Part shown: positions 1 through 64,000 of the stretch, piece after piece
Layout of the letters: each line of letters starts with the position of its first letter
Position numbering within the stretch: position 1 is the stretch's first letter
Assembly (NCBI GenBank): GCA_024403115.1
Contig: JAKSSL010000003.1
Location: forward strand, 8,031-72,030
DNA: 64,000 bases
Direction of reading: 5' to 3'
Source: Clostridia bacterium
Lineage (GTDB): Bacteria; Bacillota; Clostridia; Peptostreptococcales; Anaerovoracaceae
Program-made: the position numbers and the translations under genes
The notes under the pieces: generated by a model
What the model was told of the DNA's origin: nothing
Seen by the model: only the letters and a program-made list of their open reading frames with translations
Database searches by the model: none

Positions 1-1
1 C

Positions 2-478
2 AGCGATGGAAAAGCTGCTAAACATTTGTTAGATTTAAGCATTAAAAACGACAGCACAGGTCTTACTATTGAAGATGCTTTTAGAAATGAAAAGCCAAAC
101 GCTGTATATAACATTGGCGACATATCCAATGAATACAACCAGCAGGAAATTCTAAAAGCCTTGGAGACTTTGGACACAGACAAAACTAATGTAATATTAA
201 TATTCAGCACTTTGGTAAATCAAGAAACAGGAGCTTTCCTAGAAAAGATTCCGAAGGAAATGAATTATGTTAGAGTGCTTGCACCGAAGCTTAACCAGTT
301 AGGCGGTTTAAAGGGCAAGATTAAAAAGAGCTTAGGCTTGGATAAGAAGGCAAAAAAGGAAGTATATTCCAGAGAGTTGAATCGTTTGATTTATCACTGG
401 GACATTGCTTCTTATGAGAATCTTTCCTATCAATCATCTAAGGTGGATGAAATTATTAAAACAAGTTTAAATTTATAG
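2..478 (+). CDS. Hypothetical protein, 5'-truncated by the window edge
   Basis: The frame of the 26..478 ORF stays open back to nt 2 (SDGKAAKH...). No family motif recognised. Sits just upstream of typA. Confidence 0.5.
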   Translation, partial: SDGKAAKHLLDLSIKNDSTGLTIEDAFRNEKPNAVYNIGDISNEYNQQEILKALETLDTDKTNVILIFSTLVNQETGAFLEKIPKEMNYVRVLAPKLNQLGGLKGKIKKSLGLDKKAKKEVYSRELNRLIYHWDIASYENLSYQSSKVDEIIKTSLNL

Positions 479-493
479 ATTTAGGAGAACTTA

Positions 494-2389
494 ATGCAAA
501 AGGAAAAAATTATTAATATAGCCGTTATTGCCCACGTAGATGCGGGAAAATCAACTTTAGTAGATGCTTTTCTAAAGCAAAGCGGCGTATTTAGAGACAA
601 CGAGGAAATGGCCAGCCAAGTAATGGACAGCAATGACCTTGAAAGAGAAAGAGGAATTACAATCTATTCCAAGAACTGTTCCATTATGCACGATGGGGTA
701 AAAATCAATATTGTTGATACTCCAGGACATGCTGACTTCTCATCAGAGGTTGAACGTATCATGAAGACTGTTGATACAGTTATTCTGCTGGTAGACTCCA
801 GCGAAGGCCCAATGCCACAAACAAGATTCGTTCTACAAAAGTCTTTGGAACAAGGTCTAAACCCTATCTTGTTCATCAATAAGATTGACAAGAAGGACGC
901 TAGAATTGATGAAGTTGTTGATGAGGTTTATGAACTGTTCATGGATCTAGAAGCTAATGACCAACAATTAGACTTCCCAATTCTATACGGAATTGCTAGA
1001 CAAGGAATAGCAGTGTACGACCCAGCTGATGCTTCAGAAGTTGTTATTACCAACGGCGAAAGCAAAATCAAGAAGAGCCCAGAAGGTTTCGGCGGACTAA
1101 ACCTAAACCCACTCTTCGAAACAATTATTAAGCACTGTGATGTTTACCCAGATAAGACTGAGGAACCTTTACAATTACAAGTATCATCTCTAGCTTATGA
1201 TGACTACATCGGTAGATTGGGAATAGGCAGAGTTACTAAGGGCGTAATCAAGGAAGGACAAACAGTTGCAGTTGCCAAGGAAGACGGCAGCCTAGTTCAA
1301 AAGAAAATTGGACAGGTATTCATATACAAAGGTCTTAAGAGAACAGCAGTAAAAGAAGCTGAATGTGGAGACATAGTTGTTGTATCTGGTATTTCAGATA
1401 TTTCCATAGGAGAGACAATCTGCGATCCACAAAATCCAGAACCTATGGAAATGATTCACATTGAAGAACCAACTCTTTCCATGAACTTCATGGTAAACAA
1501 GTCACCTTTTGCTGGTCAAGTAGGTAAGTTTGTTACATCAAGGCACATTAGAGAAAGATTGGCTAAGGAACTGGAAGTCAATGTAGGTCTTAAAGTTGAG
1601 GACACTGACAGCGCTGATTGCTTCAAGGTATCAGGCAGAGGCGAACTTCACCTTTCAATCCTAATTGAGAATATGAGACGTGAGGGATATGAATTGGCAG
1701 TTTCCAAGCCAGAAGTAATTATGAGAACTGCTGAAAACGGTGCAAAGCTAGAACCTATGGAAGAGGTTGTAATAAGTGTTCCTGATGAATACGCAGGTAC
1801 AGTTATCTCTAAGATGAACCAAAGAAAAGGTACTATGCAACAGATGGAGAGCATAAACGGATACACTCGTCTGGAATATATAGCACCTACAAGAGGACTT
1901 TTAGGTTATAGAACTGAGTTCATTAACGATACTAGAGGCGAAGGCACTATGGTAAGACGTTTCTCCGATTTTGGAGAATATGTTGGAGAAATTCAACAAA
2001 GAATCAACGGCGTTGCCATAGCAACAGAGCCAGGTTCTACTACTCCATATGCAATCTTCAATATTCAAGAAAGAGTGCAAATGTTTGTAGGACCACAAAC
2101 TAAGGTATACGAAGGCATGATTGTTGGTGAAAACTCACGTAGCGATGATATGGAAGTAAATCCATGTAAAGCGAAGAAGGTGAGCAACATGCGTGCTGCA
2201 GGAAGTGATGATACCATTAAGCTTACTCCACCAAGAGTTTTCACTTTGGAAGAAGCTTTGGAATATATTAACGACGATGAGTTAGTTGAAATCACACCGG
2301 ATGATATTAGACTACGTAAAAAGCTTTTGAGAGAAATCGAAAGACGTAGAGCTAATAACGGGGTGGTTTACACAAACAAGTTGTGGTAG
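494..2389 (+). CDS. typA: Translational GTPase TypA/BipA
   Basis: 631 aa. N-terminal G-domain AHVDAGKST, DTPGHADF, NKID. EF-G-like domain order and length are typical of BipA. AGGAG RBS upstream. Confidence 0.95.
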   Translation: MQKEKIINIAVIAHVDAGKSTLVDAFLKQSGVFRDNEEMASQVMDSNDLERERGITIYSKNCSIMHDGVKINIVDTPGHADFSSEVERIMKTVDTVILLVDSSEGPMPQTRFVLQKSLEQGLNPILFINKIDKKDARIDEVVDEVYELFMDLEANDQQLDFPILYGIARQGIAVYDPADASEVVITNGESKIKKSPEGFGGLNLNPLFETIIKHCDVYPDKTEEPLQLQVSSLAYDDYIGRLGIGRVTKGVIKEGQTVAVAKEDGSLVQKKIGQVFIYKGLKRTAVKEAECGDIVVVSGISDISIGETICDPQNPEPMEMIHIEEPTLSMNFMVNKSPFAGQVGKFVTSRHIRERLAKELEVNVGLKVEDTDSADCFKVSGRGELHLSILIENMRREGYELAVSKPEVIMRTAENGAKLEPMEEVVISVPDEYAGTVISKMNQRKGTMQQMESINGYTRLEYIAPTRGLLGYRTEFINDTRGEGTMVRRFSDFGEYVGEIQQRINGVAIATEPGSTTPYAIFNIQERVQMFVGPQTKVYEGMIVGENSRSDDMEVNPCKAKKVSNMRAAGSDDTIKLTPPRVFTLEEALEYINDDELVEITPDDIRLRKKLLREIERRRANNGVVYTNKLW

Positions 2390-2398
2390 GTGATCAAT

Positions 2399-3214
2399 AT
2401 GAATGATTTTAAAGCATTTTTCACCGGAGAAACCGCGCACATGATTTACAAAGAGGTACTGGTATCTCTAGTAATCATTGTTATCGGTTTAGTTGTAATG
2501 AAGCTTTTGCTAAATGCATTGCGCAAGATTCTACAAAAGACTAAGGTAGAACCTTTGATTCATACTTTTGTGGTAAATATGGCAAAAGCACTTTTATGGG
2601 TAGTGCTAGTGATTATTATTCTTCAAGTATTTGGAGTACCTACAGCACCGATTATAGCCGTTTTAGGTGCGGCTGGAGCTGCCGTAGCATTAGCCCTAAA
2701 AGACAGCCTTGCAAATCTTGCAGGGGGATTCATGATCATATTCAACAAACCATTCAAAAATGGCGACTATGTAGAAATGGTGGGCATTGAAGGATATGTA
2801 GTTGAAATTGATCTGTTCAGTACTATGGTAAAGACAGTGGACAACAAGGTGATTTTAGTCCCAAATGGATCTGTTGTTGCAGGACCTATTACCAACTATT
2901 ATGCTCAGGATAAGCGCAGAGTTGATACAGTAATATCGGTTCCATATGATTCGGATTTAGAACTTGTAAAAACTGTTTTACAAAATGTTGCGAAAGAATG
3001 CCCATATATTCTGGAGGGCGAGGATGTGATAATTGGTGTAATTTCACACAACTCAAGTTCTCTTGGAATAGACTTTAAAATATGGGTAAAACTAGAAGAT
3101 TATTGGCCAGCAACGTACTATATTTATGAGAACATTAAAAAAGCTTTTGATGAAAACGGAATCAAGATTCCATACGATCAGTTGGATGTCCATCTTCATC
3201 AAGAAGCGCAGTAA
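2399..3214 (+). CDS. Small-conductance mechanosensitive channel (MscS family)
   Basis: Three N-terminal TM helices followed by an MscS beta-domain pattern (GDYVEM..G.VVEIDLFST.V.T.DN..I.VPNG). First ATG at 2399; the track ORF begins at GTG 2390. Confidence 0.85.
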   Translation: MNDFKAFFTGETAHMIYKEVLVSLVIIVIGLVVMKLLLNALRKILQKTKVEPLIHTFVVNMAKALLWVVLVIIILQVFGVPTAPIIAVLGAAGAAVALALKDSLANLAGGFMIIFNKPFKNGDYVEMVGIEGYVVEIDLFSTMVKTVDNKVILVPNGSVVAGPITNYYAQDKRRVDTVISVPYDSDLELVKTVLQNVAKECPYILEGEDVIIGVISHNSSSLGIDFKIWVKLEDYWPATYYIYENIKKAFDENGIKIPYDQLDVHLHQEAQ

Positions 3215-3245
3215 GTTATTTCATTAATTAGTGGAAGAGGTTATT

Positions 3246-6200
3246 ATGAAAAAATTTAGTAAGGTGTTAGTTGCAAACAGAGGCGAAATTGCATTAAGAG
3301 TAATTCGTGCTTGTAAGGAACTTGGAATTAGAACAGTAGCTGTTTACTCCAAGGAAGATGAAGGCGCAATTTTCCATACAGCAGCTGATGAAGCGTACAT
3401 GATTGGTAAAGGCAAAGCACCCGTTGCAGCTTATCTTGCAATTGACGAAATTATTGCTTTAGCAAAGAACAAGAACGTAGAAGCTATTCACCCAGGATAT
3501 GGATTCTTGGCTGAAAACTCAGAGTTTGCAAAAGCTTGTGAAGATGCAGGAATTGAATTTATCGGACCAACTCATGAAATGATGGATGCTTTGGGCGACA
3601 AGATTCAATCAAAGCTAGTTGCAGCAAGCGTAGGAGTTCCAACTATTCCAGGTGAAGAAAAAGCCATTGAGAACGGTGAAGAAGCTCTTAGAATTGCAAA
3701 GGCTTGTGGTTTCCCTGTAATGCTTAAGGCAGCAGCAGGTGGCGGCGGAAGAGGTATGCGTATCGTTAGAAACGAAGAAGATTTAGTATACCAATTTGAA
3801 AGTGCAAAGAATGAAGCAGGTAAGGCATTTGGTATTGATGATGTATTCATTGAAAAGTACGTTGAAAATCCAAAGCACATTGAAGTTCAAATCTTAGGCG
3901 ACAAATATGGCAATATTGTTCACCTTGGAGAAAGAGACTGCTCAATTCAAAGAAGACACCAAAAGGTTGTAGAATTTACACCTTCTCTTACTCTTTCAGA
4001 TGAAAAGAGAGAGGAAATTTGCCAAGACGCAATTAAAATTGCTAGCGCAGTAAACTATAGAAATGCTGGTACTTTGGAATTCTTAGTTGACCAAAATGGA
4101 GACCATTTCTTCATTGAAATGAACCCAAGAATCCAAGTAGAACATACAGTAACAGAAATGGTTACTGGTATTGATATCGTTCAAGCACAAATCCTAATTG
4201 CTGAAGGTTGCGAATTAAATTCAGAAGCAATCGGAATCTATAGCCAAGAGGATATTAAGGTTAATGGATTTGCTATTCAATGCCGTATCACAACAGAAGA
4301 CCCTGCAAATGACTTTGCACCAGACACAGGTGTAATCGAAAGTTACAGATCATCTTCCGGTTACGGAATCAGACTTGACGGTGGTAACGCATTTAACGGC
4401 GCAGTTATCAGCCCATACTATGACAGCTTGCTTGTTAAGGTAACAGCATGGGGTAGAACTTTTGACATAGCTGCTAACAAGGCTGTAAGAGCTTTAAGAG
4501 AAACTAGGATCAACGGCGTTAAGACTAACGTTGGTTTCCTTCTAAACGTATTAAATCACCCAACATTCAGAGCAGGTGAATGTAATACAGGATTCATCGG
4601 ATCAAATCCAGAACTATTGGATATCCGTAAGACTGATGAAGCAGAAGAAAAGATCATTAAGTATATCGGAAACATCGTTGTTAATAAGACTAAGGGCCAA
4701 AAGCCTGACTTCGATATTCCAGTTGTTCCTAATATTTCTAGAAAGCAAGTACTTCCACTTAAGGGTACAAAGCAAATATTAGACGAACTTGGTCCTAAGG
4801 GCTTAGCAGACTGGACAATGAATCAAAAGAAGCTTTTGATTACAGATACTACAATGAGAGATGCTCAACAATCTCTAATGGCTACTCGTGTAAGAACTAA
4901 GGATATTGAAAAGATTGCTCCAGCAACAGCTTACTATGGTAAGGATTTATACTCACTTGAAATGTGGGGCGGAGCTACATTCGATACAGAAATCAGATTC
5001 TTAAACGAAGACCCATGGGAAAGATTGGAAACTCTTAGAAAAGAAATCCCAAACGTATTATTCCAAATGCTAGTTAGAGGTTCAAATACTGTAGGATACA
5101 AGAACTACCCAGACAATGTTGTTAGAAGATTCATTCAAGAATCAGCTAAGGGTGGAATTGACATATTCAGAGTATTTGACTCATTAAACTGGATGGAAGG
5201 AATGAAGATTGCTTTAGACGAAGTAATGAATCAAAACAAGGTTGCTGAAGGTTGCCTATGCTACACAGGCGATATTCTTGATGAAAAGAGAGACAAGTAC
5301 AATCTTGAATACTATGTAAAGATGGGTAAAGAACTTGAAAAGTTCGGATGCCATATGCTAGGAATCAAGGACATGTCAGGTCTATTAAAGCCAGCAGCAG
5401 CTTACAAGCTAGTTAAGGCATTGAAGGAAGAATTATCAATTCCAATTCACCTACATACTCATGATACAACAGGTAATGGTGTTGCTACAGTTATGATGGC
5501 AAGTGAAGCAGGCGTTGATGTTGTTGATGCAGCAATTAACTCAATGTCAGGTTTAACTTCACAACCAGCTCTTAACTCAATTGCAGCAGCAATGCAAAAC
5601 AGTGAAAGAGATCCACAATTGGATGTTGATGGTTTACAAAAGATTTCAGAATACTGGAGAGATGTAAGACCAGTTTATAAGGAATTTGAATCAGGTCTAC
5701 AAACTGCTACAGCTCAAATCTACAAGTATGAAATCCCTGGTGGACAATATTCAAACTTGAAGCCACAAGTAGAAAGCTTTGGACTTGGACATAAGTTTGA
5801 AGAAGTTAAGGAAATGTACAAGACAGTTAACGATATGTTCGGCGACCTAATTAAGGTAACACCTTCATCAAAGGTTGTAGGCGACATGGCTATCTTCATG
5901 GTACAAAACGACTTAACTCCAGAAAACATCTTTGAAAAGGCAAAGAATATGGACTTCCCTGATTCAGTAGTAACATTCTACGAGGGAATGATTGGACAAC
6001 CTTATGGTGGTTTCAACAAGGATATTCAAGACCTAGTACTAAAGGGCAAGGAACCTATTACAGTTAGACCAGGTGAATTACTTGAAGATGAAGACTTTGA
6101 TGCAATCAAGAAGCTTCTTAAGGATGAATTAGACATGGATGCCACTGAACAAGATTTAGTATCATATGCAATTTATCCAAAGGTATTCATGGATTACTGC

Positions 6201-6680
6201 AAGAAGGTTAAGAAGGAAGGCTCATTCAGACATATGGGTTCAGACGTATTCTTCCACGGCTTAAAGGTTGGAGAACTATGTACTGTTGAAGATGGAACAG
6301 GTAAGAAGTACATGGTTAGACTTGAAGAAATCGGCGAGCCAACAAACGAAGGTACTCGTGACGTAGTATTCGAAATTGATGGTAACAGAAGAATCGTTAC
6401 AATCAAGGATGAAAGCCTAGAAGGTTTAACTCAAGGTACAAGCACTTTACTTGCTGATGAAGAAAATCCATTTGAAGTTGGATCAAACATCCCAGGTAAC
6501 ATTATCAAGGTTCTTGTAAAAGAAGGAGATAAGGTTGCTGAAGGAGATCCAGTTGCAGTTGTAGAAGCAATGAAGATGGAAACAAACATCTTAGCAACAG
6601 CAACAGGTGAAGTTGAAAAGGTTTACGTTTCAGAAGGTCAAAAGGTTAAGGCCGGTGAAATGATCGTAAAGATTAAGTAG
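3246..6680 (+). CDS. pyc: Pyruvate carboxylase
   Basis: About 1144 aa. Biotin carboxylase N-terminus (KVLVANRGEIA, GGGGRGMR), carboxyltransferase middle part, and C-terminal biotinyl motif EAMKME. ATG 3246 follows a GGAAGAGG RBS. Confidence 0.95.
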   Translation: MKKFSKVLVANRGEIALRVIRACKELGIRTVAVYSKEDEGAIFHTAADEAYMIGKGKAPVAAYLAIDEIIALAKNKNVEAIHPGYGFLAENSEFAKACEDAGIEFIGPTHEMMDALGDKIQSKLVAASVGVPTIPGEEKAIENGEEALRIAKACGFPVMLKAAAGGGGRGMRIVRNEEDLVYQFESAKNEAGKAFGIDDVFIEKYVENPKHIEVQILGDKYGNIVHLGERDCSIQRRHQKVVEFTPSLTLSDEKREEICQDAIKIASAVNYRNAGTLEFLVDQNGDHFFIEMNPRIQVEHTVTEMVTGIDIVQAQILIAEGCELNSEAIGIYSQEDIKVNGFAIQCRITTEDPANDFAPDTGVIESYRSSSGYGIRLDGGNAFNGAVISPYYDSLLVKVTAWGRTFDIAANKAVRALRETRINGVKTNVGFLLNVLNHPTFRAGECNTGFIGSNPELLDIRKTDEAEEKIIKYIGNIVVNKTKGQKPDFDIPVVPNISRKQVLPLKGTKQILDELGPKGLADWTMNQKKLLITDTTMRDAQQSLMATRVRTKDIEKIAPATAYYGKDLYSLEMWGGATFDTEIRFLNEDPWERLETLRKEIPNVLFQMLVRGSNTVGYKNYPDNVVRRFIQESAKGGIDIFRVFDSLNWMEGMKIALDEVMNQNKVAEGCLCYTGDILDEKRDKYNLEYYVKMGKELEKFGCHMLGIKDMSGLLKPAAAYKLVKALKEELSIPIHLHTHDTTGNGVATVMMASEAGVDVVDAAINSMSGLTSQPALNSIAAAMQNSERDPQLDVDGLQKISEYWRDVRPVYKEFESGLQTATAQIYKYEIPGGQYSNLKPQVESFGLGHKFEEVKEMYKTVNDMFGDLIKVTPSSKVVGDMAIFMVQNDLTPENIFEKAKNMDFPDSVVTFYEGMIGQPYGGFNKDIQDLVLKGKEPITVRPGELLEDEDFDAIKKLLKDELDMDATEQDLVSYAIYPKVFMDYCKKVKKEGSFRHMGSDVFFHGLKVGELCTVEDGTGKKYMVRLEEIGEPTNEGTRDVVFEIDGNRRIVTIKDESLEGLTQGTSTLLADEENPFEVGSNIPGNIIKVLVKEGDKVAEGDPVAVVEAMKMETNILATATGEVEKVYVSEGQKVKAGEMIVKIK

Positions 6681-6703
6681 TATAAATTGTAAATAGGAGA
6701 AAT

Positions 6704-7648
6704 ATGTCACTTATTGATATTAATTCAGCTATTGAAACCAGAGAACTTTTTGGTAATCTGGACGACAATTTAAAAGCTATAGAAAAAGCTACAGGCACAA
6801 AAATCATTCAAAGAGATAACAAGCTTATCTTTATGGATGGAAATGAAGAACTTGCCAAGACTCTAATTTCAGAATTTATGGCTGTTCTGGAGAAGGGCGA
6901 AAAGCTGGACAAACAAAAGGTGAACTACATCATTGAAATGAAAGCCCAAGGCGTTTCCTACAAGGAAAGCAAGGTTTCAAACGATGTTGTATGTTTCACA
7001 CATTTGGGTAAGCCTATAAAAGCTAAGACTATAGGTCAACAGTACTATGTGAAAAGCATGAAGGAAAAGGACATAGTCTTTGGTATAGGCCCAGCTGGAA
7101 CAGGTAAAACCTATCTCGCTGTAGCTATGGCAGTGAACGCTTTAAAGAATAAAGAAGTTCAAAGAATAATCCTAGCTCGCCCTGCCGTTGAGGCAGGGGA
7201 GAGCCTAGGCTTTTTGCCAGGGGATTTGCAAGAAAAGGTTGATCCATATCTTAGACCTTTATATGATGGATTATTTGATATTCTAGGCAAAGAAAACGCT
7301 GAGCGTTTAAAGGAAAAGGAAGCTATTGAAGTAGTACCTCTAGCATATATGAGAGGTAGAACTTTGGATAATTCTTTTATCATTCTTGATGAGGCTCAAA
7401 ATACCACTCAGGAACAAATGAAGATGTTCCTAACTAGAATGGGATTTAATTCCAAGGTTGTGGTAACTGGAGACAAGACTCAAATAGATTTGCCTAAGGG
7501 TAAGAAATCCGGACTTATAGAGGCAGAGAAAATCCTCAAGTCTGTGGATGAAATCGATTTTTGCTATTTGAAGGATACAGATGTTGTTAGACACGAACTG
7601 GTAAAGAGAATAATCAATGCCTACGAGGAATACTATAAAAAGCAATGA
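6704..7648 (+). CDS. phoH: PhoH-like ATPase (YbeZ family)
   Basis: Walker A GPAGTGKTYLAVA, Walker B ILDEAQN, and the conserved phoH-ybeY neighbourhood. Confidence 0.9.
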   Translation: MSLIDINSAIETRELFGNLDDNLKAIEKATGTKIIQRDNKLIFMDGNEELAKTLISEFMAVLEKGEKLDKQKVNYIIEMKAQGVSYKESKVSNDVVCFTHLGKPIKAKTIGQQYYVKSMKEKDIVFGIGPAGTGKTYLAVAMAVNALKNKEVQRIILARPAVEAGESLGFLPGDLQEKVDPYLRPLYDGLFDILGKENAERLKEKEAIEVVPLAYMRGRTLDNSFIILDEAQNTTQEQMKMFLTRMGFNSKVVVTGDKTQIDLPKGKKSGLIEAEKILKSVDEIDFCYLKDTDVVRHELVKRIINAYEEYYKKQ

Positions 7649-8133
7649 GAATAATTATTGATGAAGAACAAAGTAAAATACTAAGCCCAGAACTTTTTGA
7701 CAAGTTGGAACAAGCGGCAGATATAACTCTTTCTCGTTTCGATGATCCTGAGGATTATGAGTTAAGTCTTAGCTTTGTCAGCAAGGATGAAATCAAGGAA
7801 TTAAATTCTGATTTCAGGGGAATTGATAAGGTGACTGACGTTTTATCCTTCCCGCAATACGATGGTTTATTCTATGGCGAAGGAGAAGATGTTGAGATTT
7901 TCATTGATGAGGGAAGCCTTATTTCTCTGGGAGATGTGGTAATTTGTAAAGAAGTGGCCGAAGAACAGGCTAAGGAATATGGACACTCCTTTGAAAGGGA
8001 GGTCGTATACCTGTTTACTCACAGCCTACTTCATTTGCTTGGTTTTGACCACATGGATGAAGAGGACAAGAAGATTATGCGTCAGGAAGAAGAGCTAAGT
8101 TTGGGACAATTAGGACTTAGCAGGGAGGATTAA
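7645..8133 (+). CDS. ybeY: rRNA maturation endoribonuclease YbeY
   Basis: Metal-binding motif HSLLHLLGFDH. 4-nt ATGA overlap with phoH. Confidence 0.92.
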   Translation: MRIIIDEEQSKILSPELFDKLEQAADITLSRFDDPEDYELSLSFVSKDEIKELNSDFRGIDKVTDVLSFPQYDGLFYGEGEDVEIFIDEGSLISLGDVVICKEVAEEQAKEYGHSFEREVVYLFTHSLLHLLGFDHMDEEDKKIMRQEEELSLGQLGLSRED

Positions 8134-8540
8134 TGGATAACAAGGAACTGTTTAGATTAGCAGATGAGGCAAAAGAAAAAGCCTATGCACCTTTCTCAAA
8201 GTTTAAGGTAGGAGCAGCCCTATTGATGAAGGACGGCAAGGTTTATCAAGGCTGTAATATTGAAAATTCCAGCTTTTCTGTAACTATATGTGCTGAGAGA
8301 ACAGCCATACCAAAAGCCGTTACCGATGGATACAGAAGAGGCGATTTCGTAAAAATTGCTATAGCAAGTTCAGGTGGAGAAGCATGGCCATGTGGAATAT
8401 GCAGACAGTTTATGGCTGAGTTTTGTGATGAGGATTTTGAGATAATTTCAGGCGATGACGAAAATACTTTGGTAGTGATGACTTTAGGAGAAATGTTACC
8501 AAAGATGTTTAGAATCGATGAAAACATAGTACAAATCTAG
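8133..8540 (+). CDS. cdd: Cytidine deaminase
   Basis: 135 aa with zinc motifs CAERTAI and PCGICRQ. 1-nt overlap with ybeY. Confidence 0.9.
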   Translation: MDNKELFRLADEAKEKAYAPFSKFKVGAALLMKDGKVYQGCNIENSSFSVTICAERTAIPKAVTDGYRRGDFVKIAIASSGGEAWPCGICRQFMAEFCDEDFEIISGDDENTLVVMTLGEMLPKMFRIDENIVQI

Positions 8541-8548
8541 GAGAATAA

Positions 8549-9448
8549 ATGAAATCAGGTTTTATTGGAATAGTAGGTAGACCCAATGTGGGAAAATCCA
8601 CTTTATTAAATCAAATACTAGGTGAAAAGATTGCTATAACAAGCGCTAAGCCACAGACAACAAGAAACCAAATTCGTGGAATATATACTGCTTTTAACCA
8701 GGATGAAAGGGATGGAGTGCAAATGGTTTTCATTGATACTCCAGGAATTCATAAGCCTCATAGCAAGCTTGATAATTTCATGTCAGAGGCAGCTCTTTCC
8801 ACTTTTGAGGAAGTTGATACAATCTTGTTTTTGGTAGATGATAAGATTGATGCAGGCCCTGGGGATAAATGGATTCTTAACAAGTTAAAGGACATTGATA
8901 CACCTAAGTTTTTAGTTATTAACAAGATTGATGCCTTAGATCCAGCTGATTTTAAAGAAATATACGAGACCTATGATGAGATGGGTGTCTTCGATGAAAT
9001 ATTCGGAGTGTCGGCTTTGGAAGGCAAGAACGTGGATAAGCTTTTGGAGGCTTTGGAAGCAAAGTGCGAAGAAGGTCCAATGTTTTTCCCAGCAGATATG
9101 GTGACAGACCATCCTGAGAGGTTTATTGTAAGCGAAATCATTCGTGAAAAATTGCTTTTATATCTTGATGAGGAAGTGCCTCACGGTGTTGCCGTTGAGA
9201 TTGAAAGCTTTGAAGAAGGGGATAAGCTGACTAAAATTGGCGCAGTTATTTACTGCGAGAGAAAGAGTCACAAGGGAATTATTATTGGCAAGCAGGGCCG
9301 TAAATTAAAAGGTATAGGTAAGGACGCCCGCTTGGAGATTGAAGCTTTATTAGGAACCAAGGTTTATTTGGAACTTTGGGTAAAAGTAAAGGAGAATTGG
9401 AGAGACAGCGACTTTCTGATTTCTAATTTCGGATATAATAGGGACTAG
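8549..9448 (+). CDS. era: GTPase Era
   Basis: GRPNVGKST, DTPG, NKID, and a C-terminal KH domain (IIIGKQG..LK.IG). Confidence 0.95.
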   Translation: MKSGFIGIVGRPNVGKSTLLNQILGEKIAITSAKPQTTRNQIRGIYTAFNQDERDGVQMVFIDTPGIHKPHSKLDNFMSEAALSTFEEVDTILFLVDDKIDAGPGDKWILNKLKDIDTPKFLVINKIDALDPADFKEIYETYDEMGVFDEIFGVSALEGKNVDKLLEALEAKCEEGPMFFPADMVTDHPERFIVSEIIREKLLLYLDEEVPHGVAVEIESFEEGDKLTKIGAVIYCERKSHKGIIIGKQGRKLKGIGKDARLEIEALLGTKVYLELWVKVKENWRDSDFLISNFGYNRD

Positions 9449-9452
9449 GTTT

Positions 9453-10238
9453 ATGATTGTTGAAACTGAGGGCATGGTCCTAAAGCAGGTAAAAGCTGTT
9501 AATGGAAGGCGCATGCTGGTAATATTTACAAAGAAATATGGCAAACTCAGCGTAGGCACAGGCTTAAGCGAGAAGGGGAAGAGCAAAACGGCTTTGGCCA
9601 TAAAGCCCTTCACCATAGGTAACTATGAGCTTTTTAAATCTAGGGACTTTTATAACATAAATAATGCTAGTACGAAAAAAACCTACTACTCCTTGGGAGA
9701 AGACATAGACAAGTATATGGCGGCATCCTATATTATGGAGTGGACGGATAAAGCTTTAGCAGAGGATATGGCATTGCCATTGCTGTACAAGCAGCTTCTG
9801 GAGTTTATGGACGCAATAGTTGAGAGAAAAGGCGAGTATATGACCCTAGTTCTTGCCTATCAGATCAAGGCTTTGAAAATTATGGGAATAATGCCTTATT
9901 TGGATTCCTGCGTTAATTGCGGAGAAAAAGTTGATGGAAAAAACTTTGTAATTAGCGAGGGCGGAGCTATCTGCAAGGATTGCGCACATGAATTGGAGGA
10001 AATGGAGCAAGGAAATCTAATATTCAAAGGAGACTTTAATATTGGAGAAGCCATAGGCTTTTTGGAGAAGAAAAGCTTCTATGCTTTGCAGAACATATCC
10101 CTGAAGAAGGAACATATGGAAGTCCTTCAAAGCTTTATAAAAAAGTATAGTAAATATTATCTAGACATAGATAATTTAAAGAGTGAAAGCTTTATTAAAG
10201 GAGGTAATCAAAATGGAAATTACTTTAGAAATGATTGA
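9453..10238 (+). CDS. recO: DNA repair protein RecO
   Basis: Follows era as in most Firmicutes. OB-fold N-terminus and zinc finger C.NCG...C..C. Confidence 0.85.
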   Translation: MIVETEGMVLKQVKAVNGRRMLVIFTKKYGKLSVGTGLSEKGKSKTALAIKPFTIGNYELFKSRDFYNINNASTKKTYYSLGEDIDKYMAASYIMEWTDKALAEDMALPLLYKQLLEFMDAIVERKGEYMTLVLAYQIKALKIMGIMPYLDSCVNCGEKVDGKNFVISEGGAICKDCAHELEEMEQGNLIFKGDFNIGEAIGFLEKKSFYALQNISLKKEHMEVLQSFIKKYSKYYLDIDNLKSESFIKGGNQNGNYFRND

Positions 10239-11019
10239 ACAAGTTAAAGACAAGACTGGCGTAACTTATAAGGAAGCCAAGGAAGCGTTAGACGCAAACA
10301 ACGGAAGCGTTATTGATGCTATAATCGCTTTGGAAGAAGTAAACGAAAAAGAAGAAACAGGTAAAGCTGGCGAACTTGCAAACGATTTATATGCAAAGGT
10401 AAAAGAAATTGTTAAAAAGGGTAATGTTTCAAGAATCGTTGTTAAAAAGGGTGAAAACACTTTGTTGAATCTACCTTTAAATGTTGGAATCGTTGGCGGA
10501 ATCCTAGTTGGTCCAACAGCTTTAATCGTAGGCGTAGTTGCAGCATACGGTTTCAACTGCGAAATCACTTTCTACAATACTGACGGCAGCAGCATTAACC
10601 TAAGCGAAAAAGCTGGCAAGTATGTTGAGAAAGCAAAGGAAAAGGGAGAAGACATTTACGACACAGTAATGGATCAAGCTCCTGACAAATTCTATGATCT
10701 AAAAGATAAGGGTACTGACCTTTACTATGATTTAAAGGACAAGGGCTTAGACGTTTTTGAAGATGTTAAAGATAAGGGTTTAGATGTCTTTGAACAAGTT
10801 AAGGAAAAAGCTCCTGACTATGTTGATTTGGCAAAGGGTTATGCTGAAACAGCTAAGGACTATGCTAGCAATTTAGCAGAGGATGCAATGGAGAAGGCTG
10901 AAGACATTGCTGAAGTAGCAAAGGAAAAAGGCGAAGAAATCTTCAAAACAGTAAAAACTAAGAAGAGCGATGATATTTTAGACAGCTTTGTTGAAAAGCA
11001 AAACGAAGAAGACAATTAA
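10213..11019 (+). CDS. DUF4342-like protein with an EF-Ts/UBA-like N-terminal domain and an acidic 11-mer repeat tail
   Basis: N-terminus [42 protein letters not shown] resembles the EF-Ts N-terminal UBA fold. Hydrophobic segment [31 protein letters not shown] at about 10199 favours ATG 10213 over the track start 10183. Confidence 0.65.
10690..10821 (+). repeat. Four tandem 33-nt (11-residue) in-frame repeats inside the DUF4342-like gene
   Basis: [11 protein letters not shown] / [11 protein letters not shown] / [11 protein letters not shown] / [11 protein letters not shown], read directly from the translation and the DNA. Confidence 0.8.
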
Positions 11020-11038
11020 TAGAAAGGCGATAGTATTA

Positions 11039-12448
11039 ATGGAAAAATTATCAATGGACACTTTGGTAGCTTTATGTAAGAACAGGGGCTTTGTATATCC
11101 TGGCTCAGAAATCTACGGAGGTCTTGCAAACACATGGGATTTCGGTCCTTTGGGAGTGGAATTCAAAAACAATATTAAGAAGGCTTGGTGGAAGAAATTC
11201 GTTCAAGAATCCAAGTACAATGTAGGCCTTGATGCAGCAATATTGATGAACCCTAGAACATGGGAAGCTTCAGGTCACTTGGGCAACTTCGCAGACCCTC
11301 TAATTGACTGCAAGGCTTGTAAATCAAGATTTAGAGCTGACAAGTTGATCGATGATTATCATGCTGAACAAGGCATTGAAGGCGTAATCGTTGACGGTTG
11401 GTCAAACAGCGAATTGGAAAACTACATAGCTGAAAAAGGAATCAAATGTCCTGAATGTGGAAAAGCTGATTTTACAGGAATTAGACAGTTTAACTTGATG
11501 TTCAAGACTTTCCAAGGAGTAACTGAGGATTCAAAAGCAGAAATCTATCTTAGACCAGAAACTGCTCAAGGCATCTTCGTAAACTTCAAGAATGTTCAAA
11601 GAACAACAAGAAAGAAGATTCCTTTTGGCATTGCTCAAATAGGAAAATCTTTCAGAAATGAAATTACTCCAGGTAACTTCATTTTCAGAGTTCGTGAATT
11701 TGAACAAATGGAATTGGAATTCTTCTGTGAACCAGGAACTGAATTAGAATGGTTCAAATATTGGAAGGACTATGCAAAGAATTTCTTGCTAGCTCTTAAC
11801 ATGAGAGAAGATCATTTCAGATTGAGAGATCACGAACAAAAGGAACTTTCCCACTACAGTAATGCTACTACTGATATTGAATATTTATTCCCATTTGGTT
11901 GGGGAGAACTATGGGGCGTTGCTTCAAGAACTAATTTCGACTTGAGCAAGCACCAAGAATTCTCAGGCCAAGACATGAGCTATAAATACAAAGATGAGGA
12001 AGTTGATCAAGATTTCATTCCATATGTAATCGAGCCATCACTAGGTGTTGAAAGACTTACTTTAGCTTTCCTTTCAGATGCGTACACATTTGAAGAATGG
12101 ACTAATGAAAGTGGAAAAGCTGACAGCAGAGTTGTAATGAAGTTCCATCCAGCTCTTGCGCCATTTAAGGCAGCAGTTCTTCCTCTTAACAAGAAGAAAC
12201 TGGGTGCTAAGGCTGAAGAAATCCATGCTGAACTTTCAAAGTACTTCATGGTTGATTATGATGAAACAGGCTCAATCGGAAAGAGATACAGAAGAGAAGA
12301 CGAAATTGGTACACCATTCTGCATCTGCGTTGACTTCGATACAGAGGTAGATAATTGCGTAACTATTCGTGATAGAGACACAATGGAACAAGTACGTATT
12401 CCAATTTCTGAAGTTAAAAACTACATTGAAGAAAGACTAGAATTTTAA
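11039..12448 (+). CDS. glyQS: Glycine--tRNA ligase (homodimeric class II GlyQS type)
   Basis: N-terminus [32 protein letters not shown] and the class II motifs. ATG 11039 is preferred, because the track start 10988 overlaps the upstream gene. Confidence 0.93.
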
Positions 12449-12478
12449 AGGCCCTTATTAGAGGGAAAAGGTGAAAAT

Positions 12479-15103
12479 ATGGCGAAATATGTATATTCGT
12501 TTAATGAAGGCTCAAAGGACATGAGAGAGCTTTTGGGCGGAAAAGGTGCAAATCTGGCAGAGATGACTAAGATCGGCTTGCCAGTACCATTTGGCTTTAC
12601 AATTACAACAGAAGCTTGTAATAAATACTACGAAGAAGGACAGAAAATAGACGAAGCTTTAGTTGATGAAATCTACGAAAAGCTAGCTGAGTTGGAAGAA
12701 GTTATGGGCAAAAAGTTTGGAGATACAGAGGACCCACTACTTGTTTCAGTAAGATCAGGAGCGCCTATTTCCATGCCAGGAATGATGGATACAATTTTGA
12801 ATCTTGGTCTTAACGACGAAGCGGTTTTAGGTTTAGCAAAGCTAACAAATAATCCTAGATTCGCATACGATAGTTATCGCAGATTCATTCAAATGTATGG
12901 CGATGTTGTTCTGGAGATTCCTAAAACAAAATTTGATGAAATCTTTGATACTCAAAAGAAAAAGGCTAATGTAAGATTTGATTTTCTACTTTCACCAGAA
13001 GATTTACAAATCATCATAGCTGGATACAAAGAGCTTATTAAAAATGAGCTTGGCTTTGAGTTCCCACAAGATCCTAAGGAACAAATGATGGGTGCTGTTA
13101 TGGCCGTATTCAGATCATGGAACAATGAAAGAGCTATATTGTATAGAAAACTGAATGACATTCCAGGAGAGCTTGGAACAGCTGTAAATATTCAAGCCAT
13201 GGTATTTGGTAATATGGGAGAAACTTCTGGTACAGGAGTTGCTTTCTCAAGAAATCCTTCAAATGGTAAGAACAGATTGTTTGGAGAATTCCTTGTAAAT
13301 GCACAAGGCGAAGATGTTGTAGCCGGCATTAGAACTCCTGTAGAGATTGCAGAAATGGCCAATGTTTTTCCTGAACAATATGCACAATTTGAAAAAATCG
13401 CCAAGGTGTTGGAAGAACACTATCGCGACATGCAGGATATGGAGTTTACTGTTGAAAGAGGCAAGCTATTCATGCTTCAAACTAGAAACGCCAAGAGAAC
13501 TGCTTTGGCAGCTGTAAAAACAGCCGTTGATATGGTGGAGGAAGGCTTGATCACTAAGGAAGAGGCTGTAATGCGTCTTGAACCTGCTCAAGTTGAGAAT
13601 TTGCTTCACCCAATGTTCGATGAGGATAAGTTGAAAGAAGCTACATTGCTTGCAAAGGGACTTGCAGCATCTCCAGGAGCTGCTTGCGGTCAAATATATT
13701 TCAACGCTTCTGATGCTGAAAAAGCAGCAGCTGAAGGTCAAAAGGTTATACTAGTACGTCTAGAAACTTCACCAGAAGACTTGGCTGGAATGGTTGCCGC
13801 AGAAGGCATTTTGACAGCTCGTGGTGGAATGACAAGCCATGCTGCTGTAGTAGCTCGTGGTATGGGTAAACCTTGCGTTTCAGGCTGTTCAGAGCTAACA
13901 GTAAGAGAAGAAGGCAGAGAACTTATCATTAAGAACAGAATCTATAGAGAAGGTGATTTCCTTTCAATTGATGGTACTGAGGGTACAGTTTATGAAGGCA
14001 AAATCGCCACAGTTCAAGCTGGCATGAGTGGAAACTTTGGTACACTAATGACTTGGGCTGATGAGATTAGAAAGTTAGGCGTAAGAGCTAATGCTGACAA
14101 TCCTAGAGATGCAAAACAAGCTTTTGAATTTGGAGCTCAAGGAATTGGTCTTTGCAGAACTGAGCACATGTTCTTCGATGAGGAGAGAATCCCTCATTTC
14201 AGAAAGATGATTTTGGCAGATACTGAAGAAGAAAGAAGAGAAGCTTTAAAGGAAATTCTGCCATATCAAAAGGAAGACTTCGTTGGCATTTATCAAGTTA
14301 TGAAGGAATTGCCTGTTACTATCAGACTTTTGGATCCACCTCTACATGAGTTCATTCCAAACACTGATGAGGAACTTATGGCTTTATCAAGAGAAATCAA
14401 CATTCCTTTTGAAAAGCTTAAGAAGAAGGCTTTATCATTACATGAATTTAACCCTATGCTTGGACATCGTGGTTGCAGACTTGCCATCACTTATCCTGAA
14501 ATTGCTGAGATGCAAGCTGAAGCAATCATCACTGCAGCAATTGAGGTGAGCAAGTCAGAAGGCATTGAAATCGTGCCAGAAATCATGATTCCACTAGTTG
14601 GAAATGTTAAAGAACTACAATATGTTAAGGATGTTGTAGATGGAAAAGCTAAGGAATTAATAAAAGCTGCAGGCGTAAATATGAAGTACTTACTTGGTAC
14701 TATGATAGAAATCCCAAGAGCAGCTTTGACAGCTGATGAAATAGCAGAAGTTGCTGAGTTCTTCTCATTTGGAACTAACGACCTAACACAAATGGGTCTA
14801 GGTTTCTCCAGAGATGACACAGGCAAGATCATCAATGAGTACTTAGCAAAGGGCATTTTCGAAGAGGATCCATTCCAAAGCTTGGATCAAACAGGAATAG
14901 GAAAGCTTGTTGAAATAGCTGTAAAGCTTGGTAAGGAAAAGAGACCAGGAATTAAGCTTGGTATTTGTGGAGAACATGGTGGAGATCCAAAGACTATAGA
15001 CTTCTGTCATAGAACTGGATTGACTTATGTATCATGCTCACCATTTAGAGTTCCAATTGCAAGACTTGCGGCAGCACAAGCAGCTATCAAGGAAGGCAAG
15101 TAA
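12479..15103 (+). CDS. ppdK: Pyruvate, phosphate dikinase
   Basis: 874 aa. Phosphohistidine motif GGMTSHAAVVARG and a PEP-utilising C-terminal domain (GICGE). Confidence 0.95.
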   Translation: MAKYVYSFNEGSKDMRELLGGKGANLAEMTKIGLPVPFGFTITTEACNKYYEEGQKIDEALVDEIYEKLAELEEVMGKKFGDTEDPLLVSVRSGAPISMPGMMDTILNLGLNDEAVLGLAKLTNNPRFAYDSYRRFIQMYGDVVLEIPKTKFDEIFDTQKKKANVRFDFLLSPEDLQIIIAGYKELIKNELGFEFPQDPKEQMMGAVMAVFRSWNNERAILYRKLNDIPGELGTAVNIQAMVFGNMGETSGTGVAFSRNPSNGKNRLFGEFLVNAQGEDVVAGIRTPVEIAEMANVFPEQYAQFEKIAKVLEEHYRDMQDMEFTVERGKLFMLQTRNAKRTALAAVKTAVDMVEEGLITKEEAVMRLEPAQVENLLHPMFDEDKLKEATLLAKGLAASPGAACGQIYFNASDAEKAAAEGQKVILVRLETSPEDLAGMVAAEGILTARGGMTSHAAVVARGMGKPCVSGCSELTVREEGRELIIKNRIYREGDFLSIDGTEGTVYEGKIATVQAGMSGNFGTLMTWADEIRKLGVRANADNPRDAKQAFEFGAQGIGLCRTEHMFFDEERIPHFRKMILADTEEERREALKEILPYQKEDFVGIYQVMKELPVTIRLLDPPLHEFIPNTDEELMALSREINIPFEKLKKKALSLHEFNPMLGHRGCRLAITYPEIAEMQAEAIITAAIEVSKSEGIEIVPEIMIPLVGNVKELQYVKDVVDGKAKELIKAAGVNMKYLLGTMIEIPRAALTADEIAEVAEFFSFGTNDLTQMGLGFSRDDTGKIINEYLAKGIFEEDPFQSLDQTGIGKLVEIAVKLGKEKRPGIKLGICGEHGGDPKTIDFCHRTGLTYVSCSPFRVPIARLAAAQAAIKEGK

Positions 15104-15150
15104 GAGCCGAAAAGTCTTGAAAATTTAAGTATTCTGATTGCACAATGAAT

Positions 15151-15190
15151 CCCCCGTATTTGAAAAAAATACGGGGAATTTTTATTTTCT
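15151..15190 (+). terminator. Rho-independent terminator after ppdK
   Basis: CCCCGTATTT / AAATACGGGG hairpin followed by AATTTTTATTTT. Confidence 0.8.
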
Positions 15191-15191
15191 A

Positions 15192-15222
15192 TTGACTATT
15201 ACGTAAGGTAATAGTTTATAAT
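15192..15222 (+). promoter_or_regulatory. MerR-type promoter with a palindromic operator in a 19-bp spacer
   Basis: TTGACT (15192-15197) and TATAAT (15217-15222) are separated by 19 nt. The spacer holds the perfect inverted repeat CTATTAC-N5-GTAATAG (15196-15214). Confidence 0.7.
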
Positions 15223-15247
15223 AAAAAATGCAAGGAGGAATAGAGTT

Positions 15248-15973
15248 ATGATGACAGTAAAGGAAGTAAGCAAATTAACGGGAGTGAGTGTGCGCACGCT
15301 TCACTACTATGACGAAATAGGTCTACTGACCCCGGCTGTGACGACAGAAGCGGGATACAGGCTGTATGACGATACAAAGCTTGAACGCCTGCAACAGATT
15401 TTACTGTTCAAAGAACTTGAGTTTTCCTTAAAGGATATTAAAAAGATGATTGACAGTCCCGGATTCGACAGGAGAAAAGCTCTGTCGGAGCAAATTGAGC
15501 TTCTTACTCTGAAAAAGGAGCATTTTGAAAACTTAATATCCCATGCGCAACAAATTAGGTCGAAAGGAGAATATGGTATGGATTTCAAGGTGTTTGATAA
15601 GGTGAAAATTGAAACCTACAAGGCGGAAGCTAAAAGAAGATGGGGTGACACGGAAGCATACCGTGAATATGAAACGAAATCTGCAGACTATTCCGAAGAA
15701 AAGCAGCAAGTTCTGGCAAGGGGCATGATGGATATTTTCGTAGAATTCGGACAAAAGGCGGAGAAGTCACCGGCAGATCCAGAAGTTCAAAAAATAGTGA
15801 AGAAATTGCAGGATTTTATTACGGCAAATTACTATACTTGTACAAAACAAATTCTGTCAGGCTTGGGACAGATGTATGCTGCCGGTGGAGAAATGACGGA
15901 TAACATTGACACCGCCGGCGGAAAAGGAACTGCAGAATTTGCCGCGAGAGCTATTGCGGAATACTGCAAATAA
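15248..15973 (+). CDS. MerR-family transcriptional regulator with a TipAS-like C-terminal domain
   Basis: HTH MTVKEVSKLTGVSVRTLHYYDEIGLL, a coiled-coil linker, and a C-terminal ~110 aa resembling the TipAS/Mta antibiotic-recognition domain. Confidence 0.88.
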   Translation: MMTVKEVSKLTGVSVRTLHYYDEIGLLTPAVTTEAGYRLYDDTKLERLQQILLFKELEFSLKDIKKMIDSPGFDRRKALSEQIELLTLKKEHFENLISHAQQIRSKGEYGMDFKVFDKVKIETYKAEAKRRWGDTEAYREYETKSADYSEEKQQVLARGMMDIFVEFGQKAEKSPADPEVQKIVKKLQDFITANYYTCTKQILSGLGQMYAAGGEMTDNIDTAGGKGTAEFAARAIAEYCK

Positions 15974-16033
15974 TTCCTTCTTTTCTTCCACGCTTTACAG
16001 GCTGTAATTCGAAATAAATAGAACTTAATTATC

Positions 16034-16066
16034 AAAAGCTTGGCGTAATAGCCAAGCTTTTTTATT
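16034..16066 (+). terminator. Rho-independent terminator after the MerR gene
   Basis: AAAAGCTTGGC-GTAATA-GCCAAGCTTTT hairpin followed by a T-run. Confidence 0.8.
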
Positions 16067-16108
16067 GCAATATGGTGGGTGGGTAAAAATTCCAATAAAA
16101 AAATAGAA

Positions 16109-16138
16109 AAAAGTGGAGAAAAGTGGGGAAAAGTGGTT
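16109..16138 (+). promoter_or_regulatory. Three direct 10-bp-phased AAAAGTGG boxes (putative MraZ operator)
   Basis: AAAAGTGGAG AAAAGTGGGG AAAAGTGGTT, exactly 10 bp apart, abutting and overlapping the -35 of the dcw promoter. A further GTGGGTGGG lies at 16075-16083. Confidence 0.65.
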
Positions 16139-16165
16139 GAAAAAGGGAGATGAAAGAAGTATAAT
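16137..16165 (+). promoter_or_regulatory. SigA-type promoter of the mraZ/dcw operon
   Basis: TTGAAA (16137-16142), 17-nt spacer, TATAAT (16160-16165), about 55 nt upstream of mraZ. Confidence 0.65.
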
Positions 16166-16219
16166 ATAGGTACTATATTGGGATAGTGTAAAAAACTATC
16201 TATTTCTAGGAGAGATGCT

Positions 16220-16651
16220 ATGTTTATGGGCACATATTACAATTCAATAGACGAGAAAAATCGTATGATCGTGCCTTCAAAGCATAGAGATCAGCTGGGA
16301 GGTAAATGCATACTTGCAAAGGGCATAGACCAATGCTTGAACATTTACACTATGGAAGATTGGCAAAAGCAAGTGGAAAAGCTAATGACTTTGCCACAAT
16401 CCAACAGCAAGGTTCGTAGATATATTAGAGACTTTGCCGGTAACGCAGTAGAGTGTTCCTTTGATAAGCAGGGTCGTATTAATATACCTAATGAGCTTAA
16501 AGCTTATGCAGGCATTGATAAGGATCTAGTAACTATTGGTGCTATTACCAAGGTTGAAATCTGGAGCAAGGAAGTTTGGGAAGCTCCTAACAATGTTGGA
16601 CCTATGAGCACTGAAGAACTAGAAAATGCTTTGGCAGAATATGGATTCTAG
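16220..16651 (+). CDS. mraZ: Transcriptional regulator MraZ
   Basis: 143 aa. Duplicated SpoVT/AbrB-like halves with the DxxxR signature in each half (..[10 protein letters not shown].. and ..[10 protein letters not shown]..). First gene of the dcw cluster. Confidence 0.93.
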
Positions 16652-16659
16652 GTTTCGAT

Positions 16660-17595
16660 ATGGAATTTAAACATACATCAGTACTCTTTGATGAAGTGAT
16701 TGATAATTTACAAATTAAAGCTGACGGCATCTATGTTGATGGAACTTTAGGTGGCGGAGGCCATGCTAGCGGAGTTTGCGAAAAGCTTGGCAAGGACGGA
16801 ATGCTAATAGGCATAGACCGAGACAAGGATGCTTTAAAAGCCGCAAGCCAACGCTTGGAAAACTATCCTTGCAAGAAGGAATATGTTCAAAGCAATTACT
16901 CAAACATTAAAGAAGTACTAAGAGATTTAGACATAAATGGAATTGATGGAGCAACATTGGATTTGGGAGTTTCATCATTCCAATTAGATAACGAGGAACG
17001 CGGATTCTCATACATGAAGGACACTAAGCTGGATATGAGAATGAATCAGGATGACAGCTTTACCGCTTGGGACGTGGTAAACAGCTATGATGAAAAACGT
17101 CTCTTCGAAATTATTAGGGATTATGGAGAAGAAAAATGGGCTAGCAGAATAGCTAAGTTCATTTGCAACTATCGCAAGGAAAAGTCAATTGACAGCACTG
17201 GGGAGCTGGTTGAGATAATCAAATCAGCAATTCCTGCTTCAGCCAGAAGAGATGGACCTCATCCTGCCAAGAGAACATTTCAGGCGATACGCATCGAAGT
17301 AAACGATGAATTGGCACAGTTAAAAAAGGCCGTCGGGGAGTTTTGCGATTGTTTGAACCCAGGTGGTCGTTTATGTATAATAACCTTTCATTCTTTGGAG
17401 GACAGGATAGTAAAGCAAGAATTCGCCAAATTAGCGAATCCTTGCACTTGCCCGCCAGAATTCCCAATTTGCGTATGTGGCAAAAAGCCAAGCATAAAGA
17501 AGACACAAGGAAAGGCTATATGCCCTAGCAAAGAGGAACTTGAGGTAAATCCAAGATCGCGAAGTGCTAAATTGAGAGTCATTGAAAAATTATAA
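16660..17595 (+). CDS. rsmH: 16S rRNA (cytosine1402-N4)-methyltransferase RsmH
   Basis: H.SVL..E......DG.YVD.T.G.GGH, DLGVSS.Q.D, and the conserved position after mraZ. Confidence 0.95.
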
Positions 17596-17642
17596 ATACA
17601 AAAAGGGGCATTCGGATTAAGAAGCTTATTTAGGAGTAGATA

Positions 17643-18077
17643 ATGGCAAGCGCTGAAATGCAAGCTAGACTTGCACAAATTGACAACAACAGAATAAAGC
17701 GCGAACAGTCAATAAAGGAAAGACAGGAGCACAGCAAGCAATACAGAGAAAAAGTAATTGCAAGAGATAAAAAGCTAGTGCTTGGAGCTGTTGTATTAGC
17801 CTTTATAGTTTTACTGTTGGTAATAGCAACTTCGGTATTATCTGCACAAATCAAATATGAGAATAATGAAATCATTGCCGCTAATGAAGAACTTCAAAAG
17901 GACATTGACAATCTGAAAATAAAAATCGACAAGTCAAAGAATCTGAAGACTATAGAAGAATACGCCAAGAAGAATTTGGATATGGATTATGCTGAATCCA
18001 GCCAATATGTCTATATGGAAAAGGATAAGGCACCAGACAACTTGGCGCAAATCATTCAAGAAGAAGCATACAATTAG
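17643..18077 (+). CDS. ftsL: Cell division protein FtsL-like (single-pass, coiled coil)
   Basis: Basic N-terminus, one TM helix (LVLGAVVLAFIVLLLVIATSVLSA) and an extracytoplasmic coiled coil. Positioned between rsmH and the PBP. Confidence 0.7.
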   Translation: MASAEMQARLAQIDNNRIKREQSIKERQEHSKQYREKVIARDKKLVLGAVVLAFIVLLLVIATSVLSAQIKYENNEIIAANEELQKDIDNLKIKIDKSKNLKTIEEYAKKNLDMDYAESSQYVYMEKDKAPDNLAQIIQEEAYN

Positions 18078-18100
18078 AGACAGCCTGCTGTCTCTTTTTT
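18076..18100 (+). terminator. Intrinsic terminator/attenuator hairpin between ftsL and the PBP gene
   Basis: AGAGACAG-CCTG-CTGTCTCT (8-bp stem, 4-nt loop) followed by TTTTTT. Confidence 0.65.
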
Positions 18101-18106
18101 GGACTT

Positions 18107-20110
18107 ATGGGACGTAAAAAAATCAAGAAAACAAGTGAATATATCATGACCCAAAAGAGAATTAGAGCGGTATTTATTATTTTTGCCGTTCTAACTGTTT
18201 TGCTTTGTTTACGTTTGGCTAACATTCAAATCGTGGATTCTGACTACTACACTGAGCTTGCAATCAACCAACAAACAAAGGACGATTTAATCGAAGCAAA
18301 TAGAGGATCTATACTTGACAGAAATGGCAAAGAACTGGCTGTTTCGGCAACCAGCTATAATCTTTATGTGGATGTAAACACTTTAAGAAAAAACATTAAG
18401 TCATCTGAGGATGAAATGTATTACGACAAGCTGGTTAATAAGCTTAGCAAAATCCTTAAGATGAAGAAATCCACTATCAAAAAGACTATTGATAATAATC
18501 CTACTGGAGTTGTTTTGGCTAAGGGCCTTTCAAAAGCACAGAAGAACAAGGTCAGAAAGATAAAGGAAAACTCTATTACTTTCTCCGAGTCTAAGAAACG
18601 TTATTACCCTAACGGAAACTTCGCATCACAACTTTTGGGAAGCGTAACAGAGGACAATAACGGCAGAAGTGGTTTGGAATTGGAATATGACCAATATTTA
18701 AGCGGACTTCCAGGCAGATGGATTAAGAACACTGACAATAACGGAAGCGAACTTGATTCTGGAACTAAGGAATACTATGCAGCGGAGAATGGATCCAATT
18801 TAGTCCTAACTATAGACGAGGTAATTCAACACTATGTTGAAAACGCCATTAAGAAGGCTATGAAGACTACCGAATCCGACAAGATAATGGCTATTGCCAT
18901 GAATCCTGAAACTGCTGAAGTTCTTGCTATGGCAGCAACTCCTGGTTTTGATCCAAACAATGCAACAAAGCCTAGCGACGAAAAAGAATATAACAAATTC
19001 AAAAAGATGAGCAATAAGAAGCAATTGGATTATCTTTACAAGATGTGGAGAAATCCTTTGGTAAATGACACTTATGAGCCTGGTTCAACTTTCAAGCTTA
19101 TAACATCCTCATCTTCTCTAGAATCCGGTGTAGTTAATACTACTGAATCATTCTATTGCTCAAATCACATACAAGTAGGTGGCTATACTCTACACTGTGC
19201 AGAGAACAAGAGGCACGGTGACCAATTGCTTAGAGACGCAGTTGCCAATTCATGTAATACAGTCCATGTACAATTAGCATTGCGTTTGGGAGCTGAAAGA
19301 TTCTACGATTTCATATCAGCTTACGGTTTTACAAGCATAACAGGAATAGACTATCCTGGTGAGGTTTCAGCACAAATTCAAGATGAAGAAAACCTGAGCA
19401 AAGTTTCCCTAGCCACTATGGGCTTCGGTCAAGGTATTGCCGTAACACCAATTCAATTGATTACTGCAGTATGCGCAATCGGTAATGATGGAGTTATTAT
19501 GCAACCAAGACTGGTTAAGGCTTTACAGGACGAAGACGGAAACATAATCAAGGAATTCAAGCCTAAGAAATTACGCCGTGTCATTTCAGAGGAAACTGCC
19601 AGCGAAATGTGTAAGATCATGGCCTATGAAGTACAAACTGGTACTGGTAGAAAAGCGGCTGTAGCAGGATACCGTGTTGGAGGAAAGACAGGAACAGCAG
19701 ACCAAATTTCATCCGATGGTAGTTATGGTAAGAGACAATGCACATCCTTTATGTGTATGGCTCCAATGGATGATCCAAAGTTTGCTTTACTTGTAATTTG
19801 CGATAACCCTAAAGAAGGTAGCTTTGGTAGTACTACAGCGGTTCCAATTGCCAAAGAAATACTTGAAAACAGTTTAAAATACTTAGAAATAGAGCCTGTA
19901 TTCTCTTCAAATGAAAAGAAGGAGAATGAGGATTTAAATACAAAGGTGCCTAATATTACAGGTAAGGACCTTAAGAAAGCTAAGTCCATGATAGAGAAAA
20001 AGGACTTAAAATACATTGTAACTGGAGACAAGGATAAGGTTGTAGACCAGTATCCTAAGGCTGGAACAAAGGTTGCAAAGGACAGCACAGTTATAATTTA
20101 TACTGAATAG
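18107..20110 (+). CDS. Class B penicillin-binding protein (FtsI/PBP2B/SpoVD type) with one C-terminal PASTA domain
   Basis: N-terminal TM helix and dimerisation domain. Transpeptidase motifs STFK, SCN and KTGT. PASTA-like tail (VPNITGKDLKKAKSMIEKKDLKY..). Confidence 0.92.
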   Translation: MGRKKIKKTSEYIMTQKRIRAVFIIFAVLTVLLCLRLANIQIVDSDYYTELAINQQTKDDLIEANRGSILDRNGKELAVSATSYNLYVDVNTLRKNIKSSEDEMYYDKLVNKLSKILKMKKSTIKKTIDNNPTGVVLAKGLSKAQKNKVRKIKENSITFSESKKRYYPNGNFASQLLGSVTEDNNGRSGLELEYDQYLSGLPGRWIKNTDNNGSELDSGTKEYYAAENGSNLVLTIDEVIQHYVENAIKKAMKTTESDKIMAIAMNPETAEVLAMAATPGFDPNNATKPSDEKEYNKFKKMSNKKQLDYLYKMWRNPLVNDTYEPGSTFKLITSSSSLESGVVNTTESFYCSNHIQVGGYTLHCAENKRHGDQLLRDAVANSCNTVHVQLALRLGAERFYDFISAYGFTSITGIDYPGEVSAQIQDEENLSKVSLATMGFGQGIAVTPIQLITAVCAIGNDGVIMQPRLVKALQDEDGNIIKEFKPKKLRRVISEETASEMCKIMAYEVQTGTGRKAAVAGYRVGGKTGTADQISSDGSYGKRQCTSFMCMAPMDDPKFALLVICDNPKEGSFGSTTAVPIAKEILENSLKYLEIEPVFSSNEKKENEDLNTKVPNITGKDLKKAKSMIEKKDLKYIVTGDKDKVVDQYPKAGTKVAKDSTVIIYTE

Positions 20111-20119
20111 GAGAGCTAT

Positions 20120-21499
20120 ATGAGAGCAATAAGCTTTAATGAAATTGAAAAAGTTGTAAATGGAAAGCTTGTAGCAGGAGATGGAAATGCAATGGCAACA
20201 GGCATGAAACTTGATTCCAGACAAGTGGGCGAAGGAGATATATTCTTCCCCCTAATTGGAGCTAAGGTCAATGCCTACAAATTTATCCCCAATGTTATTG
20301 AACAAAATGCTGCAGGAATGATAATTGATGACATTTCATATTTGCCAGAAAACTGTCCTATTCCAACTATTTTAGTTGATAATGTTACTAAAGCTATGGA
20401 CCAGCTTGCCAAGTATTTAATGGATGAATTAGGTGGCCGCAGACTTATGGTTACAGGTTCAGTGGGCAAGACAAGTACTCGTGATATGTTAACTGCTATT
20501 GTAGCTAGCAAATACAAGGTTGAGTCCAACAAGGGCAATTTGAACAGCATTTGGGGTGTGCCTCTAAGCGTTGCAAAACTTCAAGCAGGCATGGATTTCT
20601 ATGTAATCGAAGCAGGCATGGAGTGGGCTGGAGAGATACACACAATTGCCGATATAGTTAGACCTGAAATGGCTTTAATAACAAATATAGGCATTTCCCA
20701 TATGGAACACTTAGGTTCCAGAGAAGGCATTTTAAAAGCAAAGCTGGAATGTACAGATTACTTCAACGAGGATTCTTGCTTAATTGTAAACGGCTCCTCC
20801 GATCTTTTGACTGAAGAAAATTGCAAGGGCAATTACAGATTAAAGCTTATCTACGGTGAAGCTGGCAAGGGCGAAACATATATTAAAGATGTTGAAGATT
20901 ATGGCACAAAGGGAATCAAATATACTTTGTGCGTAGATGGCAAAGAGGAAGATGTTAGATTAAACTTACCAGGGGCTCACAATGCTGAAAACAGTGCTTT
21001 GTGCATACTTGCAGGCTTAGAGCTTGGAATATCTGTGCCAGATGCTGTAAAAGCAATTAATGAGATGACAATAACAGGCCAAAGATTGGCTGAGAAAACA
21101 AATGGAAAGATAAGAGTAATCGATGACAGCTATAATGCAGCTCCAGCGTCCATGAAATCAGCTATTAATACTTTAATGTCAAGTGAGGGAAAGCGCAAAG
21201 TTGCGATCCTGGCAGACATGTATGAACTAGGTGAGGATAGCTACAAATATCATGTAGAAGTGGGCGAATATGCTGCATCAAAGAGAGTTGATTTACTAAT
21301 AGCTGTTGGAGAAGATGCTCAAGGATATGTTCACGGGGCTTCCAAACTTTTAAGCTTTGACAAGATTAAGTATTTTGAAACAAAAGCTGAGCTGGCAGAG
21401 GCTCTAGATGACTTGATACAAGATGGGGACCTAGTGCTTGTAAAAGGTTCTCGTGGCGTAGAAATGGAAACTATAGTAGCACAATTATTGGAGAAATAG
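20120..21499 (+). CDS. murF: UDP-N-acetylmuramoyl-tripeptide--D-alanyl-D-alanine ligase
   Basis: Mur ligase P-loop VTGSVGKTSTRDM, DDSYNA motif, three-domain length (459 aa), dcw position. Confidence 0.9.
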   Translation: MRAISFNEIEKVVNGKLVAGDGNAMATGMKLDSRQVGEGDIFFPLIGAKVNAYKFIPNVIEQNAAGMIIDDISYLPENCPIPTILVDNVTKAMDQLAKYLMDELGGRRLMVTGSVGKTSTRDMLTAIVASKYKVESNKGNLNSIWGVPLSVAKLQAGMDFYVIEAGMEWAGEIHTIADIVRPEMALITNIGISHMEHLGSREGILKAKLECTDYFNEDSCLIVNGSSDLLTEENCKGNYRLKLIYGEAGKGETYIKDVEDYGTKGIKYTLCVDGKEEDVRLNLPGAHNAENSALCILAGLELGISVPDAVKAINEMTITGQRLAEKTNGKIRVIDDSYNAAPASMKSAINTLMSSEGKRKVAILADMYELGEDSYKYHVEVGEYAASKRVDLLIAVGEDAQGYVHGASKLLSFDKIKYFETKAELAEALDDLIQDGDLVLVKGSRGVEMETIVAQLLEK

Positions 21500-21509
21500 G
21501 AGAATTACA

Positions 21510-22469
21510 ATGGAGATGAAAACATTACTAATAACACTTATTTTGGCCTTTGTATTAGGAGTAATATTCACAAGAATTGTAATTCCTACTATGAAAAAAT
21601 TACAGTTCCAACAATTCCAGAGAGAAGAAGGCCCTAAGTCACATATGCACAAACAGGGTACTCCTTCCATGGGTGGAATTGGAATATTGCTGGCCTGCAT
21701 AATTGCTTGCGCTATAGCAGGAGGTTTAAGTCTAAACGTATTAATAACAATACTATGTACTTTGGCCTTTGCTTTAGTAGGATTTCTTGATGATTATGCA
21801 AAAGCAGTAAAGAAACAAAATGAGGGTTTAAACCCTAAGCAAAAGATTATATTCCAATTTGTATTTGCTTTGGCTTTTGCCATATACATGGGATTAAGCC
21901 TTGGAACAGAGGTATGGATACCATTCTATGGCCAAGAAGTAGACTTTGGAATAATGTATTATCCTTTCATTGTCTTTGTTTTACTAGCTATGACTAACAG
22001 CGTAAACCTAACAGATGGAATGGATGGCTTGGCATCAGGAGTTACTTTCTTCGTTGCTTTGTTCTTCGTTTATACAGCAAACACTTTTGCTTTTCCTGAT
22101 GAAGGAATATATGCTATGGCTTTAGCCGGCGCTTGCCTTGGATTCTTGGTTTTCAATCACTATCCTGCAAAGATATTTATGGGAGACACAGGTTCCATGG
22201 GACTTGGAGCAGCTCTATCAGCTGTAGCTATTGCAATGAAAGCCGAGCTTTTATTACCAATCGTTGGCCTGATCTATGTGCTTGAAGCATGCTCAGTAAT
22301 CATTCAAGTGGCATATTTCAAGAAGACAGGCGGAAAGAGATTCTTTAGAATGGCTCCATTGCATCACCACTTCGAAGAAGGTGGCATGAAGGAGACAAAG
22401 GTAGTATTAATGTTTTGGGCTTTTGCCATCCTATGCTGCTTAATAGGTGTGGGAGTAATTAATATTTAG
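21510..22469 (+). CDS. mraY: Phospho-N-acetylmuramoyl-pentapeptide transferase
   Basis: Polytopic protein with the motifs DDY.K, NLTDG.DGLA and PLHHHFE. Confidence 0.95.
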   Translation: MEMKTLLITLILAFVLGVIFTRIVIPTMKKLQFQQFQREEGPKSHMHKQGTPSMGGIGILLACIIACAIAGGLSLNVLITILCTLAFALVGFLDDYAKAVKKQNEGLNPKQKIIFQFVFALAFAIYMGLSLGTEVWIPFYGQEVDFGIMYYPFIVFVLLAMTNSVNLTDGMDGLASGVTFFVALFFVYTANTFAFPDEGIYAMALAGACLGFLVFNHYPAKIFMGDTGSMGLGAALSAVAIAMKAELLLPIVGLIYVLEACSVIIQVAYFKKTGGKRFFRMAPLHHHFEEGGMKETKVVLMFWAFAILCCLIGVGVINI

Positions 22470-22484
22470 GAAGAAGATGATTAT

Positions 22485-23852
22485 TTGAATAATATTCAAA
22501 ATATAGAGGACAAGAAAGTTCTAGTAGTAGGACTTGGAAGATCAGGAGTTGCAGCTATTGAGGTTCTTAACAAGCTGGGGGCAAGGGTTTATGCCCAAGA
22601 TTCTAAGGAAAGAGAACTTCACGAGGAACAGCTGGTTCTATGGCTTGAAGGCCTTGGAATTCCATGCTATTTTGACTGCATACCTGATGATATGAACGAA
22701 TTTGATATGTTGGTTTTGAGCCCTGGAGTTAATCCTGAGCTGGACTTTATTCAGGATGCAAAAGCTAAGGGCGCAGAAATAGTAGGTGAACTTGAAATTG
22801 CCTATAGAATTTCAAGGGGCACTTTTATTGGCATTACAGGTACTAATGGCAAAACTACTACCACTACTTTAGTTGGAGAAATCTTCAAAGAGGCAAAGAA
22901 GAAAACTGAGGTTGTAGGAAACATCGGTGTTGCAGTTATTAGTTCTTCTGTGGAAAGCGATGTTGACACATACATGGTTACTGAATGCAGCAGCTTCCAG
23001 TTGGAAACTACAAAGTATTTCAAACCACATGTTTCGGCCATTTTGAACCTTACACCAGATCATTTAAACAGACACCATAGCTTTGAAAACTATGGCTTGG
23101 CAAAAGCTAAGATTTTTGCCAATGAAAACGAAAACGACTATTTAATCTTAAACTATGATGATAAGAATTGCTTTGCTTTAGGAGAAAATGCCAAGGCAAA
23201 AATTGTTCCTTTCTCTCGTAAGGAGAAGCTGGAATATGGTGCATTTCTTGAAGGAGACGACTTGGTACTAATCAATGACCAAGGGGAGAAGCTTCAAATT
23301 TGTCATAGGGAAGATATTAAAATAATAGGTAATCACAATTTGGAAAATGTACTGGCTGCAGCCGCTATTTCCTATTTTGCAGGAATTGATATGGACAGCA
23401 TCAGAAGAGCAATTTCCAAGTTTAAAGGGGTAGAACATAGAATAGAATACAGCGGAGAAGTGGAAGGCGTGCAATATTACAATGACTCTAAGGGCACTAA
23501 TGTAGACGCTGCTGTTACCGCTATAAATGCTATGGAAAAGCCTATAATTCTCCTTGCAGGTGGAGACGGTAAATCACAGGATTTCAAGCCTTTTGTAGAG
23601 GCTTTTGGAGATAAGGTAAAAGCCTTGGTAACTCTGGGCAGAGACGGCCATTTTATTGCTGAAGAAGCCATGAAGAATGGCTATACAAATATTCATCAAT
23701 GCAAGGATTTAGTGGAAGCAGTAAAATGTGCTCACCAGTTAGCAAGCGCAGGGGATGTTGTTCTATTTTCACCAGCTTGTGCAAGTTGGGATATGTACGA
23801 TAATTTCGAACAAAGAGGAAGACATTTTAAAGATTTAGTAAGTCATTTATAA
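22485..23852 (+). CDS. murD: UDP-N-acetylmuramoylalanine--D-glutamate ligase
   Basis: Rossmann N-terminus VVGLGRSG, P-loop ITGTNGKTTTT, and a MurD-type C-terminus. TTG start after AGGAAGAAG. Confidence 0.92.
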   Translation: MNNIQNIEDKKVLVVGLGRSGVAAIEVLNKLGARVYAQDSKERELHEEQLVLWLEGLGIPCYFDCIPDDMNEFDMLVLSPGVNPELDFIQDAKAKGAEIVGELEIAYRISRGTFIGITGTNGKTTTTTLVGEIFKEAKKKTEVVGNIGVAVISSSVESDVDTYMVTECSSFQLETTKYFKPHVSAILNLTPDHLNRHHSFENYGLAKAKIFANENENDYLILNYDDKNCFALGENAKAKIVPFSRKEKLEYGAFLEGDDLVLINDQGEKLQICHREDIKIIGNHNLENVLAAAAISYFAGIDMDSIRRAISKFKGVEHRIEYSGEVEGVQYYNDSKGTNVDAAVTAINAMEKPIILLAGGDGKSQDFKPFVEAFGDKVKALVTLGRDGHFIAEEAMKNGYTNIHQCKDLVEAVKCAHQLASAGDVVLFSPACASWDMYDNFEQRGRHFKDLVSHL

Positions 23853-24994
23853 TGAAGATAAAAAAGCCTAAATTAAAACTTAATATAGGTAAAACTGGGG
23901 ATTTTGCCCTTATTGTAACTGTCATATTGCTAAGCCTTTTTGGTATAGCAATGGTTTTTAGTGCCAGTTACTATAAGGCTTTAAACGATTTCGACAACGC
24001 CAGTTATTTTGCAATTAGACAGTGCTTTTGGGTAGCTGCTGGATATGTACTTATGTACATCTTTTCAAAAGCAAATTATCACGTATGGAAAAAGTTTTCC
24101 AAGGTGATTTACATAGTAGTAGTAATCCTTTTGGCACTTATATTTACACCACTTGGAGTTTCACAAAACGGTGCTACAAGATGGCTTTTGGTACCGGGAA
24201 CAGGCTTTACTATTATGCCTGGTGAGTTTGCAAAATTTGCGCTAATAGTGTGCGGTGCAACTTTCCTATCCGTGAAGAAGGATAGGATCAGGGACTTAAA
24301 GGATGGTTTAATCCCATATTTCCTATTAGCCATAGTTTTAGTTGCTTTAATTTGGGAACAACCTAACAAGTCCACTGCTTTAATCGTACTTGCAACTGCA
24401 GTGGGAATTGCTTTTGTAGCAGGACTAAAGAAGATATATCTTATTCTTGCAGCTGGTGGAGTTGCTTTAGGCTTAGTAATAATTGCTTTAAAAGGAGGCT
24501 ATGCGGCATCAAGAATCGCGGCATGGCTACACCCTGAAAACGATATTCAAGGGGAAGGCTGGCAGGTCGCTCAAGGCTTGTATGCCCTAGGTTCTGGCGG
24601 TTTATTTGGCCGTGGAATCGGTAACAGCGTACAGAAAACCCTTTACATGCCAGAGCCTCAAAACGACTTTATTTTAACAATTATCGGTGAAGAAATAGGC
24701 CTTATTGGACTTATGGTTTTATTATTAGTATTCCTATTCCTAATTTATAGAGGATTTATGATAGCTGCCAATGCGGAGGATCAATTGGGGACTCTATTGG
24801 CAAGCGGAATAACTGGTTTAATTGCAATACAATTGGTTTTAAATGTTTGCGTCGTAACAGCGTTAATACCAAATACTGGAGTTATGCTGCCATTTATCTC
24901 ATATGGAGGAAATGGTACCATGGTATTGCTTGCTTTAATGGGCATACTGGTTAATATTTCAAAACATCAAAAGGAGAATAGACTACAAGAATGA
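23852..24994 (+). CDS. ftsW: SEDS-family peptidoglycan glycosyltransferase FtsW/SpoVE
   Basis: Polytopic (predicted multi-pass) membrane protein with the FtsW/RodA signature (PEPQNDFI, SYGG). TAATG coupling to murD. Confidence 0.9.
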   Translation: MKIKKPKLKLNIGKTGDFALIVTVILLSLFGIAMVFSASYYKALNDFDNASYFAIRQCFWVAAGYVLMYIFSKANYHVWKKFSKVIYIVVVILLALIFTPLGVSQNGATRWLLVPGTGFTIMPGEFAKFALIVCGATFLSVKKDRIRDLKDGLIPYFLLAIVLVALIWEQPNKSTALIVLATAVGIAFVAGLKKIYLILAAGGVALGLVIIALKGGYAASRIAAWLHPENDIQGEGWQVAQGLYALGSGGLFGRGIGNSVQKTLYMPEPQNDFILTIIGEEIGLIGLMVLLLVFLFLIYRGFMIAANAEDQLGTLLASGITGLIAIQLVLNVCVVTALIPNTGVMLPFISYGGNGTMVLLALMGILVNISKHQKENRLQE

Positions 24995-26085
24995 ATGTCA
25001 TAGTTAGCGGTGGCGGCACAGGTGGCCACATCTACCCAGCAATAGCAATTGCAGACAAAGTAATGGAAATGGACGCTAATTCCAAGGTGTTATTCATTGG
25101 AAATCCTATTGGTTTAGAAGCTGAGCTTGTACCTAGAACAGGCTATGATTTTAAAATGGTTACAGCCAGATGGTTTGACAGAAGCAATCCGCTGGATGCT
25201 GTTAAAATGGTTTTCGCGGTAAAAAAAGGCACTAGGGAAGCCTTGAAAATCATGAAGGAATTCAAACCTGATATTGTAATTGGAACAGGCGGTTATGCTT
25301 GCGTGCCAGTGGTTAGAGCCGGCAAAAAATACGGTGCAAAGACCTTCATTCAAGAACAAAATGCATATCCAGGTATGGCAAACAAAACTCTTGGCATGAT
25401 AGTTGACAATATATTCCTAGGCTTTGAAGCTGGAAGAAAGTATTTCAAAAAGCAGGAAAAGTGTGTCTTTACAGGCAATCCTGTTAGAAAGGATTTCTTC
25501 CAACGTGATAAAAAGCAATGCAGAGCTGAGCTAGGATTTAGAGAGGACGATTTTATAGTATTTTCATTTGGCGGAAGCCAAGGCTCCCAGGCCATAAATG
25601 AGGTGTCTTACCAATTGATGAAGAAAATCAATGGCCAAAGTGATATGAGCATGATCTTTGGAACAGGCAATCAGTACTATGAAAATATTATGGCTGATAT
25701 TAAAGCTGAAAAGCTGGAACTTCAAGATAATATTGTAATCAAGGATTACATGAACGATATAGACAAGTATATGGCTTGTGCCGATCTTGTAATTGGAAGA
25801 TCAGGTGCTTTATCTGTGGCTGAAACATGCGCTTTAGGAAAAGCGGCCATATATATTCCGTCGCCTATGGTAACAGGAAACCATCAATTCTATAATGCAA
25901 AAGCGGTAGGCGACAAAGGCGGTGCAATGGTAATAGAGGAAAAGGATCTAAGCAGTGAACTTATTATTAACACTGTCTTTGATTTAAAAGCATCCCCTAC
26001 AAAACTTCAAGAAATGAGTGTGGCAAGCAGGAACGCATTACCTGACAATGCCACTGAAATAATATATTCATATTTTAAGAAATGA
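24991..26085 (+). CDS. murG: Undecaprenyl-PP-MurNAc-pentapeptide GlcNAc transferase
   Basis: GGGTGGHIYPA.A, and GRSGA.S..E in the C-terminal domain. Confidence 0.93.
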   Translation: MNVIVSGGGTGGHIYPAIAIADKVMEMDANSKVLFIGNPIGLEAELVPRTGYDFKMVTARWFDRSNPLDAVKMVFAVKKGTREALKIMKEFKPDIVIGTGGYACVPVVRAGKKYGAKTFIQEQNAYPGMANKTLGMIVDNIFLGFEAGRKYFKKQEKCVFTGNPVRKDFFQRDKKQCRAELGFREDDFIVFSFGGSQGSQAINEVSYQLMKKINGQSDMSMIFGTGNQYYENIMADIKAEKLELQDNIVIKDYMNDIDKYMACADLVIGRSGALSVAETCALGKAAIYIPSPMVTGNHQFYNAKAVGDKGGAMVIEEKDLSSELIINTVFDLKASPTKLQEMSVASRNALPDNATEIIYSYFKK

Positions 26086-26885
26086 GAAAAAAGAAAAGGG
26101 TAGAGCCAACTTATTATAGAAAAAAGGTTGGTTCTTACAATTTCGAAAAACATAAGAGGGAGAACAGGGCAAAAAGACGTAAAATCAACTACAAGAGAAG
26201 GATTTTAATCGTCTTACTTGTTATAGTTGCAGTGGTAGCATTTTTATGCTCGCCGTTTTTTAATGTTGATAAAATCCAAATTAAGGGAAACCACAAGTTT
26301 ACCGATGCAGAGATTATCCAAAAGGGTAAAATCGAAAAGGGACACAATATTTTCTGGGGTTCGGATAAGTCGGGCATCAAATCCAGATTGCTAGAAAATC
26401 CATATATTGGCGATGTAAATGTGAGCATGGATTTGCCTAAGACTTTGGAAGTCAAAGTGAACGAAAGAAAAGCCAAGTATTACTACAAGAAGGGCGGATA
26501 CATATTGCTGGATAAAAACGGCATTTGCCTTGAAATAGTCAAGGACGTACCTAAACTTCCACAAATATATGGTTTGACTCTGAGAAAATCTGATCTGGGT
26601 GTGAAATTACAGGTTGATGAAGAAAGAAATTACGACAAGATATTGAAGCTTCTTAATAAAACAAAGAAGTCCGATTTATTCTTCAAGAAAGTTAAGATAA
26701 GCAAGGGTACAGTTTATGCCAATATTTACGACAATTTATTGGTAAAAGGAAGCTTTAACCAGGTGAGCCAAGCCATGGATAATGGCAGTCTAAAACAGGT
26801 AATTTACAAGCTTCAACAGGAGGGAGTAAAGCGAGGAACAATTACTATAGAAAAAGAAAATTATTTGTCGTTTAATCCTTTATAA
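26082..26885 (+). CDS. ftsQ: Cell division protein FtsQ/DivIB
   Basis: Basic N-terminus, single TM helix, POTRA-like segment (I.I.GN...T..EI). Position between murG and ftsZ. Confidence 0.8.
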   Translation: MRKKKRVEPTYYRKKVGSYNFEKHKRENRAKRRKINYKRRILIVLLVIVAVVAFLCSPFFNVDKIQIKGNHKFTDAEIIQKGKIEKGHNIFWGSDKSGIKSRLLENPYIGDVNVSMDLPKTLEVKVNERKAKYYYKKGGYILLDKNGICLEIVKDVPKLPQIYGLTLRKSDLGVKLQVDEERNYDKILKLLNKTKKSDLFFKKVKISKGTVYANIYDNLLVKGSFNQVSQAMDNGSLKQVIYKLQQEGVKRGTITIEKENYLSFNPL

Positions 26886-26898
26886 TTCAAGGCTTTTG

Positions 26899-26907
26899 TG
26901 ATATAAT
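26899..26907 (+). promoter_or_regulatory. Extended -10 element (TGATATAAT) upstream of ftsZ
   Basis: TG-N-TATAAT at 26899-26907 in the 59-nt ftsQ-ftsZ spacer. No clear -35. Confidence 0.45.
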
Positions 26908-26944
26908 ATTTATCAAGTAAAATGTCACGGGAGGAACATGGGAA

Positions 26945-28078
26945 ATGTTGCAATTTGAAAGTAATGTAAGCAATGAGGCAATCATAAAAGTTGTAGGTGT
27001 TGGTGGCGGTGGATGTAATGCCATTAACCAAATGATCGACGCTGGTTTAGAAGGCGTAGAATTTATTGCCATTAATACAGATACACAAGCTTTAGGAAGA
27101 ACTAAGGCAGAGATAAAAATACAAATAGGAGACAAGCTAACTCGTGGATTAGGCGCAGGCAGTAACCCTGCAATAGGCCAACAATCTGCAGAAGAAAATA
27201 TTGAAGCTATCGTTTCCAATTTGGAAGGTGCAGATATGGTATTCATCACTGCCGGCATGGGTGGTGGTACAGGTACTGGTGCTGCTCCAGTTATTGCTAA
27301 AGCTTCAAAGGAAATGGGCATACTAACTGTTGGTGTTGTTACAAAGCCATTTAAGTTTGAAGGCCAAAAGAGAAAGAACCAAGCAGAACTTGGTATTGAA
27401 TATTTGAGAAAGTATGTTGATTCATTGGTAGTAATTCCAAATGAAAAGCTTTTGGAAACATGTGATGAGAGCACTTCATTCTTAGACGCATTCCGTATGG
27501 CCGACAATGTACTTCGTCAAGGTGTACAAGGTATTTCAGATTTGATTTCTGATTATGCTTTGGTAAACGTAGACTTTGCTGATGTTAAGTCAGTAATGAC
27601 TGACAGAGGTATTGCACATATGGGCGTTGGTGTTGGAAAGGGCGAAAACAGAGCTATGGATGCAGTTAATGCTGCAATCAAGAGCCCATTACTTGAGACT
27701 ACAATCACAGGGGCAAAGGCCGTTCTTCTATACATCTCAGGTGGCTACGATTTAACTATGTTCGAAGTTAATAAGGTTTCAACTTTAGTACAAGAACAAT
27801 TAGATGAAGATGCAATCATTATCTTCGGAGCTGCTGTTGATGCAGATTTGAGCGATCAAATTTCTATTACAGTAATTGCAACAGGATTTGCAGATATGCC
27901 TGGTATGGGTCTAGGTGGTGGCTCAGCTCGTATAAAAAAAGCTGAAGCTTCAGAACCGGAAATAACAGAAGTCAATGGAGTTAATGCTAGGGAAGTAAAC
28001 CTACAAGACATCATTCCAGAGGATGGAGAAAAAGAGGAAGAATCGAAATTCAAGATTCCTTCATTTTTAGAACATTAA
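26945..28078 (+). CDS. ftsZ: Cell division protein FtsZ
   Basis: Tubulin signature [11 protein letters not shown]-terminus [13 protein letters not shown], and the C-terminal peptide FKIPSFL. Confidence 0.97.
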
Positions 28079-28084
28079 TCACTT

Positions 28085-28110
28085 AGCCGGTTATCAACCG
28101 GCTTTTCACA
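28085..28110 (+). terminator. Rho-independent terminator after ftsZ
   Basis: AGCCGGTT-ATC-AACCGGCT hairpin followed by TTTTCACATTTT. Confidence 0.7.
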
Positions 28111-28114
28111 TTTT

Positions 28115-28864
28115 ATGATAAATATCCAATCAAAGGACAATAGAATAATTAAGGAAGTCAAAAAGCTAAAAAACAAGAAATACAGAGACAAAGAAGGCTT
28201 GTATTTAGTGGAAGGACCCAACTTGATTGAAGAGGCTTTGAAGAACGGAGTTCAAATCCAAAGCCTGCTTATCTCACCTAGCTATAAGGACAAGGATTTT
28301 TCATATTTGGATAATTCTTATCTTGTGGAGGATGAGCTTTTCAAGGAGATAAGTGATACGGTTAACAGTCAGGGTATTTTGGCAATAGTAGCCAAGAAAA
28401 ACTTTTCTGGAGAACTAAAGCCAAAGGACAATATTTTAGTTTTAGACAGATTACAGGATCCTGGAAATATGGGAACTATTATTCGTACTGCAGATGCTGC
28501 TGGATATGGATTAATAGTTTCAATTAAGGGAAGCTGTGACATATATTCTGAGAAAGTTGTTAGGTCGGCAGCGGGTTCGCTCTTTAGGATGCCCATAGTG
28601 GAAGGCCTTAGCTACGAGGAACTGGGAGAGCTAGTTAAAGGCAAGCACTTGGTGGTAAGCGATTTACAGGCGAGTGAATTCTACTATGAGGCTAATTTAA
28701 AAGAGGATATAGCATTGGTTATAGGAAACGAGGGAAACGGAATCAGCGATGAGATTCGTCAAATGGCTGATATGAGAGTAAAGCTTCCTATGATCGGCAA
28801 TATTGAATCACTAAACGCAGCTGTTGCTGCAGGAATATTAATGTATGAAAGCATACGCAAATAG
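28115..28864 (+). CDS. TrmH/SpoU-family RNA 2'-O-methyltransferase (YsgA-like)
   Basis: SpoU motifs DP.N.G...R.A.A.G, GNEG.G.S and P..G...SLN...A..I..YE. Precedes pheST, as ysgA does in Bacillus. Confidence 0.85.
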   Translation: MINIQSKDNRIIKEVKKLKNKKYRDKEGLYLVEGPNLIEEALKNGVQIQSLLISPSYKDKDFSYLDNSYLVEDELFKEISDTVNSQGILAIVAKKNFSGELKPKDNILVLDRLQDPGNMGTIIRTADAAGYGLIVSIKGSCDIYSEKVVRSAAGSLFRMPIVEGLSYEELGELVKGKHLVVSDLQASEFYYEANLKEDIALVIGNEGNGISDEIRQMADMRVKLPMIGNIESLNAAVAAGILMYESIRK

Positions 28865-28881
28865 ATTGTAAGGAGATTATA

Positions 28882-29907
28882 ATGCAAAATAAAATAAATG
28901 CTATTTTAGAAGAATCAAAAGCGAAATTAGACGAGATTAAGTCTTTGAAGGACCTAGATGATCTTAGAGTAAAAGTGCTAGGTAAAAAAGGCGATTTAAC
29001 AGCTATATTAAAAAACATGAAGGACTTAGCTCCTGAAGAAAAGAAGGAAGTCGGCATGCTTGTTAACAAGGCAAAGCAGGACGTGGAAGAAATGATTTCC
29101 AGCAAGCTTGCTGAAGTTAAAGCTAAGGCTTTAGAAGAAAAACTAAAGGCAGAGAAATTAGATGTAACTGAACCAGGAACAAAGCACCAATTAGGAGCAA
29201 AGCATCCTCTAACAGTAGTTACTGAAGAAATTACAAAGGTATTCACTTCCATGGGCTTTTCAATAGTTGAAGGTCCTGAAATTGAAACAGTATTTCACAA
29301 TTTCGACGCTTTAAACGCTGGACCTAATCATCCAGCAAGAGATATGACAGATACTTTCTATGTAAATGATCAAGTATTGTTGCGTACTCAAACTTCACCT
29401 GTTCAAGTTAGAACACTGCTTAGTCAAGAACCACCAATCAGGGTTATCTCACCTGGAAGAGTATTTAGATGTGATACTCCTGATGCAACTCATTCACCAG
29501 TTTTCCATCAAATTGAAGGATTGGTAGTTGATGAAGGAATTACTATGGCTGACCTTAAGGGTGTTATGGACAGCTTTGCAAAGAAATTATTCGGTGAAGA
29601 AACTCGTACAAAGTTTAGACCTCATCATTTCCCATTTACAGAGCCATCTGCAGAAATGGACGTTTCATGCTTCAAGTGTGGAGGCAAGGGCTGCAGAGTA
29701 TGTAAGGGAAGCGGCTGGATTGAAATCCTTGGATGCGGTATGGTACATCCAAATGTTCTAAAGGTAGGAGATGTAGATACTGAAAAGTATACAGGCTTTG
29801 CCTTTGGACTTGGTGTAGAACGTGTTGCAATGCTTAAGTACGGCATTGACGACATTAGATTGAATTATGAAAACGACATTCGTTACATCAGACAATTCAA
29901 GAAATAG
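28882..29907 (+). CDS. pheS: Phenylalanine--tRNA ligase alpha subunit
   Basis: Class II motifs (HP.RDM.DTF, FRPHHFPFTEPS, GFAFG.G.ER). Confidence 0.96.
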   Translation: MQNKINAILEESKAKLDEIKSLKDLDDLRVKVLGKKGDLTAILKNMKDLAPEEKKEVGMLVNKAKQDVEEMISSKLAEVKAKALEEKLKAEKLDVTEPGTKHQLGAKHPLTVVTEEITKVFTSMGFSIVEGPEIETVFHNFDALNAGPNHPARDMTDTFYVNDQVLLRTQTSPVQVRTLLSQEPPIRVISPGRVFRCDTPDATHSPVFHQIEGLVVDEGITMADLKGVMDSFAKKLFGEETRTKFRPHHFPFTEPSAEMDVSCFKCGGKGCRVCKGSGWIEILGCGMVHPNVLKVGDVDTEKYTGFAFGLGVERVAMLKYGIDDIRLNYENDIRYIRQFKK

Positions 29908-29938
29908 ATTTTGAGGAATAAACTAAGGAGATAGATAA

Positions 29939-32431
29939 ATGATAGTTTCATTAAACTGGTTAAAAGATTATACAGACGTAAAGGTGAGTGCTGAAGAATT
30001 TTGTGACCGCATGATTATGTCAGGATCAAACCTAGAAACTTTAACATATCAAGGTGTTGATATTGAAAATGTTGTTGTGGCTAGAATTGATAAGATTGAT
30101 AAGCACCCAGATGCAGATAAATTGGTTGTTTGCCAGCTTTATATAGGCGACAAAGAGGCAAACGGCAAGGACGAAGAAACAGGTTTGATTCAAATCGTTA
30201 CTGGAGCTAACAATGTTAAAGTAGGCGATTTAGTGCCTGTTGCTTTACACAATTCAAAGGTTCCAGGTCCTCTTCACGGCCAAGCTAAGGTAGAAGGCGG
30301 AGTTAAGATTACCAAGGGCAAACTTAGAGGTGTGCCATCATTTGGTATGATGTGTGGACCTCAAGAGTTAGGAATTGAAGACAAGTGTGTTCCTGTAGAT
30401 TCAAAGGATGGAATATGGTTGTTAAACGGTGAATTCACTCCAGGAACTCCTTTGGTAGAAGCTCTTGGTTTGGAAGATGCAATCATTGATTTTGAAATCA
30501 CACCAAACAGACCTGACTGCCTATCAATGATCGGTATGGCTAGAGAGGCTGCAGCAACTTTTGGAACAGAGCTTAGATACCCTGAAACAAAGTGCACAAA
30601 GGAAAGCGCTGACAAGCTTGAAGACTATATTTCAGTTGAAGTAAAGTCAGATTTATGCAAGCGTTATACAGCAAGAGTGATTAAGGACGTTAAGATTGGA
30701 CCATCACCTTGGTGGTTGCAAAAGCGCTTAATGGCTGCAGGTCAAAGACCTATTAACAACATTGTGGACATTACTAATTTCGTAATGTTGGAATACGGTC
30801 AACCTCTACATGCTTTTGATATTAGAGAATTAGCAGGAAACAAGATAGTAGTTAAAACTGCCGAAGACGGTGACAAGTTTACAACTTTAGACGAAGTTGA
30901 AAGAACTTTAACTAAGGACATGCTTACAATTTGCGATGGTGAAAAAGCTGTTGCTCTTGCAGGCGTTATGGGCGGTTTAAACTCAGAAATAAAAGAGGAC
31001 ACAGAGATGATGGTTCTTGAGTCAGCTAATTTTGATGCTAACAGCGTAAGACTTACATCAAAGGCTTTAACTTTGAGAACTGAAGCATCTTCAAGATATG
31101 AGAAGGGTATTGATCCTAATCTTTGTGAAGAGGCAGCTGACAGATTCTGCTACTTGGTAGAAAGCCTAGGAGCAGGAACAGTATGCCAAGGAAGCATTGA
31201 TATTTATCCAGAACCTGTAGAGGTGGAAGCAGTACATGCTAGAGTCAGCAGAATCAATCATGTTTTGGGCATGGATTTAAGCCGTGAGGAAATGGTAGAC
31301 TTCCTTGAAAGATTAGAAATGGAAGTTACAGGCTCAGGTGACGACCTATATGTTAAGGCTCCATCAGTAAGACAAGATATTGAAATTGAAGAAGATATTG
31401 TTGAAGAAGTAGCTAGATTATACGGATATGACAATCTTCCAACAACTCTTCCTAAGGGAAATAAGGAAGCGGGAGAACCTGCTGAAAGAACTTTACGCGA
31501 TAAGGCTAGAGATGTGCTTTGCGCAATGGGCTTGGATGAAATAATCACTTATTCCTTTGTAAGCCCTAAGGGAGTTGACAAGGTGAGAATCGATGAGGAT
31601 TCATGGGAAAGAGCTTTTGTAAAGATTCTTAATCCTCTAGGTGAAGATACTTCTGTTATGAGAACAATATTGACTCCAAACATGATGGAAGTTCTTGCTC
31701 ACAACTACAGCCACAATATTAGTGAAATGAAGGCTTATGAAATCGGAAACTGTTTCATGGCAAATTATATGGATCCAAATGGATTGCCAGATGAAGGATA
31801 TAACATCTGCATAGGTTCATATGGAGACGGTATGAACTTCTTTGAACTTAAGGGCATCGTTTGCGAATTGCTTGAAGCTATGGGAATTAAGAACCTACGC
31901 TTTGAGGCAGAGAGCGAATATGGTGTATACCATCCAGGTAGATGCGCTAGAGTTTTGACTAAGCATGTAGTTGAAACTGAAAAGGGCCCAAGAGAGGAAG
32001 AAGTTGAGCTTGGTATTATGGGTGAGGTTCATCCAGAGGTTCAAGGAAACTATGGAATTAAGACTAGAGTATACTTGGCAGAATTAATGTTTGACAACAT
32101 TATGGAGGTTTCAGATACTGAGATTCACTTTATGCCAATTCCAAAATATCCTGCTGTTGAAAGGGATATTGCTTTAGTAGTTGAAGAGGCAATTGAAGCA
32201 GCTCAAATCATTGATACCATCAAGGAAGCAGCAAATGACATCCTTCGCAAGGTTGAAATGTTTGACGTATATAGAGGGGAACAAGTGGGTGAAGGATTGA
32301 AGTCCATAGCTTTCAAATTAACTTACAGAGACAATGACAAGACATTGACTGATGATGAAGTTGTAAGTGTTCACAATAATATTTTGAAAGCCTTAGAAGA
32401 AAAGCTTGATGCTAAGCTAAGAGAAATGTAA
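29939..32431 (+). CDS. pheT: Phenylalanine--tRNA ligase beta subunit
   Basis: 830 aa. N-terminus SLNWLKDY, tRNA-binding, B3/4 and B5 domains, FDX-ACB C-terminus. Confidence 0.96.
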   Translation: MIVSLNWLKDYTDVKVSAEEFCDRMIMSGSNLETLTYQGVDIENVVVARIDKIDKHPDADKLVVCQLYIGDKEANGKDEETGLIQIVTGANNVKVGDLVPVALHNSKVPGPLHGQAKVEGGVKITKGKLRGVPSFGMMCGPQELGIEDKCVPVDSKDGIWLLNGEFTPGTPLVEALGLEDAIIDFEITPNRPDCLSMIGMAREAAATFGTELRYPETKCTKESADKLEDYISVEVKSDLCKRYTARVIKDVKIGPSPWWLQKRLMAAGQRPINNIVDITNFVMLEYGQPLHAFDIRELAGNKIVVKTAEDGDKFTTLDEVERTLTKDMLTICDGEKAVALAGVMGGLNSEIKEDTEMMVLESANFDANSVRLTSKALTLRTEASSRYEKGIDPNLCEEAADRFCYLVESLGAGTVCQGSIDIYPEPVEVEAVHARVSRINHVLGMDLSREEMVDFLERLEMEVTGSGDDLYVKAPSVRQDIEIEEDIVEEVARLYGYDNLPTTLPKGNKEAGEPAERTLRDKARDVLCAMGLDEIITYSFVSPKGVDKVRIDEDSWERAFVKILNPLGEDTSVMRTILTPNMMEVLAHNYSHNISEMKAYEIGNCFMANYMDPNGLPDEGYNICIGSYGDGMNFFELKGIVCELLEAMGIKNLRFEAESEYGVYHPGRCARVLTKHVVETEKGPREEEVELGIMGEVHPEVQGNYGIKTRVYLAELMFDNIMEVSDTEIHFMPIPKYPAVERDIALVVEEAIEAAQIIDTIKEAANDILRKVEMFDVYRGEQVGEGLKSIAFKLTYRDNDKTLTDDEVVSVHNNILKALEEKLDAKLREM

Positions 32432-32444
32432 TTGGAGAAGTACT

Positions 32445-32759
32445 ATGGCTAATAAAACAATCGTAAAAATTCTTGGTAAAGAATACACTTTAGTTGGTGA
32501 AATGGATCCTGAACAAATTGTTCAAATCGCAGATTACGTTAACAGCAAAATGATTGAAATCCAATCTCAAATGGGTGGATTTGATACAGCAAAGATTGCA
32601 ACTCTTGCAGCTATTAACATTGCTGAAGAGTACTTCGGCTCTCTAGATCAAATCAAAAGAACTCAAAGGGATAAAACCGATGTTGATGCAAACTTTATAG
32701 AACTTCAAATGGAGAATATGAAGCTTAAATCATATATCAAACATCTAGAAAATCAATAG
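32445..32759 (+). CDS. zapA: Cell division protein ZapA
   Basis: 104 aa. Pattern V.I.GKEY.L....D.E.....A.YV, then a coiled-coil tail. Conserved pheT-zapA-mutS2 order. Confidence 0.8.
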   Translation: MANKTIVKILGKEYTLVGEMDPEQIVQIADYVNSKMIEIQSQMGGFDTAKIATLAAINIAEEYFGSLDQIKRTQRDKTDVDANFIELQMENMKLKSYIKHLENQ

Positions 32760-32760
32760 A

Positions 32761-35160
32761 ATGAACGAAAAAGCATTAAAGATTTTAGAATACAATAAAA
32801 TAATTGAGATGCTTGTTTCCTATGCCAGCTGTAATATGGCAAAAGAAAGCCTTGAAAAGCTACAGCCTGGCACTGATTTGGATGAAATAAAGGACTCACT
32901 AAGGTCGACCTCAGAAGGGGTTGGCCTTATTGTGCGTAAAGGTCCACTGCCACTAGGCAATTTGTATGATATACATCAAAGCCTAGGCTTTGCCGCAAAA
33001 GGCGGTAGTTTGAACATGGGACAGCTGATGCATGTGGGGTATAATATGCGGGTTGCTTCCCAAGTGAAGAACTTTTTAAACAATGATGACTTTGATATTG
33101 ATTTCCCAATTATCAAAGCTTACTTGGAAGTAATTGAAGAAATGCCAAAACTGTCTGAAAGAATTGAGAAATCAATTATTTCAGAGGATGAAATGAGCGA
33201 TAATGCTTCAGGAGAATTAAGAAGCATACGCCGTGAGATGGCAAGACAAAACGATGAAATCAAGGCAAAGCTTAATAAGATAATAAGCTCTGGTGATAAG
33301 AAATCGGTATTGAGAGATTCTCTTGTAACAATGAGAGACGGTCGTTATGTAATTCCTGTAAAGCAGGAACAAAGATCTAATTTCCCAGGAATAATACATG
33401 ATCAATCATCCAGTGGTGCAACTCTGTTTATTGAACCACAGGTCATAGTTGATTTAAATAACAGACTTAGGGAATTGGAGCTGGAAGAACAGGCGGAAAT
33501 TGCTAGAATCCTAAAGGAGCTTTCAGAGAGAGTTGCTGAATATCATAAGCAGCTTGACAATAATCAAAAGCTTTTGACAGAGCTTGATATTATTATGGCA
33601 AAAGCTAAGCTTTCCCTGGCAATGGACGGAGAAGAAGCTGAAATTTATGAGGATGGAGAGCTAGTACTAAATACTGCAAGACATCCTTTGATTGATAAAA
33701 AAACAGTGGTTCCAATAGACATTTCTGTTGGAGGCGATTACAGAACTTTGGTGATTACAGGGCCTAACACAGGTGGTAAGACAGTAAGCTTAAAGACTGT
33801 TGGCCTTCTATGTCTTATGGCTCAAAGCGGACTTCACATTCCGGCAGCTTCAACGAGCAAATTACCAATATTTGAAAAAATCTTTGCTGATATAGGAGAT
33901 GAACAGAGCATAGAACAAAGCTTATCCACTTTCTCATCTCATATGAAAACAATAGTAAAGATTACTAGATATGCCAACGAAAAATCCCTTATTCTAGTTG
34001 ATGAGCTGGGCGCTGGAACAGATCCAACAGAAGGTGCGGCTTTGGCTATTTCAATATTGGAGAACTTCTATGAAAAGGGAGCATATACTTTGGCTACAAC
34101 TCACTATAACGAGCTTAAGAAATATGCTATATCCACAGAGGGAATAGAAAACGCTTCCATGGAGTTTGATGTGGAAAGTCTTAGTCCTACATACAGATTG
34201 ATTGTAGGTCTTGCTGGAAAATCAAATGCTTTTGAGATTTCCAAGAAATTGGGCTTGGATAAGAAGATAATAGAAAACTCAAAGACAAGAATAGAAACAG
34301 GGGACATGGAATTTGAAGATGTCCTTTCCTCAATAGAACAAGACAAACATGAAGCGGAAAAGGCTCTTGCAGAGGCTAATGTAATAAAGGCTGAGATGGA
34401 AAGAATGGAGCAAGAGTTCCTTAAGAAGCAAAAGCGTCTTGAAAGAGATGAAAAGAAGATCTTGGATGAAGCTCGAGATAAGGCAAAGAGTATAATCCAA
34501 GATGCAGAGGAAACTTCCAAAGAGGTAAAGGAAGAACTTAAGAATCTTGCAATGCGTGATTCCTTAGGGGAAAGAACAAAGGGCTTTGATGAAAGCCGTA
34601 AGAAGCTTAAGGAAGCAAAGCAAAAATATAGCGAAGGATTACAAGAGGAAGCTATAGAGGGTGAAGCAGTCAATGAAGATACCCTTCAAATAGGCGACAG
34701 AGTAAGATTAATTGATATGAATCAAATTGGTGAAGTAATAAGCCTTGCTGATTCAAAGGGAAGATTAAGTGTTAAACTTGGTCTGATGAAGGTTAATACT
34801 CAAATTGATAATCTACTTATGGTGGAAAGCGGAGCTAAAGCGAAAGCTTTAAAAGAGGCTAAGAAGCAGGCTTCCAAAGCCACATATGGAAAGCTATACA
34901 AGGACAAGACCATGCATTTTTCAACAAGCATTAATGTGCAAGGAGAGAACTTGGAAGATGCTTTGGCCAAGGTTGACAAGTATTTGGATGATGCTTTTAT
35001 CTCCAATGTCCACGAGGTTACCATTATACATGGACGAGGAGAAGGAATACTTAAGAGTGGCATTCGTGCCATGTTAAAGAAGAACAAACATGTTGCCTCC
35101 TTCAGAGCTGGTGAAATCAGCGAGGGCGGAGACGGAGTTACGGTGGTGAAATTCAAATGA
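32761..35160 (+). CDS. mutS2: Endonuclease MutS2 (MutS-family ATPase with a C-terminal Smr domain)
   Basis: Walker A ITGPNTGGKTV, DELG.GTDP, long coiled coil, Smr domain (IIHGRGEGILK). Confidence 0.94.
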   Translation: MNEKALKILEYNKIIEMLVSYASCNMAKESLEKLQPGTDLDEIKDSLRSTSEGVGLIVRKGPLPLGNLYDIHQSLGFAAKGGSLNMGQLMHVGYNMRVASQVKNFLNNDDFDIDFPIIKAYLEVIEEMPKLSERIEKSIISEDEMSDNASGELRSIRREMARQNDEIKAKLNKIISSGDKKSVLRDSLVTMRDGRYVIPVKQEQRSNFPGIIHDQSSSGATLFIEPQVIVDLNNRLRELELEEQAEIARILKELSERVAEYHKQLDNNQKLLTELDIIMAKAKLSLAMDGEEAEIYEDGELVLNTARHPLIDKKTVVPIDISVGGDYRTLVITGPNTGGKTVSLKTVGLLCLMAQSGLHIPAASTSKLPIFEKIFADIGDEQSIEQSLSTFSSHMKTIVKITRYANEKSLILVDELGAGTDPTEGAALAISILENFYEKGAYTLATTHYNELKKYAISTEGIENASMEFDVESLSPTYRLIVGLAGKSNAFEISKKLGLDKKIIENSKTRIETGDMEFEDVLSSIEQDKHEAEKALAEANVIKAEMERMEQEFLKKQKRLERDEKKILDEARDKAKSIIQDAEETSKEVKEELKNLAMRDSLGERTKGFDESRKKLKEAKQKYSEGLQEEAIEGEAVNEDTLQIGDRVRLIDMNQIGEVISLADSKGRLSVKLGLMKVNTQIDNLLMVESGAKAKALKEAKKQASKATYGKLYKDKTMHFSTSINVQGENLEDALAKVDKYLDDAFISNVHEVTIIHGRGEGILKSGIRAMLKKNKHVASFRAGEISEGGDGVTVVKFK

Positions 35161-35588
35161 TAGTTGTAAGCAAGTGTTTATTTGGATATAACTGTAAATA
35201 CAATGGCGGTAATAATGACAACGATGAGGTCAAGAAATACTGTGAGGGCAAGGATGTAATTCTAGTATGCCCTGAGCAGGCTGGCGATTTGCCAACACCT
35301 AGAGTCCCATCAGAGATTCAGCCTGATGGTCGTGTCTTATCCCGTGATGGTCAAGACCTTAGCGAAGAGTTTTCTCTGGGAGTTCAAAGGGAAATCTCCA
35401 GGGTTTTGGGCGAGAATAAAGCCATTGAAGAGGCAATACTAAAAGCCAACAGCCCATCCTGTGGCGTAGGTCAAGTCTATGACGGGACTTTTACAGGAAA
35501 GCTGGTCCCAGGCAATGGTAAATTCGCTGAAGAGCTTATGAAGTATTGCTCAAAGATATATACTGAAAAGGAGTTAAATAATGATTAA
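35157..35588 (+). CDS. DUF523 family protein (TudS-like putative Fe-S desulfurase)
   Basis: SKCL.G.NC.Y.G.....CPE..G.LPTPR....I pattern typical of DUF523. Overlaps both neighbours. Confidence 0.75.
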   Translation: MIVVSKCLFGYNCKYNGGNNDNDEVKKYCEGKDVILVCPEQAGDLPTPRVPSEIQPDGRVLSRDGQDLSEEFSLGVQREISRVLGENKAIEEAILKANSPSCGVGQVYDGTFTGKLVPGNGKFAEELMKYCSKIYTEKELNND

Positions 35589-37287
35589 CTATAAACAGGA
35601 AATTGCAAAAATTCTAGATGATAAACTAGTTGATCTAAGTTTAGAAGAAATTGAAAATATGTTGGAGATTCCAGCAGATTCAAAGATGGGAGACTTCGCT
35701 TTCCCTTGCTTTAAGCTGGCTAGAACTCTTAGAAAGGCTCCGCCTCTAATTGCAAAGGATATTGTAGCTCAATTGGAGGGCAATGCTTTGTTTGAAAAGG
35801 TTGAAGCTGTTAATGCCTACGTTAATATGTTTATTTCGAAGGAGATGCTTTTAAAGAATACTGTTGAAAGCACTTTTGAAATGGGCGCTGACTTTGGTAA
35901 AAGCCAAATTGGAGAAGGCAAAACTGTAGTAATAGACTACTCATCTCCTAATATTGCTAAGCCTTTCCACATAGGTCATATTAGATCCACAGTAATTGGA
36001 AATGCTTTATACAAAATCTATGATGCTTTGGGCTATGATGTTGTAAGAATCAATCACCTTGGGGATTACGGCACACAATTCGGTAAGATGATCTGCGCAT
36101 ATAGAAAATGGGGCAATAAGGAAGATGTTGAAAGAGAGCCAATTAAGACTTTGCTTTCATACTATACAAAGTTCCATGAAGAGGCTGAAAAAGATCCAAG
36201 CTTAGATGATGAGGCTAGAGATATTTTTGCAGCTCTTGAAAATGGTGCCAAGGAAGAAGTGGCTCTATGGCAATGGTTTAGAGATGAGTCTTTAAAAGAA
36301 TTCAATCGCGTATATGAAATGCTTGATATTAGTTTTGACTCATACAATGGAGAATCATTCTATTCAGACAAGATGCCAGCAGTTATTCAAGAGTTAAGGG
36401 ATAAGGCTTTGCTTGTACCTTCACAAGGCACAGAAATAGTTGAGCTTGAGCAATTCGGTTTAACAGATGCGCCTATAGTAAAAGCAAATGGTTCATCACT
36501 TTACATCACTCGTGATATAGCCGCTGCAATATATAGAAAAAACACTTACGATTTCTACAAGGATATCTATGTAGTTGCATCACAACAAAATCTTCACTTC
36601 CAACAACTTAAGAAGATTATTGAATTGATGGGTTACGATTGGGCAGACAAGATTGAACACGTACCTTTCGGCCTAGTATCTTTGGAAGAGGGAACTATGT
36701 CAACAAGACATGGCAGAGTAGTCTTCTTGGAAGATGTGCTTAATCATGCGGTAGACAAGACTCGTGAAATCATTAAGGACAAGGGTGTTGTAACAGAAAA
36801 CATCGATGAGACAGCTGCAATGGTTGGAATTGGTGCTGTTGTCTTCAACGAGCTTTCAAATAACAGAATAAAGGATTACGTTTTCTCCTATGACAAGGTT
36901 TTGAATTTTGATGGAGAGACAGGCCCATATGTTCAATACACTCACGCAAGAGCTCTTAGCGTTCTAAGAAAAGCTGGAGTTGAAGATATTGACCTTTCAA
37001 AGATTGATTACTCATATCTAAAAGGCGAGGCTGCAACAAATCTTGCTATGGATATATACAAGCTTCCAGAAGTAATAGTTGAGGCCGCTTCAAAGAATGA
37101 GCCATCAGTTGTTACACGCCACGTTGTAGACTTGGCACAAAGCTTTAACAAATTCTATCATGACGAACATATTTTGGTAGAAAATGAAGATGAAAAGCTA
37201 GCAAAACTTGCTTTAGTAAAAGCTGGACAAATTGCCATTAAAAATGGTTTAAATATTCTAGGTGTAAAAGCACCTGAAAAAATGTAG
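35581..37287 (+). CDS. argS: Arginine--tRNA ligase
   Basis: Class I signature SSPNIAKPFHIGHIRS, an MSTR(H)G KMSKS-like motif, and a DALR anticodon-binding C-terminus. Confidence 0.95.
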   Translation: MINYKQEIAKILDDKLVDLSLEEIENMLEIPADSKMGDFAFPCFKLARTLRKAPPLIAKDIVAQLEGNALFEKVEAVNAYVNMFISKEMLLKNTVESTFEMGADFGKSQIGEGKTVVIDYSSPNIAKPFHIGHIRSTVIGNALYKIYDALGYDVVRINHLGDYGTQFGKMICAYRKWGNKEDVEREPIKTLLSYYTKFHEEAEKDPSLDDEARDIFAALENGAKEEVALWQWFRDESLKEFNRVYEMLDISFDSYNGESFYSDKMPAVIQELRDKALLVPSQGTEIVELEQFGLTDAPIVKANGSSLYITRDIAAAIYRKNTYDFYKDIYVVASQQNLHFQQLKKIIELMGYDWADKIEHVPFGLVSLEEGTMSTRHGRVVFLEDVLNHAVDKTREIIKDKGVVTENIDETAAMVGIGAVVFNELSNNRIKDYVFSYDKVLNFDGETGPYVQYTHARALSVLRKAGVEDIDLSKIDYSYLKGEAATNLAMDIYKLPEVIVEAASKNEPSVVTRHVVDLAQSFNKFYHDEHILVENEDEKLAKLALVKAGQIAIKNGLNILGVKAPEKM

Positions 37288-37297
37288 GGGAATAAAT

Positions 37298-38677
37298 ATG
37301 TTGAGATTTTATATAGCCCTTTGGGCTGCGAAGTTATTTTACTTCATTAACAAGTTAATAGGCAGAGCAAGGGACGACAGACCCGGTTTGCTCGCTTTCA
37401 AAATATGCCCTGATTTCCTAGCGAGAATTGGCAAGCCAAAGCTGATGATTACAATCACAGGAACAAATGGTAAGACTACCACTTCGGCTTTGATCAACTC
37501 ATATTTGAAGGAACAAGGCCTAAGAGTTAGCTTTAATGATTGGGGTGCAAATTTACACGCTGGTTACTGCTTGAATTTAATGCGTTGCGTTAATATTTTC
37601 AACAAGGTGACTAAGATGGATGCCAGCGTTCTTGAGGCAGACGAGAAAACTTTGGCTCATACTATGGGTATGATTAAACCTCACTATGTGTTGGTTACAA
37701 ACATTTCAAAGGATTCTCTTCGCAGAAACGGCCATCCTGAATACATCTTCGACTGTGTAGAAAAATGCTTTGAAAAGCTGGGAGCAGACACTACAGCTAT
37801 TCTAAATGCCAACGATCCTATTTCTTCAGAGCTTGCAAGAAATACAGGTGCAAAGAGAGTCTTCTATGGCATGGACGACATAGGCTCCAATCCTTTTGAA
37901 AACATGGTCAAAGATATAGCTGTTTGCCCTAGATGCGGCGGAGAGCTTAAATACAATTACAGACAATATAGACATATAGGTGATTATTATTGCGCAGACT
38001 GTGATTTTAAGACCAAAGATGCAAAGTTCTATGCTACAAAAGTGGATTTAAAAGCTAGAACTATGGACATATTAGAAGACGGCGAGACTACTACTTATCC
38101 ACTTATTTCTGAAACTATTTTCAACGCTTTTAATGTATTATCAGCGGCAGCCGCTTTAAGAACTATGGGTTATGAGAAGGCTTCTCTGGCTGAGTTCTTT
38201 GAAAGACAAAAGGTAACAGAAATAAGAGAAACATGTGTAAAATACAAGGGCAAGGAGTTCCACACTTATGGAGCTAAGAGCCAAAATGTTTCGGCGGCAA
38301 GTACAGTATTTGAATATATGGCTAAGGAAAAGTCAGATAAAATCGTGGTACTTTGTATGGATGAAGTTCAAGACAAAAACCATCCAACAGAGACTTTAAC
38401 ATGGCTTTATGAAACTGATTTCGAATTCCTGAACAGCCCTAATATTAAACAAATTGTCGTTGCAGGTCACATGTACTTAAACCACAGGCTTCGCTTAATG
38501 CTTGCAGGAGTTGATCCAAATAAGATTGCGGCTTGTGAAGATGAGAGCAAGGTGGCTGACTTAGTTGATTTCAGCCAAGATTTCGAAAAGCTGTATGTTT
38601 TATTCGAGATCGACTATGTTACTAAGGGAAGAAACTGGCGTGATGCCATTGTTGAAAAAGCAAAGGAGGTAATGTAA
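37298..38677 (+). CDS. MurT-like Mur-ligase-family protein, paralog 1 (central ligase domain + Cys4 zinc ribbon + DUF1727-type C-terminus)
   Basis: P-loop GTNGKTTTS, LEADEKT, ILNANDP, zinc ribbon CPRCGG..(17)..CADC. No MurC-F N-terminal UDP-binding domain. The N-terminal helix resembles staphylococcal MurT. Followed by a GatD-like gene with a TAATG overlap. Confidence 0.8.
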   Translation: MLRFYIALWAAKLFYFINKLIGRARDDRPGLLAFKICPDFLARIGKPKLMITITGTNGKTTTSALINSYLKEQGLRVSFNDWGANLHAGYCLNLMRCVNIFNKVTKMDASVLEADEKTLAHTMGMIKPHYVLVTNISKDSLRRNGHPEYIFDCVEKCFEKLGADTTAILNANDPISSELARNTGAKRVFYGMDDIGSNPFENMVKDIAVCPRCGGELKYNYRQYRHIGDYYCADCDFKTKDAKFYATKVDLKARTMDILEDGETTTYPLISETIFNAFNVLSAAAALRTMGYEKASLAEFFERQKVTEIRETCVKYKGKEFHTYGAKSQNVSAASTVFEYMAKEKSDKIVVLCMDEVQDKNHPTETLTWLYETDFEFLNSPNIKQIVVAGHMYLNHRLRLMLAGVDPNKIAACEDESKVADLVDFSQDFEKLYVLFEIDYVTKGRNWRDAIVEKAKEVM

Positions 38678-39399
38678 TGAAAGTGGTAGAAAACTTATTT
38701 CCTGAGCTTTGCAATATATACGGAGAAAGCTACAGCGTTGAATATCTAAGCAGATGCAATGGAGATATCAAGCTGGTTCAAACCAATCACAAAGACGTTC
38801 CTGCCTTTGTTACAGAGGATGTGGATATGGTTTATCTAGGTTGCAGCTCCGAGAGAAAACAGGAACAAATTATTGAGATTTTAAAACCTTACAAGGCAAG
38901 AATTAAGGAATTAATTGACAAAGGAACTATATTCCTTGCAACAGGAAATGCCATTGAGGTTTTTGGTAAAAGTATTAAGGATGAGGATCGTGTTATTGAA
39001 GCTTTAGGCTTATTTGAATTTGATTCGGTAAGATATATGGAAGCTGAAAGACACAATTCTCAATATGTTGGAAGTTTTAAGGCAGACAATGGACCAATAA
39101 CAATGTTGGGACATAGAAGCCAATTCAGTTTCGCATATGGTGATTTTGAAAACTTCCCACATTGGTTGGACATTGAAATTGGTATAGGTATGAATAAGGA
39201 GACAAAGAGAGAAGGCATACACTACAACAACTTCTTTGCCACATATTCACTAGGACCATGTCTAATCATGAATCCGCTTTTCGCAAAATATCTATTAAGA
39301 TTAATGGATATAGATGATAGTCTATTATTTGAAAATGAGATTATGGAAGCTTATGAATACAGAAAACACGAGCTTCGTGAAAATCTAGCAAATAGCTAA
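38677..39399 (+). CDS. GatD-like CobB/CobQ-type glutamine amidotransferase-fold protein, paralog 1, without the catalytic Cys/His
   Basis: Aligns by eye to GatD through LATGNAIEVFG (canonical ..ICGGYQ.LG) and REGIHYNNFFATYSLGP (canonical EGIHY..L.GTYLHGP). The nucleophile Cys and the His are both absent. Confidence 0.75.
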   Translation: MKVVENLFPELCNIYGESYSVEYLSRCNGDIKLVQTNHKDVPAFVTEDVDMVYLGCSSERKQEQIIEILKPYKARIKELIDKGTIFLATGNAIEVFGKSIKDEDRVIEALGLFEFDSVRYMEAERHNSQYVGSFKADNGPITMLGHRSQFSFAYGDFENFPHWLDIEIGIGMNKETKREGIHYNNFFATYSLGPCLIMNPLFAKYLLRLMDIDDSLLFENEIMEAYEYRKHELRENLANS

Positions 39400-39461
39400 A
39401 TTCACAAAAACAACATATTTTCATGGTAGAATAAATAAAAAATTGTCAGAAAGGAGGGCAC

Positions 39462-40205
39462 ATGGTTAGAAAAACTAAGATACTTATGGCGTTAATCGCA
39501 GCGCTTTTAGTAGTAATTGCAGTGATTTCTATACTGTTTATTGACACTAAAAACCTATTAGAAGAAGCGCAAGCGGCAAATGCGGCATACGCTAAAACTG
39601 CGGTTAAAACTCAAAAGAAAATTGAGAAAAAGCAGGCTAAAATCGATGACGTTAAAGATAACTTGGACACTGTAAAGGACAAGAATAAGGACCTTAAGAG
39701 TGAAGTTAAGTCTTTGAAAAAAGCCAATGCTAGATTAGAAAAACAAATTGGAAAAGCAAAGGATGCTCAATATAAAGCCGAAGTTGAATTAAAAAAATAC
39801 AAGCAGAGGAAGAGTAAAATCGACAATGTAATTAACCTCGCAAAAAGTAAGCTTGGCTGCAGATATGTTCACGGCCGTTGTGGCCCATACTATTTTGACT
39901 GTCAAGGCTTCGCATGGTATGTATACCACAATACTGTAGGCTGTATTACAACTGGAGGCTGTCATAAACAATTCAATTCTGTTTCCTATGGTTATGTTTC
40001 GAATAATTTAAGTGATGCCAAAAGAGGAGATTTAATATATTTCCTTAAAGGCAGTTATTATTCTCATGTAGCCCTATATATTGGAGGCGGAAAGATTATT
40101 CACGCAACTACTGGTGGCGGATATCATAGGGTTGTAATTACTTCAATTCCTAGATCATGGGCATCATCATTTAAGGTAGTAAGGCCGATTCCAAATGTAA
40201 AATAA
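39462..40205 (+). CDS. Membrane-anchored coiled-coil NlpC/P60 family cell-wall endopeptidase
   Basis: N-terminal TM helix, about 100-aa Lys/Glu-rich coiled coil, C-terminal NlpC/P60 domain with catalytic Cys (YFDCQGF) and His (YSHVALYIGGGKIIHA). Confidence 0.85.
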   Translation: MVRKTKILMALIAALLVVIAVISILFIDTKNLLEEAQAANAAYAKTAVKTQKKIEKKQAKIDDVKDNLDTVKDKNKDLKSEVKSLKKANARLEKQIGKAKDAQYKAEVELKKYKQRKSKIDNVINLAKSKLGCRYVHGRCGPYYFDCQGFAWYVYHNTVGCITTGGCHKQFNSVSYGYVSNNLSDAKRGDLIYFLKGSYYSHVALYIGGGKIIHATTGGGYHRVVITSIPRSWASSFKVVRPIPNVK

Positions 40206-40215
40206 TGGAGATAAA

Positions 40216-41217
40216 ATGACAAAATTAACTTTTATATTAAGAAAATTAACAGATACAAATTATAAGGCAATTTTTAAAACAGCTTCAGATATTGCAAAGA
40301 TTACAGGCAAGAGCAAATTAGCTATTTTAAAGGATATGGCTGATTGCACTGCCAAATATGGTTCAGGCTACGTTGATTACAAAGACTTTAGAATGTACGA
40401 ATTAAGCCCTGAAAAGAGAGCTGAAATTCTTACAATCACAAAGAACAACGAATTGGTCAGAACTTTGAATCAAGCGGAATACAGAGACTTTTTCGAGGAT
40501 AAAGAAAAATTCAACAGAAAGTTCTCCAAGTATCTTCACAGAGAGTGGATGATAATAAATGGAGAAAACTTTGAGGAGTTTAAGGCTTTCGTAGACGGCA
40601 AGCCAGCCGTTATTGTAAAACCTTTGGGCCTATCATGTGGTAAGGGTATTGAAAAGGTTTACCCTGATCAAGAGAAGGACCTTAAGGCAACTTACGACGA
40701 GCTTTATGCTCACAACTGTATATTAGTTGAAGAGCTTGCAAAGCAATGCGACGAAATGAGCGCTTTCTGCACAACTTCAATCAATACAGTTAGATTGGTA
40801 TCAGTAATCACAAATTCTGGAGAGCCTAAGCTTTGCGCTGGCGTATTTAGAATGGGTAGAGAAGGTGCATATGTAGATAATTTCAATCACGGTGGCATAG
40901 GCGCTAATGTTGATGTTTGGAAAGGCGAAACAGCAACAGACGGCTATGACAAGGATAGAAACATCTACGAGTACACTCCAGTAACAAATCAAAAGCTTAA
41001 AGGCTTCAAAATTCCTCAATGGGAAGCTTGCGAAGCTATGGTTAAGGAAGCCGCAATGGTTGTTCCTCAAGTAAGATATGTTGCATGGGATGTTTGCATA
41101 GCTCCAGAGGGCCCATTGCTAATCGAAGGAAACAGTTATCCAGGCCAAGATTTGTCTCAATATCCTGAGTTGGGACTTGGAACTTACAAAGCGATTACAG
41201 ATGTTTTAAACAGTTGA
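40216..41217 (+). CDS. ATP-grasp ligase, 'sugar-transfer associated' (ATPgrasp_ST-like) family
   Basis: VIVKPLGLSCGKGI, VEE, NFNHGGIGANVD and WDVCIAPEGPLLIEGN match the ATP-grasp core of the alpha-L-glutamate-ligase-related group. Confidence 0.7.
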   Translation: MTKLTFILRKLTDTNYKAIFKTASDIAKITGKSKLAILKDMADCTAKYGSGYVDYKDFRMYELSPEKRAEILTITKNNELVRTLNQAEYRDFFEDKEKFNRKFSKYLHREWMIINGENFEEFKAFVDGKPAVIVKPLGLSCGKGIEKVYPDQEKDLKATYDELYAHNCILVEELAKQCDEMSAFCTTSINTVRLVSVITNSGEPKLCAGVFRMGREGAYVDNFNHGGIGANVDVWKGETATDGYDKDRNIYEYTPVTNQKLKGFKIPQWEACEAMVKEAAMVVPQVRYVAWDVCIAPEGPLLIEGNSYPGQDLSQYPELGLGTYKAITDVLNS

Positions 41218-41226
41218 TTTATAGGA

Positions 41227-41257
41227 AAGGACAAGCTTTAGACTTGTCCTTTTTTTA
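41227..41257 (+). terminator. Rho-independent terminator after the ATP-grasp gene
   Basis: AAGGACAAG-CTTTAGA-CTTGTCCTT hairpin followed by TTTTTT. Confidence 0.8.
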
Positions 41258-41277
41258 TGTGAATTTTAGGGCTTTTG

Positions 41278-41286
41278 TGGTATAAT
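41278..41286 (+). promoter_or_regulatory. Extended -10 promoter element (TGGTATAAT) for the second MurT-like/GatD-like module
   Basis: TG-N-TATAAT at 41278-41286, about 33 nt upstream of ATG 41319. Confidence 0.5.
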
Positions 41287-41318
41287 TACTATGTATAGAT
41301 ATGAATAGGAGAATGACT

Positions 41319-42695
41319 ATGGGAAAGTTAAAATTTCTTGTAGCACACTGGGCTGCAAAGGCCTCAGTTGTAGCTTTAAAAATCACAAAACACAACGGAA
41401 CAAATTTTCCAGGAGAGCTTGCAATCAAGATCTGTCCTGACTTTTTGAAATACATAGATAAGCCTGAAACTATTATTGGAGTAACAGGAACAAACGGTAA
41501 GACTACTGTATGTAATTTGCTAATTGATATGTTCACTGCTGATGGCCAGGTGCCACTTAATAACAGAGCAGGTTCCAATATTAATTCGGGCATTGCAACA
41601 AGTCTAATTCACGGAGCTAATCTATTTGGAAAATGCAAGCACAACCTAGGAGTTTTGGAAATAGATGAAAGATCAGCTTTGAGGGTATTCCCTTATGTAA
41701 AGCCAAACTACTTGATCATTACAAACCTGTTTAGAGATTCCATGAAGCGTAATGCTAACACAGAATATATTGCTGACATTTTAAGCAAATACATTCCTAA
41801 GGAGACTAAATTAGTTCTAAATGCAGATGATTTAATCTCATCAAATGTTGCACCAGAAAACCCAAGAGTATATTTTGGAATCGATAAGATGGATAGTGAC
41901 ATAAAGGAATGCACAAACCTAATCAATGATATTAGAATTTGCCCAGTATGCCATAGCAAATTGGAGTATGAGTATTTGAGATATCACCACATTGGAAAAG
42001 CACATTGCGTTTCCTGTGACTTTAAATCTCCAGGATATGACTACTGTGCAAAGAATGTAAATATAGATGATATGACCATGGAAATAGTTGATAAGGACGG
42101 TCTAGGTAACTACCGACTAATCAGCAATGGCATTCATAATATTTATAATATGGTAACTGTTATTGCACTGTTCAGAGAGCTTGGATACAAGCACGGCATT
42201 ATAGAAAAGTTAATGAGCCAAACTTCTATAGTAAAGAGCAGATATAATGCAGTACCAGCAGGCAAGGTAAGAGTAATAAATCAAATGGCCAAGGAAAACA
42301 ATGCCCTTGGATCATCGAGAGCTTTTGACTTCGTGTCCAAGGAACCTAACGACAAGGAATTGATTTTGATGATGAACTGTCTAGGTGATGAGAAACACTG
42401 GTCAGAAAATACTTGCTGGCTATATGACTGCGACTTTGAATTTCTAAACGACGAAAAGATTAAGAAGATAATTGTTACAGGACCTAGATATAAGGACTAT
42501 ATCCTGAGACTTTTAATAGCTGGAGTTGATAGAGCAAAAATCGTGGACACTGCTCATGAAATTGATGCACCAGATTTGCTGGACTTCACTCCTGGGGAAG
42601 ATATTTATGTCTTCTTTGGAACAGATTCCCTGGCTCTTGGAAACAAGGTCCTTGCCAAAACAATTGACTTGGCAAAAGAAAGGGGTGATAAGTAA
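41319..42695 (+). CDS. MurT-like Mur-ligase-family protein, paralog 2
   Basis: GTNGKTTVC, LEIDERS, FRDSMKR (MurT has FRDQMDR), VLNADDL, zinc ribbon CPVCHS..(17)..CVSC, DUF1727-type C-terminus. ATG 41319 follows TAGGAGA; the track start is 41301. Confidence 0.8.
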   Translation: MGKLKFLVAHWAAKASVVALKITKHNGTNFPGELAIKICPDFLKYIDKPETIIGVTGTNGKTTVCNLLIDMFTADGQVPLNNRAGSNINSGIATSLIHGANLFGKCKHNLGVLEIDERSALRVFPYVKPNYLIITNLFRDSMKRNANTEYIADILSKYIPKETKLVLNADDLISSNVAPENPRVYFGIDKMDSDIKECTNLINDIRICPVCHSKLEYEYLRYHHIGKAHCVSCDFKSPGYDYCAKNVNIDDMTMEIVDKDGLGNYRLISNGIHNIYNMVTVIALFRELGYKHGIIEKLMSQTSIVKSRYNAVPAGKVRVINQMAKENNALGSSRAFDFVSKEPNDKELILMMNCLGDEKHWSENTCWLYDCDFEFLNDEKIKKIIVTGPRYKDYILRLLIAGVDRAKIVDTAHEIDAPDLLDFTPGEDIYVFFGTDSLALGNKVLAKTIDLAKERGDK

Positions 42696-43432
42696 TGAAA
42701 ATTGAAGTATTATTCCCTGAGATTTGCAATCTTTTTGGAGAACTAGCAAACATTAGATATTTGGAATCCAGCTTAAAGGAAAGCGGTGAGTTTTACGAAA
42801 TTACATACACTTCCTTGAAGGATGAACCTTTATTTGCCAGTGAAAAACCGGATTTAATCTACATGGGCGGAATGTCTGAGCATTCTCAAAGCCTTGTTGT
42901 AGACAAGCTTATGCCATATAGAGACAGAATTATTGACTTAATTAAGGACGACACGAATTTCCTTATCACATCAAATGCTTTGGAAATTTTCGGAGAAAGA
43001 ATCGAGTTTTGCGATGCTGACTACGAGGATATTAAAGGCCTTAGCATCTTCCCAACTGTAGCAAAGAATCAAATGTATAAAAGATTCAATTGCCTGTATT
43101 TGGGCAAGCTAGGTGATATGGAAATAGTAGGCTTTAAAAGCCAATTCGGTCATAGTTATTTGAATGGAGACAAGAACTATGAGGACCTATTTGAAACAAT
43201 AAAGGGAACAGGATTAAACCCTGAATATAAAAACGAGGGGATAAAGGTTAATGGCTTCTTGGCAACTTATGTTGTTGGACCTATCTTGGTGCTAAATCCT
43301 GATTTTACAAAGGCTTTAATGAAGAGGATGGGCGTAGGAGAACCAAAGCTGGCTTATGAAGAGGCAGCATACGAAAGCTACAATCAAAGGCTTAATGAAT
43401 ACAAGGAAGAAAATAGAGGCTTCTATTATTAG
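42695..43432 (+). CDS. GatD-like CobB/CobQ-type amidotransferase-fold protein, paralog 2, without the catalytic Cys/His
   Basis: LITSNALEIFG in place of the Cys elbow, and NEGIKVNGFLATYVVGP in place of the ..GTYLHGP His motif. TAATG overlap with the upstream ligase. Confidence 0.75.
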   Translation: MKIEVLFPEICNLFGELANIRYLESSLKESGEFYEITYTSLKDEPLFASEKPDLIYMGGMSEHSQSLVVDKLMPYRDRIIDLIKDDTNFLITSNALEIFGERIEFCDADYEDIKGLSIFPTVAKNQMYKRFNCLYLGKLGDMEIVGFKSQFGHSYLNGDKNYEDLFETIKGTGLNPEYKNEGIKVNGFLATYVVGPILVLNPDFTKALMKRMGVGEPKLAYEEAAYESYNQRLNEYKEENRGFYY

Positions 43433-43441
43433 GAGGAAACT

Positions 43442-44368
43442 ATGGGAAAGATAGTTGTATTTGGAAGTTTGAATATGGATATGAGCATTCGCTCTAACAG
43501 AATGCCTTTAGTGGGCGAGACAATATCTGGAAGCGACTTTATTCAAAACCCTGGTGGAAAGGGTGCAAACCAAGCTATGGCAGCTGCCAAGATGGGAGCA
43601 AAAACAGTAATGCTAGGTTCAGTAGGTGCAGCTCAAACAGGCATGGGTCCTGACAGCAATGGGGTGGCTTTACTAACATCCTTGAAAAAAGCAGGAGTAG
43701 ACACTAGCAGAGTAAAGACTGTTGATGGGCTAGCCACTTCAGTTGCAATAATAGTAAATGCCAATGGCAACAATGCTATTGTAATAGATTCAGAGGCAAA
43801 CTGTTCAAAGGACGTTAACACAATAATTGAAGAACTGGATGGATTAATCCAAGAGGGCGATATACTTATTACACAGAACGAATGTGATATGAACGCCTGC
43901 TATGAAGCCATTAAGTTCGCTAAGGAAAAGGGTGCAATTACAATGCATAATCCTGCACCGGCTTTAAAACCGGGAAAAGATGTTATTCCTTTCATAGATT
44001 ATTTGGTCTTAAACGAGTTGGAATGCCAAACTATTACTGGCATTTTGCCTTATGATGAATATAGCACTAAGGATGCTATTGTGGCGCTTTTGGACATGGG
44101 ATTTAAACATCCAATTATTACTTTAGGTGCCAAGGGAAGCGCAGCTATCAGCAACAAAATTGTTTTTACCATAGATGCATATCCAGTTGAAGTGGTTGAT
44201 ACTACTGCAGCAGGAGATACATATATAGGAGCTTTGGCGACTCAGCTTTTGGAAGAAAAGGACCTATATGAGGCTATGGAATTTGCTTCAAAAGCGGCTA
44301 GTTTAGCAACAACAAAGAGAGGTGCTCAAAGCGCAATACCTACAAGGGAGGAAGTAGAAAATGAGTAA
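43442..44368 (+). CDS. rbsK: Ribokinase
   Basis: PfkB family: GS.N.D, GGKGANQA, C-terminal DTT.AGD and ATTKRGAQ.S.P. Confidence 0.88.
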   Translation: MGKIVVFGSLNMDMSIRSNRMPLVGETISGSDFIQNPGGKGANQAMAAAKMGAKTVMLGSVGAAQTGMGPDSNGVALLTSLKKAGVDTSRVKTVDGLATSVAIIVNANGNNAIVIDSEANCSKDVNTIIEELDGLIQEGDILITQNECDMNACYEAIKFAKEKGAITMHNPAPALKPGKDVIPFIDYLVLNELECQTITGILPYDEYSTKDAIVALLDMGFKHPIITLGAKGSAAISNKIVFTIDAYPVEVVDTTAAGDTYIGALATQLLEEKDLYEAMEFASKAASLATTKRGAQSAIPTREEVENE

Positions 44369-45287
44369 ATTACCAATTATGATAGATACAGATCCTGGAA
44401 TAGATGATGCAGCAGCATTAGCCATTGCTCTGTTCCACCCTGATTTGGATGTAAAGCTAATAACAACAGTTGCAGGTAATGTAAGCATTGAAAAGACAAC
44501 TGCTAACGCATTGAAACTTATTGAAATGTTCGGTAAAGATGTGCCTATTGCACGTGGTTGCGAACATCCATTAGTATATGATTTAGATGATGGAAGCGAA
44601 GTTCATGGAATAACAGGTATGGATGGCTGGGTATTCCCAGAACCTGACTATTCAAGATTGATGAAGGAACATGCAGTTATTGCTATGCGTGATTTGCTTA
44701 TGGAGAGCCCTGAAGAAATCACTTTGGTAGCTATTGGACCTCTTACAAATGTGGGAATGTTGTTCAGACTTTTCCCTGAGGTTAAAGCTAAGATTAATGA
44801 AATAGTTTTGATGGGCGGTTCTGTTACTCGTGGCAACAAGACACCTACAGGAGAGTTTAACATTTATTCTGACCCTGAGGCTGCTCACATTGTATTCACA
44901 AGCGGTTTACCTATTCGCATGGTTGGTTTAGATGTTGGCTGGAAATCCTTCGTTGATGGTAAACATATGGATATGCTACCTGAGATAAACAAGGTCTGCG
45001 AAATGTTGGAAGCTACTTTCAGACATTACAGAAGCAATCAGTTTGAAAAGGGCATTGTTAATATGTATGACAGCGATGCTATTGCAGCTTTAGTAAAGCC
45101 AGAAATGTTCAAATGGGTTAATACGCATTTAGATGTAGAATTGGAAGGCAAATACGGACGTGGCCAAACAGTATGCGATTTAGATGAGCGCTATGGAAAA
45201 GCACATAATGTTACAGTCGCAGTTGATGTTAGCACTAAGGTTTTCCAAGATTGGTTTATTGAATCATTAAAGAATTGTAATATATAA
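44361..45287 (+). CDS. Nucleoside hydrolase (IUNH family)
   Basis: N-terminal fingerprint IDTDPGIDDAAAL and a conserved HD-type core. Confidence 0.88.
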   Translation: MSKLPIMIDTDPGIDDAAALAIALFHPDLDVKLITTVAGNVSIEKTTANALKLIEMFGKDVPIARGCEHPLVYDLDDGSEVHGITGMDGWVFPEPDYSRLMKEHAVIAMRDLLMESPEEITLVAIGPLTNVGMLFRLFPEVKAKINEIVLMGGSVTRGNKTPTGEFNIYSDPEAAHIVFTSGLPIRMVGLDVGWKSFVDGKHMDMLPEINKVCEMLEATFRHYRSNQFEKGIVNMYDSDAIAALVKPEMFKWVNTHLDVELEGKYGRGQTVCDLDERYGKAHNVTVAVDVSTKVFQDWFIESLKNCNI

Positions 45288-45288
45288 A

Positions 45289-45960
45289 ATGAAAATTGTT
45301 GTAATCAGTGGCAGCTCTTCTGGTCTTGGAAAAGAGCTGGCAAAACAACTTAATAAGCTGGGATATTTCATAGTGGGAATAGGAAGAGACGAGCTTAAAC
45401 TAAAGGAAACCTCCAAGGACTTGGACGATAATTACAAGTACTTTGCGGGAGACATTTCCGATGAAGCTTTTGTTAATTCTACCATAGACGAAATATATGA
45501 AATGGGACCGGTTCACTCAATTATAAACAATGCGAGCATAGGCGTGTTCAAAGCCCCTAAAGACATTAATTTGGAAGATATAGAGCTTTCAGAGAAGGGA
45601 ACTAAGGGCATGATGCTTCTTAGCGCTGCCGCTCTTCGCAAGTCTGAGGATATAAGGATAATTAATATTCTATCTACGGCTAGCAACAAGGGTAAAGCCA
45701 TGGAGTCCGCTTACTGTATGTCAAAATTTGCTCAAAAAGGATATACGGAAAGTTTGAAAGCCTATTACGAAAATGGACCAGCCCAAGTGAGCGGTGTTTA
45801 CTTAGGTGGAATGAATACCCACCTATATGATAATTCGAGAGACTATATCAGCGAGGAAAAGCAGAAATCCTTTATGGATCCAGCGGATATAGGAAGAAGG
45901 ATTGTTGAGCAGTATTTTGTGAAAGGAGAGTTTTGCGACATTGAAATTAAACGACATTAA
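45289..45960 (+). CDS. Short-chain dehydrogenase/reductase (SDR), short form
   Basis: SGSSSGLG cofactor loop, NNAS, catalytic Y..SK (AYCMSK). Confidence 0.75.
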
Positions 45961-46603
45961 TAGATACATGGATCATACTCTTTTAAAGCCTGATGCCACT
46001 CCAGAGCAAATAAGACAGCTTTGTGAAGAGGCTATTAAGTACGACTTTTATTCCGTTTGTGTTAACTCTTCTTATGTATCACTAGCTGAGGCATATTTAG
46101 ATGGAAGCGATGTTGAGATAGCATGCGTTGTTGGCTTCCCTTTGGGAGCTATGACCAGCGAAGCCAAGGGCTTTGAAACAATAGATGCCATAGAACATGG
46201 TGCCAATGAAATTGATATGGTAATAAACGTGGGCCGTTTAAAAGCGGGGGATACGGACTATGTCCAAAACGATATAGCCATGGTATGCCAGCTTGCTCAC
46301 GATAGAAATGCTTTAGTAAAAGTAATTATTGAAACCTGCCTTCTAAGCGATGAGGAAAAGGAATTGGCTTGCAAGCTTGCAGTAAAAGCAGGAGCTGATT
46401 ACCTTAAGACATCCACTGGTTTTGCAGGTGGCGGTGCTACTGTGGAAGACGTAGCTTTAATGAAAAAAGCTGTTGGAGACCATGTGGGAGTTAAAGCCTC
46501 AGGCGGCATTAGAGATTATGAAACTGCAGTTAAAATGATTGAAGCAGGAGCTACTCGTTTGGGAACAAGCGCTTCTGTAAATATAATAAAAGAATTAGAT
46601 TAA
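45941..46603 (+). CDS. deoC: Deoxyribose-phosphate aldolase
   Basis: DHTLLKP, the Schiff-base lysine context (DYLKTSTGF), and [12 protein letters not shown] start overlaps the SDR 3' end. Confidence 0.9.
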
Positions 46604-46613
46604 GGAGAATGAA

Positions 46614-47114
46614 ATGAGCTTATACAAAGAATGGGACAAATTAATGAGCAACCAAACAGACAAGACTATTGAAAAGTTTTGGGCTGAATATAGTGGAACA
46701 GAAACTAGAATTTATAAACATATACTTGAAAACCCTCAAGAAGCTTTTGAAGGAAAGTATAGCGATTTAGTTGAAAAGTTTGAGGCAGACCCAGTTATAT
46801 TCATGGGATTCTTAGACGGAATTCAAACTTCACTAAACAATCCTTTTGATTTAGAAAAGGTTAAAGAGGACAGCGATATTAAATTAGATATCGATTTCGA
46901 AAAGCTATATTTCAACATGTTCAAGGCTGACGCAGAGTATTTATATACTTTGGAAGCATGGGAAGGTGTTTTGAGCGAAGAAAAGAGAGCTGAAATCTAC
47001 AAGGACTTCAAGAGATCTAGAACTGTACACGTAGAGAAGACTCCTGGAAGAAATGATCCATGTCCATGTGGCAGCGGTTTAAAGTACAAGAAATGCTGTG
47101 GTAAAAACGCTTAG
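46614..47114 (+). CDS. SEC-C metal-binding motif protein
   Basis: C-terminal [19 protein letters not shown]. The rest is not assignable. Confidence 0.7.
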
Positions 47115-47129
47115 TTAAGTGGAGGACAT

Positions 47130-47855
47130 ATGAGACCGATATTAATTGAGGCTGCAATGGCTTCAGAACTATACTATTTAGTAGAAAAATTAAATGCTAA
47201 GGAAAAAACTATTAACAAAGTAAGTTTTTTTGAAACAGAGTTTGATGCTTATCCTATAGTTTTGATGAAAACAAAGGTGGGCGAAATTAACAGTGCAATT
47301 TCAAATACCGTTGCCATGATGACATATAATCCTTGCCTGATAATTAACATAGGAACAGGTGGTGGTTATGGTGAAGAGGCAAACGTGGGTGATATTGTTG
47401 TTGGAAAGTCCATAAGATATATTTCTCAATATGTCACATCAGGAGATATAGAGCCTGATTTCAATTGTTGGAAGAAGGATAAATTCGTATCATTGGATGG
47501 GGAAGAAGTATCATATAGCATATCTGATAAGCTTTTGAACTATTTAAAAGCTGAGCTTTTCAAGGACAAGAATGTGAAGTATGCTACCATCTGTAGCGGA
47601 GATATTTGGTCTAAGGATGAAGAAACTATCAGAAAGCATATTGAACTGTATGACGGTTTGTGTGAGGTAATGGAAGCTACAGGTGCACACTTTGCAGCGG
47701 ATAGCTTTAATTGCCCAGAATTCGCTTTGAGAATAGTATCCAACAATGAAATCAAGGGCCAACTATTTGAGGAACATTACGGACAAGATCTTCAGGAATT
47801 TGTTTATGATTTAATTCCAAAGCTTGTTTGCGATGCTAAGAAAGGTTTGTTTTAA
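47130..47855 (+). CDS. MTA/SAH-nucleosidase-like (PNP_UDP_1 family) nucleosidase with a variant active site
   Basis: AAMASE (compare GAMEEE), NIGTGGG, VGDIVVG, SGD and VMEATG align with MTAN. The R-x-I-S-D motif reads RIVSN. Confidence 0.7.
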   Translation: MRPILIEAAMASELYYLVEKLNAKEKTINKVSFFETEFDAYPIVLMKTKVGEINSAISNTVAMMTYNPCLIINIGTGGGYGEEANVGDIVVGKSIRYISQYVTSGDIEPDFNCWKKDKFVSLDGEEVSYSISDKLLNYLKAELFKDKNVKYATICSGDIWSKDEETIRKHIELYDGLCEVMEATGAHFAADSFNCPEFALRIVSNNEIKGQLFEEHYGQDLQEFVYDLIPKLVCDAKKGLF

Positions 47856-48118
47856 TGGAAGACAAAGTAAAAGAGATTGTAGATGTAATAGAGAATAACG
47901 AAGATAAAATCGAGGAAGAATTTACCAAGGATGAGAAGAAGAAAATGCGTGGCGCAGCCATCGGCATGATTATTTTGGTGGTAATTGCTTTCGGAATTAT
48001 TTGTTATGTTAGTGGACTGGCAGGAAGCTGGTTTGGACCTATAGGTGAGAACGGAGTGTTGGGTGTTTGTGCCATTCTTTTAATAATAGGTCTATATTTT
48101 ACAAAGAAGGAAATGTAA
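47855..48118 (+). CDS. Small membrane protein (2 TM), hypothetical
   Basis: Acidic N-terminus then two hydrophobic helices. Translationally coupled (TAATG) to the upstream gene. Confidence 0.5.
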   Translation: MEDKVKEIVDVIENNEDKIEEEFTKDEKKKMRGAAIGMIILVVIAFGIICYVSGLAGSWFGPIGENGVLGVCAILLIIGLYFTKKEM

Positions 48119-48119
48119 T

Positions 48120-49370
48120 ATGATTAGAGAATTGTATTTAGATAGTGGCGTAAAACTTGTAATGGAAAAATTGGAGCATGTTCAGTCTGTATCCCTTGGA
48201 TTTTGGGTAAAGACAGGTGCAGTAGATGAGGACCAGTTCTATGCTGGTATTTCTCATTTTGTTGAGCATATGATGTTCAAAGGTACTGACAAAAGAAGTG
48301 CCAAAGAGATTGCTGAAGATGCTGACAAAATAGGTGGAAATATTAATGCTTTTACAGGAAAAGAAGCCACTTGCTACTATATTAAAACTTTAGATTCCAC
48401 TTGGAAGGAAGCAGGTGAGATAATCATCGATATGTTGGAAAATTCTCGCTTCGACCAAGAGGAACTTGATAAAGAAAGACAGGTTATCTGCGAAGAAATC
48501 AAGATGACTGAGGATACTCCTGATGAGTTGGCAATGGACACTATAGGAGAGATCATTTTTGATGGTCATCCTTTTGGCCATTCGGTTATCGGCACACCTG
48601 AGAATTTAAACAGAATTGATCACAAGGTGATGTCAGACTATGTAAAAGCCACTTACACAAGGGATAGCATAGTCATTGTAATTGCAGGTAATTTCGACGA
48701 AGATGAAGCTATCGAATACTTTAATGATAAATTGTTAAAGCTAGACGAAACAAAGGATCCAAGAGTTTTGGAAGAAGCTCCTTTCGAAAGAAAGACTAAG
48801 GTAATAGTAAAAGACATTGAACAAAGTCATCTGTGTCTAGCTACAAGAGCTTGCTCACTTTATGGACCTTTATACTACGAGCTTACACTATTATCAAATA
48901 TTTTTGGCGGAAGTATGAGTTCAAGGCTTTTCCAAAGCATAAGGGAGCAAAAGGGTTTGGCATATACTGTTATGTCAATGAAATGCTCATATGCAAGCGA
49001 TGGCTTTTTCAATATTTACGCAGGTGTAGCTCATAACAAGATTCAGGATGCCATAGACGGAATCAAGGAAGAACTTCTTAAACTTAAAGATGAAGGCATT
49101 ACTGAGGAAGAGCTTGAAATGGCTAAAGTTCAAGCTAAGGCATCATACATTTTTGGTATGGAAAATGTATCATCTAGAATGTTTTCCATAGGTAAAAAAG
49201 AGCTTTTTTTGGGCCACGATATTTCAGGTGAAGAAATAGTTCAAATGATTGATGCTGTAAATATGGATGGAATTAACAAGGCCATTGAAATGGTGAGCAA
49301 TATTGATGAATATTGTGCCTGCCTTGTTACAAATAGTGAAATTGATTTGGAAGAAATGATATGGAAGTAA
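48120..49370 (+). CDS. M16-family zinc peptidase (insulinase-like)
   Basis: Inverted zinc motif HFVEH followed by ..E downstream. 416 aa with two M16 lobes. Confidence 0.85.
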   Translation: MIRELYLDSGVKLVMEKLEHVQSVSLGFWVKTGAVDEDQFYAGISHFVEHMMFKGTDKRSAKEIAEDADKIGGNINAFTGKEATCYYIKTLDSTWKEAGEIIIDMLENSRFDQEELDKERQVICEEIKMTEDTPDELAMDTIGEIIFDGHPFGHSVIGTPENLNRIDHKVMSDYVKATYTRDSIVIVIAGNFDEDEAIEYFNDKLLKLDETKDPRVLEEAPFERKTKVIVKDIEQSHLCLATRACSLYGPLYYELTLLSNIFGGSMSSRLFQSIREQKGLAYTVMSMKCSYASDGFFNIYAGVAHNKIQDAIDGIKEELLKLKDEGITEEELEMAKVQAKASYIFGMENVSSRMFSIGKKELFLGHDISGEEIVQMIDAVNMDGINKAIEMVSNIDEYCACLVTNSEIDLEEMIWK

Positions 49371-49792
49371 TTAAAGTAAAAAGCAAAAATGGACAATTAC
49401 CAGAATACAAGACTATAGGATCCGCAGGTATGGATTTGGCAGCTTGTATTGATGAAGATATTACTCTGATGCCAATGGAAAGAAGATTGGTACCAACAGG
49501 CCTATGGGTTGAACTTCCTCAAGGAATGGAAGTGCAGGTTAGAGCTCGTTCAGGACTATCCATTAGAAATGGGATTACATTGATCAATGGAATTGGTACT
49601 GTTGACTCAGACTACAGAGGTGAGTGGAATGTGCCCCTTGTTAATTTAAGTAACGAGGCTTTTACCATTCATAATGGCGACAGAATAGCACAGGCCGTAT
49701 TTATGAAATACGAGAAGGTAGAATTAAAGCTAGCAGACTCCGTGGATGAAACAGAGCGCGGAGATGGTGGCTTTGGAAGCACAGGAATATAG
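49361..49792 (+). CDS. dut: dUTP diphosphatase
   Basis: 143 aa with AGMDL, RSG, G.VDSDYRGE and the C-terminal GGFGSTG. Confidence 0.92.
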   Translation: MEVIKVKSKNGQLPEYKTIGSAGMDLAACIDEDITLMPMERRLVPTGLWVELPQGMEVQVRARSGLSIRNGITLINGIGTVDSDYRGEWNVPLVNLSNEAFTIHNGDRIAQAVFMKYEKVELKLADSVDETERGDGGFGSTGI

Positions 49793-49794
49793 AA

Positions 49795-50817
49795 ATGTTA
49801 TTAAGAGAAGATTTAGAAAAAAGAGAAAAAGAAATACTATCTCCTTTTGCTTGCAAGTCAGCAGAAAGCAAGGGCCGTCTAGTTGAGGAGCCTAAGTGTA
49901 ATGTTAGAACAGACTTTCAAAGAGACAGGGATAGAATCATACACTCTAAGGCTTTTAGACGTTTGATGCACAAGACTCAGGTATTCCTTTCACCAGAGGG
50001 TGATCACTACAGGACTAGACTAACACATACTCTTGAGGTAGCACAGATTTCAAGAACCATTGCAAGAGCCTTGAATCTAAACGAGGATTTAACTGAAGCA
50101 ATAGCTTTGGCCCACGATTTAGGCCATACTCCTTTCGGACACAATGGGGAAACTGTTTTGAACCAGATTTATCCAGGTGGATTTAAGCACAATGAGCAAA
50201 GCTTGAGAATGGTTGATGTTATTGAAAAGAGAGGGGATGTTAGAGGCCTTAATCTTACTATGGAAGTAAGAGATGGCATTTTGCATCATAATGGTCCTAC
50301 ACTTCCTATGACTTTGGAAGGCCAAATCGTTAAAATCAGCGATAGAATAGCATATATTAATCATGATATTGATGATGCTATTAGAAGTGGGGTTATTGAT
50401 TCAGACAGTCTTCCTAGGGAATGTCTAAAGGTTTTAGGCACAACTCATGACGAAAGAATTAACAATATGGTGGAAAACCTTGTTAAAACAAGCGACGGAA
50501 AAGAAGTCATCTCCATGACTCCTGATTTTCAAGAGGCTATGGACAAGTTGAGATCATATATGTTCAAAAACGTCTATATGAATTCAGACGTCAAGTTGGA
50601 AGAAGATTTAAACAAGATAGAAACAATAATTAAATCACTATACGATTACTATATAGACAATCCGAGCCGTCTACCAGATGATTTTCTGGAGCTGGCAGAA
50701 GAATATGGTGTAGAGATGGCTGTCAAAGACTATATCGCAGGTATGACAGATAGATATGCTTTGAATCATTACAGCGAAATCTTTGTACCTAAGGGCTGGA
50801 GACAAAAAGGTGTTTAA
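49795..50817 (+). CDS. dGTP triphosphohydrolase-like HD-domain protein
   Basis: F.RDRDRI.HS.AFRRL..KTQV, RLTH.LEV.QI.R and HDLGH.PFGH. Confidence 0.88.
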   Translation: MLLREDLEKREKEILSPFACKSAESKGRLVEEPKCNVRTDFQRDRDRIIHSKAFRRLMHKTQVFLSPEGDHYRTRLTHTLEVAQISRTIARALNLNEDLTEAIALAHDLGHTPFGHNGETVLNQIYPGGFKHNEQSLRMVDVIEKRGDVRGLNLTMEVRDGILHHNGPTLPMTLEGQIVKISDRIAYINHDIDDAIRSGVIDSDSLPRECLKVLGTTHDERINNMVENLVKTSDGKEVISMTPDFQEAMDKLRSYMFKNVYMNSDVKLEEDLNKIETIIKSLYDYYIDNPSRLPDDFLELAEEYGVEMAVKDYIAGMTDRYALNHYSEIFVPKGWRQKGV

Positions 50818-50825
50818 AAGCAATT

Positions 50826-50859
50826 AAAAATGATAGGCTATAAAGCCTATCATTTTTTT
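50826..50859. terminator. Bidirectional terminator between the convergent dGTPase-like gene and gdhA
   Basis: AAAAATGATAGGCT-ATAA-AGCCTATCATTTTT, with A/T runs on both sides. Confidence 0.8.
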
Positions 50860-50876
50860 ATGTAAATCAATATGTT

Positions 50877-52223
50877 CTATACTAAACCTTGAGCCATCAT
50901 TGCATCTGCAACTTTGATGAAACCTGCGATATTTGCACCCTTAACTAGGTCATACTTTCCATAGTATTCTTGTGATGCATCTGCACAAGCCTTGTGGATG
51001 TTAACCATGATTGTATGTAATTGGTCAAGAACGTCATCTGCTGAGTAAACAGCCTTGCTTGCGTTTTGTCCCATTTCGATACATGATACAGCAACACCAC
51101 CAGCGTTTGCAGCCTTAGCAGGTCCTACAATGATTCCATTTTCTTGTAGGTAAGCAATAGCTTCGTTAGTTGTAGGCATGTTAGCACCTTCGCATAAGTA
51201 TTTAGCTCCGCTTGCTACGATTTGCTTTGCGTCTTCCATGTGGATTTCGTTTTGAGTTGCGCAAGGGATGTATAAATCACATGCATATTCCCAAGGCTTC
51301 TTTCCAGGAACGAATTTAGCGTTAGGGAATTTTTCAGCGTATGGAGCAACGATGTTCTTTCCTGATGCTCTTAAGTCAAGCATGCATTGCCATTTTTCTT
51401 CTGTGCCAACGCCTTCTTCATCGATGATGTATCCATCTGGACCTGAAATAGTTACGCACTTAGCGCCTAATTCAGTTAACTTCTTTGCAGTTCCCCAAGC
51501 AACGTTTCCGAAACCTGAAATAGCAACTCTCTTGCCTTCAAGCTTGTCTCCGTTAGCCTTAAGCATTTCTTCTGCATACCATACGATTCCGTAACCTGTA
51601 GCTTCAGTTCTTCCTAGAGCTCCGCCGTAAGGGATACCCTTACCAGTTAATACGCCTTCGAATCTGTTTACAATCTTCTTGTATTGTCCGAATAGGTAAC
51701 CGATTTCTCTAGCGCCAACGCCAAGGTCTCCAGCTGGAACGTCAGTTGAAGGTCCGATGTGTCTGTAAAGCTCAGTCATATATGCTTGGCAGAATCTCAT
51801 GATTTCTGCATCGCTCTTTCCGTTAGGATCGAAGTCTGAACCACCTTTACCACCGCCGATAGGAAGACCAGTTAAGCTGTTCTTGAAGATTTGTTCGAAA
51901 CCTAAGAATTTGATGATTCCAGGGTATACGTTTGGAGCAAATCTAAGACCACCCTTGTAAGGTCCGATAGCACTGTTGAATTCATATCTATAGCCTTTGT
52001 TTACATGAACTTTACCGTTATCATCAGCCCAAACGACTCTAAAATGAATTCCTCTTTCAGGTTCAGTGATTCTTTCTAAGATTGAAGCAGCCTCATATTC
52101 AGGATGCTTTTCAATTACTGGTGCAAGAGAAGTTAAAACCTCTTCAACTGTTTGGTGAAATTCAGCTTCGCCAGGGTTTCTTCTTTTAACTTCTTCAATG
52201 CAATTTTGAACATAATTTGACAT
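50877..52223 (-). CDS. gdhA: NADP-specific glutamate dehydrogenase
   Basis: 448 aa. GGGKGGSDFDP catalytic-Lys motif and a Rossmann GFGNVA. The only minus-strand gene in the window. Confidence 0.95.
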   Translation of the reverse strand: MSNYVQNCIEEVKRRNPGEAEFHQTVEEVLTSLAPVIEKHPEYEAASILERITEPERGIHFRVVWADDNGKVHVNKGYRYEFNSAIGPYKGGLRFAPNVYPGIIKFLGFEQIFKNSLTGLPIGGGKGGSDFDPNGKSDAEIMRFCQAYMTELYRHIGPSTDVPAGDLGVGAREIGYLFGQYKKIVNRFEGVLTGKGIPYGGALGRTEATGYGIVWYAEEMLKANGDKLEGKRVAISGFGNVAWGTAKKLTELGAKCVTISGPDGYIIDEEGVGTEEKWQCMLDLRASGKNIVAPYAEKFPNAKFVPGKKPWEYACDLYIPCATQNEIHMEDAKQIVASGAKYLCEGANMPTTNEAIAYLQENGIIVGPAKAANAGGVAVSCIEMGQNASKAVYSADDVLDQLHTIMVNIHKACADASQEYYGKYDLVKGANIAGFIKVADAMMAQGLV

Positions 52224-52331
52224 AATAACTCTCCTTTTTGCTATTTAATATAACATATCACTTAAAGTATAACACTTTAAAAATATATATTCAAACTATA
52301 TTTAATAAAAGCCTCAAACTATCTATTTTAC

Positions 52332-52361
52332 TTGCATTTGTCCTTACATTGGTTGTATAAT
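52332..52361 (+). promoter_or_regulatory. Putative SigA promoter for mgtE
   Basis: TTGCAT (52332-52337), 18-nt spacer, TATAAT (52356-52361). Confidence 0.45.
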
Positions 52362-52401
52362 AATTATGTATATTTATGATTTTATGGAAGGAGGTTTATC
52401 A

Positions 52402-53799
52402 ATGGAAAATATTAATATCGATTTAGAACAAGCAGTTGATGAATCTCTTGAAAAAATCCTTAATTTATTAGAGGAAAAACAGTACTTCAAAGCTCGTGAC
52501 GAGATTTGCCAATACAATGCGGTTGACGAATCTGAAATGCTTGAAGAGGTAATAGATGAAGCTGGTATTGAAAAAGCGGTCATCCTTTTTAGGCTGCTTC
52601 CAAAAGCAACATCTGTAGATGTTTTTTCCTTCTTACCAACTGATGACCAGTTGGCAATCATAGATGCAATAACAGATTCAGAAACAACATACATCATCGA
52701 TGAATTAGACTTCGACGATAAGATCGACGTACTGGAAGAATTACCTGCCAATGTTGTCGATAAAATATTAGAAAAAACACCAAAGCATGAAAGAAAACTA
52801 ATCAACACCTTCCTTAACTATCCTGACGATTCAGCAGGAAGCTTGATGACTCCTAATTACATTAGCTTGAAGAAGGATTGGAGCGTTGCTGAGGCCCTTG
52901 CTCATATTAAGGAAGAGGGCATGGATGCGGAAACAATCTACACATGCTATGTAAAGGAAAGCGATAGAAGGCTAATTGGTATCGTTTCACTTAGCACTTT
53001 GGTTACCAAAGACGATAATATTAAGATCAAGGAAATCATGGTAGACGACTATGTATGGCTTGATGTTAATGATGACCAAGAAGAAGTAGCAGACACCTTC
53101 AAGAAGTACGGCTTCCTAGCTCTTCCTGTAGTTGATAAAGAACACAGACTTGTGGGAATAGTTACTGTCGATGACGTATTGGACGTCATGGAAGAAGAGG
53201 CTACAGAGGATATCGAGCGTATGGCCGGTGTCATCGACTTCGAGGACTCGGATAGAGAGTACTTAGATATACCTGTTTGGAAGCATGCTATTAACAGGTT
53301 ACCGTGGTTATTAATATTGATGGTAGCATATATTTTCACAGGACAAATAGTAGCGTCCTTTGAGAATCAGCTTTCCGCTATGACTTGTTTGATAATCTAT
53401 ATGCCTATGTTAATGGGTACAGGTGGAAATACTGGTTCACAAGCAGCCACTCTAATAATTCGTGGTTTGGCAACAGACGAGGTAGATTTGTCGGATACCC
53501 TTAAGATTTTGTGGAAAGAGTTTAGAGTTGGAGTACTTTTAGGAGTATTGCTAAGCCTATTCAATTTCTTGAGGATAGTATTTATAGATGGAGAGACCAT
53601 CGCAGTAGCTATGACAGTATGCTTGGCTATGATATTTATAGTAATATTTGCCAAGATTTTGGGAAGTATGGTGCCAATACTTGTAAAAGCGTGCAAGTTG
53701 GACCCTGCTTTAATAGCGAACCCTGCTATTTCATCAATTTCTGATGCGGTAGCACTTACAATATATTTTGTAGTAGCAAGTTTAGTTTTAGGAATTTAG
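52402..53799 (+). CDS. mgtE: Magnesium transporter MgtE
   Basis: MgtE N-domain, tandem CBS domains, and a 5-TM C-terminus with GTGGNTGSQ. ATG 52402 follows GGAAGGAGG; the track start is 52366. Confidence 0.92.
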   Translation: MENINIDLEQAVDESLEKILNLLEEKQYFKARDEICQYNAVDESEMLEEVIDEAGIEKAVILFRLLPKATSVDVFSFLPTDDQLAIIDAITDSETTYIIDELDFDDKIDVLEELPANVVDKILEKTPKHERKLINTFLNYPDDSAGSLMTPNYISLKKDWSVAEALAHIKEEGMDAETIYTCYVKESDRRLIGIVSLSTLVTKDDNIKIKEIMVDDYVWLDVNDDQEEVADTFKKYGFLALPVVDKEHRLVGIVTVDDVLDVMEEEATEDIERMAGVIDFEDSDREYLDIPVWKHAINRLPWLLILMVAYIFTGQIVASFENQLSAMTCLIIYMPMLMGTGGNTGSQAATLIIRGLATDEVDLSDTLKILWKEFRVGVLLGVLLSLFNFLRIVFIDGETIAVAMTVCLAMIFIVIFAKILGSMVPILVKACKLDPALIANPAISSISDAVALTIYFVVASLVLGI

Positions 53800-53808
53800 G
53801 AGGAAAGA

Positions 53809-54639
53809 ATGACTATTCAAGAATTAGAACAGATGGCTTCAAAGATAAGAGTAGACATTATCAAAGAAGTTTATCATGCAGGTTCTGGCCATCCAGGCGG
53901 TTCACTTTCGGCAGCAGATGTGGTTACAGCATTGTATTTTGAAGAGATGAACATTGATCCAGAAAATCCAAAGATGGAAGGAAGAGACAAATTTGTATTA
54001 TCAAAGGGCCATGTTGCTCCTTTGCAATATGCTGCTTTAGCAGAGAGAGGATTCTTCCCAGTAGAGGATTTGTGGACTTTGAGAAAGCTTGGAAGCAAAT
54101 TACAAGGACATCCTAATATGCACTATGTTCCTGGCGTTGAAATGTCAACAGGTTCATTGGGACAAGGAATTTCAACTTGTGTTGGAATGGCTTTGGCAAA
54201 CAAGATGGACAAAAAGCCTGGAAGAGTTTTCGCCCTACTAGGTGATGGGGAATTGCAAGAAGGTTTGGTCTGGGAAGCTGCAATGGCTGCAGGACACTAT
54301 CATTTGGACAATCTAGTTGCAATCGTTGACTGGAACGGACTACAAATTGATGGAAAGAATGAAGAGGTAATGACAGTTACCCCTATCGCTGCAAAGTTTG
54401 AAAGCTTTGGATGGGATTCATTAATCATAGACGGTCATAATATGCTTGAGGTTGTGAACGCTTTAAAAGCAACACGCGAAGCAGAAGGAAAACCGTTAGT
54501 AATTATTGCTAAAACTCATAAAGGACATGGAGTATCCATTATGGAAGACCAAGCAGGTTGGCATGGTAAGGCTCCAGATGAGGAAACAGCAAAAGCAGCA
54601 GTTGAGGAATTAGGAGGTGTGTGGAACAATGGAAAATAA
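53809..54639 (+). CDS. Transketolase, N-terminal (TPP-binding) subunit
   Basis: GSGHPGGSLS, GDGE..EG. 276 aa, split-transketolase architecture. Confidence 0.9.
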   Translation: MTIQELEQMASKIRVDIIKEVYHAGSGHPGGSLSAADVVTALYFEEMNIDPENPKMEGRDKFVLSKGHVAPLQYAALAERGFFPVEDLWTLRKLGSKLQGHPNMHYVPGVEMSTGSLGQGISTCVGMALANKMDKKPGRVFALLGDGELQEGLVWEAAMAAGHYHLDNLVAIVDWNGLQIDGKNEEVMTVTPIAAKFESFGWDSLIIDGHNMLEVVNALKATREAEGKPLVIIAKTHKGHGVSIMEDQAGWHGKAPDEETAKAAVEELGGVWNNGK

Positions 54640-55564
54640 GATTAAAAAGGCCACTCGTGAAGCATACGGTGAAGCTCTAGTAGAAATGGGAGCAGAGTTT
54701 CCTAATTTAGTTGTAATGGACGCTGATTTATCAGGCTCAACTAAGACAAGCATGTTCAAGAAAGCATACCCTGACAGATTTTTTAACATGGGTATTGCAG
54801 AAGCAAATCTATATGGCGCAGCAGCAGGTTTAGCCGTTTCAGGCAAAATCGTATGCGCAAGTACTTTCGCCATGTTTGCTACAGGTCGTGCTTTTGAAAT
54901 AATTAGAAATTCAATAGGATATACACATGCTAATGTAAAAGTTTGTGCCACACATGCAGGTATTACTGTAGGCGAAGATGGTGCATCACATCAAACTTTT
55001 GAGGATCTAGCTTTGATGAGAACAATTCCTGGAATGACAGTTGTCAATCCTTGCGATTCAGTTTCTGCAAAAGCTTTGCTTCACAAGGTAGTTGAAATGG
55101 ATGGACCATGCTACGTAAGATTGGGTAGAGCTGCAGTGGAAAACCTTTATGAAGAAGGCTATGAATTTGAACTTGGAAAGGCTAATGTATTAAGAGAAGG
55201 AAACGATGTGGCAATTATTGCTACAGGACTTATGGTACAAGACGCTATGGCAGCTGCTGAAAAGTTGGCAGACGAAGGAATCCAAGCTCGTGTAATTGAT
55301 ATGCACACAATTAAGCCTTTGGATGAGGATATTATTATTAAAGCAGCTCAAGAGACTAAGGCTATAGTTACTGCCGAAGAGCATTCAGTAATAGGAGGTC
55401 TTGGTTCTGCAGTGGCAGAAGTGGTTACAAAGCATGCCCCAACTAGAATTGAAATGGTTGGTCAAAAGGATACTTTTGGTGAGTCTGGAAAACCTGATGA
55501 ACTAAGAGAAAAATATGGCATGACAGCTAATGATATTTATATGGCTGTAAAAACAGTACTATAA
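54629..55564 (+). CDS. Transketolase, C-terminal (pyrimidine-binding) subunit
   Basis: GIAE.N, DG.SHQ. ATG 54629 follows AGGAGG; the track start is GTG 54617. Confidence 0.9.
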   Translation: MENKIKKATREAYGEALVEMGAEFPNLVVMDADLSGSTKTSMFKKAYPDRFFNMGIAEANLYGAAAGLAVSGKIVCASTFAMFATGRAFEIIRNSIGYTHANVKVCATHAGITVGEDGASHQTFEDLALMRTIPGMTVVNPCDSVSAKALLHKVVEMDGPCYVRLGRAAVENLYEEGYEFELGKANVLREGNDVAIIATGLMVQDAMAAAEKLADEGIQARVIDMHTIKPLDEDIIIKAAQETKAIVTAEEHSVIGGLGSAVAEVVTKHAPTRIEMVGQKDTFGESGKPDELREKYGMTANDIYMAVKTVL

Positions 55565-55569
55565 ACTTT

Positions 55570-55601
55570 AATACCATATTTTTCGGAATATGGTATTTTT
55601 T
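55570..55601 (+). terminator. Rho-independent terminator after the transketolase genes
   Basis: AATACCATATT-TTTCGG-AATATGGTATT followed by TTTT. Confidence 0.8.
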
Positions 55602-55613
55602 AAAAGGTAAAAT

Positions 55614-56759
55614 ATGAGAGACATAATAATTGTAGGTGGAGGAGCAAGTGCTTTTGCTACAGCTTTAAGCGCAAAAGCCGGCAATCCCAATTTAGACATT
55701 TTAATAGTTGAGAAGAACGAACAGCTGGGTAAAAAGCTAAAAGCCACAGGTAATGGAAGATGCAATATTACCAATTCTAACGCCGAAGAGTTTAGACTTG
55801 TTCTAAGATTTTTGGAGCAAAATGGTATTTTAACCAAGGAAGAAGATGAAGGCAGATTCTATCCATATAACGAGGATGCGGCAGATTGTGTGAAGGCTTT
55901 GAGCCATAGAATTAAAGCTTTGGGCGTTGACACAAGCTTGGGCGACGGGGTTATTAAAATTGACAAAGACTCCAATGGTTTTACAGTTAATACTGAGCAA
56001 GGCCAAAAGCTGGAAGCTAAAAATGTGGTTATCGCATGTGGCGGCAAGGCTGGTCCGCAGTATGGAACAATTGGGGATAGCTTCAAGTTTGCCCGTAGTT
56101 TGGGCCATCGAGTAACAAGCTTGGCGCCTGCTTTAACAGGAATCGACACTGTAGAGGACCTAAAAGCCCTAAAAGGGGTGCGTCATCAGGCCACAGCCAG
56201 CCTTTACAAAGAGGGCCAGTTGATTGCTAGTGAGCAAGGCCAGGTGCAGTTTACAGAATATGGACTTTCAGGAATTTGCATTTTCAATCTGTCTCGCTTG
56301 ATTAAATTTGAAGAAGGCGAGGATGTCCGTGAAGGCTTCCAAAAGTTCACCATTTCTCTTGATCTCCTTCCAGAGCTTGACCATGATCAAGTTGTGGAGA
56401 TACTGGAAGAGAGACTGTCCATGGCGGATATGAAACTTCAAGACGCCCTGAGAACTTTGGTAAAAGAGCCTTTGGCTAATTATCTTTTGGGAAAAGCCAC
56501 AGACTTGAATATGTTGGCAAAGGAACTGAAAGACCTGAAGCTAGGAGTTAGTGGACTTGAAGGCTGGAAGATGGCACAGCTTACTCGAGGCGGAGTTGTC
56601 TTAGATGAAATAAATATGGATACCATGGAATCTAAATTGGTGAAGGGCCTTTACATAGTAGGCGAAGCCATAGATTTTGATGGACCATGTGGCGGTTATA
56701 ACCTGCAAAATGCTTTTGAAACAGGTATATATGCAGGCGAAGCTTTAGCAGGAGAATAA
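55614..56759 (+). CDS. HI0933/BaiN-like NAD(P)/FAD-dependent oxidoreductase
   Basis: IIVGGGASA dinucleotide fold, GKKL.ATGNGRCN.TN signature, C-terminal GGYNLQ.A...G. Confidence 0.8.
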   Translation: MRDIIIVGGGASAFATALSAKAGNPNLDILIVEKNEQLGKKLKATGNGRCNITNSNAEEFRLVLRFLEQNGILTKEEDEGRFYPYNEDAADCVKALSHRIKALGVDTSLGDGVIKIDKDSNGFTVNTEQGQKLEAKNVVIACGGKAGPQYGTIGDSFKFARSLGHRVTSLAPALTGIDTVEDLKALKGVRHQATASLYKEGQLIASEQGQVQFTEYGLSGICIFNLSRLIKFEEGEDVREGFQKFTISLDLLPELDHDQVVEILEERLSMADMKLQDALRTLVKEPLANYLLGKATDLNMLAKELKDLKLGVSGLEGWKMAQLTRGGVVLDEINMDTMESKLVKGLYIVGEAIDFDGPCGGYNLQNAFETGIYAGEALAGE

Positions 56760-58312
56760 TGTATAGAATTAGTCAAATAAAGCTACAATTAAATGAGGAT
56801 AAGAGCAAACTGCCTATTAAAATCGAGAATCTATTGAGACGAAACTTAGGGATTTCTGATCTTATGATTGATCACTATGAAATAGTGAAGGAATCCTTGG
56901 ATTCTCGCAAGAAGGACCAGATAAAACGGGTTTACACTGTAGATTTTTCCGCAGTGAGCAAAAGGAATCCTAAGAAACATTTAAAACTTGAGGCCAACGA
57001 CAAATTGCACTTAAGCTTGGCCAAGAGCAGAGATTACGAGAGCGTGAAGCTTAATAAGTCTATTGATACTAGACCTGTGGTAGTTGGATTTGGACCAGCG
57101 GGAATATTTGCAGCTCTTACCTTAGCACGAGGGGGAGCAAGGCCCATAGTCTTGGAAAGAGGCGAGGATGCCCTTAGCCGTAGCAAGAGCGTAAGAAAAT
57201 TCTGGGATGAAGGCGTTTTAAATCCTGAATCAAATGTGCAATTTGGAGAGGGAGGAGCTGGAACTTTTTCTGACGGCAAGCTGACTACAGGAATAAAGGA
57301 TCCTAGAATTTATAGGGTGCTTAGAGATTTCGTGTGGGCAGGTGCAAAGGAGAGCATACTTTATGAGCAAAAACCTCATTTGGGTACAGACCTTCTTGTC
57401 AATTTAGTTGTTAAGCTTAGAAAAGAAATAGAAAGGCTAGGAGGAGAAGTCAGGTTCAATTCAAAGCTAGAGGCTTTTGAGAGAGAAGGAGACAAATGGG
57501 CCTTGAAGGTGAACGGTGAAAAGATTCTTACTGATGATTTGATTCTTGCCATTGGCCACAGCGCTCGAGACACTTTCCAAGTTTTGAAAGAAAGTGGTAT
57601 TTCCATGGAACAAAAACCATTTTCCATAGGCTTTAGAATTGAACATCCTCAGGATTTAATAGATATAGCACAGTATGGAAAGACGGCTAGGGAATTAGGC
57701 CTACCCGTTGCATCATATAAGCTTTCCTGCCATTTGGATAATGGTCGTGGGGTGTATAGCTTTTGTATGTGCCCAGGTGGAGAGATTATAGATGCATCAT
57801 CTGTTGACGGATACAAAGTGGTAAATGGAATGAGTAATTCCGCTAGAGATAGTGGGAAAGCTAACAGTGCAATACTCTGTGATGTGAAAAGCTCTGATTT
57901 TGAATCGGAGGATGTATTGGCTGGAGTTAGATTCCAAGAGAAATATGAGAAAATGGCTTATGAATATGGCAAGGGCAAAGTGCCAGTTTCCAATTATGGA
58001 GAATTCAAAATGGGAAAAGGCCCAGTAGCCATGTCTTTACCAGCTTTTGCCAAAGATAGCATAAATATGGCAATGCCTGAATTTGCCAAAAAGATTAAAG
58101 GATTTGACGGCGATCAAGTTCTGATAAAGGGGATAGAAAGTCGTAGCTCATCTCCTGTAAGGATATTGAGAAATGAGCTTTGTGAGAGCATTAATATTCC
58201 AGGTATATATCCATGTGGAGAAGGTGCAGGATATGCAGGTGGAATAATGAGTGCGGCAGTGGATGGAATTAGAGTAGCAGAGAGCGTAATAAATAAGTAT
58301 AATAATAAATAG
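56759..58312 (+). CDS. FAD-dependent protein (COG2509-like oxidoreductase)
   Basis: VVGFGPAGIFAAL, GGAGTFSDGKL, C-terminal CGEGAGYAGGI. Confidence 0.75.
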   Translation: MYRISQIKLQLNEDKSKLPIKIENLLRRNLGISDLMIDHYEIVKESLDSRKKDQIKRVYTVDFSAVSKRNPKKHLKLEANDKLHLSLAKSRDYESVKLNKSIDTRPVVVGFGPAGIFAALTLARGGARPIVLERGEDALSRSKSVRKFWDEGVLNPESNVQFGEGGAGTFSDGKLTTGIKDPRIYRVLRDFVWAGAKESILYEQKPHLGTDLLVNLVVKLRKEIERLGGEVRFNSKLEAFEREGDKWALKVNGEKILTDDLILAIGHSARDTFQVLKESGISMEQKPFSIGFRIEHPQDLIDIAQYGKTARELGLPVASYKLSCHLDNGRGVYSFCMCPGGEIIDASSVDGYKVVNGMSNSARDSGKANSAILCDVKSSDFESEDVLAGVRFQEKYEKMAYEYGKGKVPVSNYGEFKMGKGPVAMSLPAFAKDSINMAMPEFAKKIKGFDGDQVLIKGIESRSSSPVRILRNELCESINIPGIYPCGEGAGYAGGIMSAAVDGIRVAESVINKYNNK

Positions 58313-58322
58313 GAGGCGCATT

Positions 58323-59216
58323 ATGAGGTTTTTAATCGTTGATGCTTTTACTGAAAGCGTGTTTGGAGGCAACCCTGCAGGTATTGTTATCTTAGACAAG
58401 GGAATGGATTTCCCATCAGATGAAATTATGGTAAAAACAGCTGCTGAACTTAGATATTCAGAAACAGCTTTTATTAAACAATTGGGAGAAAAAGAGTTTA
58501 ATATTAGATATTTCACTCCTGCAGCAGAAGTTGAACTTTGCGGACATGCTACAATCGGTTCTTTTGCAGCAATGTTGCACCTAGGCATGATTAAGGACAA
58601 CGATATTTACATGAATCATACTTTGTCAGGAGACTTAAACATCAAGGTAGAAAACGGATATGTTATGATGGACATGGCATCTCCTGTTAAGATCAATGAG
58701 ATTTCTACAAGAGAAGCTATCGATGAATTATATGAAATCATGGGAGTAAAATATGATGAAAGCTTGGGCTTGATTCCACAAATGATTTCAACAGGTTTGA
58801 TAGATATAATGATGCCTGTAAAGGATGAAGTTGAGCTGGAGAAGATTGACCCTGATATGAAGGCTTTAACAGAATTATCCAGAAAATATGAAGTTGTTGG
58901 AGTTCATGCTTTCACAGCAGATGTAAAAGCCGTAGAAATAGCAGGAGAAGATCAATTACAAACTCACGCTAGAAACTTTGCTCCTCTATATGATATAGAT
59001 GAAGAAGCAGCAACTGGAACTTCCAATGGTGCTTTGACATATTATTTCTATCTAAACGATATGCTTTTACCTTCAAAGAAGTGCAAGGTAATTCAAGGAG
59101 AAAAGATGCAAAGACCGTCAGTTATTATGACATCCTTGGAAGAAAAAGCTGATGGACAATTAATTCAAGTCGGCGGAAGTGCTGTCGTACTTGCAGAAGG
59201 AGAAATTTATTTATAA
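58323..59216 (+). CDS. PhzF-family isomerase-like protein
   Basis: VDAFT...F.GNPA.V, SETAF, and two-domain PhzF/DapF-like length (297 aa). Confidence 0.85.
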   Translation: MRFLIVDAFTESVFGGNPAGIVILDKGMDFPSDEIMVKTAAELRYSETAFIKQLGEKEFNIRYFTPAAEVELCGHATIGSFAAMLHLGMIKDNDIYMNHTLSGDLNIKVENGYVMMDMASPVKINEISTREAIDELYEIMGVKYDESLGLIPQMISTGLIDIMMPVKDEVELEKIDPDMKALTELSRKYEVVGVHAFTADVKAVEIAGEDQLQTHARNFAPLYDIDEEAATGTSNGALTYYFYLNDMLLPSKKCKVIQGEKMQRPSVIMTSLEEKADGQLIQVGGSAVVLAEGEIYL

Positions 59217-59437
59217 TGAGAAAAGATTTTGACGTAAGCGGAATGGGATGTGCCGCTTGTAGCGCTCGTATTGAAAATGGTTTAAATGGAACTGAGGGTG
59301 TTATCAAGGCGGAAGTAAGTCTTCTTACTAATTCCATGACTGTGGATTTTGATGAAAAAATAATAGATGAAGAGGGAATTTGCCAAAAGGTTAGAGACCT
59401 TGGCTATGACGCAAGCTTAAAAAATCCCAGGCAATGA
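59216..59437 (+). CDS. Heavy-metal-associated (HMA) domain ORF, the detached N-terminal domain of copA (CopZ-like product)
   Basis: GMGCAAC metal-binding loop and a ferredoxin-like 70-aa fold. TAATG-coupled to the PhzF-like gene. Ends at a TGA just after an A6 run. Confidence 0.8.
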   Translation: MRKDFDVSGMGCAACSARIENGLNGTEGVIKAEVSLLTNSMTVDFDEKIIDEEGICQKVRDLGYDASLKNPRQ

Positions 59438-61157
59438 TGAGCTAGCTGAAAAAGCAAAGCCCTTTGTAGATTTCACTCAAGTCAAGGATGAGCTTAAGAA
59501 AAGGTTCATTGTATCTTTGATTTGCCTCGCTGTAATACTATTCTTGTCCATCTTTGGAAAGAGCGTTTTTGCAGGCTTGGAATGGGGTATTATTGCCTTT
59601 GCTCAGCTGGTCCTATCCTTGGTGGTGATAATTGTTAACAGGGCTTTCTTCGTAAATGGCTTTATAAGCTTAATAAATAGAGCTCCTAATATGGACAGCT
59701 TGGTAATGCTTGGTTCTGGAATAGCTTTCTTATGGAGCCTTTGCCTATTATTAGCTGACCTAGGAGGCGAAAAGCTTAACACAGTATTTTCTGACAGTTT
59801 GTATTTCGAATCTTCGGCTATGATACTTACCCTTGTAACCTTGGGCAAGTTTTTGGAGGCTGGAGCCAAGAATAAAAGTGGTAAAGCCATTAACCTTCTT
59901 GTGGAAATGCATCCTGATACGGTTTGGGTAATACGAGATGGTGAAGAGCTGAGGGTTAAGGAAAGCGCTGTAAGAGTGGGAGAAATAGCTGTGCTATATC
60001 CTGGAGAGATTGCGGCCTTTGACGGTACAGTCTTAGAAGGAGATGCTAGGATCAATCAGTCAGCAGTTACTGGTGAAAGCCAATTGGTTCCCGTAAGAAA
60101 AGGCGATAAGATAATCAGCGGTACAACTAGTATGGGATCCCTGAGCAAAACTTTTGCAAATCCTAATCTGGATGACAGCAAATTGCTATACAGGGTAGAA
60201 ACTGTTGGAGCTGATACCAGCTTGGCTAGGATTATTTCCTTGGTAGAAGAGGCAAGTAATTCCAAGGCACCAATATCTAGACTGGCCGATAAGATTAGTG
60301 GAATTTTCGTACCTAGCGTTATGGCTTTAGCTGTAGTCGTTTTTGCCATATGGCTTATTGCAAGTGGCGAAATAGATTTGGCACTGAACATGGCCGTTTC
60401 CGTTTTGCTTATTTCTTGCCCGTGCGCTTTGGGCCTTGCAACACCTCTTGCTATTATGATAGCCAGTGGCAAAGGGGCTCAGCAGGGAATAATCATCAAA
60501 AATGGCGAGATTCTGGAAAAGCTAAAGGATATAGATTTAGTTGTATTTGATAAGACTGGAACTCTTACTGAGGGTGCACCTTTGGATGAGGAGCATAAAG
60601 ACAGTCTTAAAGATAGCGCAAAAGCAACAGTATCAGCCTTGAAGGAAATGGGCATTAAAACTGTGATGCTTTCAGGGGATAAGAAGGAAATCGCTGAAGA
60701 AATAGCCAATAAAGCCGGTTTAGATGATTATGTGGCAGAAGTCCTGCCAGACGGCAAAGAGGCTGTAATTAGATCATATCAAGAGCAGTCCTATACTGTA
60801 TCCATGGTTGGAGATGGTATAAATGATGCTCCTGCACTGGTACGTTCCAATATTGGTATGGCCATTGGAAATGGCACAGATATTGCAATTGAGAGTGCAG
60901 ATGTGATATTATTAAACAATAGTTTATTTTCAGTAGTTAATGCCATTAAGCTTGGCAAAGACACTGTGAAAAATATTAAAAGAAGTCTTTTCTGGGCTTT
61001 CTTTTACAACATTATTTGTATACCTGTAGCAGCAGGTGTTTTATATCCGGCATTTGGGATTTTATTAAATCCTATGATTGCAGCGGCAGCGATGAGTTTT
61101 AGCTCCTTGTCCGTTGTATTAAATGCCTTAAGTTTATGGAGGAAAAATGGGAAATAG
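59421..61157 (+). pseudogene. copA: P1B-type copper ATPase (CopA) body: frame-shifted away from its HMA domain and lacking the nucleotide-binding domain
   Basis: The frame is open from 59421 (KIPGNDELAEKAKPFVDFTQVKDELKKRFIVSL..). TGES, CPC, DKTGT and GDGINDAP are present. Only about 41 aa separate DKTGT from the (M)LSGD hinge, with no SEHPL/GxG N-domain. The track ORF starts at TTG 59517. Confidence 0.75.
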
Positions 61158-62505
61158 TATTAAAGAAAGAGAACAATTTAGCTCTCATATAGGATTCGTT
61201 TTAGCTTGTACCGGTTCAGCAGTAGGTATGGGCAATATTTGGCGTTTCCCTATTATGATTTCTAATTATGGCGGTCTTACTTTCTTAATTCCATATTTGA
61301 TATTTGTAGCTCTTATTGCGAAGACAGGAGTTATGGAGGAATTTGCTTTCGGAAGAGCGGCTATGGGAGGCCCTGTAGATGCCTTCGGAATGGCTATGGA
61401 AACCAAGGGTAAGAGGAAACTGGGCGAACTGATTGGCGCAATTCCAGTACTAGGATCTTTGGGACTAGCCATAGGTTACACTGTTGTAATGGGCTGGATA
61501 ACAAAGTACACTTACATGTCATTCTCAGGGGAACTATATAGCATGGGTTCAGACATGGATGCAATAGGTGGAACTTTTGGAACTACAGCATCAGCAGGGG
61601 GAGCAGATTCATGGATCATTATTATCGCAATGCTTACTTTTGTTATACTGGCAATAGGCGTAAGCGATGGTATTGAAAGAATAAACAAGATATTAATGCC
61701 AGCTCTATTTGTATTGTTTGTAATATTGGCAGTCTATATAGCATTTTTACCTGGAGCATCAGAGGGATATAGATACATTTTCACTTTGGATCCTAAGGCC
61801 ATGATTAATCCAGAACTTTTAGTATTTGCTTTTGGTCAAGCCTTCTTCTCTCTATCAGTTGCAGGTAACGGTTCAATTATTTACGGTTCATATTTACCAA
61901 AGAATGAATCCGTTGTAAAAGCGGCAAACAGAGTTGCTATATTTGACACAATCGCAGCAGTTCTAGCCACTTTGGTTATCCTGCCAGCTATGGCAGCAGT
62001 TTTAGGTGAAAAGCCTGAATCAGGTGGCCCTGGATTGATGTTTATCTATCTTGTTAAAGTATTTAATGAAATGCCTTTGGGAAGAATCATCGGAGTTGTA
62101 TTCTTCGTTGGCGTATTCTTTGCAGGTATTTCTTCAATAATTAACCTGTATGAGGTATCTGTTGCTCATATTTATGAGAGAACAAAGCTTGTGAAGCATA
62201 ATGAAAAGGGTAGAGCTTTGGCATCTGGAGTTATTATTGCGGTAGGTGCTTTTGCAGCAATTCTAATCCAAGCTATTACTTCACAATGGATGGATGCGGT
62301 ATCCATTTACATTTGTCCTTTGGGAGCAGCCTTGGCAGGAATTATGTTCTTCTGGGTATTAGGAAAAGATTTTGCAATCAGAGAAACAAGCATGGGCTCA
62401 GACAAAAAGCTAGGAGATGCATATTACTATGCAGGTAAATATGTTTACTGTATCTTAGCTGTTGTTGCTTTAATAGCAGGAGCTATGCTGGGAGGAATCG
62501 GCTGA
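61147..62505 (+). CDS. Sodium-dependent transporter, neurotransmitter:sodium symporter (NSS/SNF) family
   Basis: N-terminal signature G.A.G.GNIWRFP. Polytopic, 452 aa. Confidence 0.88.
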   Translation: MGNSIKEREQFSSHIGFVLACTGSAVGMGNIWRFPIMISNYGGLTFLIPYLIFVALIAKTGVMEEFAFGRAAMGGPVDAFGMAMETKGKRKLGELIGAIPVLGSLGLAIGYTVVMGWITKYTYMSFSGELYSMGSDMDAIGGTFGTTASAGGADSWIIIIAMLTFVILAIGVSDGIERINKILMPALFVLFVILAVYIAFLPGASEGYRYIFTLDPKAMINPELLVFAFGQAFFSLSVAGNGSIIYGSYLPKNESVVKAANRVAIFDTIAAVLATLVILPAMAAVLGEKPESGGPGLMFIYLVKVFNEMPLGRIIGVVFFVGVFFAGISSIINLYEVSVAHIYERTKLVKHNEKGRALASGVIIAVGAFAAILIQAITSQWMDAVSIYICPLGAALAGIMFFWVLGKDFAIRETSMGSDKKLGDAYYYAGKYVYCILAVVALIAGAMLGGIG

Positions 62506-63467
62506 TGAGAAATATCTTTATAATTAATCCATGCGCAGGTCAGGGAAAGAATATCGATGCTTTGAAAAGCGAGATTACAAAGACTTGTAAGAAAATGGGC
62601 ATCCCAGCAGAAATATACATTACGAATTTTGTTGGCGATGCTACAGACTATGTGAGAAAACTTGGTGAGGAAACTATAGGTCAGGAGCTTAGAATTATTG
62701 CCTGTGGTGGGGATGGTACACTAAACGAAGTTGTAAATGGTGCCATTGGTTATGAACACATTACAGTGGGAGTAATCCCTGTAGGAACAGGTAATGACTA
62801 CGTTAGGAACTATGGGGATCCTAAGTTTTTCATGTCTGTAAAAGAACAGCTTTTGGGAAAAGCAAAAGCCGTTGACGTGATTAAATACGAAGGCGTATTA
62901 AACGACCGATTTGAAACCAGATATTGTATTAATATGTTCAATGTGGGTTTTGACTGCAATGTGGTTGATAAAACAGCGGAGCTTAAGGAAAAGCCTTTGC
63001 TTAGCGGTAGCACTGCCTATCTTGCAGGTGTTGCAAACATATTGATCAAGAAAAAGGGCGAGAACTTGAGAATTATTGTAGAGGATGAAGTGGTTCATGA
63101 AGGTCCTTTACTACTGACAGCAATAGCTTGTGGTTCCTACTGCGGAGGTGGCGTTTACAGTTCGCCTCAGGCAAAAACCGATGATGGCCTTATGGATGTT
63201 AATGTGATCAAGGATATGTCCAGAACTAAGTTCATCAGTCTTTTCCCTAAATACAGCAAAGGAACACACTTTGAGGTTGAGGGCATTGATCGTTTTATTA
63301 ATGCAAAAGCTTGCAAGAGCGCAAGGATTGAACCCCTTGATAAATCAGGCATTATGAGACTTTGCGTTGATGGTGAAATCGTTGATGCTGGAGATGTAAA
63401 TTTCGAGATGGTTCCCCTTGCAATTCGATTCAATATACCAGAGAAATTGGTGGATAAAAATTTGTAA
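62505..63467 (+). CDS. Diacylglycerol/lipid kinase family protein (YegS/DagK-like)
   Basis: NP.AG, the GGDGT motif, and P.GTGND. Confidence 0.85.
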   Translation: MRNIFIINPCAGQGKNIDALKSEITKTCKKMGIPAEIYITNFVGDATDYVRKLGEETIGQELRIIACGGDGTLNEVVNGAIGYEHITVGVIPVGTGNDYVRNYGDPKFFMSVKEQLLGKAKAVDVIKYEGVLNDRFETRYCINMFNVGFDCNVVDKTAELKEKPLLSGSTAYLAGVANILIKKKGENLRIIVEDEVVHEGPLLLTAIACGSYCGGGVYSSPQAKTDDGLMDVNVIKDMSRTKFISLFPKYSKGTHFEVEGIDRFINAKACKSARIEPLDKSGIMRLCVDGEIVDAGDVNFEMVPLAIRFNIPEKLVDKNL

Positions 63468-63476
63468 AATAGCATT

Positions 63477-63507
63477 AAAATGACATTAAATTAATGTCAT
63501 TTTTTTT
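63477..63507 (+). terminator. Rho-independent terminator after the lipid kinase gene
   Basis: AAAATGACATTAA-A-TTAATGTCATTTT followed by a T-run. Confidence 0.8.
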
Positions 63508-63508
63508 G

Positions 63509-63537
63509 TTGACTTTATGTAGATAAAGTGGTAAAAT
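63509..63537 (+). promoter_or_regulatory. SigA-type promoter for the downstream antiporter gene
   Basis: TTGACT (63509-63514), 17-nt spacer ending in TG-N, TAAAAT (63532-63537). Confidence 0.55.
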
Positions 63538-63639
63538 TGTGTGTAATAAAAAGTGTGTTTATGCCTATAGATGGGCATTTACAATATTTTTATTTATTCA
63601 TTTTTATTATTTAAAATTTTAAGAAAGGACTTATTAAAA

Positions 63640-64000
63640 ATGAAAGCAGCAATCAAATTTTTGCCAGTAATCACATTGGCAGCTTTGATGGTACTAGGCG
63701 TAGATGCTTTATTAGCAGCTCCAATCGCTTGGTTAGTAGCTGTTGTAATCGCTAAGTTATGCGATGGCTACAAATTCCAAGAAATCCTAGACGCATCAAT
63801 GGCAAGTGTTAGCAACATTCTAGTAGCATTATTCATCTTAATGTTCGCTTATGGTATGGCTAACGTATTTATGGCAACAGGTGTAGGTGCATCAGTTATC
63901 AGAATCGCACTTGACCTAGGTATCACAGCTCAAACTGTTGCAGTTGTAGCATTATGCTCAACAGGTATCCTATCAGTAGCAACTGGTACTTCATGGGGTA
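63640..64000 (+). CDS. Na+/H+ antiporter NhaC-like membrane protein, 3'-truncated by the window edge
   Basis: Open frame from ATG 63640 (MKAAIKFLPVITLAALMVLG...) to the end of the window. Hydrophobic, and ends in the ..ATGTSWG motif seen in NhaC-family proteins. Not in the ORF track because it has no stop. Confidence 0.6.
   Translation, partial: MKAAIKFLPVITLAALMVLGVDALLAAPIAWLVAVVIAKLCDGYKFQEILDASMASVSNILVALFILMFAYGMANVFMATGVGASVIRIALDLGITAQTVAVVALCSTGILSVATGTSWG

Follow-up and report, generated by a model that had tools for sequence, protein, structure and literature searches.

An ATP-grasp ligase gene of the ATPgrasp_ST family was found to be a conserved, uncharacterised partner of MurT-like ligases, and a wall hydrolase gene that separates it from one MurT-like/GatD-like pair appears to be an insertion restricted to one species. 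The window is the whole stretch of DNA that was analysed, 64,000 nucleotides from a Clostridia bacterium. Two MurT-like/GatD-like pairs lie around the ATP-grasp gene, so three ATP-dependent ligases are encoded at the locus. Judged from the sequences, a role in non-standard peptidoglycan peptide chemistry is the best reading. More specifically, we give a probability of roughly 0.55 to the reading that the ligase module, with its dead GatD, adds an amino-acid branch or bridge to the stem peptide and that the NlpC/P60 hydrolase gene is a one-species insertion. The features concerned are as follows.

37298-38677, + strand: MurT-like ligase 1, 459 aa, beginning 10 nt past argS (Pfam MurT_C, Mur_ligase_M)
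38677-39399, + strand: GatD-like 1, 240 aa, predicted glutaminase-dead from alignment with S. aureus GatD
39424-39432, + strand: candidate extended -10 element TGgTAGAAT, read by eye in the 62-nt gap 5' of the NlpC/P60 gene
39462-40205, + strand: predicted membrane-anchored NlpC/P60 cysteine peptidase, 247 aa (Pfam NLPC_P60)
40216-41217, + strand: ATPgrasp_ST-family ATP-grasp ligase, 333 aa (Pfam PF14397)
41223-41256, + strand: predicted intrinsic terminator after the ATP-grasp gene, a 13-bp stem followed by a U-run
41278-41286, + strand: extended -10 element TGgTATAAT ahead of MurT-like 2, by consensus match only
41301-42695, + strand: MurT-like ligase 2, 464 aa (Pfam MurT_C, Mur_ligase_M)
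42695-43432, + strand: GatD-like 2, 245 aa, predicted glutaminase-dead from alignments with S. pneumoniae and S. aureus GatD

An ATP-grasp ligase between two MurT-like/GatD-like pairs

The ATP-grasp protein matched PF14397 (ATPgrasp_ST) over residues 76-317 with an E value of 8e-47 (160.2 bits against a cut-off of 31.4). Its AlphaFold2 model had a pLDDT of 93, and the best Foldseek matches were RimK, Ddl, GshB and L-amino-acid ligases (E about 1e-8 to 1e-6, with a probability of 1.00 for RimK, Ddl and GshB); the N-terminal 110 residues were modelled as an all-helical domain. K135, E172, D292, E304 and N306 are invariant in an alignment of 25 homologues, and we take them to bind ATP and Mg from the known E-x-N motif of ATP-grasp enzymes. 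A PDB sequence search with the ATP-grasp profile gave nothing significant (best match GshB, E 0.26), and the highest NCBIfam match was TIGR02291 (RimK-related; 35 bits vs 314), the others being weaker. A preliminary description of this DNA had reported the NlpC/P60 and ATP-grasp reading frames together with the motifs SHVALYIGGGKIIHA, VKPLGLSCGKGI, NFNHGGIGANVD and WDVCIAPEGPLLIEGN; both frames are real and intact at 39462-41217, and all of these motifs are present in the two proteins. It had also named the second protein an ATPgrasp_ST-type ligase, which the family match, the model and the retained ATP/Mg residues bear out, and we predict a working ATP-dependent carboxylate-amine ligase. A full-text search on the family name found no paper on a characterised ATPgrasp_ST member, and Cj1438C, considered as one, turned out to be TupA-like. 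To our knowledge, the ATPgrasp_ST and dead-GatD/MurT-like families are both without a characterised member, and we therefore infer the substrate from homology and neighbourhood only.

MurT-like 1 aligned along its entire length with S. aureus MurT (7Q8E/6GS2), with an E value of 6e-43, and MurT-like 2 matched it at 4e-46. The P-loop and the Cys4 ribbon are retained in MurT-like 1, and the ribbon cysteines align in full-length comparisons of the MurT-like proteins with MurT. The Asp that completes the MurT triad is replaced by Thr or Asn in the two proteins, with Thr at the position of S. aureus D349 in MurT-like 1. Against the NCBIfam MurT equivalog, the two ligases scored 162 and 185 bits (cut-off 800), and the two GatD-like proteins scored 53 and 62 bits against the GatD equivalog (cut-off 450). 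In GatD-like 1, the S. aureus residues C94 and H189 are replaced by Gly (LATGNAIEVFG) and Leu (TYSLGP), and in GatD-like 2 the same positions hold Ser (LITSNALEIFG) and Val (TYVVGP). Both catalytic residues are also lost in 20 of 20 GatD-like genes of related loci, where the motif reads TGNA.E in 18 and TGNS.E in 2; as a control, GatD with the canonical ICGGYQ and HGP motifs occurs in the same order. With the glutaminase Cys and His missing from both GatD-like proteins, the flanking pairs are predicted to be unable to act as glutamine-dependent amidotransferases. Since these GatD subunits would be unable to split glutamine, the locus probably attaches amino acids, not ammonia, to the wall peptide.

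The ATP-grasp gene accompanies MurT-like ligases across genomes

The closest 13 ATP-grasp orthologues form one clade (support 100/100), and a MurT-like/GatD-like pair adjoins the gene in all 13. Eleven of them carry the ATP-grasp gene 3' of GatD-like 1, with the two genes overlapping by at most 4 nt or lying at most 45 nt apart. Five further MurT-adjacent genes belong to a second clade, which has six members, and the orthologues of MurT-like 2 in three genomes of the same family lie directly 3' of a more distant ATPgrasp_ST gene. The adjacency is kept in three gene orders (MurT-GatD-ATPgrasp, ATPgrasp-MurT-GatD and divergent). When adjacency was mapped as a label on the ATP-grasp tree, 3 changes were counted compared to a mean of 17.6 for shuffled labels, and none of 500 shuffles was as low.

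The association was also seen where the genes are unlinked. All 10 genomes with an unlinked ATP-grasp homologue carry exactly one MurT_C match of the divergent type (56-83 bits), and the partner GatD-like protein lacks Cys and His in 5 of the 5 unlinked loci examined. Cultivable carriers include Mobilibacterium timonense, with the order MurT-GatD-ATPgrasp, and Pseudoflavonifractor capillosus, with the unlinked set. In a class sample of 399 genomes, in which co-occurrence was measured at an ATP-grasp threshold of E <= 1e-50, 15 of the 17 ATP-grasp genomes had the divergent MurT type among the matches listed, 2 had none and 0 had the canonical type, against a background for the divergent type of about 11% (counted by hand, among the matches listed); here and in the counts above, related genomes do not represent independent samples. 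One genome of the same family (G016) has a MurT2/GatD2-type pair and no ATP-grasp match at E <= 1e-20, and this exception, with the two class genomes that have an ATP-grasp homologue and no MurT_C match among the matches listed, makes the partnership frequent rather than obligatory. Literature searches on MurT with ATP-grasp, on MurT with B-type peptidoglycan and on the peptidoglycan type of Anaerovoracaceae gave nothing relevant.

Around more distant ATP-grasp homologues, MurF, a MurA-type enzyme, SpoIID and a SpoVB/MurJ-like flippase occur within three genes; some of these peptidoglycan neighbours, which lie with tig and lon in housekeeping synteny blocks, may be of little significance. In the genome of the window, canonical Ddl and MurF are present, a FemAB-type transferase was not found, and on contig C4 MurF-like paralogues adjoin ATPgrasp_ST paralogues.

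Comparison with known systems and possible substrates

Ddl and MurF provide a precedent for an ATP-grasp enzyme encoded beside a Mur-family ligase, as in the window. Structurally, Ddl ranks with the best matches to the ATP-grasp model, and its N-domain differs from the all-helical N-terminal 110 residues; by analogy, we propose that the window enzyme may synthesise a dipeptide. The closest solved structure is RimK, the poly-alpha-L-glutamate ligase, which adds an amino acid to a peptide carboxylate. The two share the ATP-grasp core (Foldseek E 1.2e-8, TM about 0.46-0.49) at 15-17% identity, with a different N-terminal domain and genomic context.

The flanking pairs have the two-gene layout of the MurT/GatD lipid II isoglutaminyl synthase (S. 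aureus 6GS2/7Q8E, S. pneumoniae 6FQB), and the MurT-like proteins have the MurT architecture (Mur ligase middle domain, Cys4 ribbon and MurT_C). The window differs from this system in its GatD-like proteins without Cys and His, in scores far under the equivalog cut-offs, and in an ATP-grasp ligase as a conserved third component; bacteria mostly have one MurT/GatD pair (PMC11915815), whereas the window has two. Archaeal MurT-like/pMurC proteins, the pseudomurein peptide ligases, are MurT relatives that work without a functional GatD and presumably add amino acids. The NCBIfam pMurC model matched both MurT-like proteins (4e-25 and 2e-22), as did PDB 6VR7 (1e-16 and 2e-19). Archaea with MurT-like alone have no GatD (PMC11915815), whereas the window proteins are bacterial, keep a dead GatD-like partner and score nearer to bacterial MurT than pMurC.

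It is unlikely, in our judgement, that the ligases act on something other than the stem peptide, such as a small metabolite, a polyamide resembling cyanophycin or polyglutamate, or a carboxylated teichoic-acid-like or capsular glycopolymer. The name ATPgrasp_ST refers to the sugar-transfer genes with which the family is associated. A glycopolymer is a possible substrate, since the five further ATPgrasp_ST genes of this genome form a cluster with genes for a cytidylyltransferase and a TagF-like glycerophosphotransferase. In the sister family, the C-terminal amidoligase of Cj1438 from the C. jejuni capsule is a characterised TupA-like ATP-grasp enzyme acting on a surface polymer, where it amidates capsular glucuronate (PMC11800379); it differs from the window protein in its Pfam family, its fusion to a glycosyltransferase and its sugar-acid carboxylate acceptor. 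Cyanophycin synthetase CphA1 joins in one protein the same two ligase superfamilies that the window encodes as separate genes, and its ATP-grasp and Mur-ligase-like domains build branched amide linkages (PMC11915815). However, the Mur-type partner in the window is MurT-like, not MurE/F-like, and nothing hints at a storage polymer. Further points against such substrates are that the MurT-like partners are specifically of the type with MurT_C and the Cys4 ribbon and can be aligned with lipid II isoglutaminyl synthase from end to end, and that the neighbourhood survey found no glycosyltransferase within or next to the conserved module, either in the window or in related loci. In addition, the sole MurT relative of Acetobacterium woodii, a cultivable and genetically tractable species, is a MurT-like/dead-GatD pair adjoining mnmA, glmM and glmS. 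A likeness of the MurE proteins of the two organisms at the specificity motif was considered and rejected (VHLY here vs DNPA in A. woodii).

The NlpC/P60 gene appears to be a species-specific insertion

The 247-aa protein matched NLPC_P60 (PF00877) over residues 133-220 with an E value of 3.9e-14 and contains the FDCQGF motif. C147, H202 and H214 are invariant or nearly so among its homologues and line up with the catalytic residues of solved NlpC/P60 enzymes, so that the Cys-His-His triad of the C-terminal domain is intact. The best PDB match was the C. difficile wall hydrolase 7CFL, and the catalytic domains of CwlO (8WT3) and LytE (8I2D-8I2F) were also matched. In the AlphaFold2 model, a single unbroken helix at residues 3-129 (pLDDT 49-87), comprising the membrane segment and a long helix, precedes a compact domain; the catalytic domain spans about residues 130-247. 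The arrangement resembles enzymes of the CwlO/LytE/RipC type in the C-terminal triad domain and in the long N-terminal helix ahead of it; it differs from the secreted form of CwlO, LytE and RipC in a signal anchor that looks uncleaved. Pfam gave weak generic coiled-coil matches at most for the helical region, and a Pfam search did not detect PF24568, the coiled-coil domain present in its more distant CwlO-like homologues. The preliminary description had given the protein an N-terminal membrane anchor, a coiled coil and an NlpC/P60 domain, and the predicted membrane helix and the intact domain agree with this, while the long helix may correspond to the coiled coil. An AGGAGG ribosome-binding site favours the start at 39462, and the public gene call starts eight codons further on (239 aa).

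We predict this protein to be a cysteine peptidase of the D,L-endopeptidase type, anchored in the membrane and located outside the cytoplasm. In a profile search of the genome it was the sole PF00877 match above cut-off, and it is probably the general wall endopeptidase of this organism. An origin as a copy of another gene in the genome was considered and rejected, the only other match being weak and in a CHAP protein. The genome also encodes FtsX with an extracellular domain; an FtsEX partnership was rejected as the default reading, because a gene for a coiled-coil M23 peptidase directly 3' of ftsEX encodes the more obvious partner.

In the neighbourhood survey, the NlpC/P60 gene was absent from 80 of 80 related loci, and it was not found in a genome of the same genus. 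No close homologue of the protein was found among 5.8 billion proteins; the best one anywhere is 38% identical across 43% of its length, and the nearest relatives of the gene are solitary and lie in unrelated contexts. In the window, the gene separates the GatD-like 1 and ATP-grasp genes, which in relatives either overlap or directly adjoin. A search for direct or inverted repeats flanking the gene found none, and GC content does not clearly shift there. Gene content across these loci thus points to an insertion between GatD-like 1 and the ATP-grasp gene in one species alone.

The NlpC/P60 stop codon and the ATP-grasp start are 10 nt apart, and no terminator-like site was found in the 62 nt that separate GatD-like 1 from the NlpC/P60 gene. 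The terminator after the ATP-grasp gene has its stem at 41223-41255 (-14.4 kcal/mol, z = -3.7), and none of 200 shuffled sequences folded as well. The preliminary description had placed a strong terminator past the ATP-grasp gene and none before the two genes; both statements hold, though the gap contains a candidate -10 element. This element, TGgTAGAAT, has the same form as TGgTATAAT 5' of MurT-like 2, and was missed by a consensus scan because a good -35 hexamer is lacking at 16-18 nt; we consider it a candidate promoter element for the NlpC/P60 gene.

The NlpC/P60 gene thus shares its position with the ligases and probably a transcript as well. The preliminary description went further and treated the ligases and the NlpC/P60 enzyme, as a hydrolase of the same bond, as one coordinated set. 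For the ATP-grasp and MurT-like/GatD-like genes, this coordination is supported by the three arrangements and the unlinked co-occurrence; the NlpC/P60 gene has to be taken out of the set. That it is a dedicated partner of the ligases, cutting the bond or substituent they make, with synthesis and remodelling co-regulated in one operon, is improbable. Its place wedged within the module close to the ATP-grasp gene, with no terminator ahead, would fit such a role, as would the other ligase cluster of the genome, on contig C4, in which wall hydrolases are likewise encoded (two CHAP proteins and two L,D-transpeptidases). As the only NlpC/P60 enzyme of the genome, it must also cope with whatever peptide the ligases build. 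Against this stand its absence from every related locus and from the same-genus genome, the low similarity of its best homologue, the solitary occurrence of its closest relatives and its own candidate promoter. Because the gene lies outside the conserved unit, a hydrolase dedicated to the same bond is therefore a conjecture. The case illustrates that a gene within an operon-like block need not share the pathway of the block.

That the ATP-grasp gene, like the NlpC/P60 gene, came to lie among MurT-like genes through meaningless gene-order drift is disfavoured as very improbable, for although the genome is compact (1.08 Mb), with most window genes on one strand and short gaps, and the NlpC/P60 insertion indicates that unrelated genes can land at this locus, the adjacency survives three arrangements and two ATP-grasp clades with few changes on the tree, and the divergent MurT-like gene is retained in the genomes with unlinked homologues and exceeds its background in the class sample, among the matches listed.

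Proposed function of the ligase module

The gene content, the kept or lost catalytic residues and the conserved linkage and co-occurrence are shown by the analyses above. The reading that we prefer, an amino-acid branch or bridge built on the stem peptide, could operate as follows, with the substrate, the ligation site and the role of the dead GatD inferred from the comparisons above. Each MurT-like ligase would activate a carboxylate of a peptidoglycan precursor, the prime candidate being the substrate of MurT itself, the alpha-carboxylate of D-iso-Glu. An amino acid, in place of ammonia, would then be coupled to the activated carboxylate, and the dead GatD-like subunit would probably hold or present the incoming amine. 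The ATP-grasp enzyme might add a further residue or pre-form a dipeptide, as Ddl does for MurF, and the product would be a stem-peptide branch or bridge.

A tentative extension, possible if somewhat doubtful, is that MurT-like ligases with dead GatD attach the interpeptide bridge of group-B peptidoglycan to the alpha-carboxyl of D-Glu and that ATPgrasp_ST enzymes add or pre-assemble further residues in lineages whose bridges are longer, in which case the window, with its two pairs and one ATP-grasp enzyme, would encode a three-step bridge pathway. A. woodii murein is of group B according to the literature of the 1970s. No ATPgrasp_ST partner was found in A. woodii at E <= 1e-40, so its MurT-like/dead-GatD pair would fit a one-residue bridge, and GatD of this dead type occurs commonly in genomes of Acetobacterium and Eubacterium. 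Furthermore, the Eubacteriaceae are listed as B2-alpha in a review (PMC11382707), and the wall of E. limosum contains Ser, Orn and Lys (PMC4791908); the support for the group-B extension thus comes from one lineage only.

If the stem-peptide reading is correct, the module would represent a peptidoglycan-peptide ligation system of new design, widespread in gut and rumen Clostridia and related Bacilli, whose genes are at present annotated as "CobQ / type 1 glutamine amidotransferase", "Mur ligase family protein" and "sugar-transfer associated ATP-grasp". It would account for how stem-peptide carboxylates can receive residues when no tRNA-dependent Fem transferase takes part, and would make the attachment of group-B cross-bridges to D-Glu directly testable. 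Such wall changes alter the muropeptides sensed by the host and the bonds open to lysins and endopeptidases.

Organization of the locus

The NlpC/P60 and ATP-grasp genes, spaced by 10 nt, lie in the order argS, MurT-like 1, GatD-like 1, NlpC/P60, ATP-grasp, terminator, MurT-like 2, GatD-like 2 and ribokinase. The features are as follows.

37298-38677, MurT-like 1
38677-39399, GatD-like 1
62-nt gap 5' of the NlpC/P60 gene, candidate extended -10 element TGgTAGAAT, resembling the TGgTATAAT element below
39462-40205, plus strand, NlpC/P60 protein, 247 aa
40216-41217, plus strand, ATP-grasp protein, 333 aa
3' of the ATP-grasp gene, intrinsic terminator, 13-bp stem and U-run, -14.4 kcal/mol, z = -3.7
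between this terminator and MurT-like 2, extended -10 element TGgTATAAT, read from the sequence
41301-42695, MurT-like 2
42695-43432, GatD-like 2

The preliminary description had the reading frames, their spacing and the motifs it quoted right, and the strong terminator that it placed after the ATP-grasp gene was confirmed. As it also claimed, no terminator-like site was found in the 62-nt gap between GatD-like 1 and the NlpC/P60 gene. Given the TGgTAGAAT element in this gap, NlpC/P60 and ATP-grasp may also be transcribed from a separate promoter. A public gene call starts NlpC/P60 eight codons later (39486 vs 39462, 239 aa); an AGGAGG site 5 nt 5' of the upstream ATG (39462) argues for the 247-aa protein.

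The GatD-like proteins lack the glutaminase residues

The amidation established for S. aureus and S. pneumoniae relies on MurT to activate the D-iso-Glu alpha-carboxylate of lipid II, which is then attacked by ammonia from GatD. In alignments to solved GatD structures, the position of the catalytic Cys94 (S. aureus numbering) was occupied by Gly in GatD-like 1 and Ser in GatD-like 2, and that of His189 by Leu and Val, respectively. Both residues were also missing from 20/20 GatD-like genes of related loci. A canonical GatD from the same order showed the normal motif, so the alignment was able to detect it. Since CGG(Y/F)Q was replaced by TGNA.E in 18/20 of the related genes and by TGNS.E in the other 2/20, the change is a conserved remodelling, not decay. 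In both MurT-like proteins the P-loop, Cys4 ribbon and MurT_C domain were conserved; the Asp with which MurT completes the triad of GatD was missing, and both scored far under the equivalog cut-offs. The flanking pairs had been taken for amidotransferases; with Cys and His absent throughout, this was wrong, and they are predicted to have another activity than amidotransfer. The literature searched contained nothing on pairs of this kind, nor on a connection between them and an ATP-grasp enzyme. The same-genus genome G001 carries a single MurT-like gene, away from the argS locus and paired with a third type of GatD without the catalytic residues (VTGTS).

The ATP-grasp protein and its linkage to the pairs

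The ATP-grasp protein matched Pfam ATPgrasp_ST (E 8e-47, 160 bits vs a cut-off of 31.4). Its AlphaFold2 model, built with 25 homologues supplied, was confident (pLDDT 93), with an all-helical domain at residues 1-110 followed by the ATP-grasp core. A PDB search by sequence gave no match; the structures nearest to the model were RimK, D-Ala-D-Ala ligase, glutathione synthetase and L-amino-acid ligases (E 1e-8 to 1e-6, 13-17% identity). K135, E172, D292, E304 and N306 were invariant in homologues and presumably are the lysine that binds ATP and the D...E-x-N residues that coordinate metal in this superfamily. Very likely, the protein works as a carboxylate-amine ligase. No characterised ATPgrasp_ST member was found in the literature; the C. 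jejuni amidoligase Cj1438C was ruled out as one, belonging to the neighbouring TupA-like family (PMC11800379).

A homologue scan with one genome per species returned 581 relatives, of which the best 80 loci were read. Among these 80, all orthologues of at least 43% identity adjoin a MurT-like/GatD-like pair. The ATP-grasp gene is directly 3' of the pair in 11/12 (4-nt overlap to 45-nt gap) and directly 5' of it in the twelfth (L010), and several related loci have a second pair downstream, as in the window. In a maximum-likelihood tree, the protein fell in a clade of 13 with 100/100 support, all MurT-adjacent (13/13). A second clade was MurT-adjacent in 5/6 cases, in the order ATPgrasp-MurT-GatD or in divergent orientation; three of these genomes belong to the same family as the window. 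Where the homologue was not adjacent, 10/10 genomes searched carried exactly one MurT_C match of the divergent type (56-83 bits, vs 110-146 bits for canonical MurT genes), and the GatD-like partner lacked the catalytic residues in 5/5 loci examined. Furthermore, in a class sample of 399 genomes, 17 had an ATP-grasp match at E <= 1e-50; 15 of these had the divergent MurT type, two had none and none had the canonical type, against a background of ~11% for the divergent type (hand count). The partnership is not obligatory: in one genome of the same family a pair is present with no ATP-grasp match at E <= 1e-20. The claim of a ligase tied to the MurT-like genes is upheld by the competent fold and residues and by the conserved MurT-like adjacency. 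Nine of the related loci (L012, L014, L086 and six others) have a cardiolipin-synthase-like PLD gene directly 5' of MurT-like 1; in G001 (L118) it is two or three genes 5' of the MurT-like gene.

The NlpC/P60 gene lies outside the conserved module

The NlpC/P60 protein matched Pfam NLPC_P60 (E 3.9e-14) and was the only protein in the genome with PF00877 above cut-off. Since its N-terminus is basic and followed by a hydrophobic helix, the catalytic domain is expected on the outer side of the membrane. AlphaFold2 gave a single helix (3-129) and then a compact domain, whose C147, H202 and H214 fall on the catalytic triad of enzymes with known structure; the closest was C. difficile 7CFL, and LytE and CwlO matched too. 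The gene was absent from all of the best 80 (of 581) related ATP-grasp loci and had no match in G001. No close homologue was found among 5.8 billion proteins (best, 38% identity over 43% of length), and the nearest relatives are solitary, in unrelated neighbourhoods. The gene is therefore outside the conserved module, and its earlier casting as a dedicated partner of the ligases is unsupported. In G001 (L157, contig C58), synteny is kept through pheT-zapA-mutS2-DUF523-argS and breaks after argS, where the ligase cassette gives way to two radical-SAM genes and one TPR gene.

On contig C34 (L155, 637-3273), the gene directly 3' of ftsE and ftsX codes for an M23 (LytM-type) peptidase with a signal peptide and a coiled coil, a likely FtsEX-controlled hydrolase; we therefore do not assume by default that the NlpC/P60 protein partners with FtsEX in the manner of CwlO.

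Proposed function of the module

The window combines an intact-looking ligase with an ammonia source that is dead yet conserved. We propose, with a probability of roughly 0.55, that the MurT-like ligases would couple a stem-peptide carboxylate to an amino acid and not to ammonia, with the GatD-like subunit as amine-binding partner, and that the ATP-grasp enzyme would add a further residue or pre-form a dipeptide; the substrate and the ligation site are what we infer. A precedent for such ligation comes from the MurT-like/pMurC ligases of archaea, which do without GatD and are presumed to add amino acids (PMC11915815).

A more specific possibility concerns group-B peptidoglycan, which cross-links via a bridge on the alpha-carboxyl of D-Glu. 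We know of no identified enzyme for attaching this bridge, and none was found in the literature searched; the pairs could fill this role. Acetobacterium woodii, one of the genomes with the divergent MurT type and probably itself of group-B murein, has as its sole MurT relative a MurT-like/GatD-like pair without the glutaminase residues, adjoining mnmA, glmM and glmS, and this GatD type is frequent among genomes of Acetobacterium and Eubacterium. In addition, a review lists B2-alpha peptidoglycan for Eubacteriaceae (PMC11382707), and the E. limosum wall contains Ser, Orn and Lys (PMC4791908). Since this is a single lineage, we consider such a role unlikely. The A. woodii locus (L163, chromosome 2786000-2802000, minus strand) reads ion-channel-like gene, MurT-like, GatD-like, mnmA, glmM, glmS; its GatD-like protein has VTGTT / NTLGP and is annotated 'type 1 glutamine amidotransferase / CobQ-like'.

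ATP-grasp and Mur-type ligases in the genome

The genome's MurE (contig C47, 49967-51277, truncated where the contig ends) satisfies the equivalog model for mDAP ligases but reads T-M-V-H-L-Y-G-E-E vs T-(D/S)-D-N-P-(R/A) in other MurE enzymes (DNPA in A. woodii, DNPD in a same-order genome); G001 gave no MurE match at E <= 1e-40. The third stem residue may, on this motif, be unusual. No FemAB-type transferase was found in the genome; a canonical Ddl is encoded.

Amino-acid ligation by the MurT-like, GatD-like and ATP-grasp proteins would take place in a genome of 1.08 Mb with six ATPgrasp_ST genes and 11 Mur-ligase-family genes, far above the usual five or six. Apart from MurC, MurD, MurE, MurF and FolC, the genome has four additional genes of this family, three on contig C4 that score MurF-like under the MurF cut-off and a fourth on C5. 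Outside the window, a 28-kb cluster on one strand of C4 (1-27679; L138, L139) encodes an M20 peptidase, a 979-aa protein with a C-terminal ATPgrasp_ST domain, TsaE/TsaB, two YkuD L,D-transpeptidases, an amino-acid permease, a 733-aa MurF-like ligase, two CHAP proteins, a TagF-like enzyme and a cytidylyltransferase. Three tandem ATPgrasp_ST genes and, 3' of them, two fusions of a MurF-like ligase with BspA-type leucine-rich repeats, a further ATPgrasp_ST gene and an Fn3 protein complete it. The window locus and this cluster therefore make the pairing of ATP-grasp and Mur-type ligases a recurring one in this organism. The non-standard wall peptide chemistry envisaged at the outset is still the favoured interpretation.

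Follow-up and report, generated by a model that had tools for sequence, protein, structure and literature searches.

Two cassettes in a Clostridial genome each pair a MurT-like ligase gene with a gene for a GatD-like protein that lacks the catalytic Cys and His of a glutaminase. This raises the question of whether the residues were lost once or separately in the two paralogs, and what such a protein can still do for its ligase. The window, that is the whole stretch of DNA analysed (64,000 nucleotides), carries both cassettes within about 6 kb (Table 1). MurT/GatD is usually treated as a glutamine-dependent amidotransferase, a drug target and a marker for isoglutamine-type peptidoglycan, and is described in surveys as “widespread in Clostridiales” (PMC6085368). 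Judged from sequence comparison, the second GatD-like protein (GatD-like 2) is quite probably a pseudo-glutaminase that acts as a required non-catalytic subunit of its MurT-like ligase, its triad having been replaced once, before the duplication.

Table 1 Genes, motifs and regulatory candidates of the two MurT-like/GatD-like cassettes (window coordinates)
Feature	Position	Strand	Details
MurT-like ligase 1	37298..38677	+	459 aa; stop codon overlaps GatD-like 1 start (TAATG)
GatD-like paralog 1	38677..39399	+	240 aa; Gly90 at Cys column, Leu192 at His column
Coiled-coil + NlpC/P60 peptidoglycan endopeptidase, secreted or membrane-anchored	39462..40205	+	Pfam NLPC_P60 E=4e-14; RipC/CwlO-like matches
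ATP-grasp ligase, RimK/Ddl-type fold, N-terminal helical extension	40216..41217	+	Pfam ATPgrasp_ST E=8e-47
Terminator-like hairpin, 9-bp stem AAGGACAAG/CTTGTCCTT then T run	41227..41256	+	read from sequence
Candidate extended -10 element TGTGGTATAAT	41276-41286	+	after hairpin, upstream of MurT-like 2; read from sequence; absent from consensus scan
MurT-like ligase 2	41301..42695	+	464 aa; Pfam Mur_ligase_M + MurT_C; PDB MurT E=4e-46
DEKHWSENTCW in MurT-like 2, in place of canonical DNAADGRD(349)TSW	42387..42419	+	
GatD-like paralog 2	42695..43432	+	245 aa; class I amidotransferase fold without catalytic residues; gene under study
Former nucleophile elbow LITSNALEIFG (L90-G100)	42962..42994	+	PDB GatD alignments, family alignment
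Arg130, probable equivalent of glutamine-capturing Arg (S. aureus R128, S. pneumoniae R142)	43082..43084	+	HMMER alignments
TYVVGP (T191-P196), remnant of canonical (T/S)Y(L/F)HGP	43265..43282	+	Val194 at His column

A GatD fold without the catalytic residues

GatD-like 2 is a homologue of GatD. A phmmer search of the PDB with this protein matched GatD of Streptococcus pneumoniae (6fqb_E, E=1.1e-12), S. pyogenes and Staphylococcus aureus, while its scores against the NCBIfam GatD equivalogs (62.3 and 58 bits) lie below both cut-offs (450 and 400). The AlphaFold model (pLDDT 91.9, pTM 0.91) has GatD of S. aureus as its closest solved fold in Foldseek (6gs2_A, TM 0.83, rmsd 2.6 Å). The first nine matches are all GatD (TM 0.77-0.84), and other class I amidotransferases reach a TM of only ~0.55. 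The predicted fold is GatD-specific; it belongs to the GatD/CobQ subtype and includes the additional C-terminal helix. CobQ and CobB share the Pfam family GATase_3 with GatD-like 2 (a weak match, E=6e-9, 36 bits), but these proteins keep the catalytic Cys/His and have another kind of ATP-binding domain fused to them, in contrast to the Mur-type ligase context found here.

In the phmmer alignments, Ser93 (codon TCA, 42971-42973) stands opposite the catalytic Cys107/Cys94 and Val194 (GTT, 43274-43276) opposite His206/His189 (S. pneumoniae/S. aureus GatD numbering). The assignment of these columns is not due to chance, because it is the PDB GatD alignments that pair the catalytic Cys and His with those residues. 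An earlier note, made from the letters of this DNA, had placed “Ser93 or Thr92” at the nucleophile column and Val at that of the His. Its residues and coordinates for the elbow and for TYVVGP are exact, and Ser93 holds its place as the sole residue at the nucleophile column; Thr92, which aligns with Ile93 of S. aureus GatD, does not. In the model, strand 88-91 passes straight into helix 93-99, so Ser93 is predicted to sit at a strand-helix elbow, the geometry that the note had proposed to look for.

The surroundings of the former nucleophile have changed as well. Asn94 occupies the column of the oxyanion Gly and Glu97 that of a Gln in canonical GatD. The second oxyanion column (S. aureus G60) holds mostly Cys, Thr, Ser, Pro or Ala in the family, with Gly retained in GatD-like 2 of the window. 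Other features of canonical GatD persist: the Gly-Pro after the His column, Asn196, the Tyr lid and, apparently, the capturing Arg. Arg130 aligns Arg-to-Arg with S. pneumoniae and S. pyogenes GatD in HMMER alignments and is at least 90% conserved in the family, although its equivalence is likely rather than certain because MAFFT shifts that column. A sequencing artefact is ruled out for this gene, as an NCBI MAG protein is 100% identical and hundreds of orthologues show the same residue states.

Loss of the triad before the duplication

GatD-like 2 belongs to a family of 134 clusters (50% identity, E<=1e-30), with relatives in at least 568 Clostridial species, very common human-gut species among them. 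Its deep-branching members are almost all metagenome proteins, the few named ones coming from Lachnospiraceae and Fastidiosipila. Cultured carriers include Lentihominibacter hominis NSJ-24, Brotomerdimonas butyrica, Frisingicoccus caecimuris DSM 28559 and Sporobacter termitidis DSM 10068. The catalytic residues are missing in every family sample examined. Among 358 members, the Cys column holds Gly in 343 and Ser in 11, followed by Asn in 345 (S. aureus G95); the Gln98 column of canonical GatD holds Glu in 334, and Thr92 is nearly invariant (333/358). The His column is occupied by Leu (206) or Ile (125), together 331, and less often by Thr (9) or Val (8); the single member with His there lacks the Cys. 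The Gly-Pro that follows is kept in 355-357 of the 358. None of 149 diverse 50%-identity cluster representatives has Cys and His together. Ser at the Cys column is found in 10 of these 149, scattered over the family, and in Frisingicoccus too.

The orthologues of each paralog carry the same picture. The Cys column of the 119 paralog-2 orthologues holds Gly in 118 and Ser in one, and their His column Ile, Leu, Thr or Val. Cys and His in close relatives would have indicated a strain-specific loss; no paralog-2 orthologue has either. Paralog 1 aligns with S. aureus GatD (E=2e-13) with Gly90 opposite Cys94 and Leu192 opposite His189, which agrees with the Gly and Leu that the earlier note had read there, and Gly/Leu is found in 119/119 of its orthologues. 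Rooting a neighbour-joining tree with canonical GatD leaves 19 lineages outside the ancestor of paralogs 1 and 2, and all of them lack Cys/His. Both paralog groups also have the same derived elbow, T-G-N-A-x-E (T92, G93, N94, E97), and the derived S149-Q150-F151 of the family motif GFKSQF; 52 columns, including T-G-N-A-x-E, are conserved and identical between them.

Gly and a residue other than His in both orthologue sets, the Cys/His-less outside lineages and the common derived residues therefore place a single loss before the duplication. The earlier note had proposed an independent divergence of paralog 2 at these positions. The differences between the paralogs of the window, Ser/Val against Gly/Leu, speak for such a model, but it has to contend with orthologues that have Gly at the Cys column and never His, with lineages below the paralog split that likewise lack both residues, with the elbow and GFKSQF residues common to the two groups, and with a Ser that is rare and scattered. 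A separate, convergent loss of Cys and His after the duplication is thus highly improbable. Gly in 118/119 and 119/119 orthologues, together with the Cys/His-less outside lineages, makes Gly the ancestral state. Ser93 would then be a minority, derived state and a later change in the lineage of the window, and the differences between the paralogs (Ser/Gly and Val/Leu) appear to have arisen afterwards by drift, at positions no longer catalytic. We propose a single replacement of the Cys-His-Asp(MurT) triad, together with the oxyanion-hole glycines, in the ancestor of this large Clostridial family, with Ser93 and Val194 as later lineage-specific variants of an ancestral Gly and Ile/Leu.

Partner ligases, gene neighbourhood and selection

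The cassettes resemble MurT/GatD of S. aureus, S. pneumoniae and M. tuberculosis (6GS2, 6FQB, 5N9M) in being two-gene units with the ligase first and overlapping reading frames, and in a ligase that combines a Cys4 zinc ribbon with a MurT_C domain and lacks the N-terminal UDP-binding domain. MurT-like 2 conserves the GTNGKT P-loop, the E-x-D-E Mg ligands, the G-(S/A)-N acceptor loop, the adenine-binding Asn residues and the hinge Arg, so that its motifs for ATP, Mg and acceptor are intact. Its C-terminal motif departs from that of MurT: the form D-x-x-H-W-S-E-N-T-C-W replaces the canonical DNAAD...D349, with Asn370 (42408-42410) where S. aureus MurT has Asp349, the third residue of the triad. 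Asn is found there in 78/78 MurT-like 2 orthologues, preceded in all 78 by Glu in place of Arg348. MurT-like 1 has Thr366 at this position, and Thr is present in 7/7 of its orthologues. In contrast to canonical pairs, NCBIfam equivalog scores are 7-8 fold under the cut-offs (62 vs 450 bits for GatD-like 2; 185 vs 800 bits for MurT-like 2), and genomes carry several paralogous pairs, two to three each, often with a linked ATP-grasp ligase.

Species genomes were scanned for related loci with an alignment of 17 closer orthologues, and the neighbourhoods of 80 loci, 20 kb each, were compared. GatD-like 2 lies directly downstream of MurT-like 2 in every related locus with upstream sequence. The stop codon of the ligase gene overlaps the start codon of GatD-like 2 by 1 nt (TAATG) in the window, the overlap is 4 nt in other loci, and natural MurT-like/GatD-like fusion proteins occur occasionally. 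The overlapping frames suggest coupled translation of the ligase and its GatD-like partner. Most species have pair 2 without pair 1 nearby, and pair 2 is therefore the core copy. In 25 of the 80 loci the gene of the ATP-grasp ligase immediately precedes that of MurT-like 2, in the same orientation and at a distance of no more than ~80 bp. The AlphaFold model of the ATP-grasp protein (pLDDT 93) matches RimK best in Foldseek, at a TM of ~0.5 that reflects generic RimK/Ddl-type similarity, and sequence and profile searches found no solved relatives. The NlpC/P60 gene between the pairs had no match in the 80 loci (E<=1e-8, >=50% query coverage) and was seen in the window only. Outside the ATP-grasp ligase and the second pair, the neighbourhood is variable and made up of housekeeping genes (cardiolipin synthase, SpoIVA, ABC-F, MFS transporter, pyruvate kinase, SpoVG) that offer no functional clue. 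No riboswitch or leader RNA was matched in Rfam across the whole window, nor around the locus at relaxed thresholds.

The genes for GatD-like 2 and MurT-like 2 are under strong purifying selection. The dN/dS of GatD-like 2 orthologues is 0.03-0.15 (dS<0.7), equal to that of MurT-like 2, and 54 columns are invariant among the 17 paralog-2 orthologues at 50-60% identity. We also considered whether GatD-like 2 might be a decaying pseudogene or a redundant copy tolerated thanks to paralog 1. The window protein deviates at 5 of 68 conserved columns, G93S included, and its MurT-like 2 lacks a His present in 76/79 orthologues. However, 18 of the 119 paralog-2 orthologues deviate at conserved columns as much or more, which puts the window protein within their range. 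The intact reading frame with its stop/start overlap, the low dN/dS of the orthologue group, the highly confident model and the position of pair 2 as the core copy also argue against decay, which we regard as barely credible. The earlier note's view that selection keeps the fold and the ligase interface but not the glutaminase chemistry, and that neither an artefact nor a very recent pseudogene is involved, is borne out, for the fold and the pairing with the ligase, by these dN/dS values, by the family-wide replacement of the catalytic columns and by intact orthologues in at least 568 species genomes. With its catalytic residues lost, under purifying selection and conserved across species, GatD-like 2 can be classed as a predicted pseudoenzyme.

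Possible chemistry of a proposed complex with a pseudo-glutaminase subunit

Mutants of the S. aureus enzyme bear directly on this state. There, amidation from glutamine is lost in GatD C94S and C94G and severely impaired in MurT D349N (PMC6113224), whereas C94G leaves ammonia-dependent amidation at pH 8.5 unaffected, and neither subunit works alone (PMC3266927). The usual Gly of the family would thus correspond to a glutamine-dead, ammonia-active state that still needs GatD. By analogy with these mutants, which are inactive with glutamine, GatD-like 2 appears to have lost glutamine hydrolysis. The Gly of the family, the Ser of the window and the Asn of MurT-like 2 are natural counterparts of the laboratory substitutions (PMC3266927, PMC6113224), but those were single engineered changes in otherwise canonical proteins, whereas here the whole active-site neighbourhood has been remodelled and fixed by selection.

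The most likely role of GatD-like 2 would be that of a non-catalytic subunit of an ATP-dependent peptidoglycan-precursor ligase that uses free ammonia or another amine rather than glutamine. The conserved ligase motifs suggest that the complex activates the carboxylate of a lipid-linked peptidoglycan precursor to an acyl-phosphate, the nitrogen nucleophile coming from a source other than glutamine hydrolysis. We favour a version in which free ammonia or ammonium would enter by way of the former glutaminase site, now remodelled and more acidic; alternatively, another amine or an amino acid may be delivered. The substrate, the nitrogen donor and a physical complex of GatD-like 2 with MurT-like 2 are inferred. 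Some observations sit less easily with this picture. The newly fixed polar residues (Asn94 and Glu97, and the Glu-Asn and His-Trp of MurT-like 2) exceed the needs of a pure scaffold, two to three pairs per genome with a linked ATP-grasp ligase argue that the chemistry may go beyond simple ammonia-dependent amidation, and the S. aureus enzyme takes ammonia only at pH 8.5 in vitro (PMC3266927).

Could the protein still be a glutaminase or amidase, with Ser93 or Thr92 as an alternative nucleophile? The elbow position of Ser93 in the model, the near-invariance of Thr92 and the retention of the substrate-pocket residues Arg130, Tyr/Phe14 and Asp/Glu16 would be compatible with this. On the other hand, the His column offers neither His nor another general base, the oxyanion Gly is Asn, orthologues have Gly rather than Ser, and S. 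aureus GatD C94S is inactive (PMC6113224). Thr92 would be the last strand residue before the apex of the elbow, where its side chain should face away from the pocket. Such a nucleophile is very unlikely.

A remodelled pocket that binds and presents a different nucleophile instead of ammonia, perhaps a diamine or an amino acid, is a tentative and on balance unlikely reading. In that case the pairs would work together with the RimK-like ATP-grasp ligase and add an amine or amino acid to a stem-peptide carboxylate, with a pocket built from Asn94, Glu97, Arg130 and Asp/Glu16 plus the C-terminal Glu-Asn/Thr and His-Trp of the MurT-like protein, and a specificity set per paralog. The polar and acidic residues that have newly become invariant where the active site used to be, a MurT-like motif that differs by paralog, the multiple pairs per genome and an operon shared with an ATP-grasp peptide ligase at roughly a third of the loci are all consistent with this. 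The chemistry itself is known: the D-Glu alpha-carboxyl of peptidoglycan can be substituted by glycine, amides and cadaverine/putrescine. Background on these substitutions is given in PMC12826042, which names no responsible ligase, and the literature gave background statements on polyamine-linked peptidoglycan, identifying no ligase gene for it. Against this reading, any such ligand is putative, the 80 loci include none from the Negativicutes, the taxa known for polyamine-linked peptidoglycan, the search for a riboswitch or another hint of a ligand gave nothing, and the laboratory C94G mutant is precedent enough for a simpler, ammonia-dependent enzyme. Its more specific form, in which the pseudo-GatD is a specificity subunit whose dead pocket and the C-terminal motif of MurT together deliver the diamine or amino acid to the activated stem-peptide carboxylate, is doubtful. 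If it were true, the cassettes and the RimK-like ligase would supply the enzymes still missing for non-amide D-Glu/diaminopimelate substitutions or branches in abundant gut Clostridia.

These cassettes form a large Clostridial MurT/GatD-like family in which glutamine hydrolysis should be impossible, yet which is conserved as strongly as any enzyme. The family did not turn up in our literature search, which covered Cys-less GatD, MurT paralogs, MurT-like proteins, DUF1727, pseudo-amidotransferases and the ATP-grasp family. The labels “lipid II isoglutaminyl synthase (glutamine-hydrolysing)” and “glutamine amidotransferase” would be wrong in mechanism for its members. The family amounts to a natural experiment, suggesting that the ligase needs the GatD fold for reasons beyond making ammonia. 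If carrier genomes also hold a canonical Cys/His MurT/GatD, the pseudo-pairs probably do a different job. The product may be an amide derived from ammonia or else a novel stem-peptide substituent. Either would alter NOD1/NOD2 sensing of gut-commensal peptidoglycan.

Vertebrate carbamoyl-phosphate synthetase I offers a parallel, as it is ammonia-dependent and keeps an inactive glutaminase-like domain in which Cys is replaced by Ser. In both, a nucleophile-less class I amidotransferase module seems to be kept as a structural part of an ATP-dependent enzyme that uses free ammonia, although carbamoyl-phosphate synthetase I is eukaryotic, belongs to the ATP-grasp family and carries the module as a fused domain, whereas the partner here is a Mur ligase. 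The archaeal MurT-like ligases of pseudomurein methanogens are likewise MurT relatives independent of an active GatD. They have no GatD homologue (PMC11915815), in contrast to the Clostridial pairs, in which the GatD-like partner is always present and conserved.

Catalytic columns and fold of GatD-like 2

GatD-like 2 matches the NCBIfam GatD equivalogs weakly (62 and 58 bits, cut-offs 450 and 400), and its sole PDB matches by phmmer are GatD chains, from S. pneumoniae (6fqb_E, E = 1e-12), S. pyogenes and S. aureus. These alignments pair Ser93 (TCA, 42971-42973), within LITSNALEIFG (L90-G100, nt 42962-42994), with the catalytic Cys of GatD, and Val194 (GTT, 43274-43276), within TYVVGP (T191-P196, nt 43265-43282), with the catalytic His. 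The earlier note had quoted both peptides and their coordinates exactly and had placed these two residues correctly; its alternative nucleophile, Thr92, lies opposite Ile93 of S. aureus GatD and is thus not at the nucleophile column. The first paralog, GatD-like 1, carries Gly and Leu at the two columns (Gly90 and Leu192). An AlphaFold model built with 17 orthologues is confident (pLDDT 91.9, pTM 0.91) and has Ser93 at the nucleophile-elbow position, where strand 88-91 meets helix 93-99. The best nine Foldseek hits are all GatD structures (TM 0.77-0.84, rmsd 2.6-4.0 Å, identity 22-23%), with the remaining class I amidotransferases at TM ~0.55.

We compared the rest of the glutaminase site across 358 members of the GatD-like family, taking residue roles from S. 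aureus GatD (PMC5871853). The oxyanion-hole Gly95 is replaced by Asn in 345/358, the elbow Gly96 by Ala in 303/358 and the adjoining Gln98 by Glu in 334/358. The lid Tyr17 (Tyr/Phe), the candidate triad acid Asp19 (Asp/Glu), Gly190-Pro191 following the His, and the conserved Asn196 are all kept. Arg128, which captures glutamine, is probably kept as Arg130: HMMER alignments pair the two, and MAFFT shifts the column.

Timing of the catalytic loss

Among the best 119 homologues of paralog 2 (47-59% identity), the Cys column holds Gly in 118 and Ser in one, and the His column Ile (94), Leu (19), Thr (4) or Val (2). Close relatives retaining Cys or His would have pointed to a strain-specific loss; neither residue occurs at its column in any of the 119. 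The best 119 homologues of paralog 1 (63-75% identity) are uniform, with Gly and Leu in every case. An exhaustive HMMER search of 50%-identity clusters, 1.84 billion representatives in all, gave 1064 matches at E ≤ 1e-3, 502 at E ≤ 1e-10 and 134 at E ≤ 1e-30. In the best 149 of these, the Cys column is Gly (132), Ser (10), Ala (2), Asn (2) or Cys (1), the His column is Leu, Ile, Val and others with a single His, and no protein combines Cys and His.

A neighbour-joining tree on 234 columns, with GatD of S. aureus and S. pneumoniae as the root, nests the paralog 1 orthologues as a tight clade within the family and leaves 19 representative lineages, all without Cys/His, outside the group descended from the ancestor that paralogs 1 and 2 share. 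The two paralog groups are identical at 52 columns conserved at ≥90%, among them derived states unlike canonical GatD: Thr92, Gly93, Asn94, Glu97, and GFKSQF where canonical GatD has GFENHxG. Together, the homologue states, the outside lineages and the shared derived columns argue for a single loss of the catalytic residues, prior to the duplication, in place of the independent divergence proposed for paralog 2 in the earlier note. Ser93 and Val194 in the window are then later changes at already non-catalytic positions.

The same note's view that the gene is maintained by selection and not pseudogenised held up. Nei-Gojobori dN/dS for orthologue pairs with dS < 0.7 is 0.03-0.15 for GatD-like 2 and 0.03-0.07 for MurT-like 2. 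Of 68 columns highly conserved among its orthologues, GatD-like 2 of the window differs at five (Y14F, G93S, R125N, S133C and N187G); since 18/119 orthologues deviate at least as far, it is not decaying.

Ser at the Cys column recurs sporadically in the family, for example in Frisingicoccus, which has two tandem GatD-like genes (L047, L048, L051 and L070, ~10001-12570; also L057 and L062), with a MurT-like gene detected upstream of each copy in the first four loci. Copy one carries Ser/Val at the Cys/His columns, like the window (Asn/Val in L057), and copy two Gly/Val (Gly/Ile or Gly/Leu in two loci). Two further proteins, P0259 (Fastidiosipila sp.) and P0197, have one catalytic residue each, one with Cys and Met at the Cys and His columns, the other with Gly and His; these could be reversions or relics.

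The partner ligase and its proposed nitrogen donor

The third triad residue is Asp349 of S. aureus MurT (PMC6113224). In MurT-like 2 this position holds Asn in 78/78 orthologues, in MurT-like 1 it holds Thr in 7/7, and the preceding position, Arg348, is Glu in all of both. MurT-like 2 has a new conserved motif, D-x-x-H-W-S-E-N-T-C-W, where the canonical protein has DNAADGRD. By the residue roles of PMC6085368, the GTNGKT P-loop, the E-x-D-E Mg ligands, the G-(S/A)-N acceptor-carboxylate loop, the adenine-binding Asn residues, the hinge Arg, K-N and the Cys4 zinc ribbon are all conserved. On this residue evidence, the pairs appear to have lost the glutaminase machinery and kept the ligase intact. 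The active-site loop of the family reads (R/K)-D-S-x-x-R-N-(G/A)-H, with the His kept in 76/79 MurT-like 2 and 7/7 MurT-like 1 orthologues and replaced by Asn in the window copy (FRDSMKRNAN); canonical MurT is noted as having no His in this loop (PMC6085368).

The Gly of the family, the Ser of the window and the Asn at the Asp column match the S. aureus mutants C94G, C94S and D349N. Either GatD substitution wholly abolishes glutamine-dependent lipid II amidation, and MurT D349N severely impairs it (PMC6113224); GatD C94G has no effect on ammonia-dependent amidation at pH 8.5, and the single subunits are inactive (PMC3266927). By analogy, the natural state would correspond to an enzyme unable to use glutamine, able in principle to use ammonia, and still in need of the GatD fold. 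From this mutant precedent, GatD-like 2 most likely does no catalysis itself but is a subunit that MurT-like 2 requires, in a presumed complex.

MurT-like 2 would then act as an ATP-dependent ligase on a carboxylate of a lipid-linked peptidoglycan precursor, its putative substrate, with a nitrogen nucleophile presumably drawn from a source other than glutamine. The simplest donor would be free ammonia, which is abundant in the gut and rumen. Alternatively, the old pocket may now bind another amine or amino acid, as suggested by its new invariant polar and acidic residues, by ligase motifs specific to each paralog, and by the occurrence of several pairs per genome with a linked peptide-type ATP-grasp ligase.

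Pair 2 is like MurT/GatD in architecture, but GatD-like 2 lacks the catalytic features that define GatD, and the most fitting description of the pair is that of a new, glutaminase-dead variant of this system. Literature searches found no description of such a family, and source databases name its members "hypothetical", "CobQ-like glutamine amidotransferase" or "lipid II isoglutaminyl synthase (glutamine-hydrolysing)". Archaeal "MurT-like" ligases, unlike the Clostridial pairs, have no GatD partner (PMC11915815).

Locus organisation and spread

The genes form a block of six, co-directional and flanked by argS and a ribokinase/nucleoside-hydrolase group.

Features of the MurT-like/GatD-like block
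Feature	Position	Strand	Remarks
MurT-like 1	37298-38677	+	
GatD-like 1	38677-39399	+	
NlpC/P60 endopeptidase, CwlO/RipC-like	39462-40205	+	N-terminal hydrophobic segment, long coiled coil, NlpC/P60 domain
ATP-grasp ligase	40216-41217	+	Pfam ATPgrasp_ST
Terminator-like 9-bp hairpin and T run	41227-41256		between ATP-grasp gene and MurT-like 2; direct sequence reading
Extended -10 promoter element, TGnTATAAT	41276-41286		between ATP-grasp gene and pair 2; direct sequence reading
MurT-like 2	41301-42695	+	
GatD-like 2	42695-43432	+	245 aa; Pfam GATase_3, E = 6e-9

Each pair has a one-base stop/start overlap (TAATG), which suggests coupled translation. The hairpin and -10 element were absent from the output of a consensus scan. 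Pair 1 and the ATP-grasp gene are separated by the CwlO/RipC-like gene, whose product matched nothing in the 80 related loci at the cut-offs applied. Elsewhere in the window, a dcw cluster (18107-28078) comprises a SpoVD-like PBP gene, murF, mraY, murD, ftsW/spoVE, murG, an unassigned ORF and ftsZ; murE is missing from its usual place between the PBP gene and murF. Across all 64 kb no Rfam family reached its gathering score; unusually for a Firmicute, this extends to T-box leaders upstream of glyS (10988), pheST (28882) and argS (35581).

In 25/80 loci the ATP-grasp gene directly precedes MurT-like 2, in the same orientation and within ~80 bp; in another group it sits between the two pairs and has the opposite orientation. 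One member of this group, a very common human-gut species, has the order MurT1-GatD1-ATPgrasp(-)-MurT2-GatD2-pyk-spoVG-purR-murC-glmU. No solved relatives of the ATP-grasp protein were found by sequence; its confident model (pLDDT 93) most resembles peptide ligases of the RimK, Ddl and LysX type (TM ~0.5).

Window proteins are 100% identical to those of an NCBI metagenome-assembled "Clostridia bacterium". Relatives occur in at least 568 species (one genome scanned per species), and the named matches among those listed are all Clostridia, including Lentihominibacter hominis, Brotomerdimonas butyrica, Emergencia, Sporobacter termitidis, Frisingicoccus caecimuris, and members of the Lachnospiraceae and Oscillospiraceae. 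The GatD-like gene is directly 3′ of a MurT-like gene in every locus having upstream sequence, the other surrounding genes being variable. Four cluster representatives from metagenomes (P0142, P0153, P0159 and P0234; 698-758 aa) are natural fusions, joining the ligase to a Cys-less GatD-like domain in a single chain through a linker of ~30 residues. One locus, L043, has three MurT-like genes.
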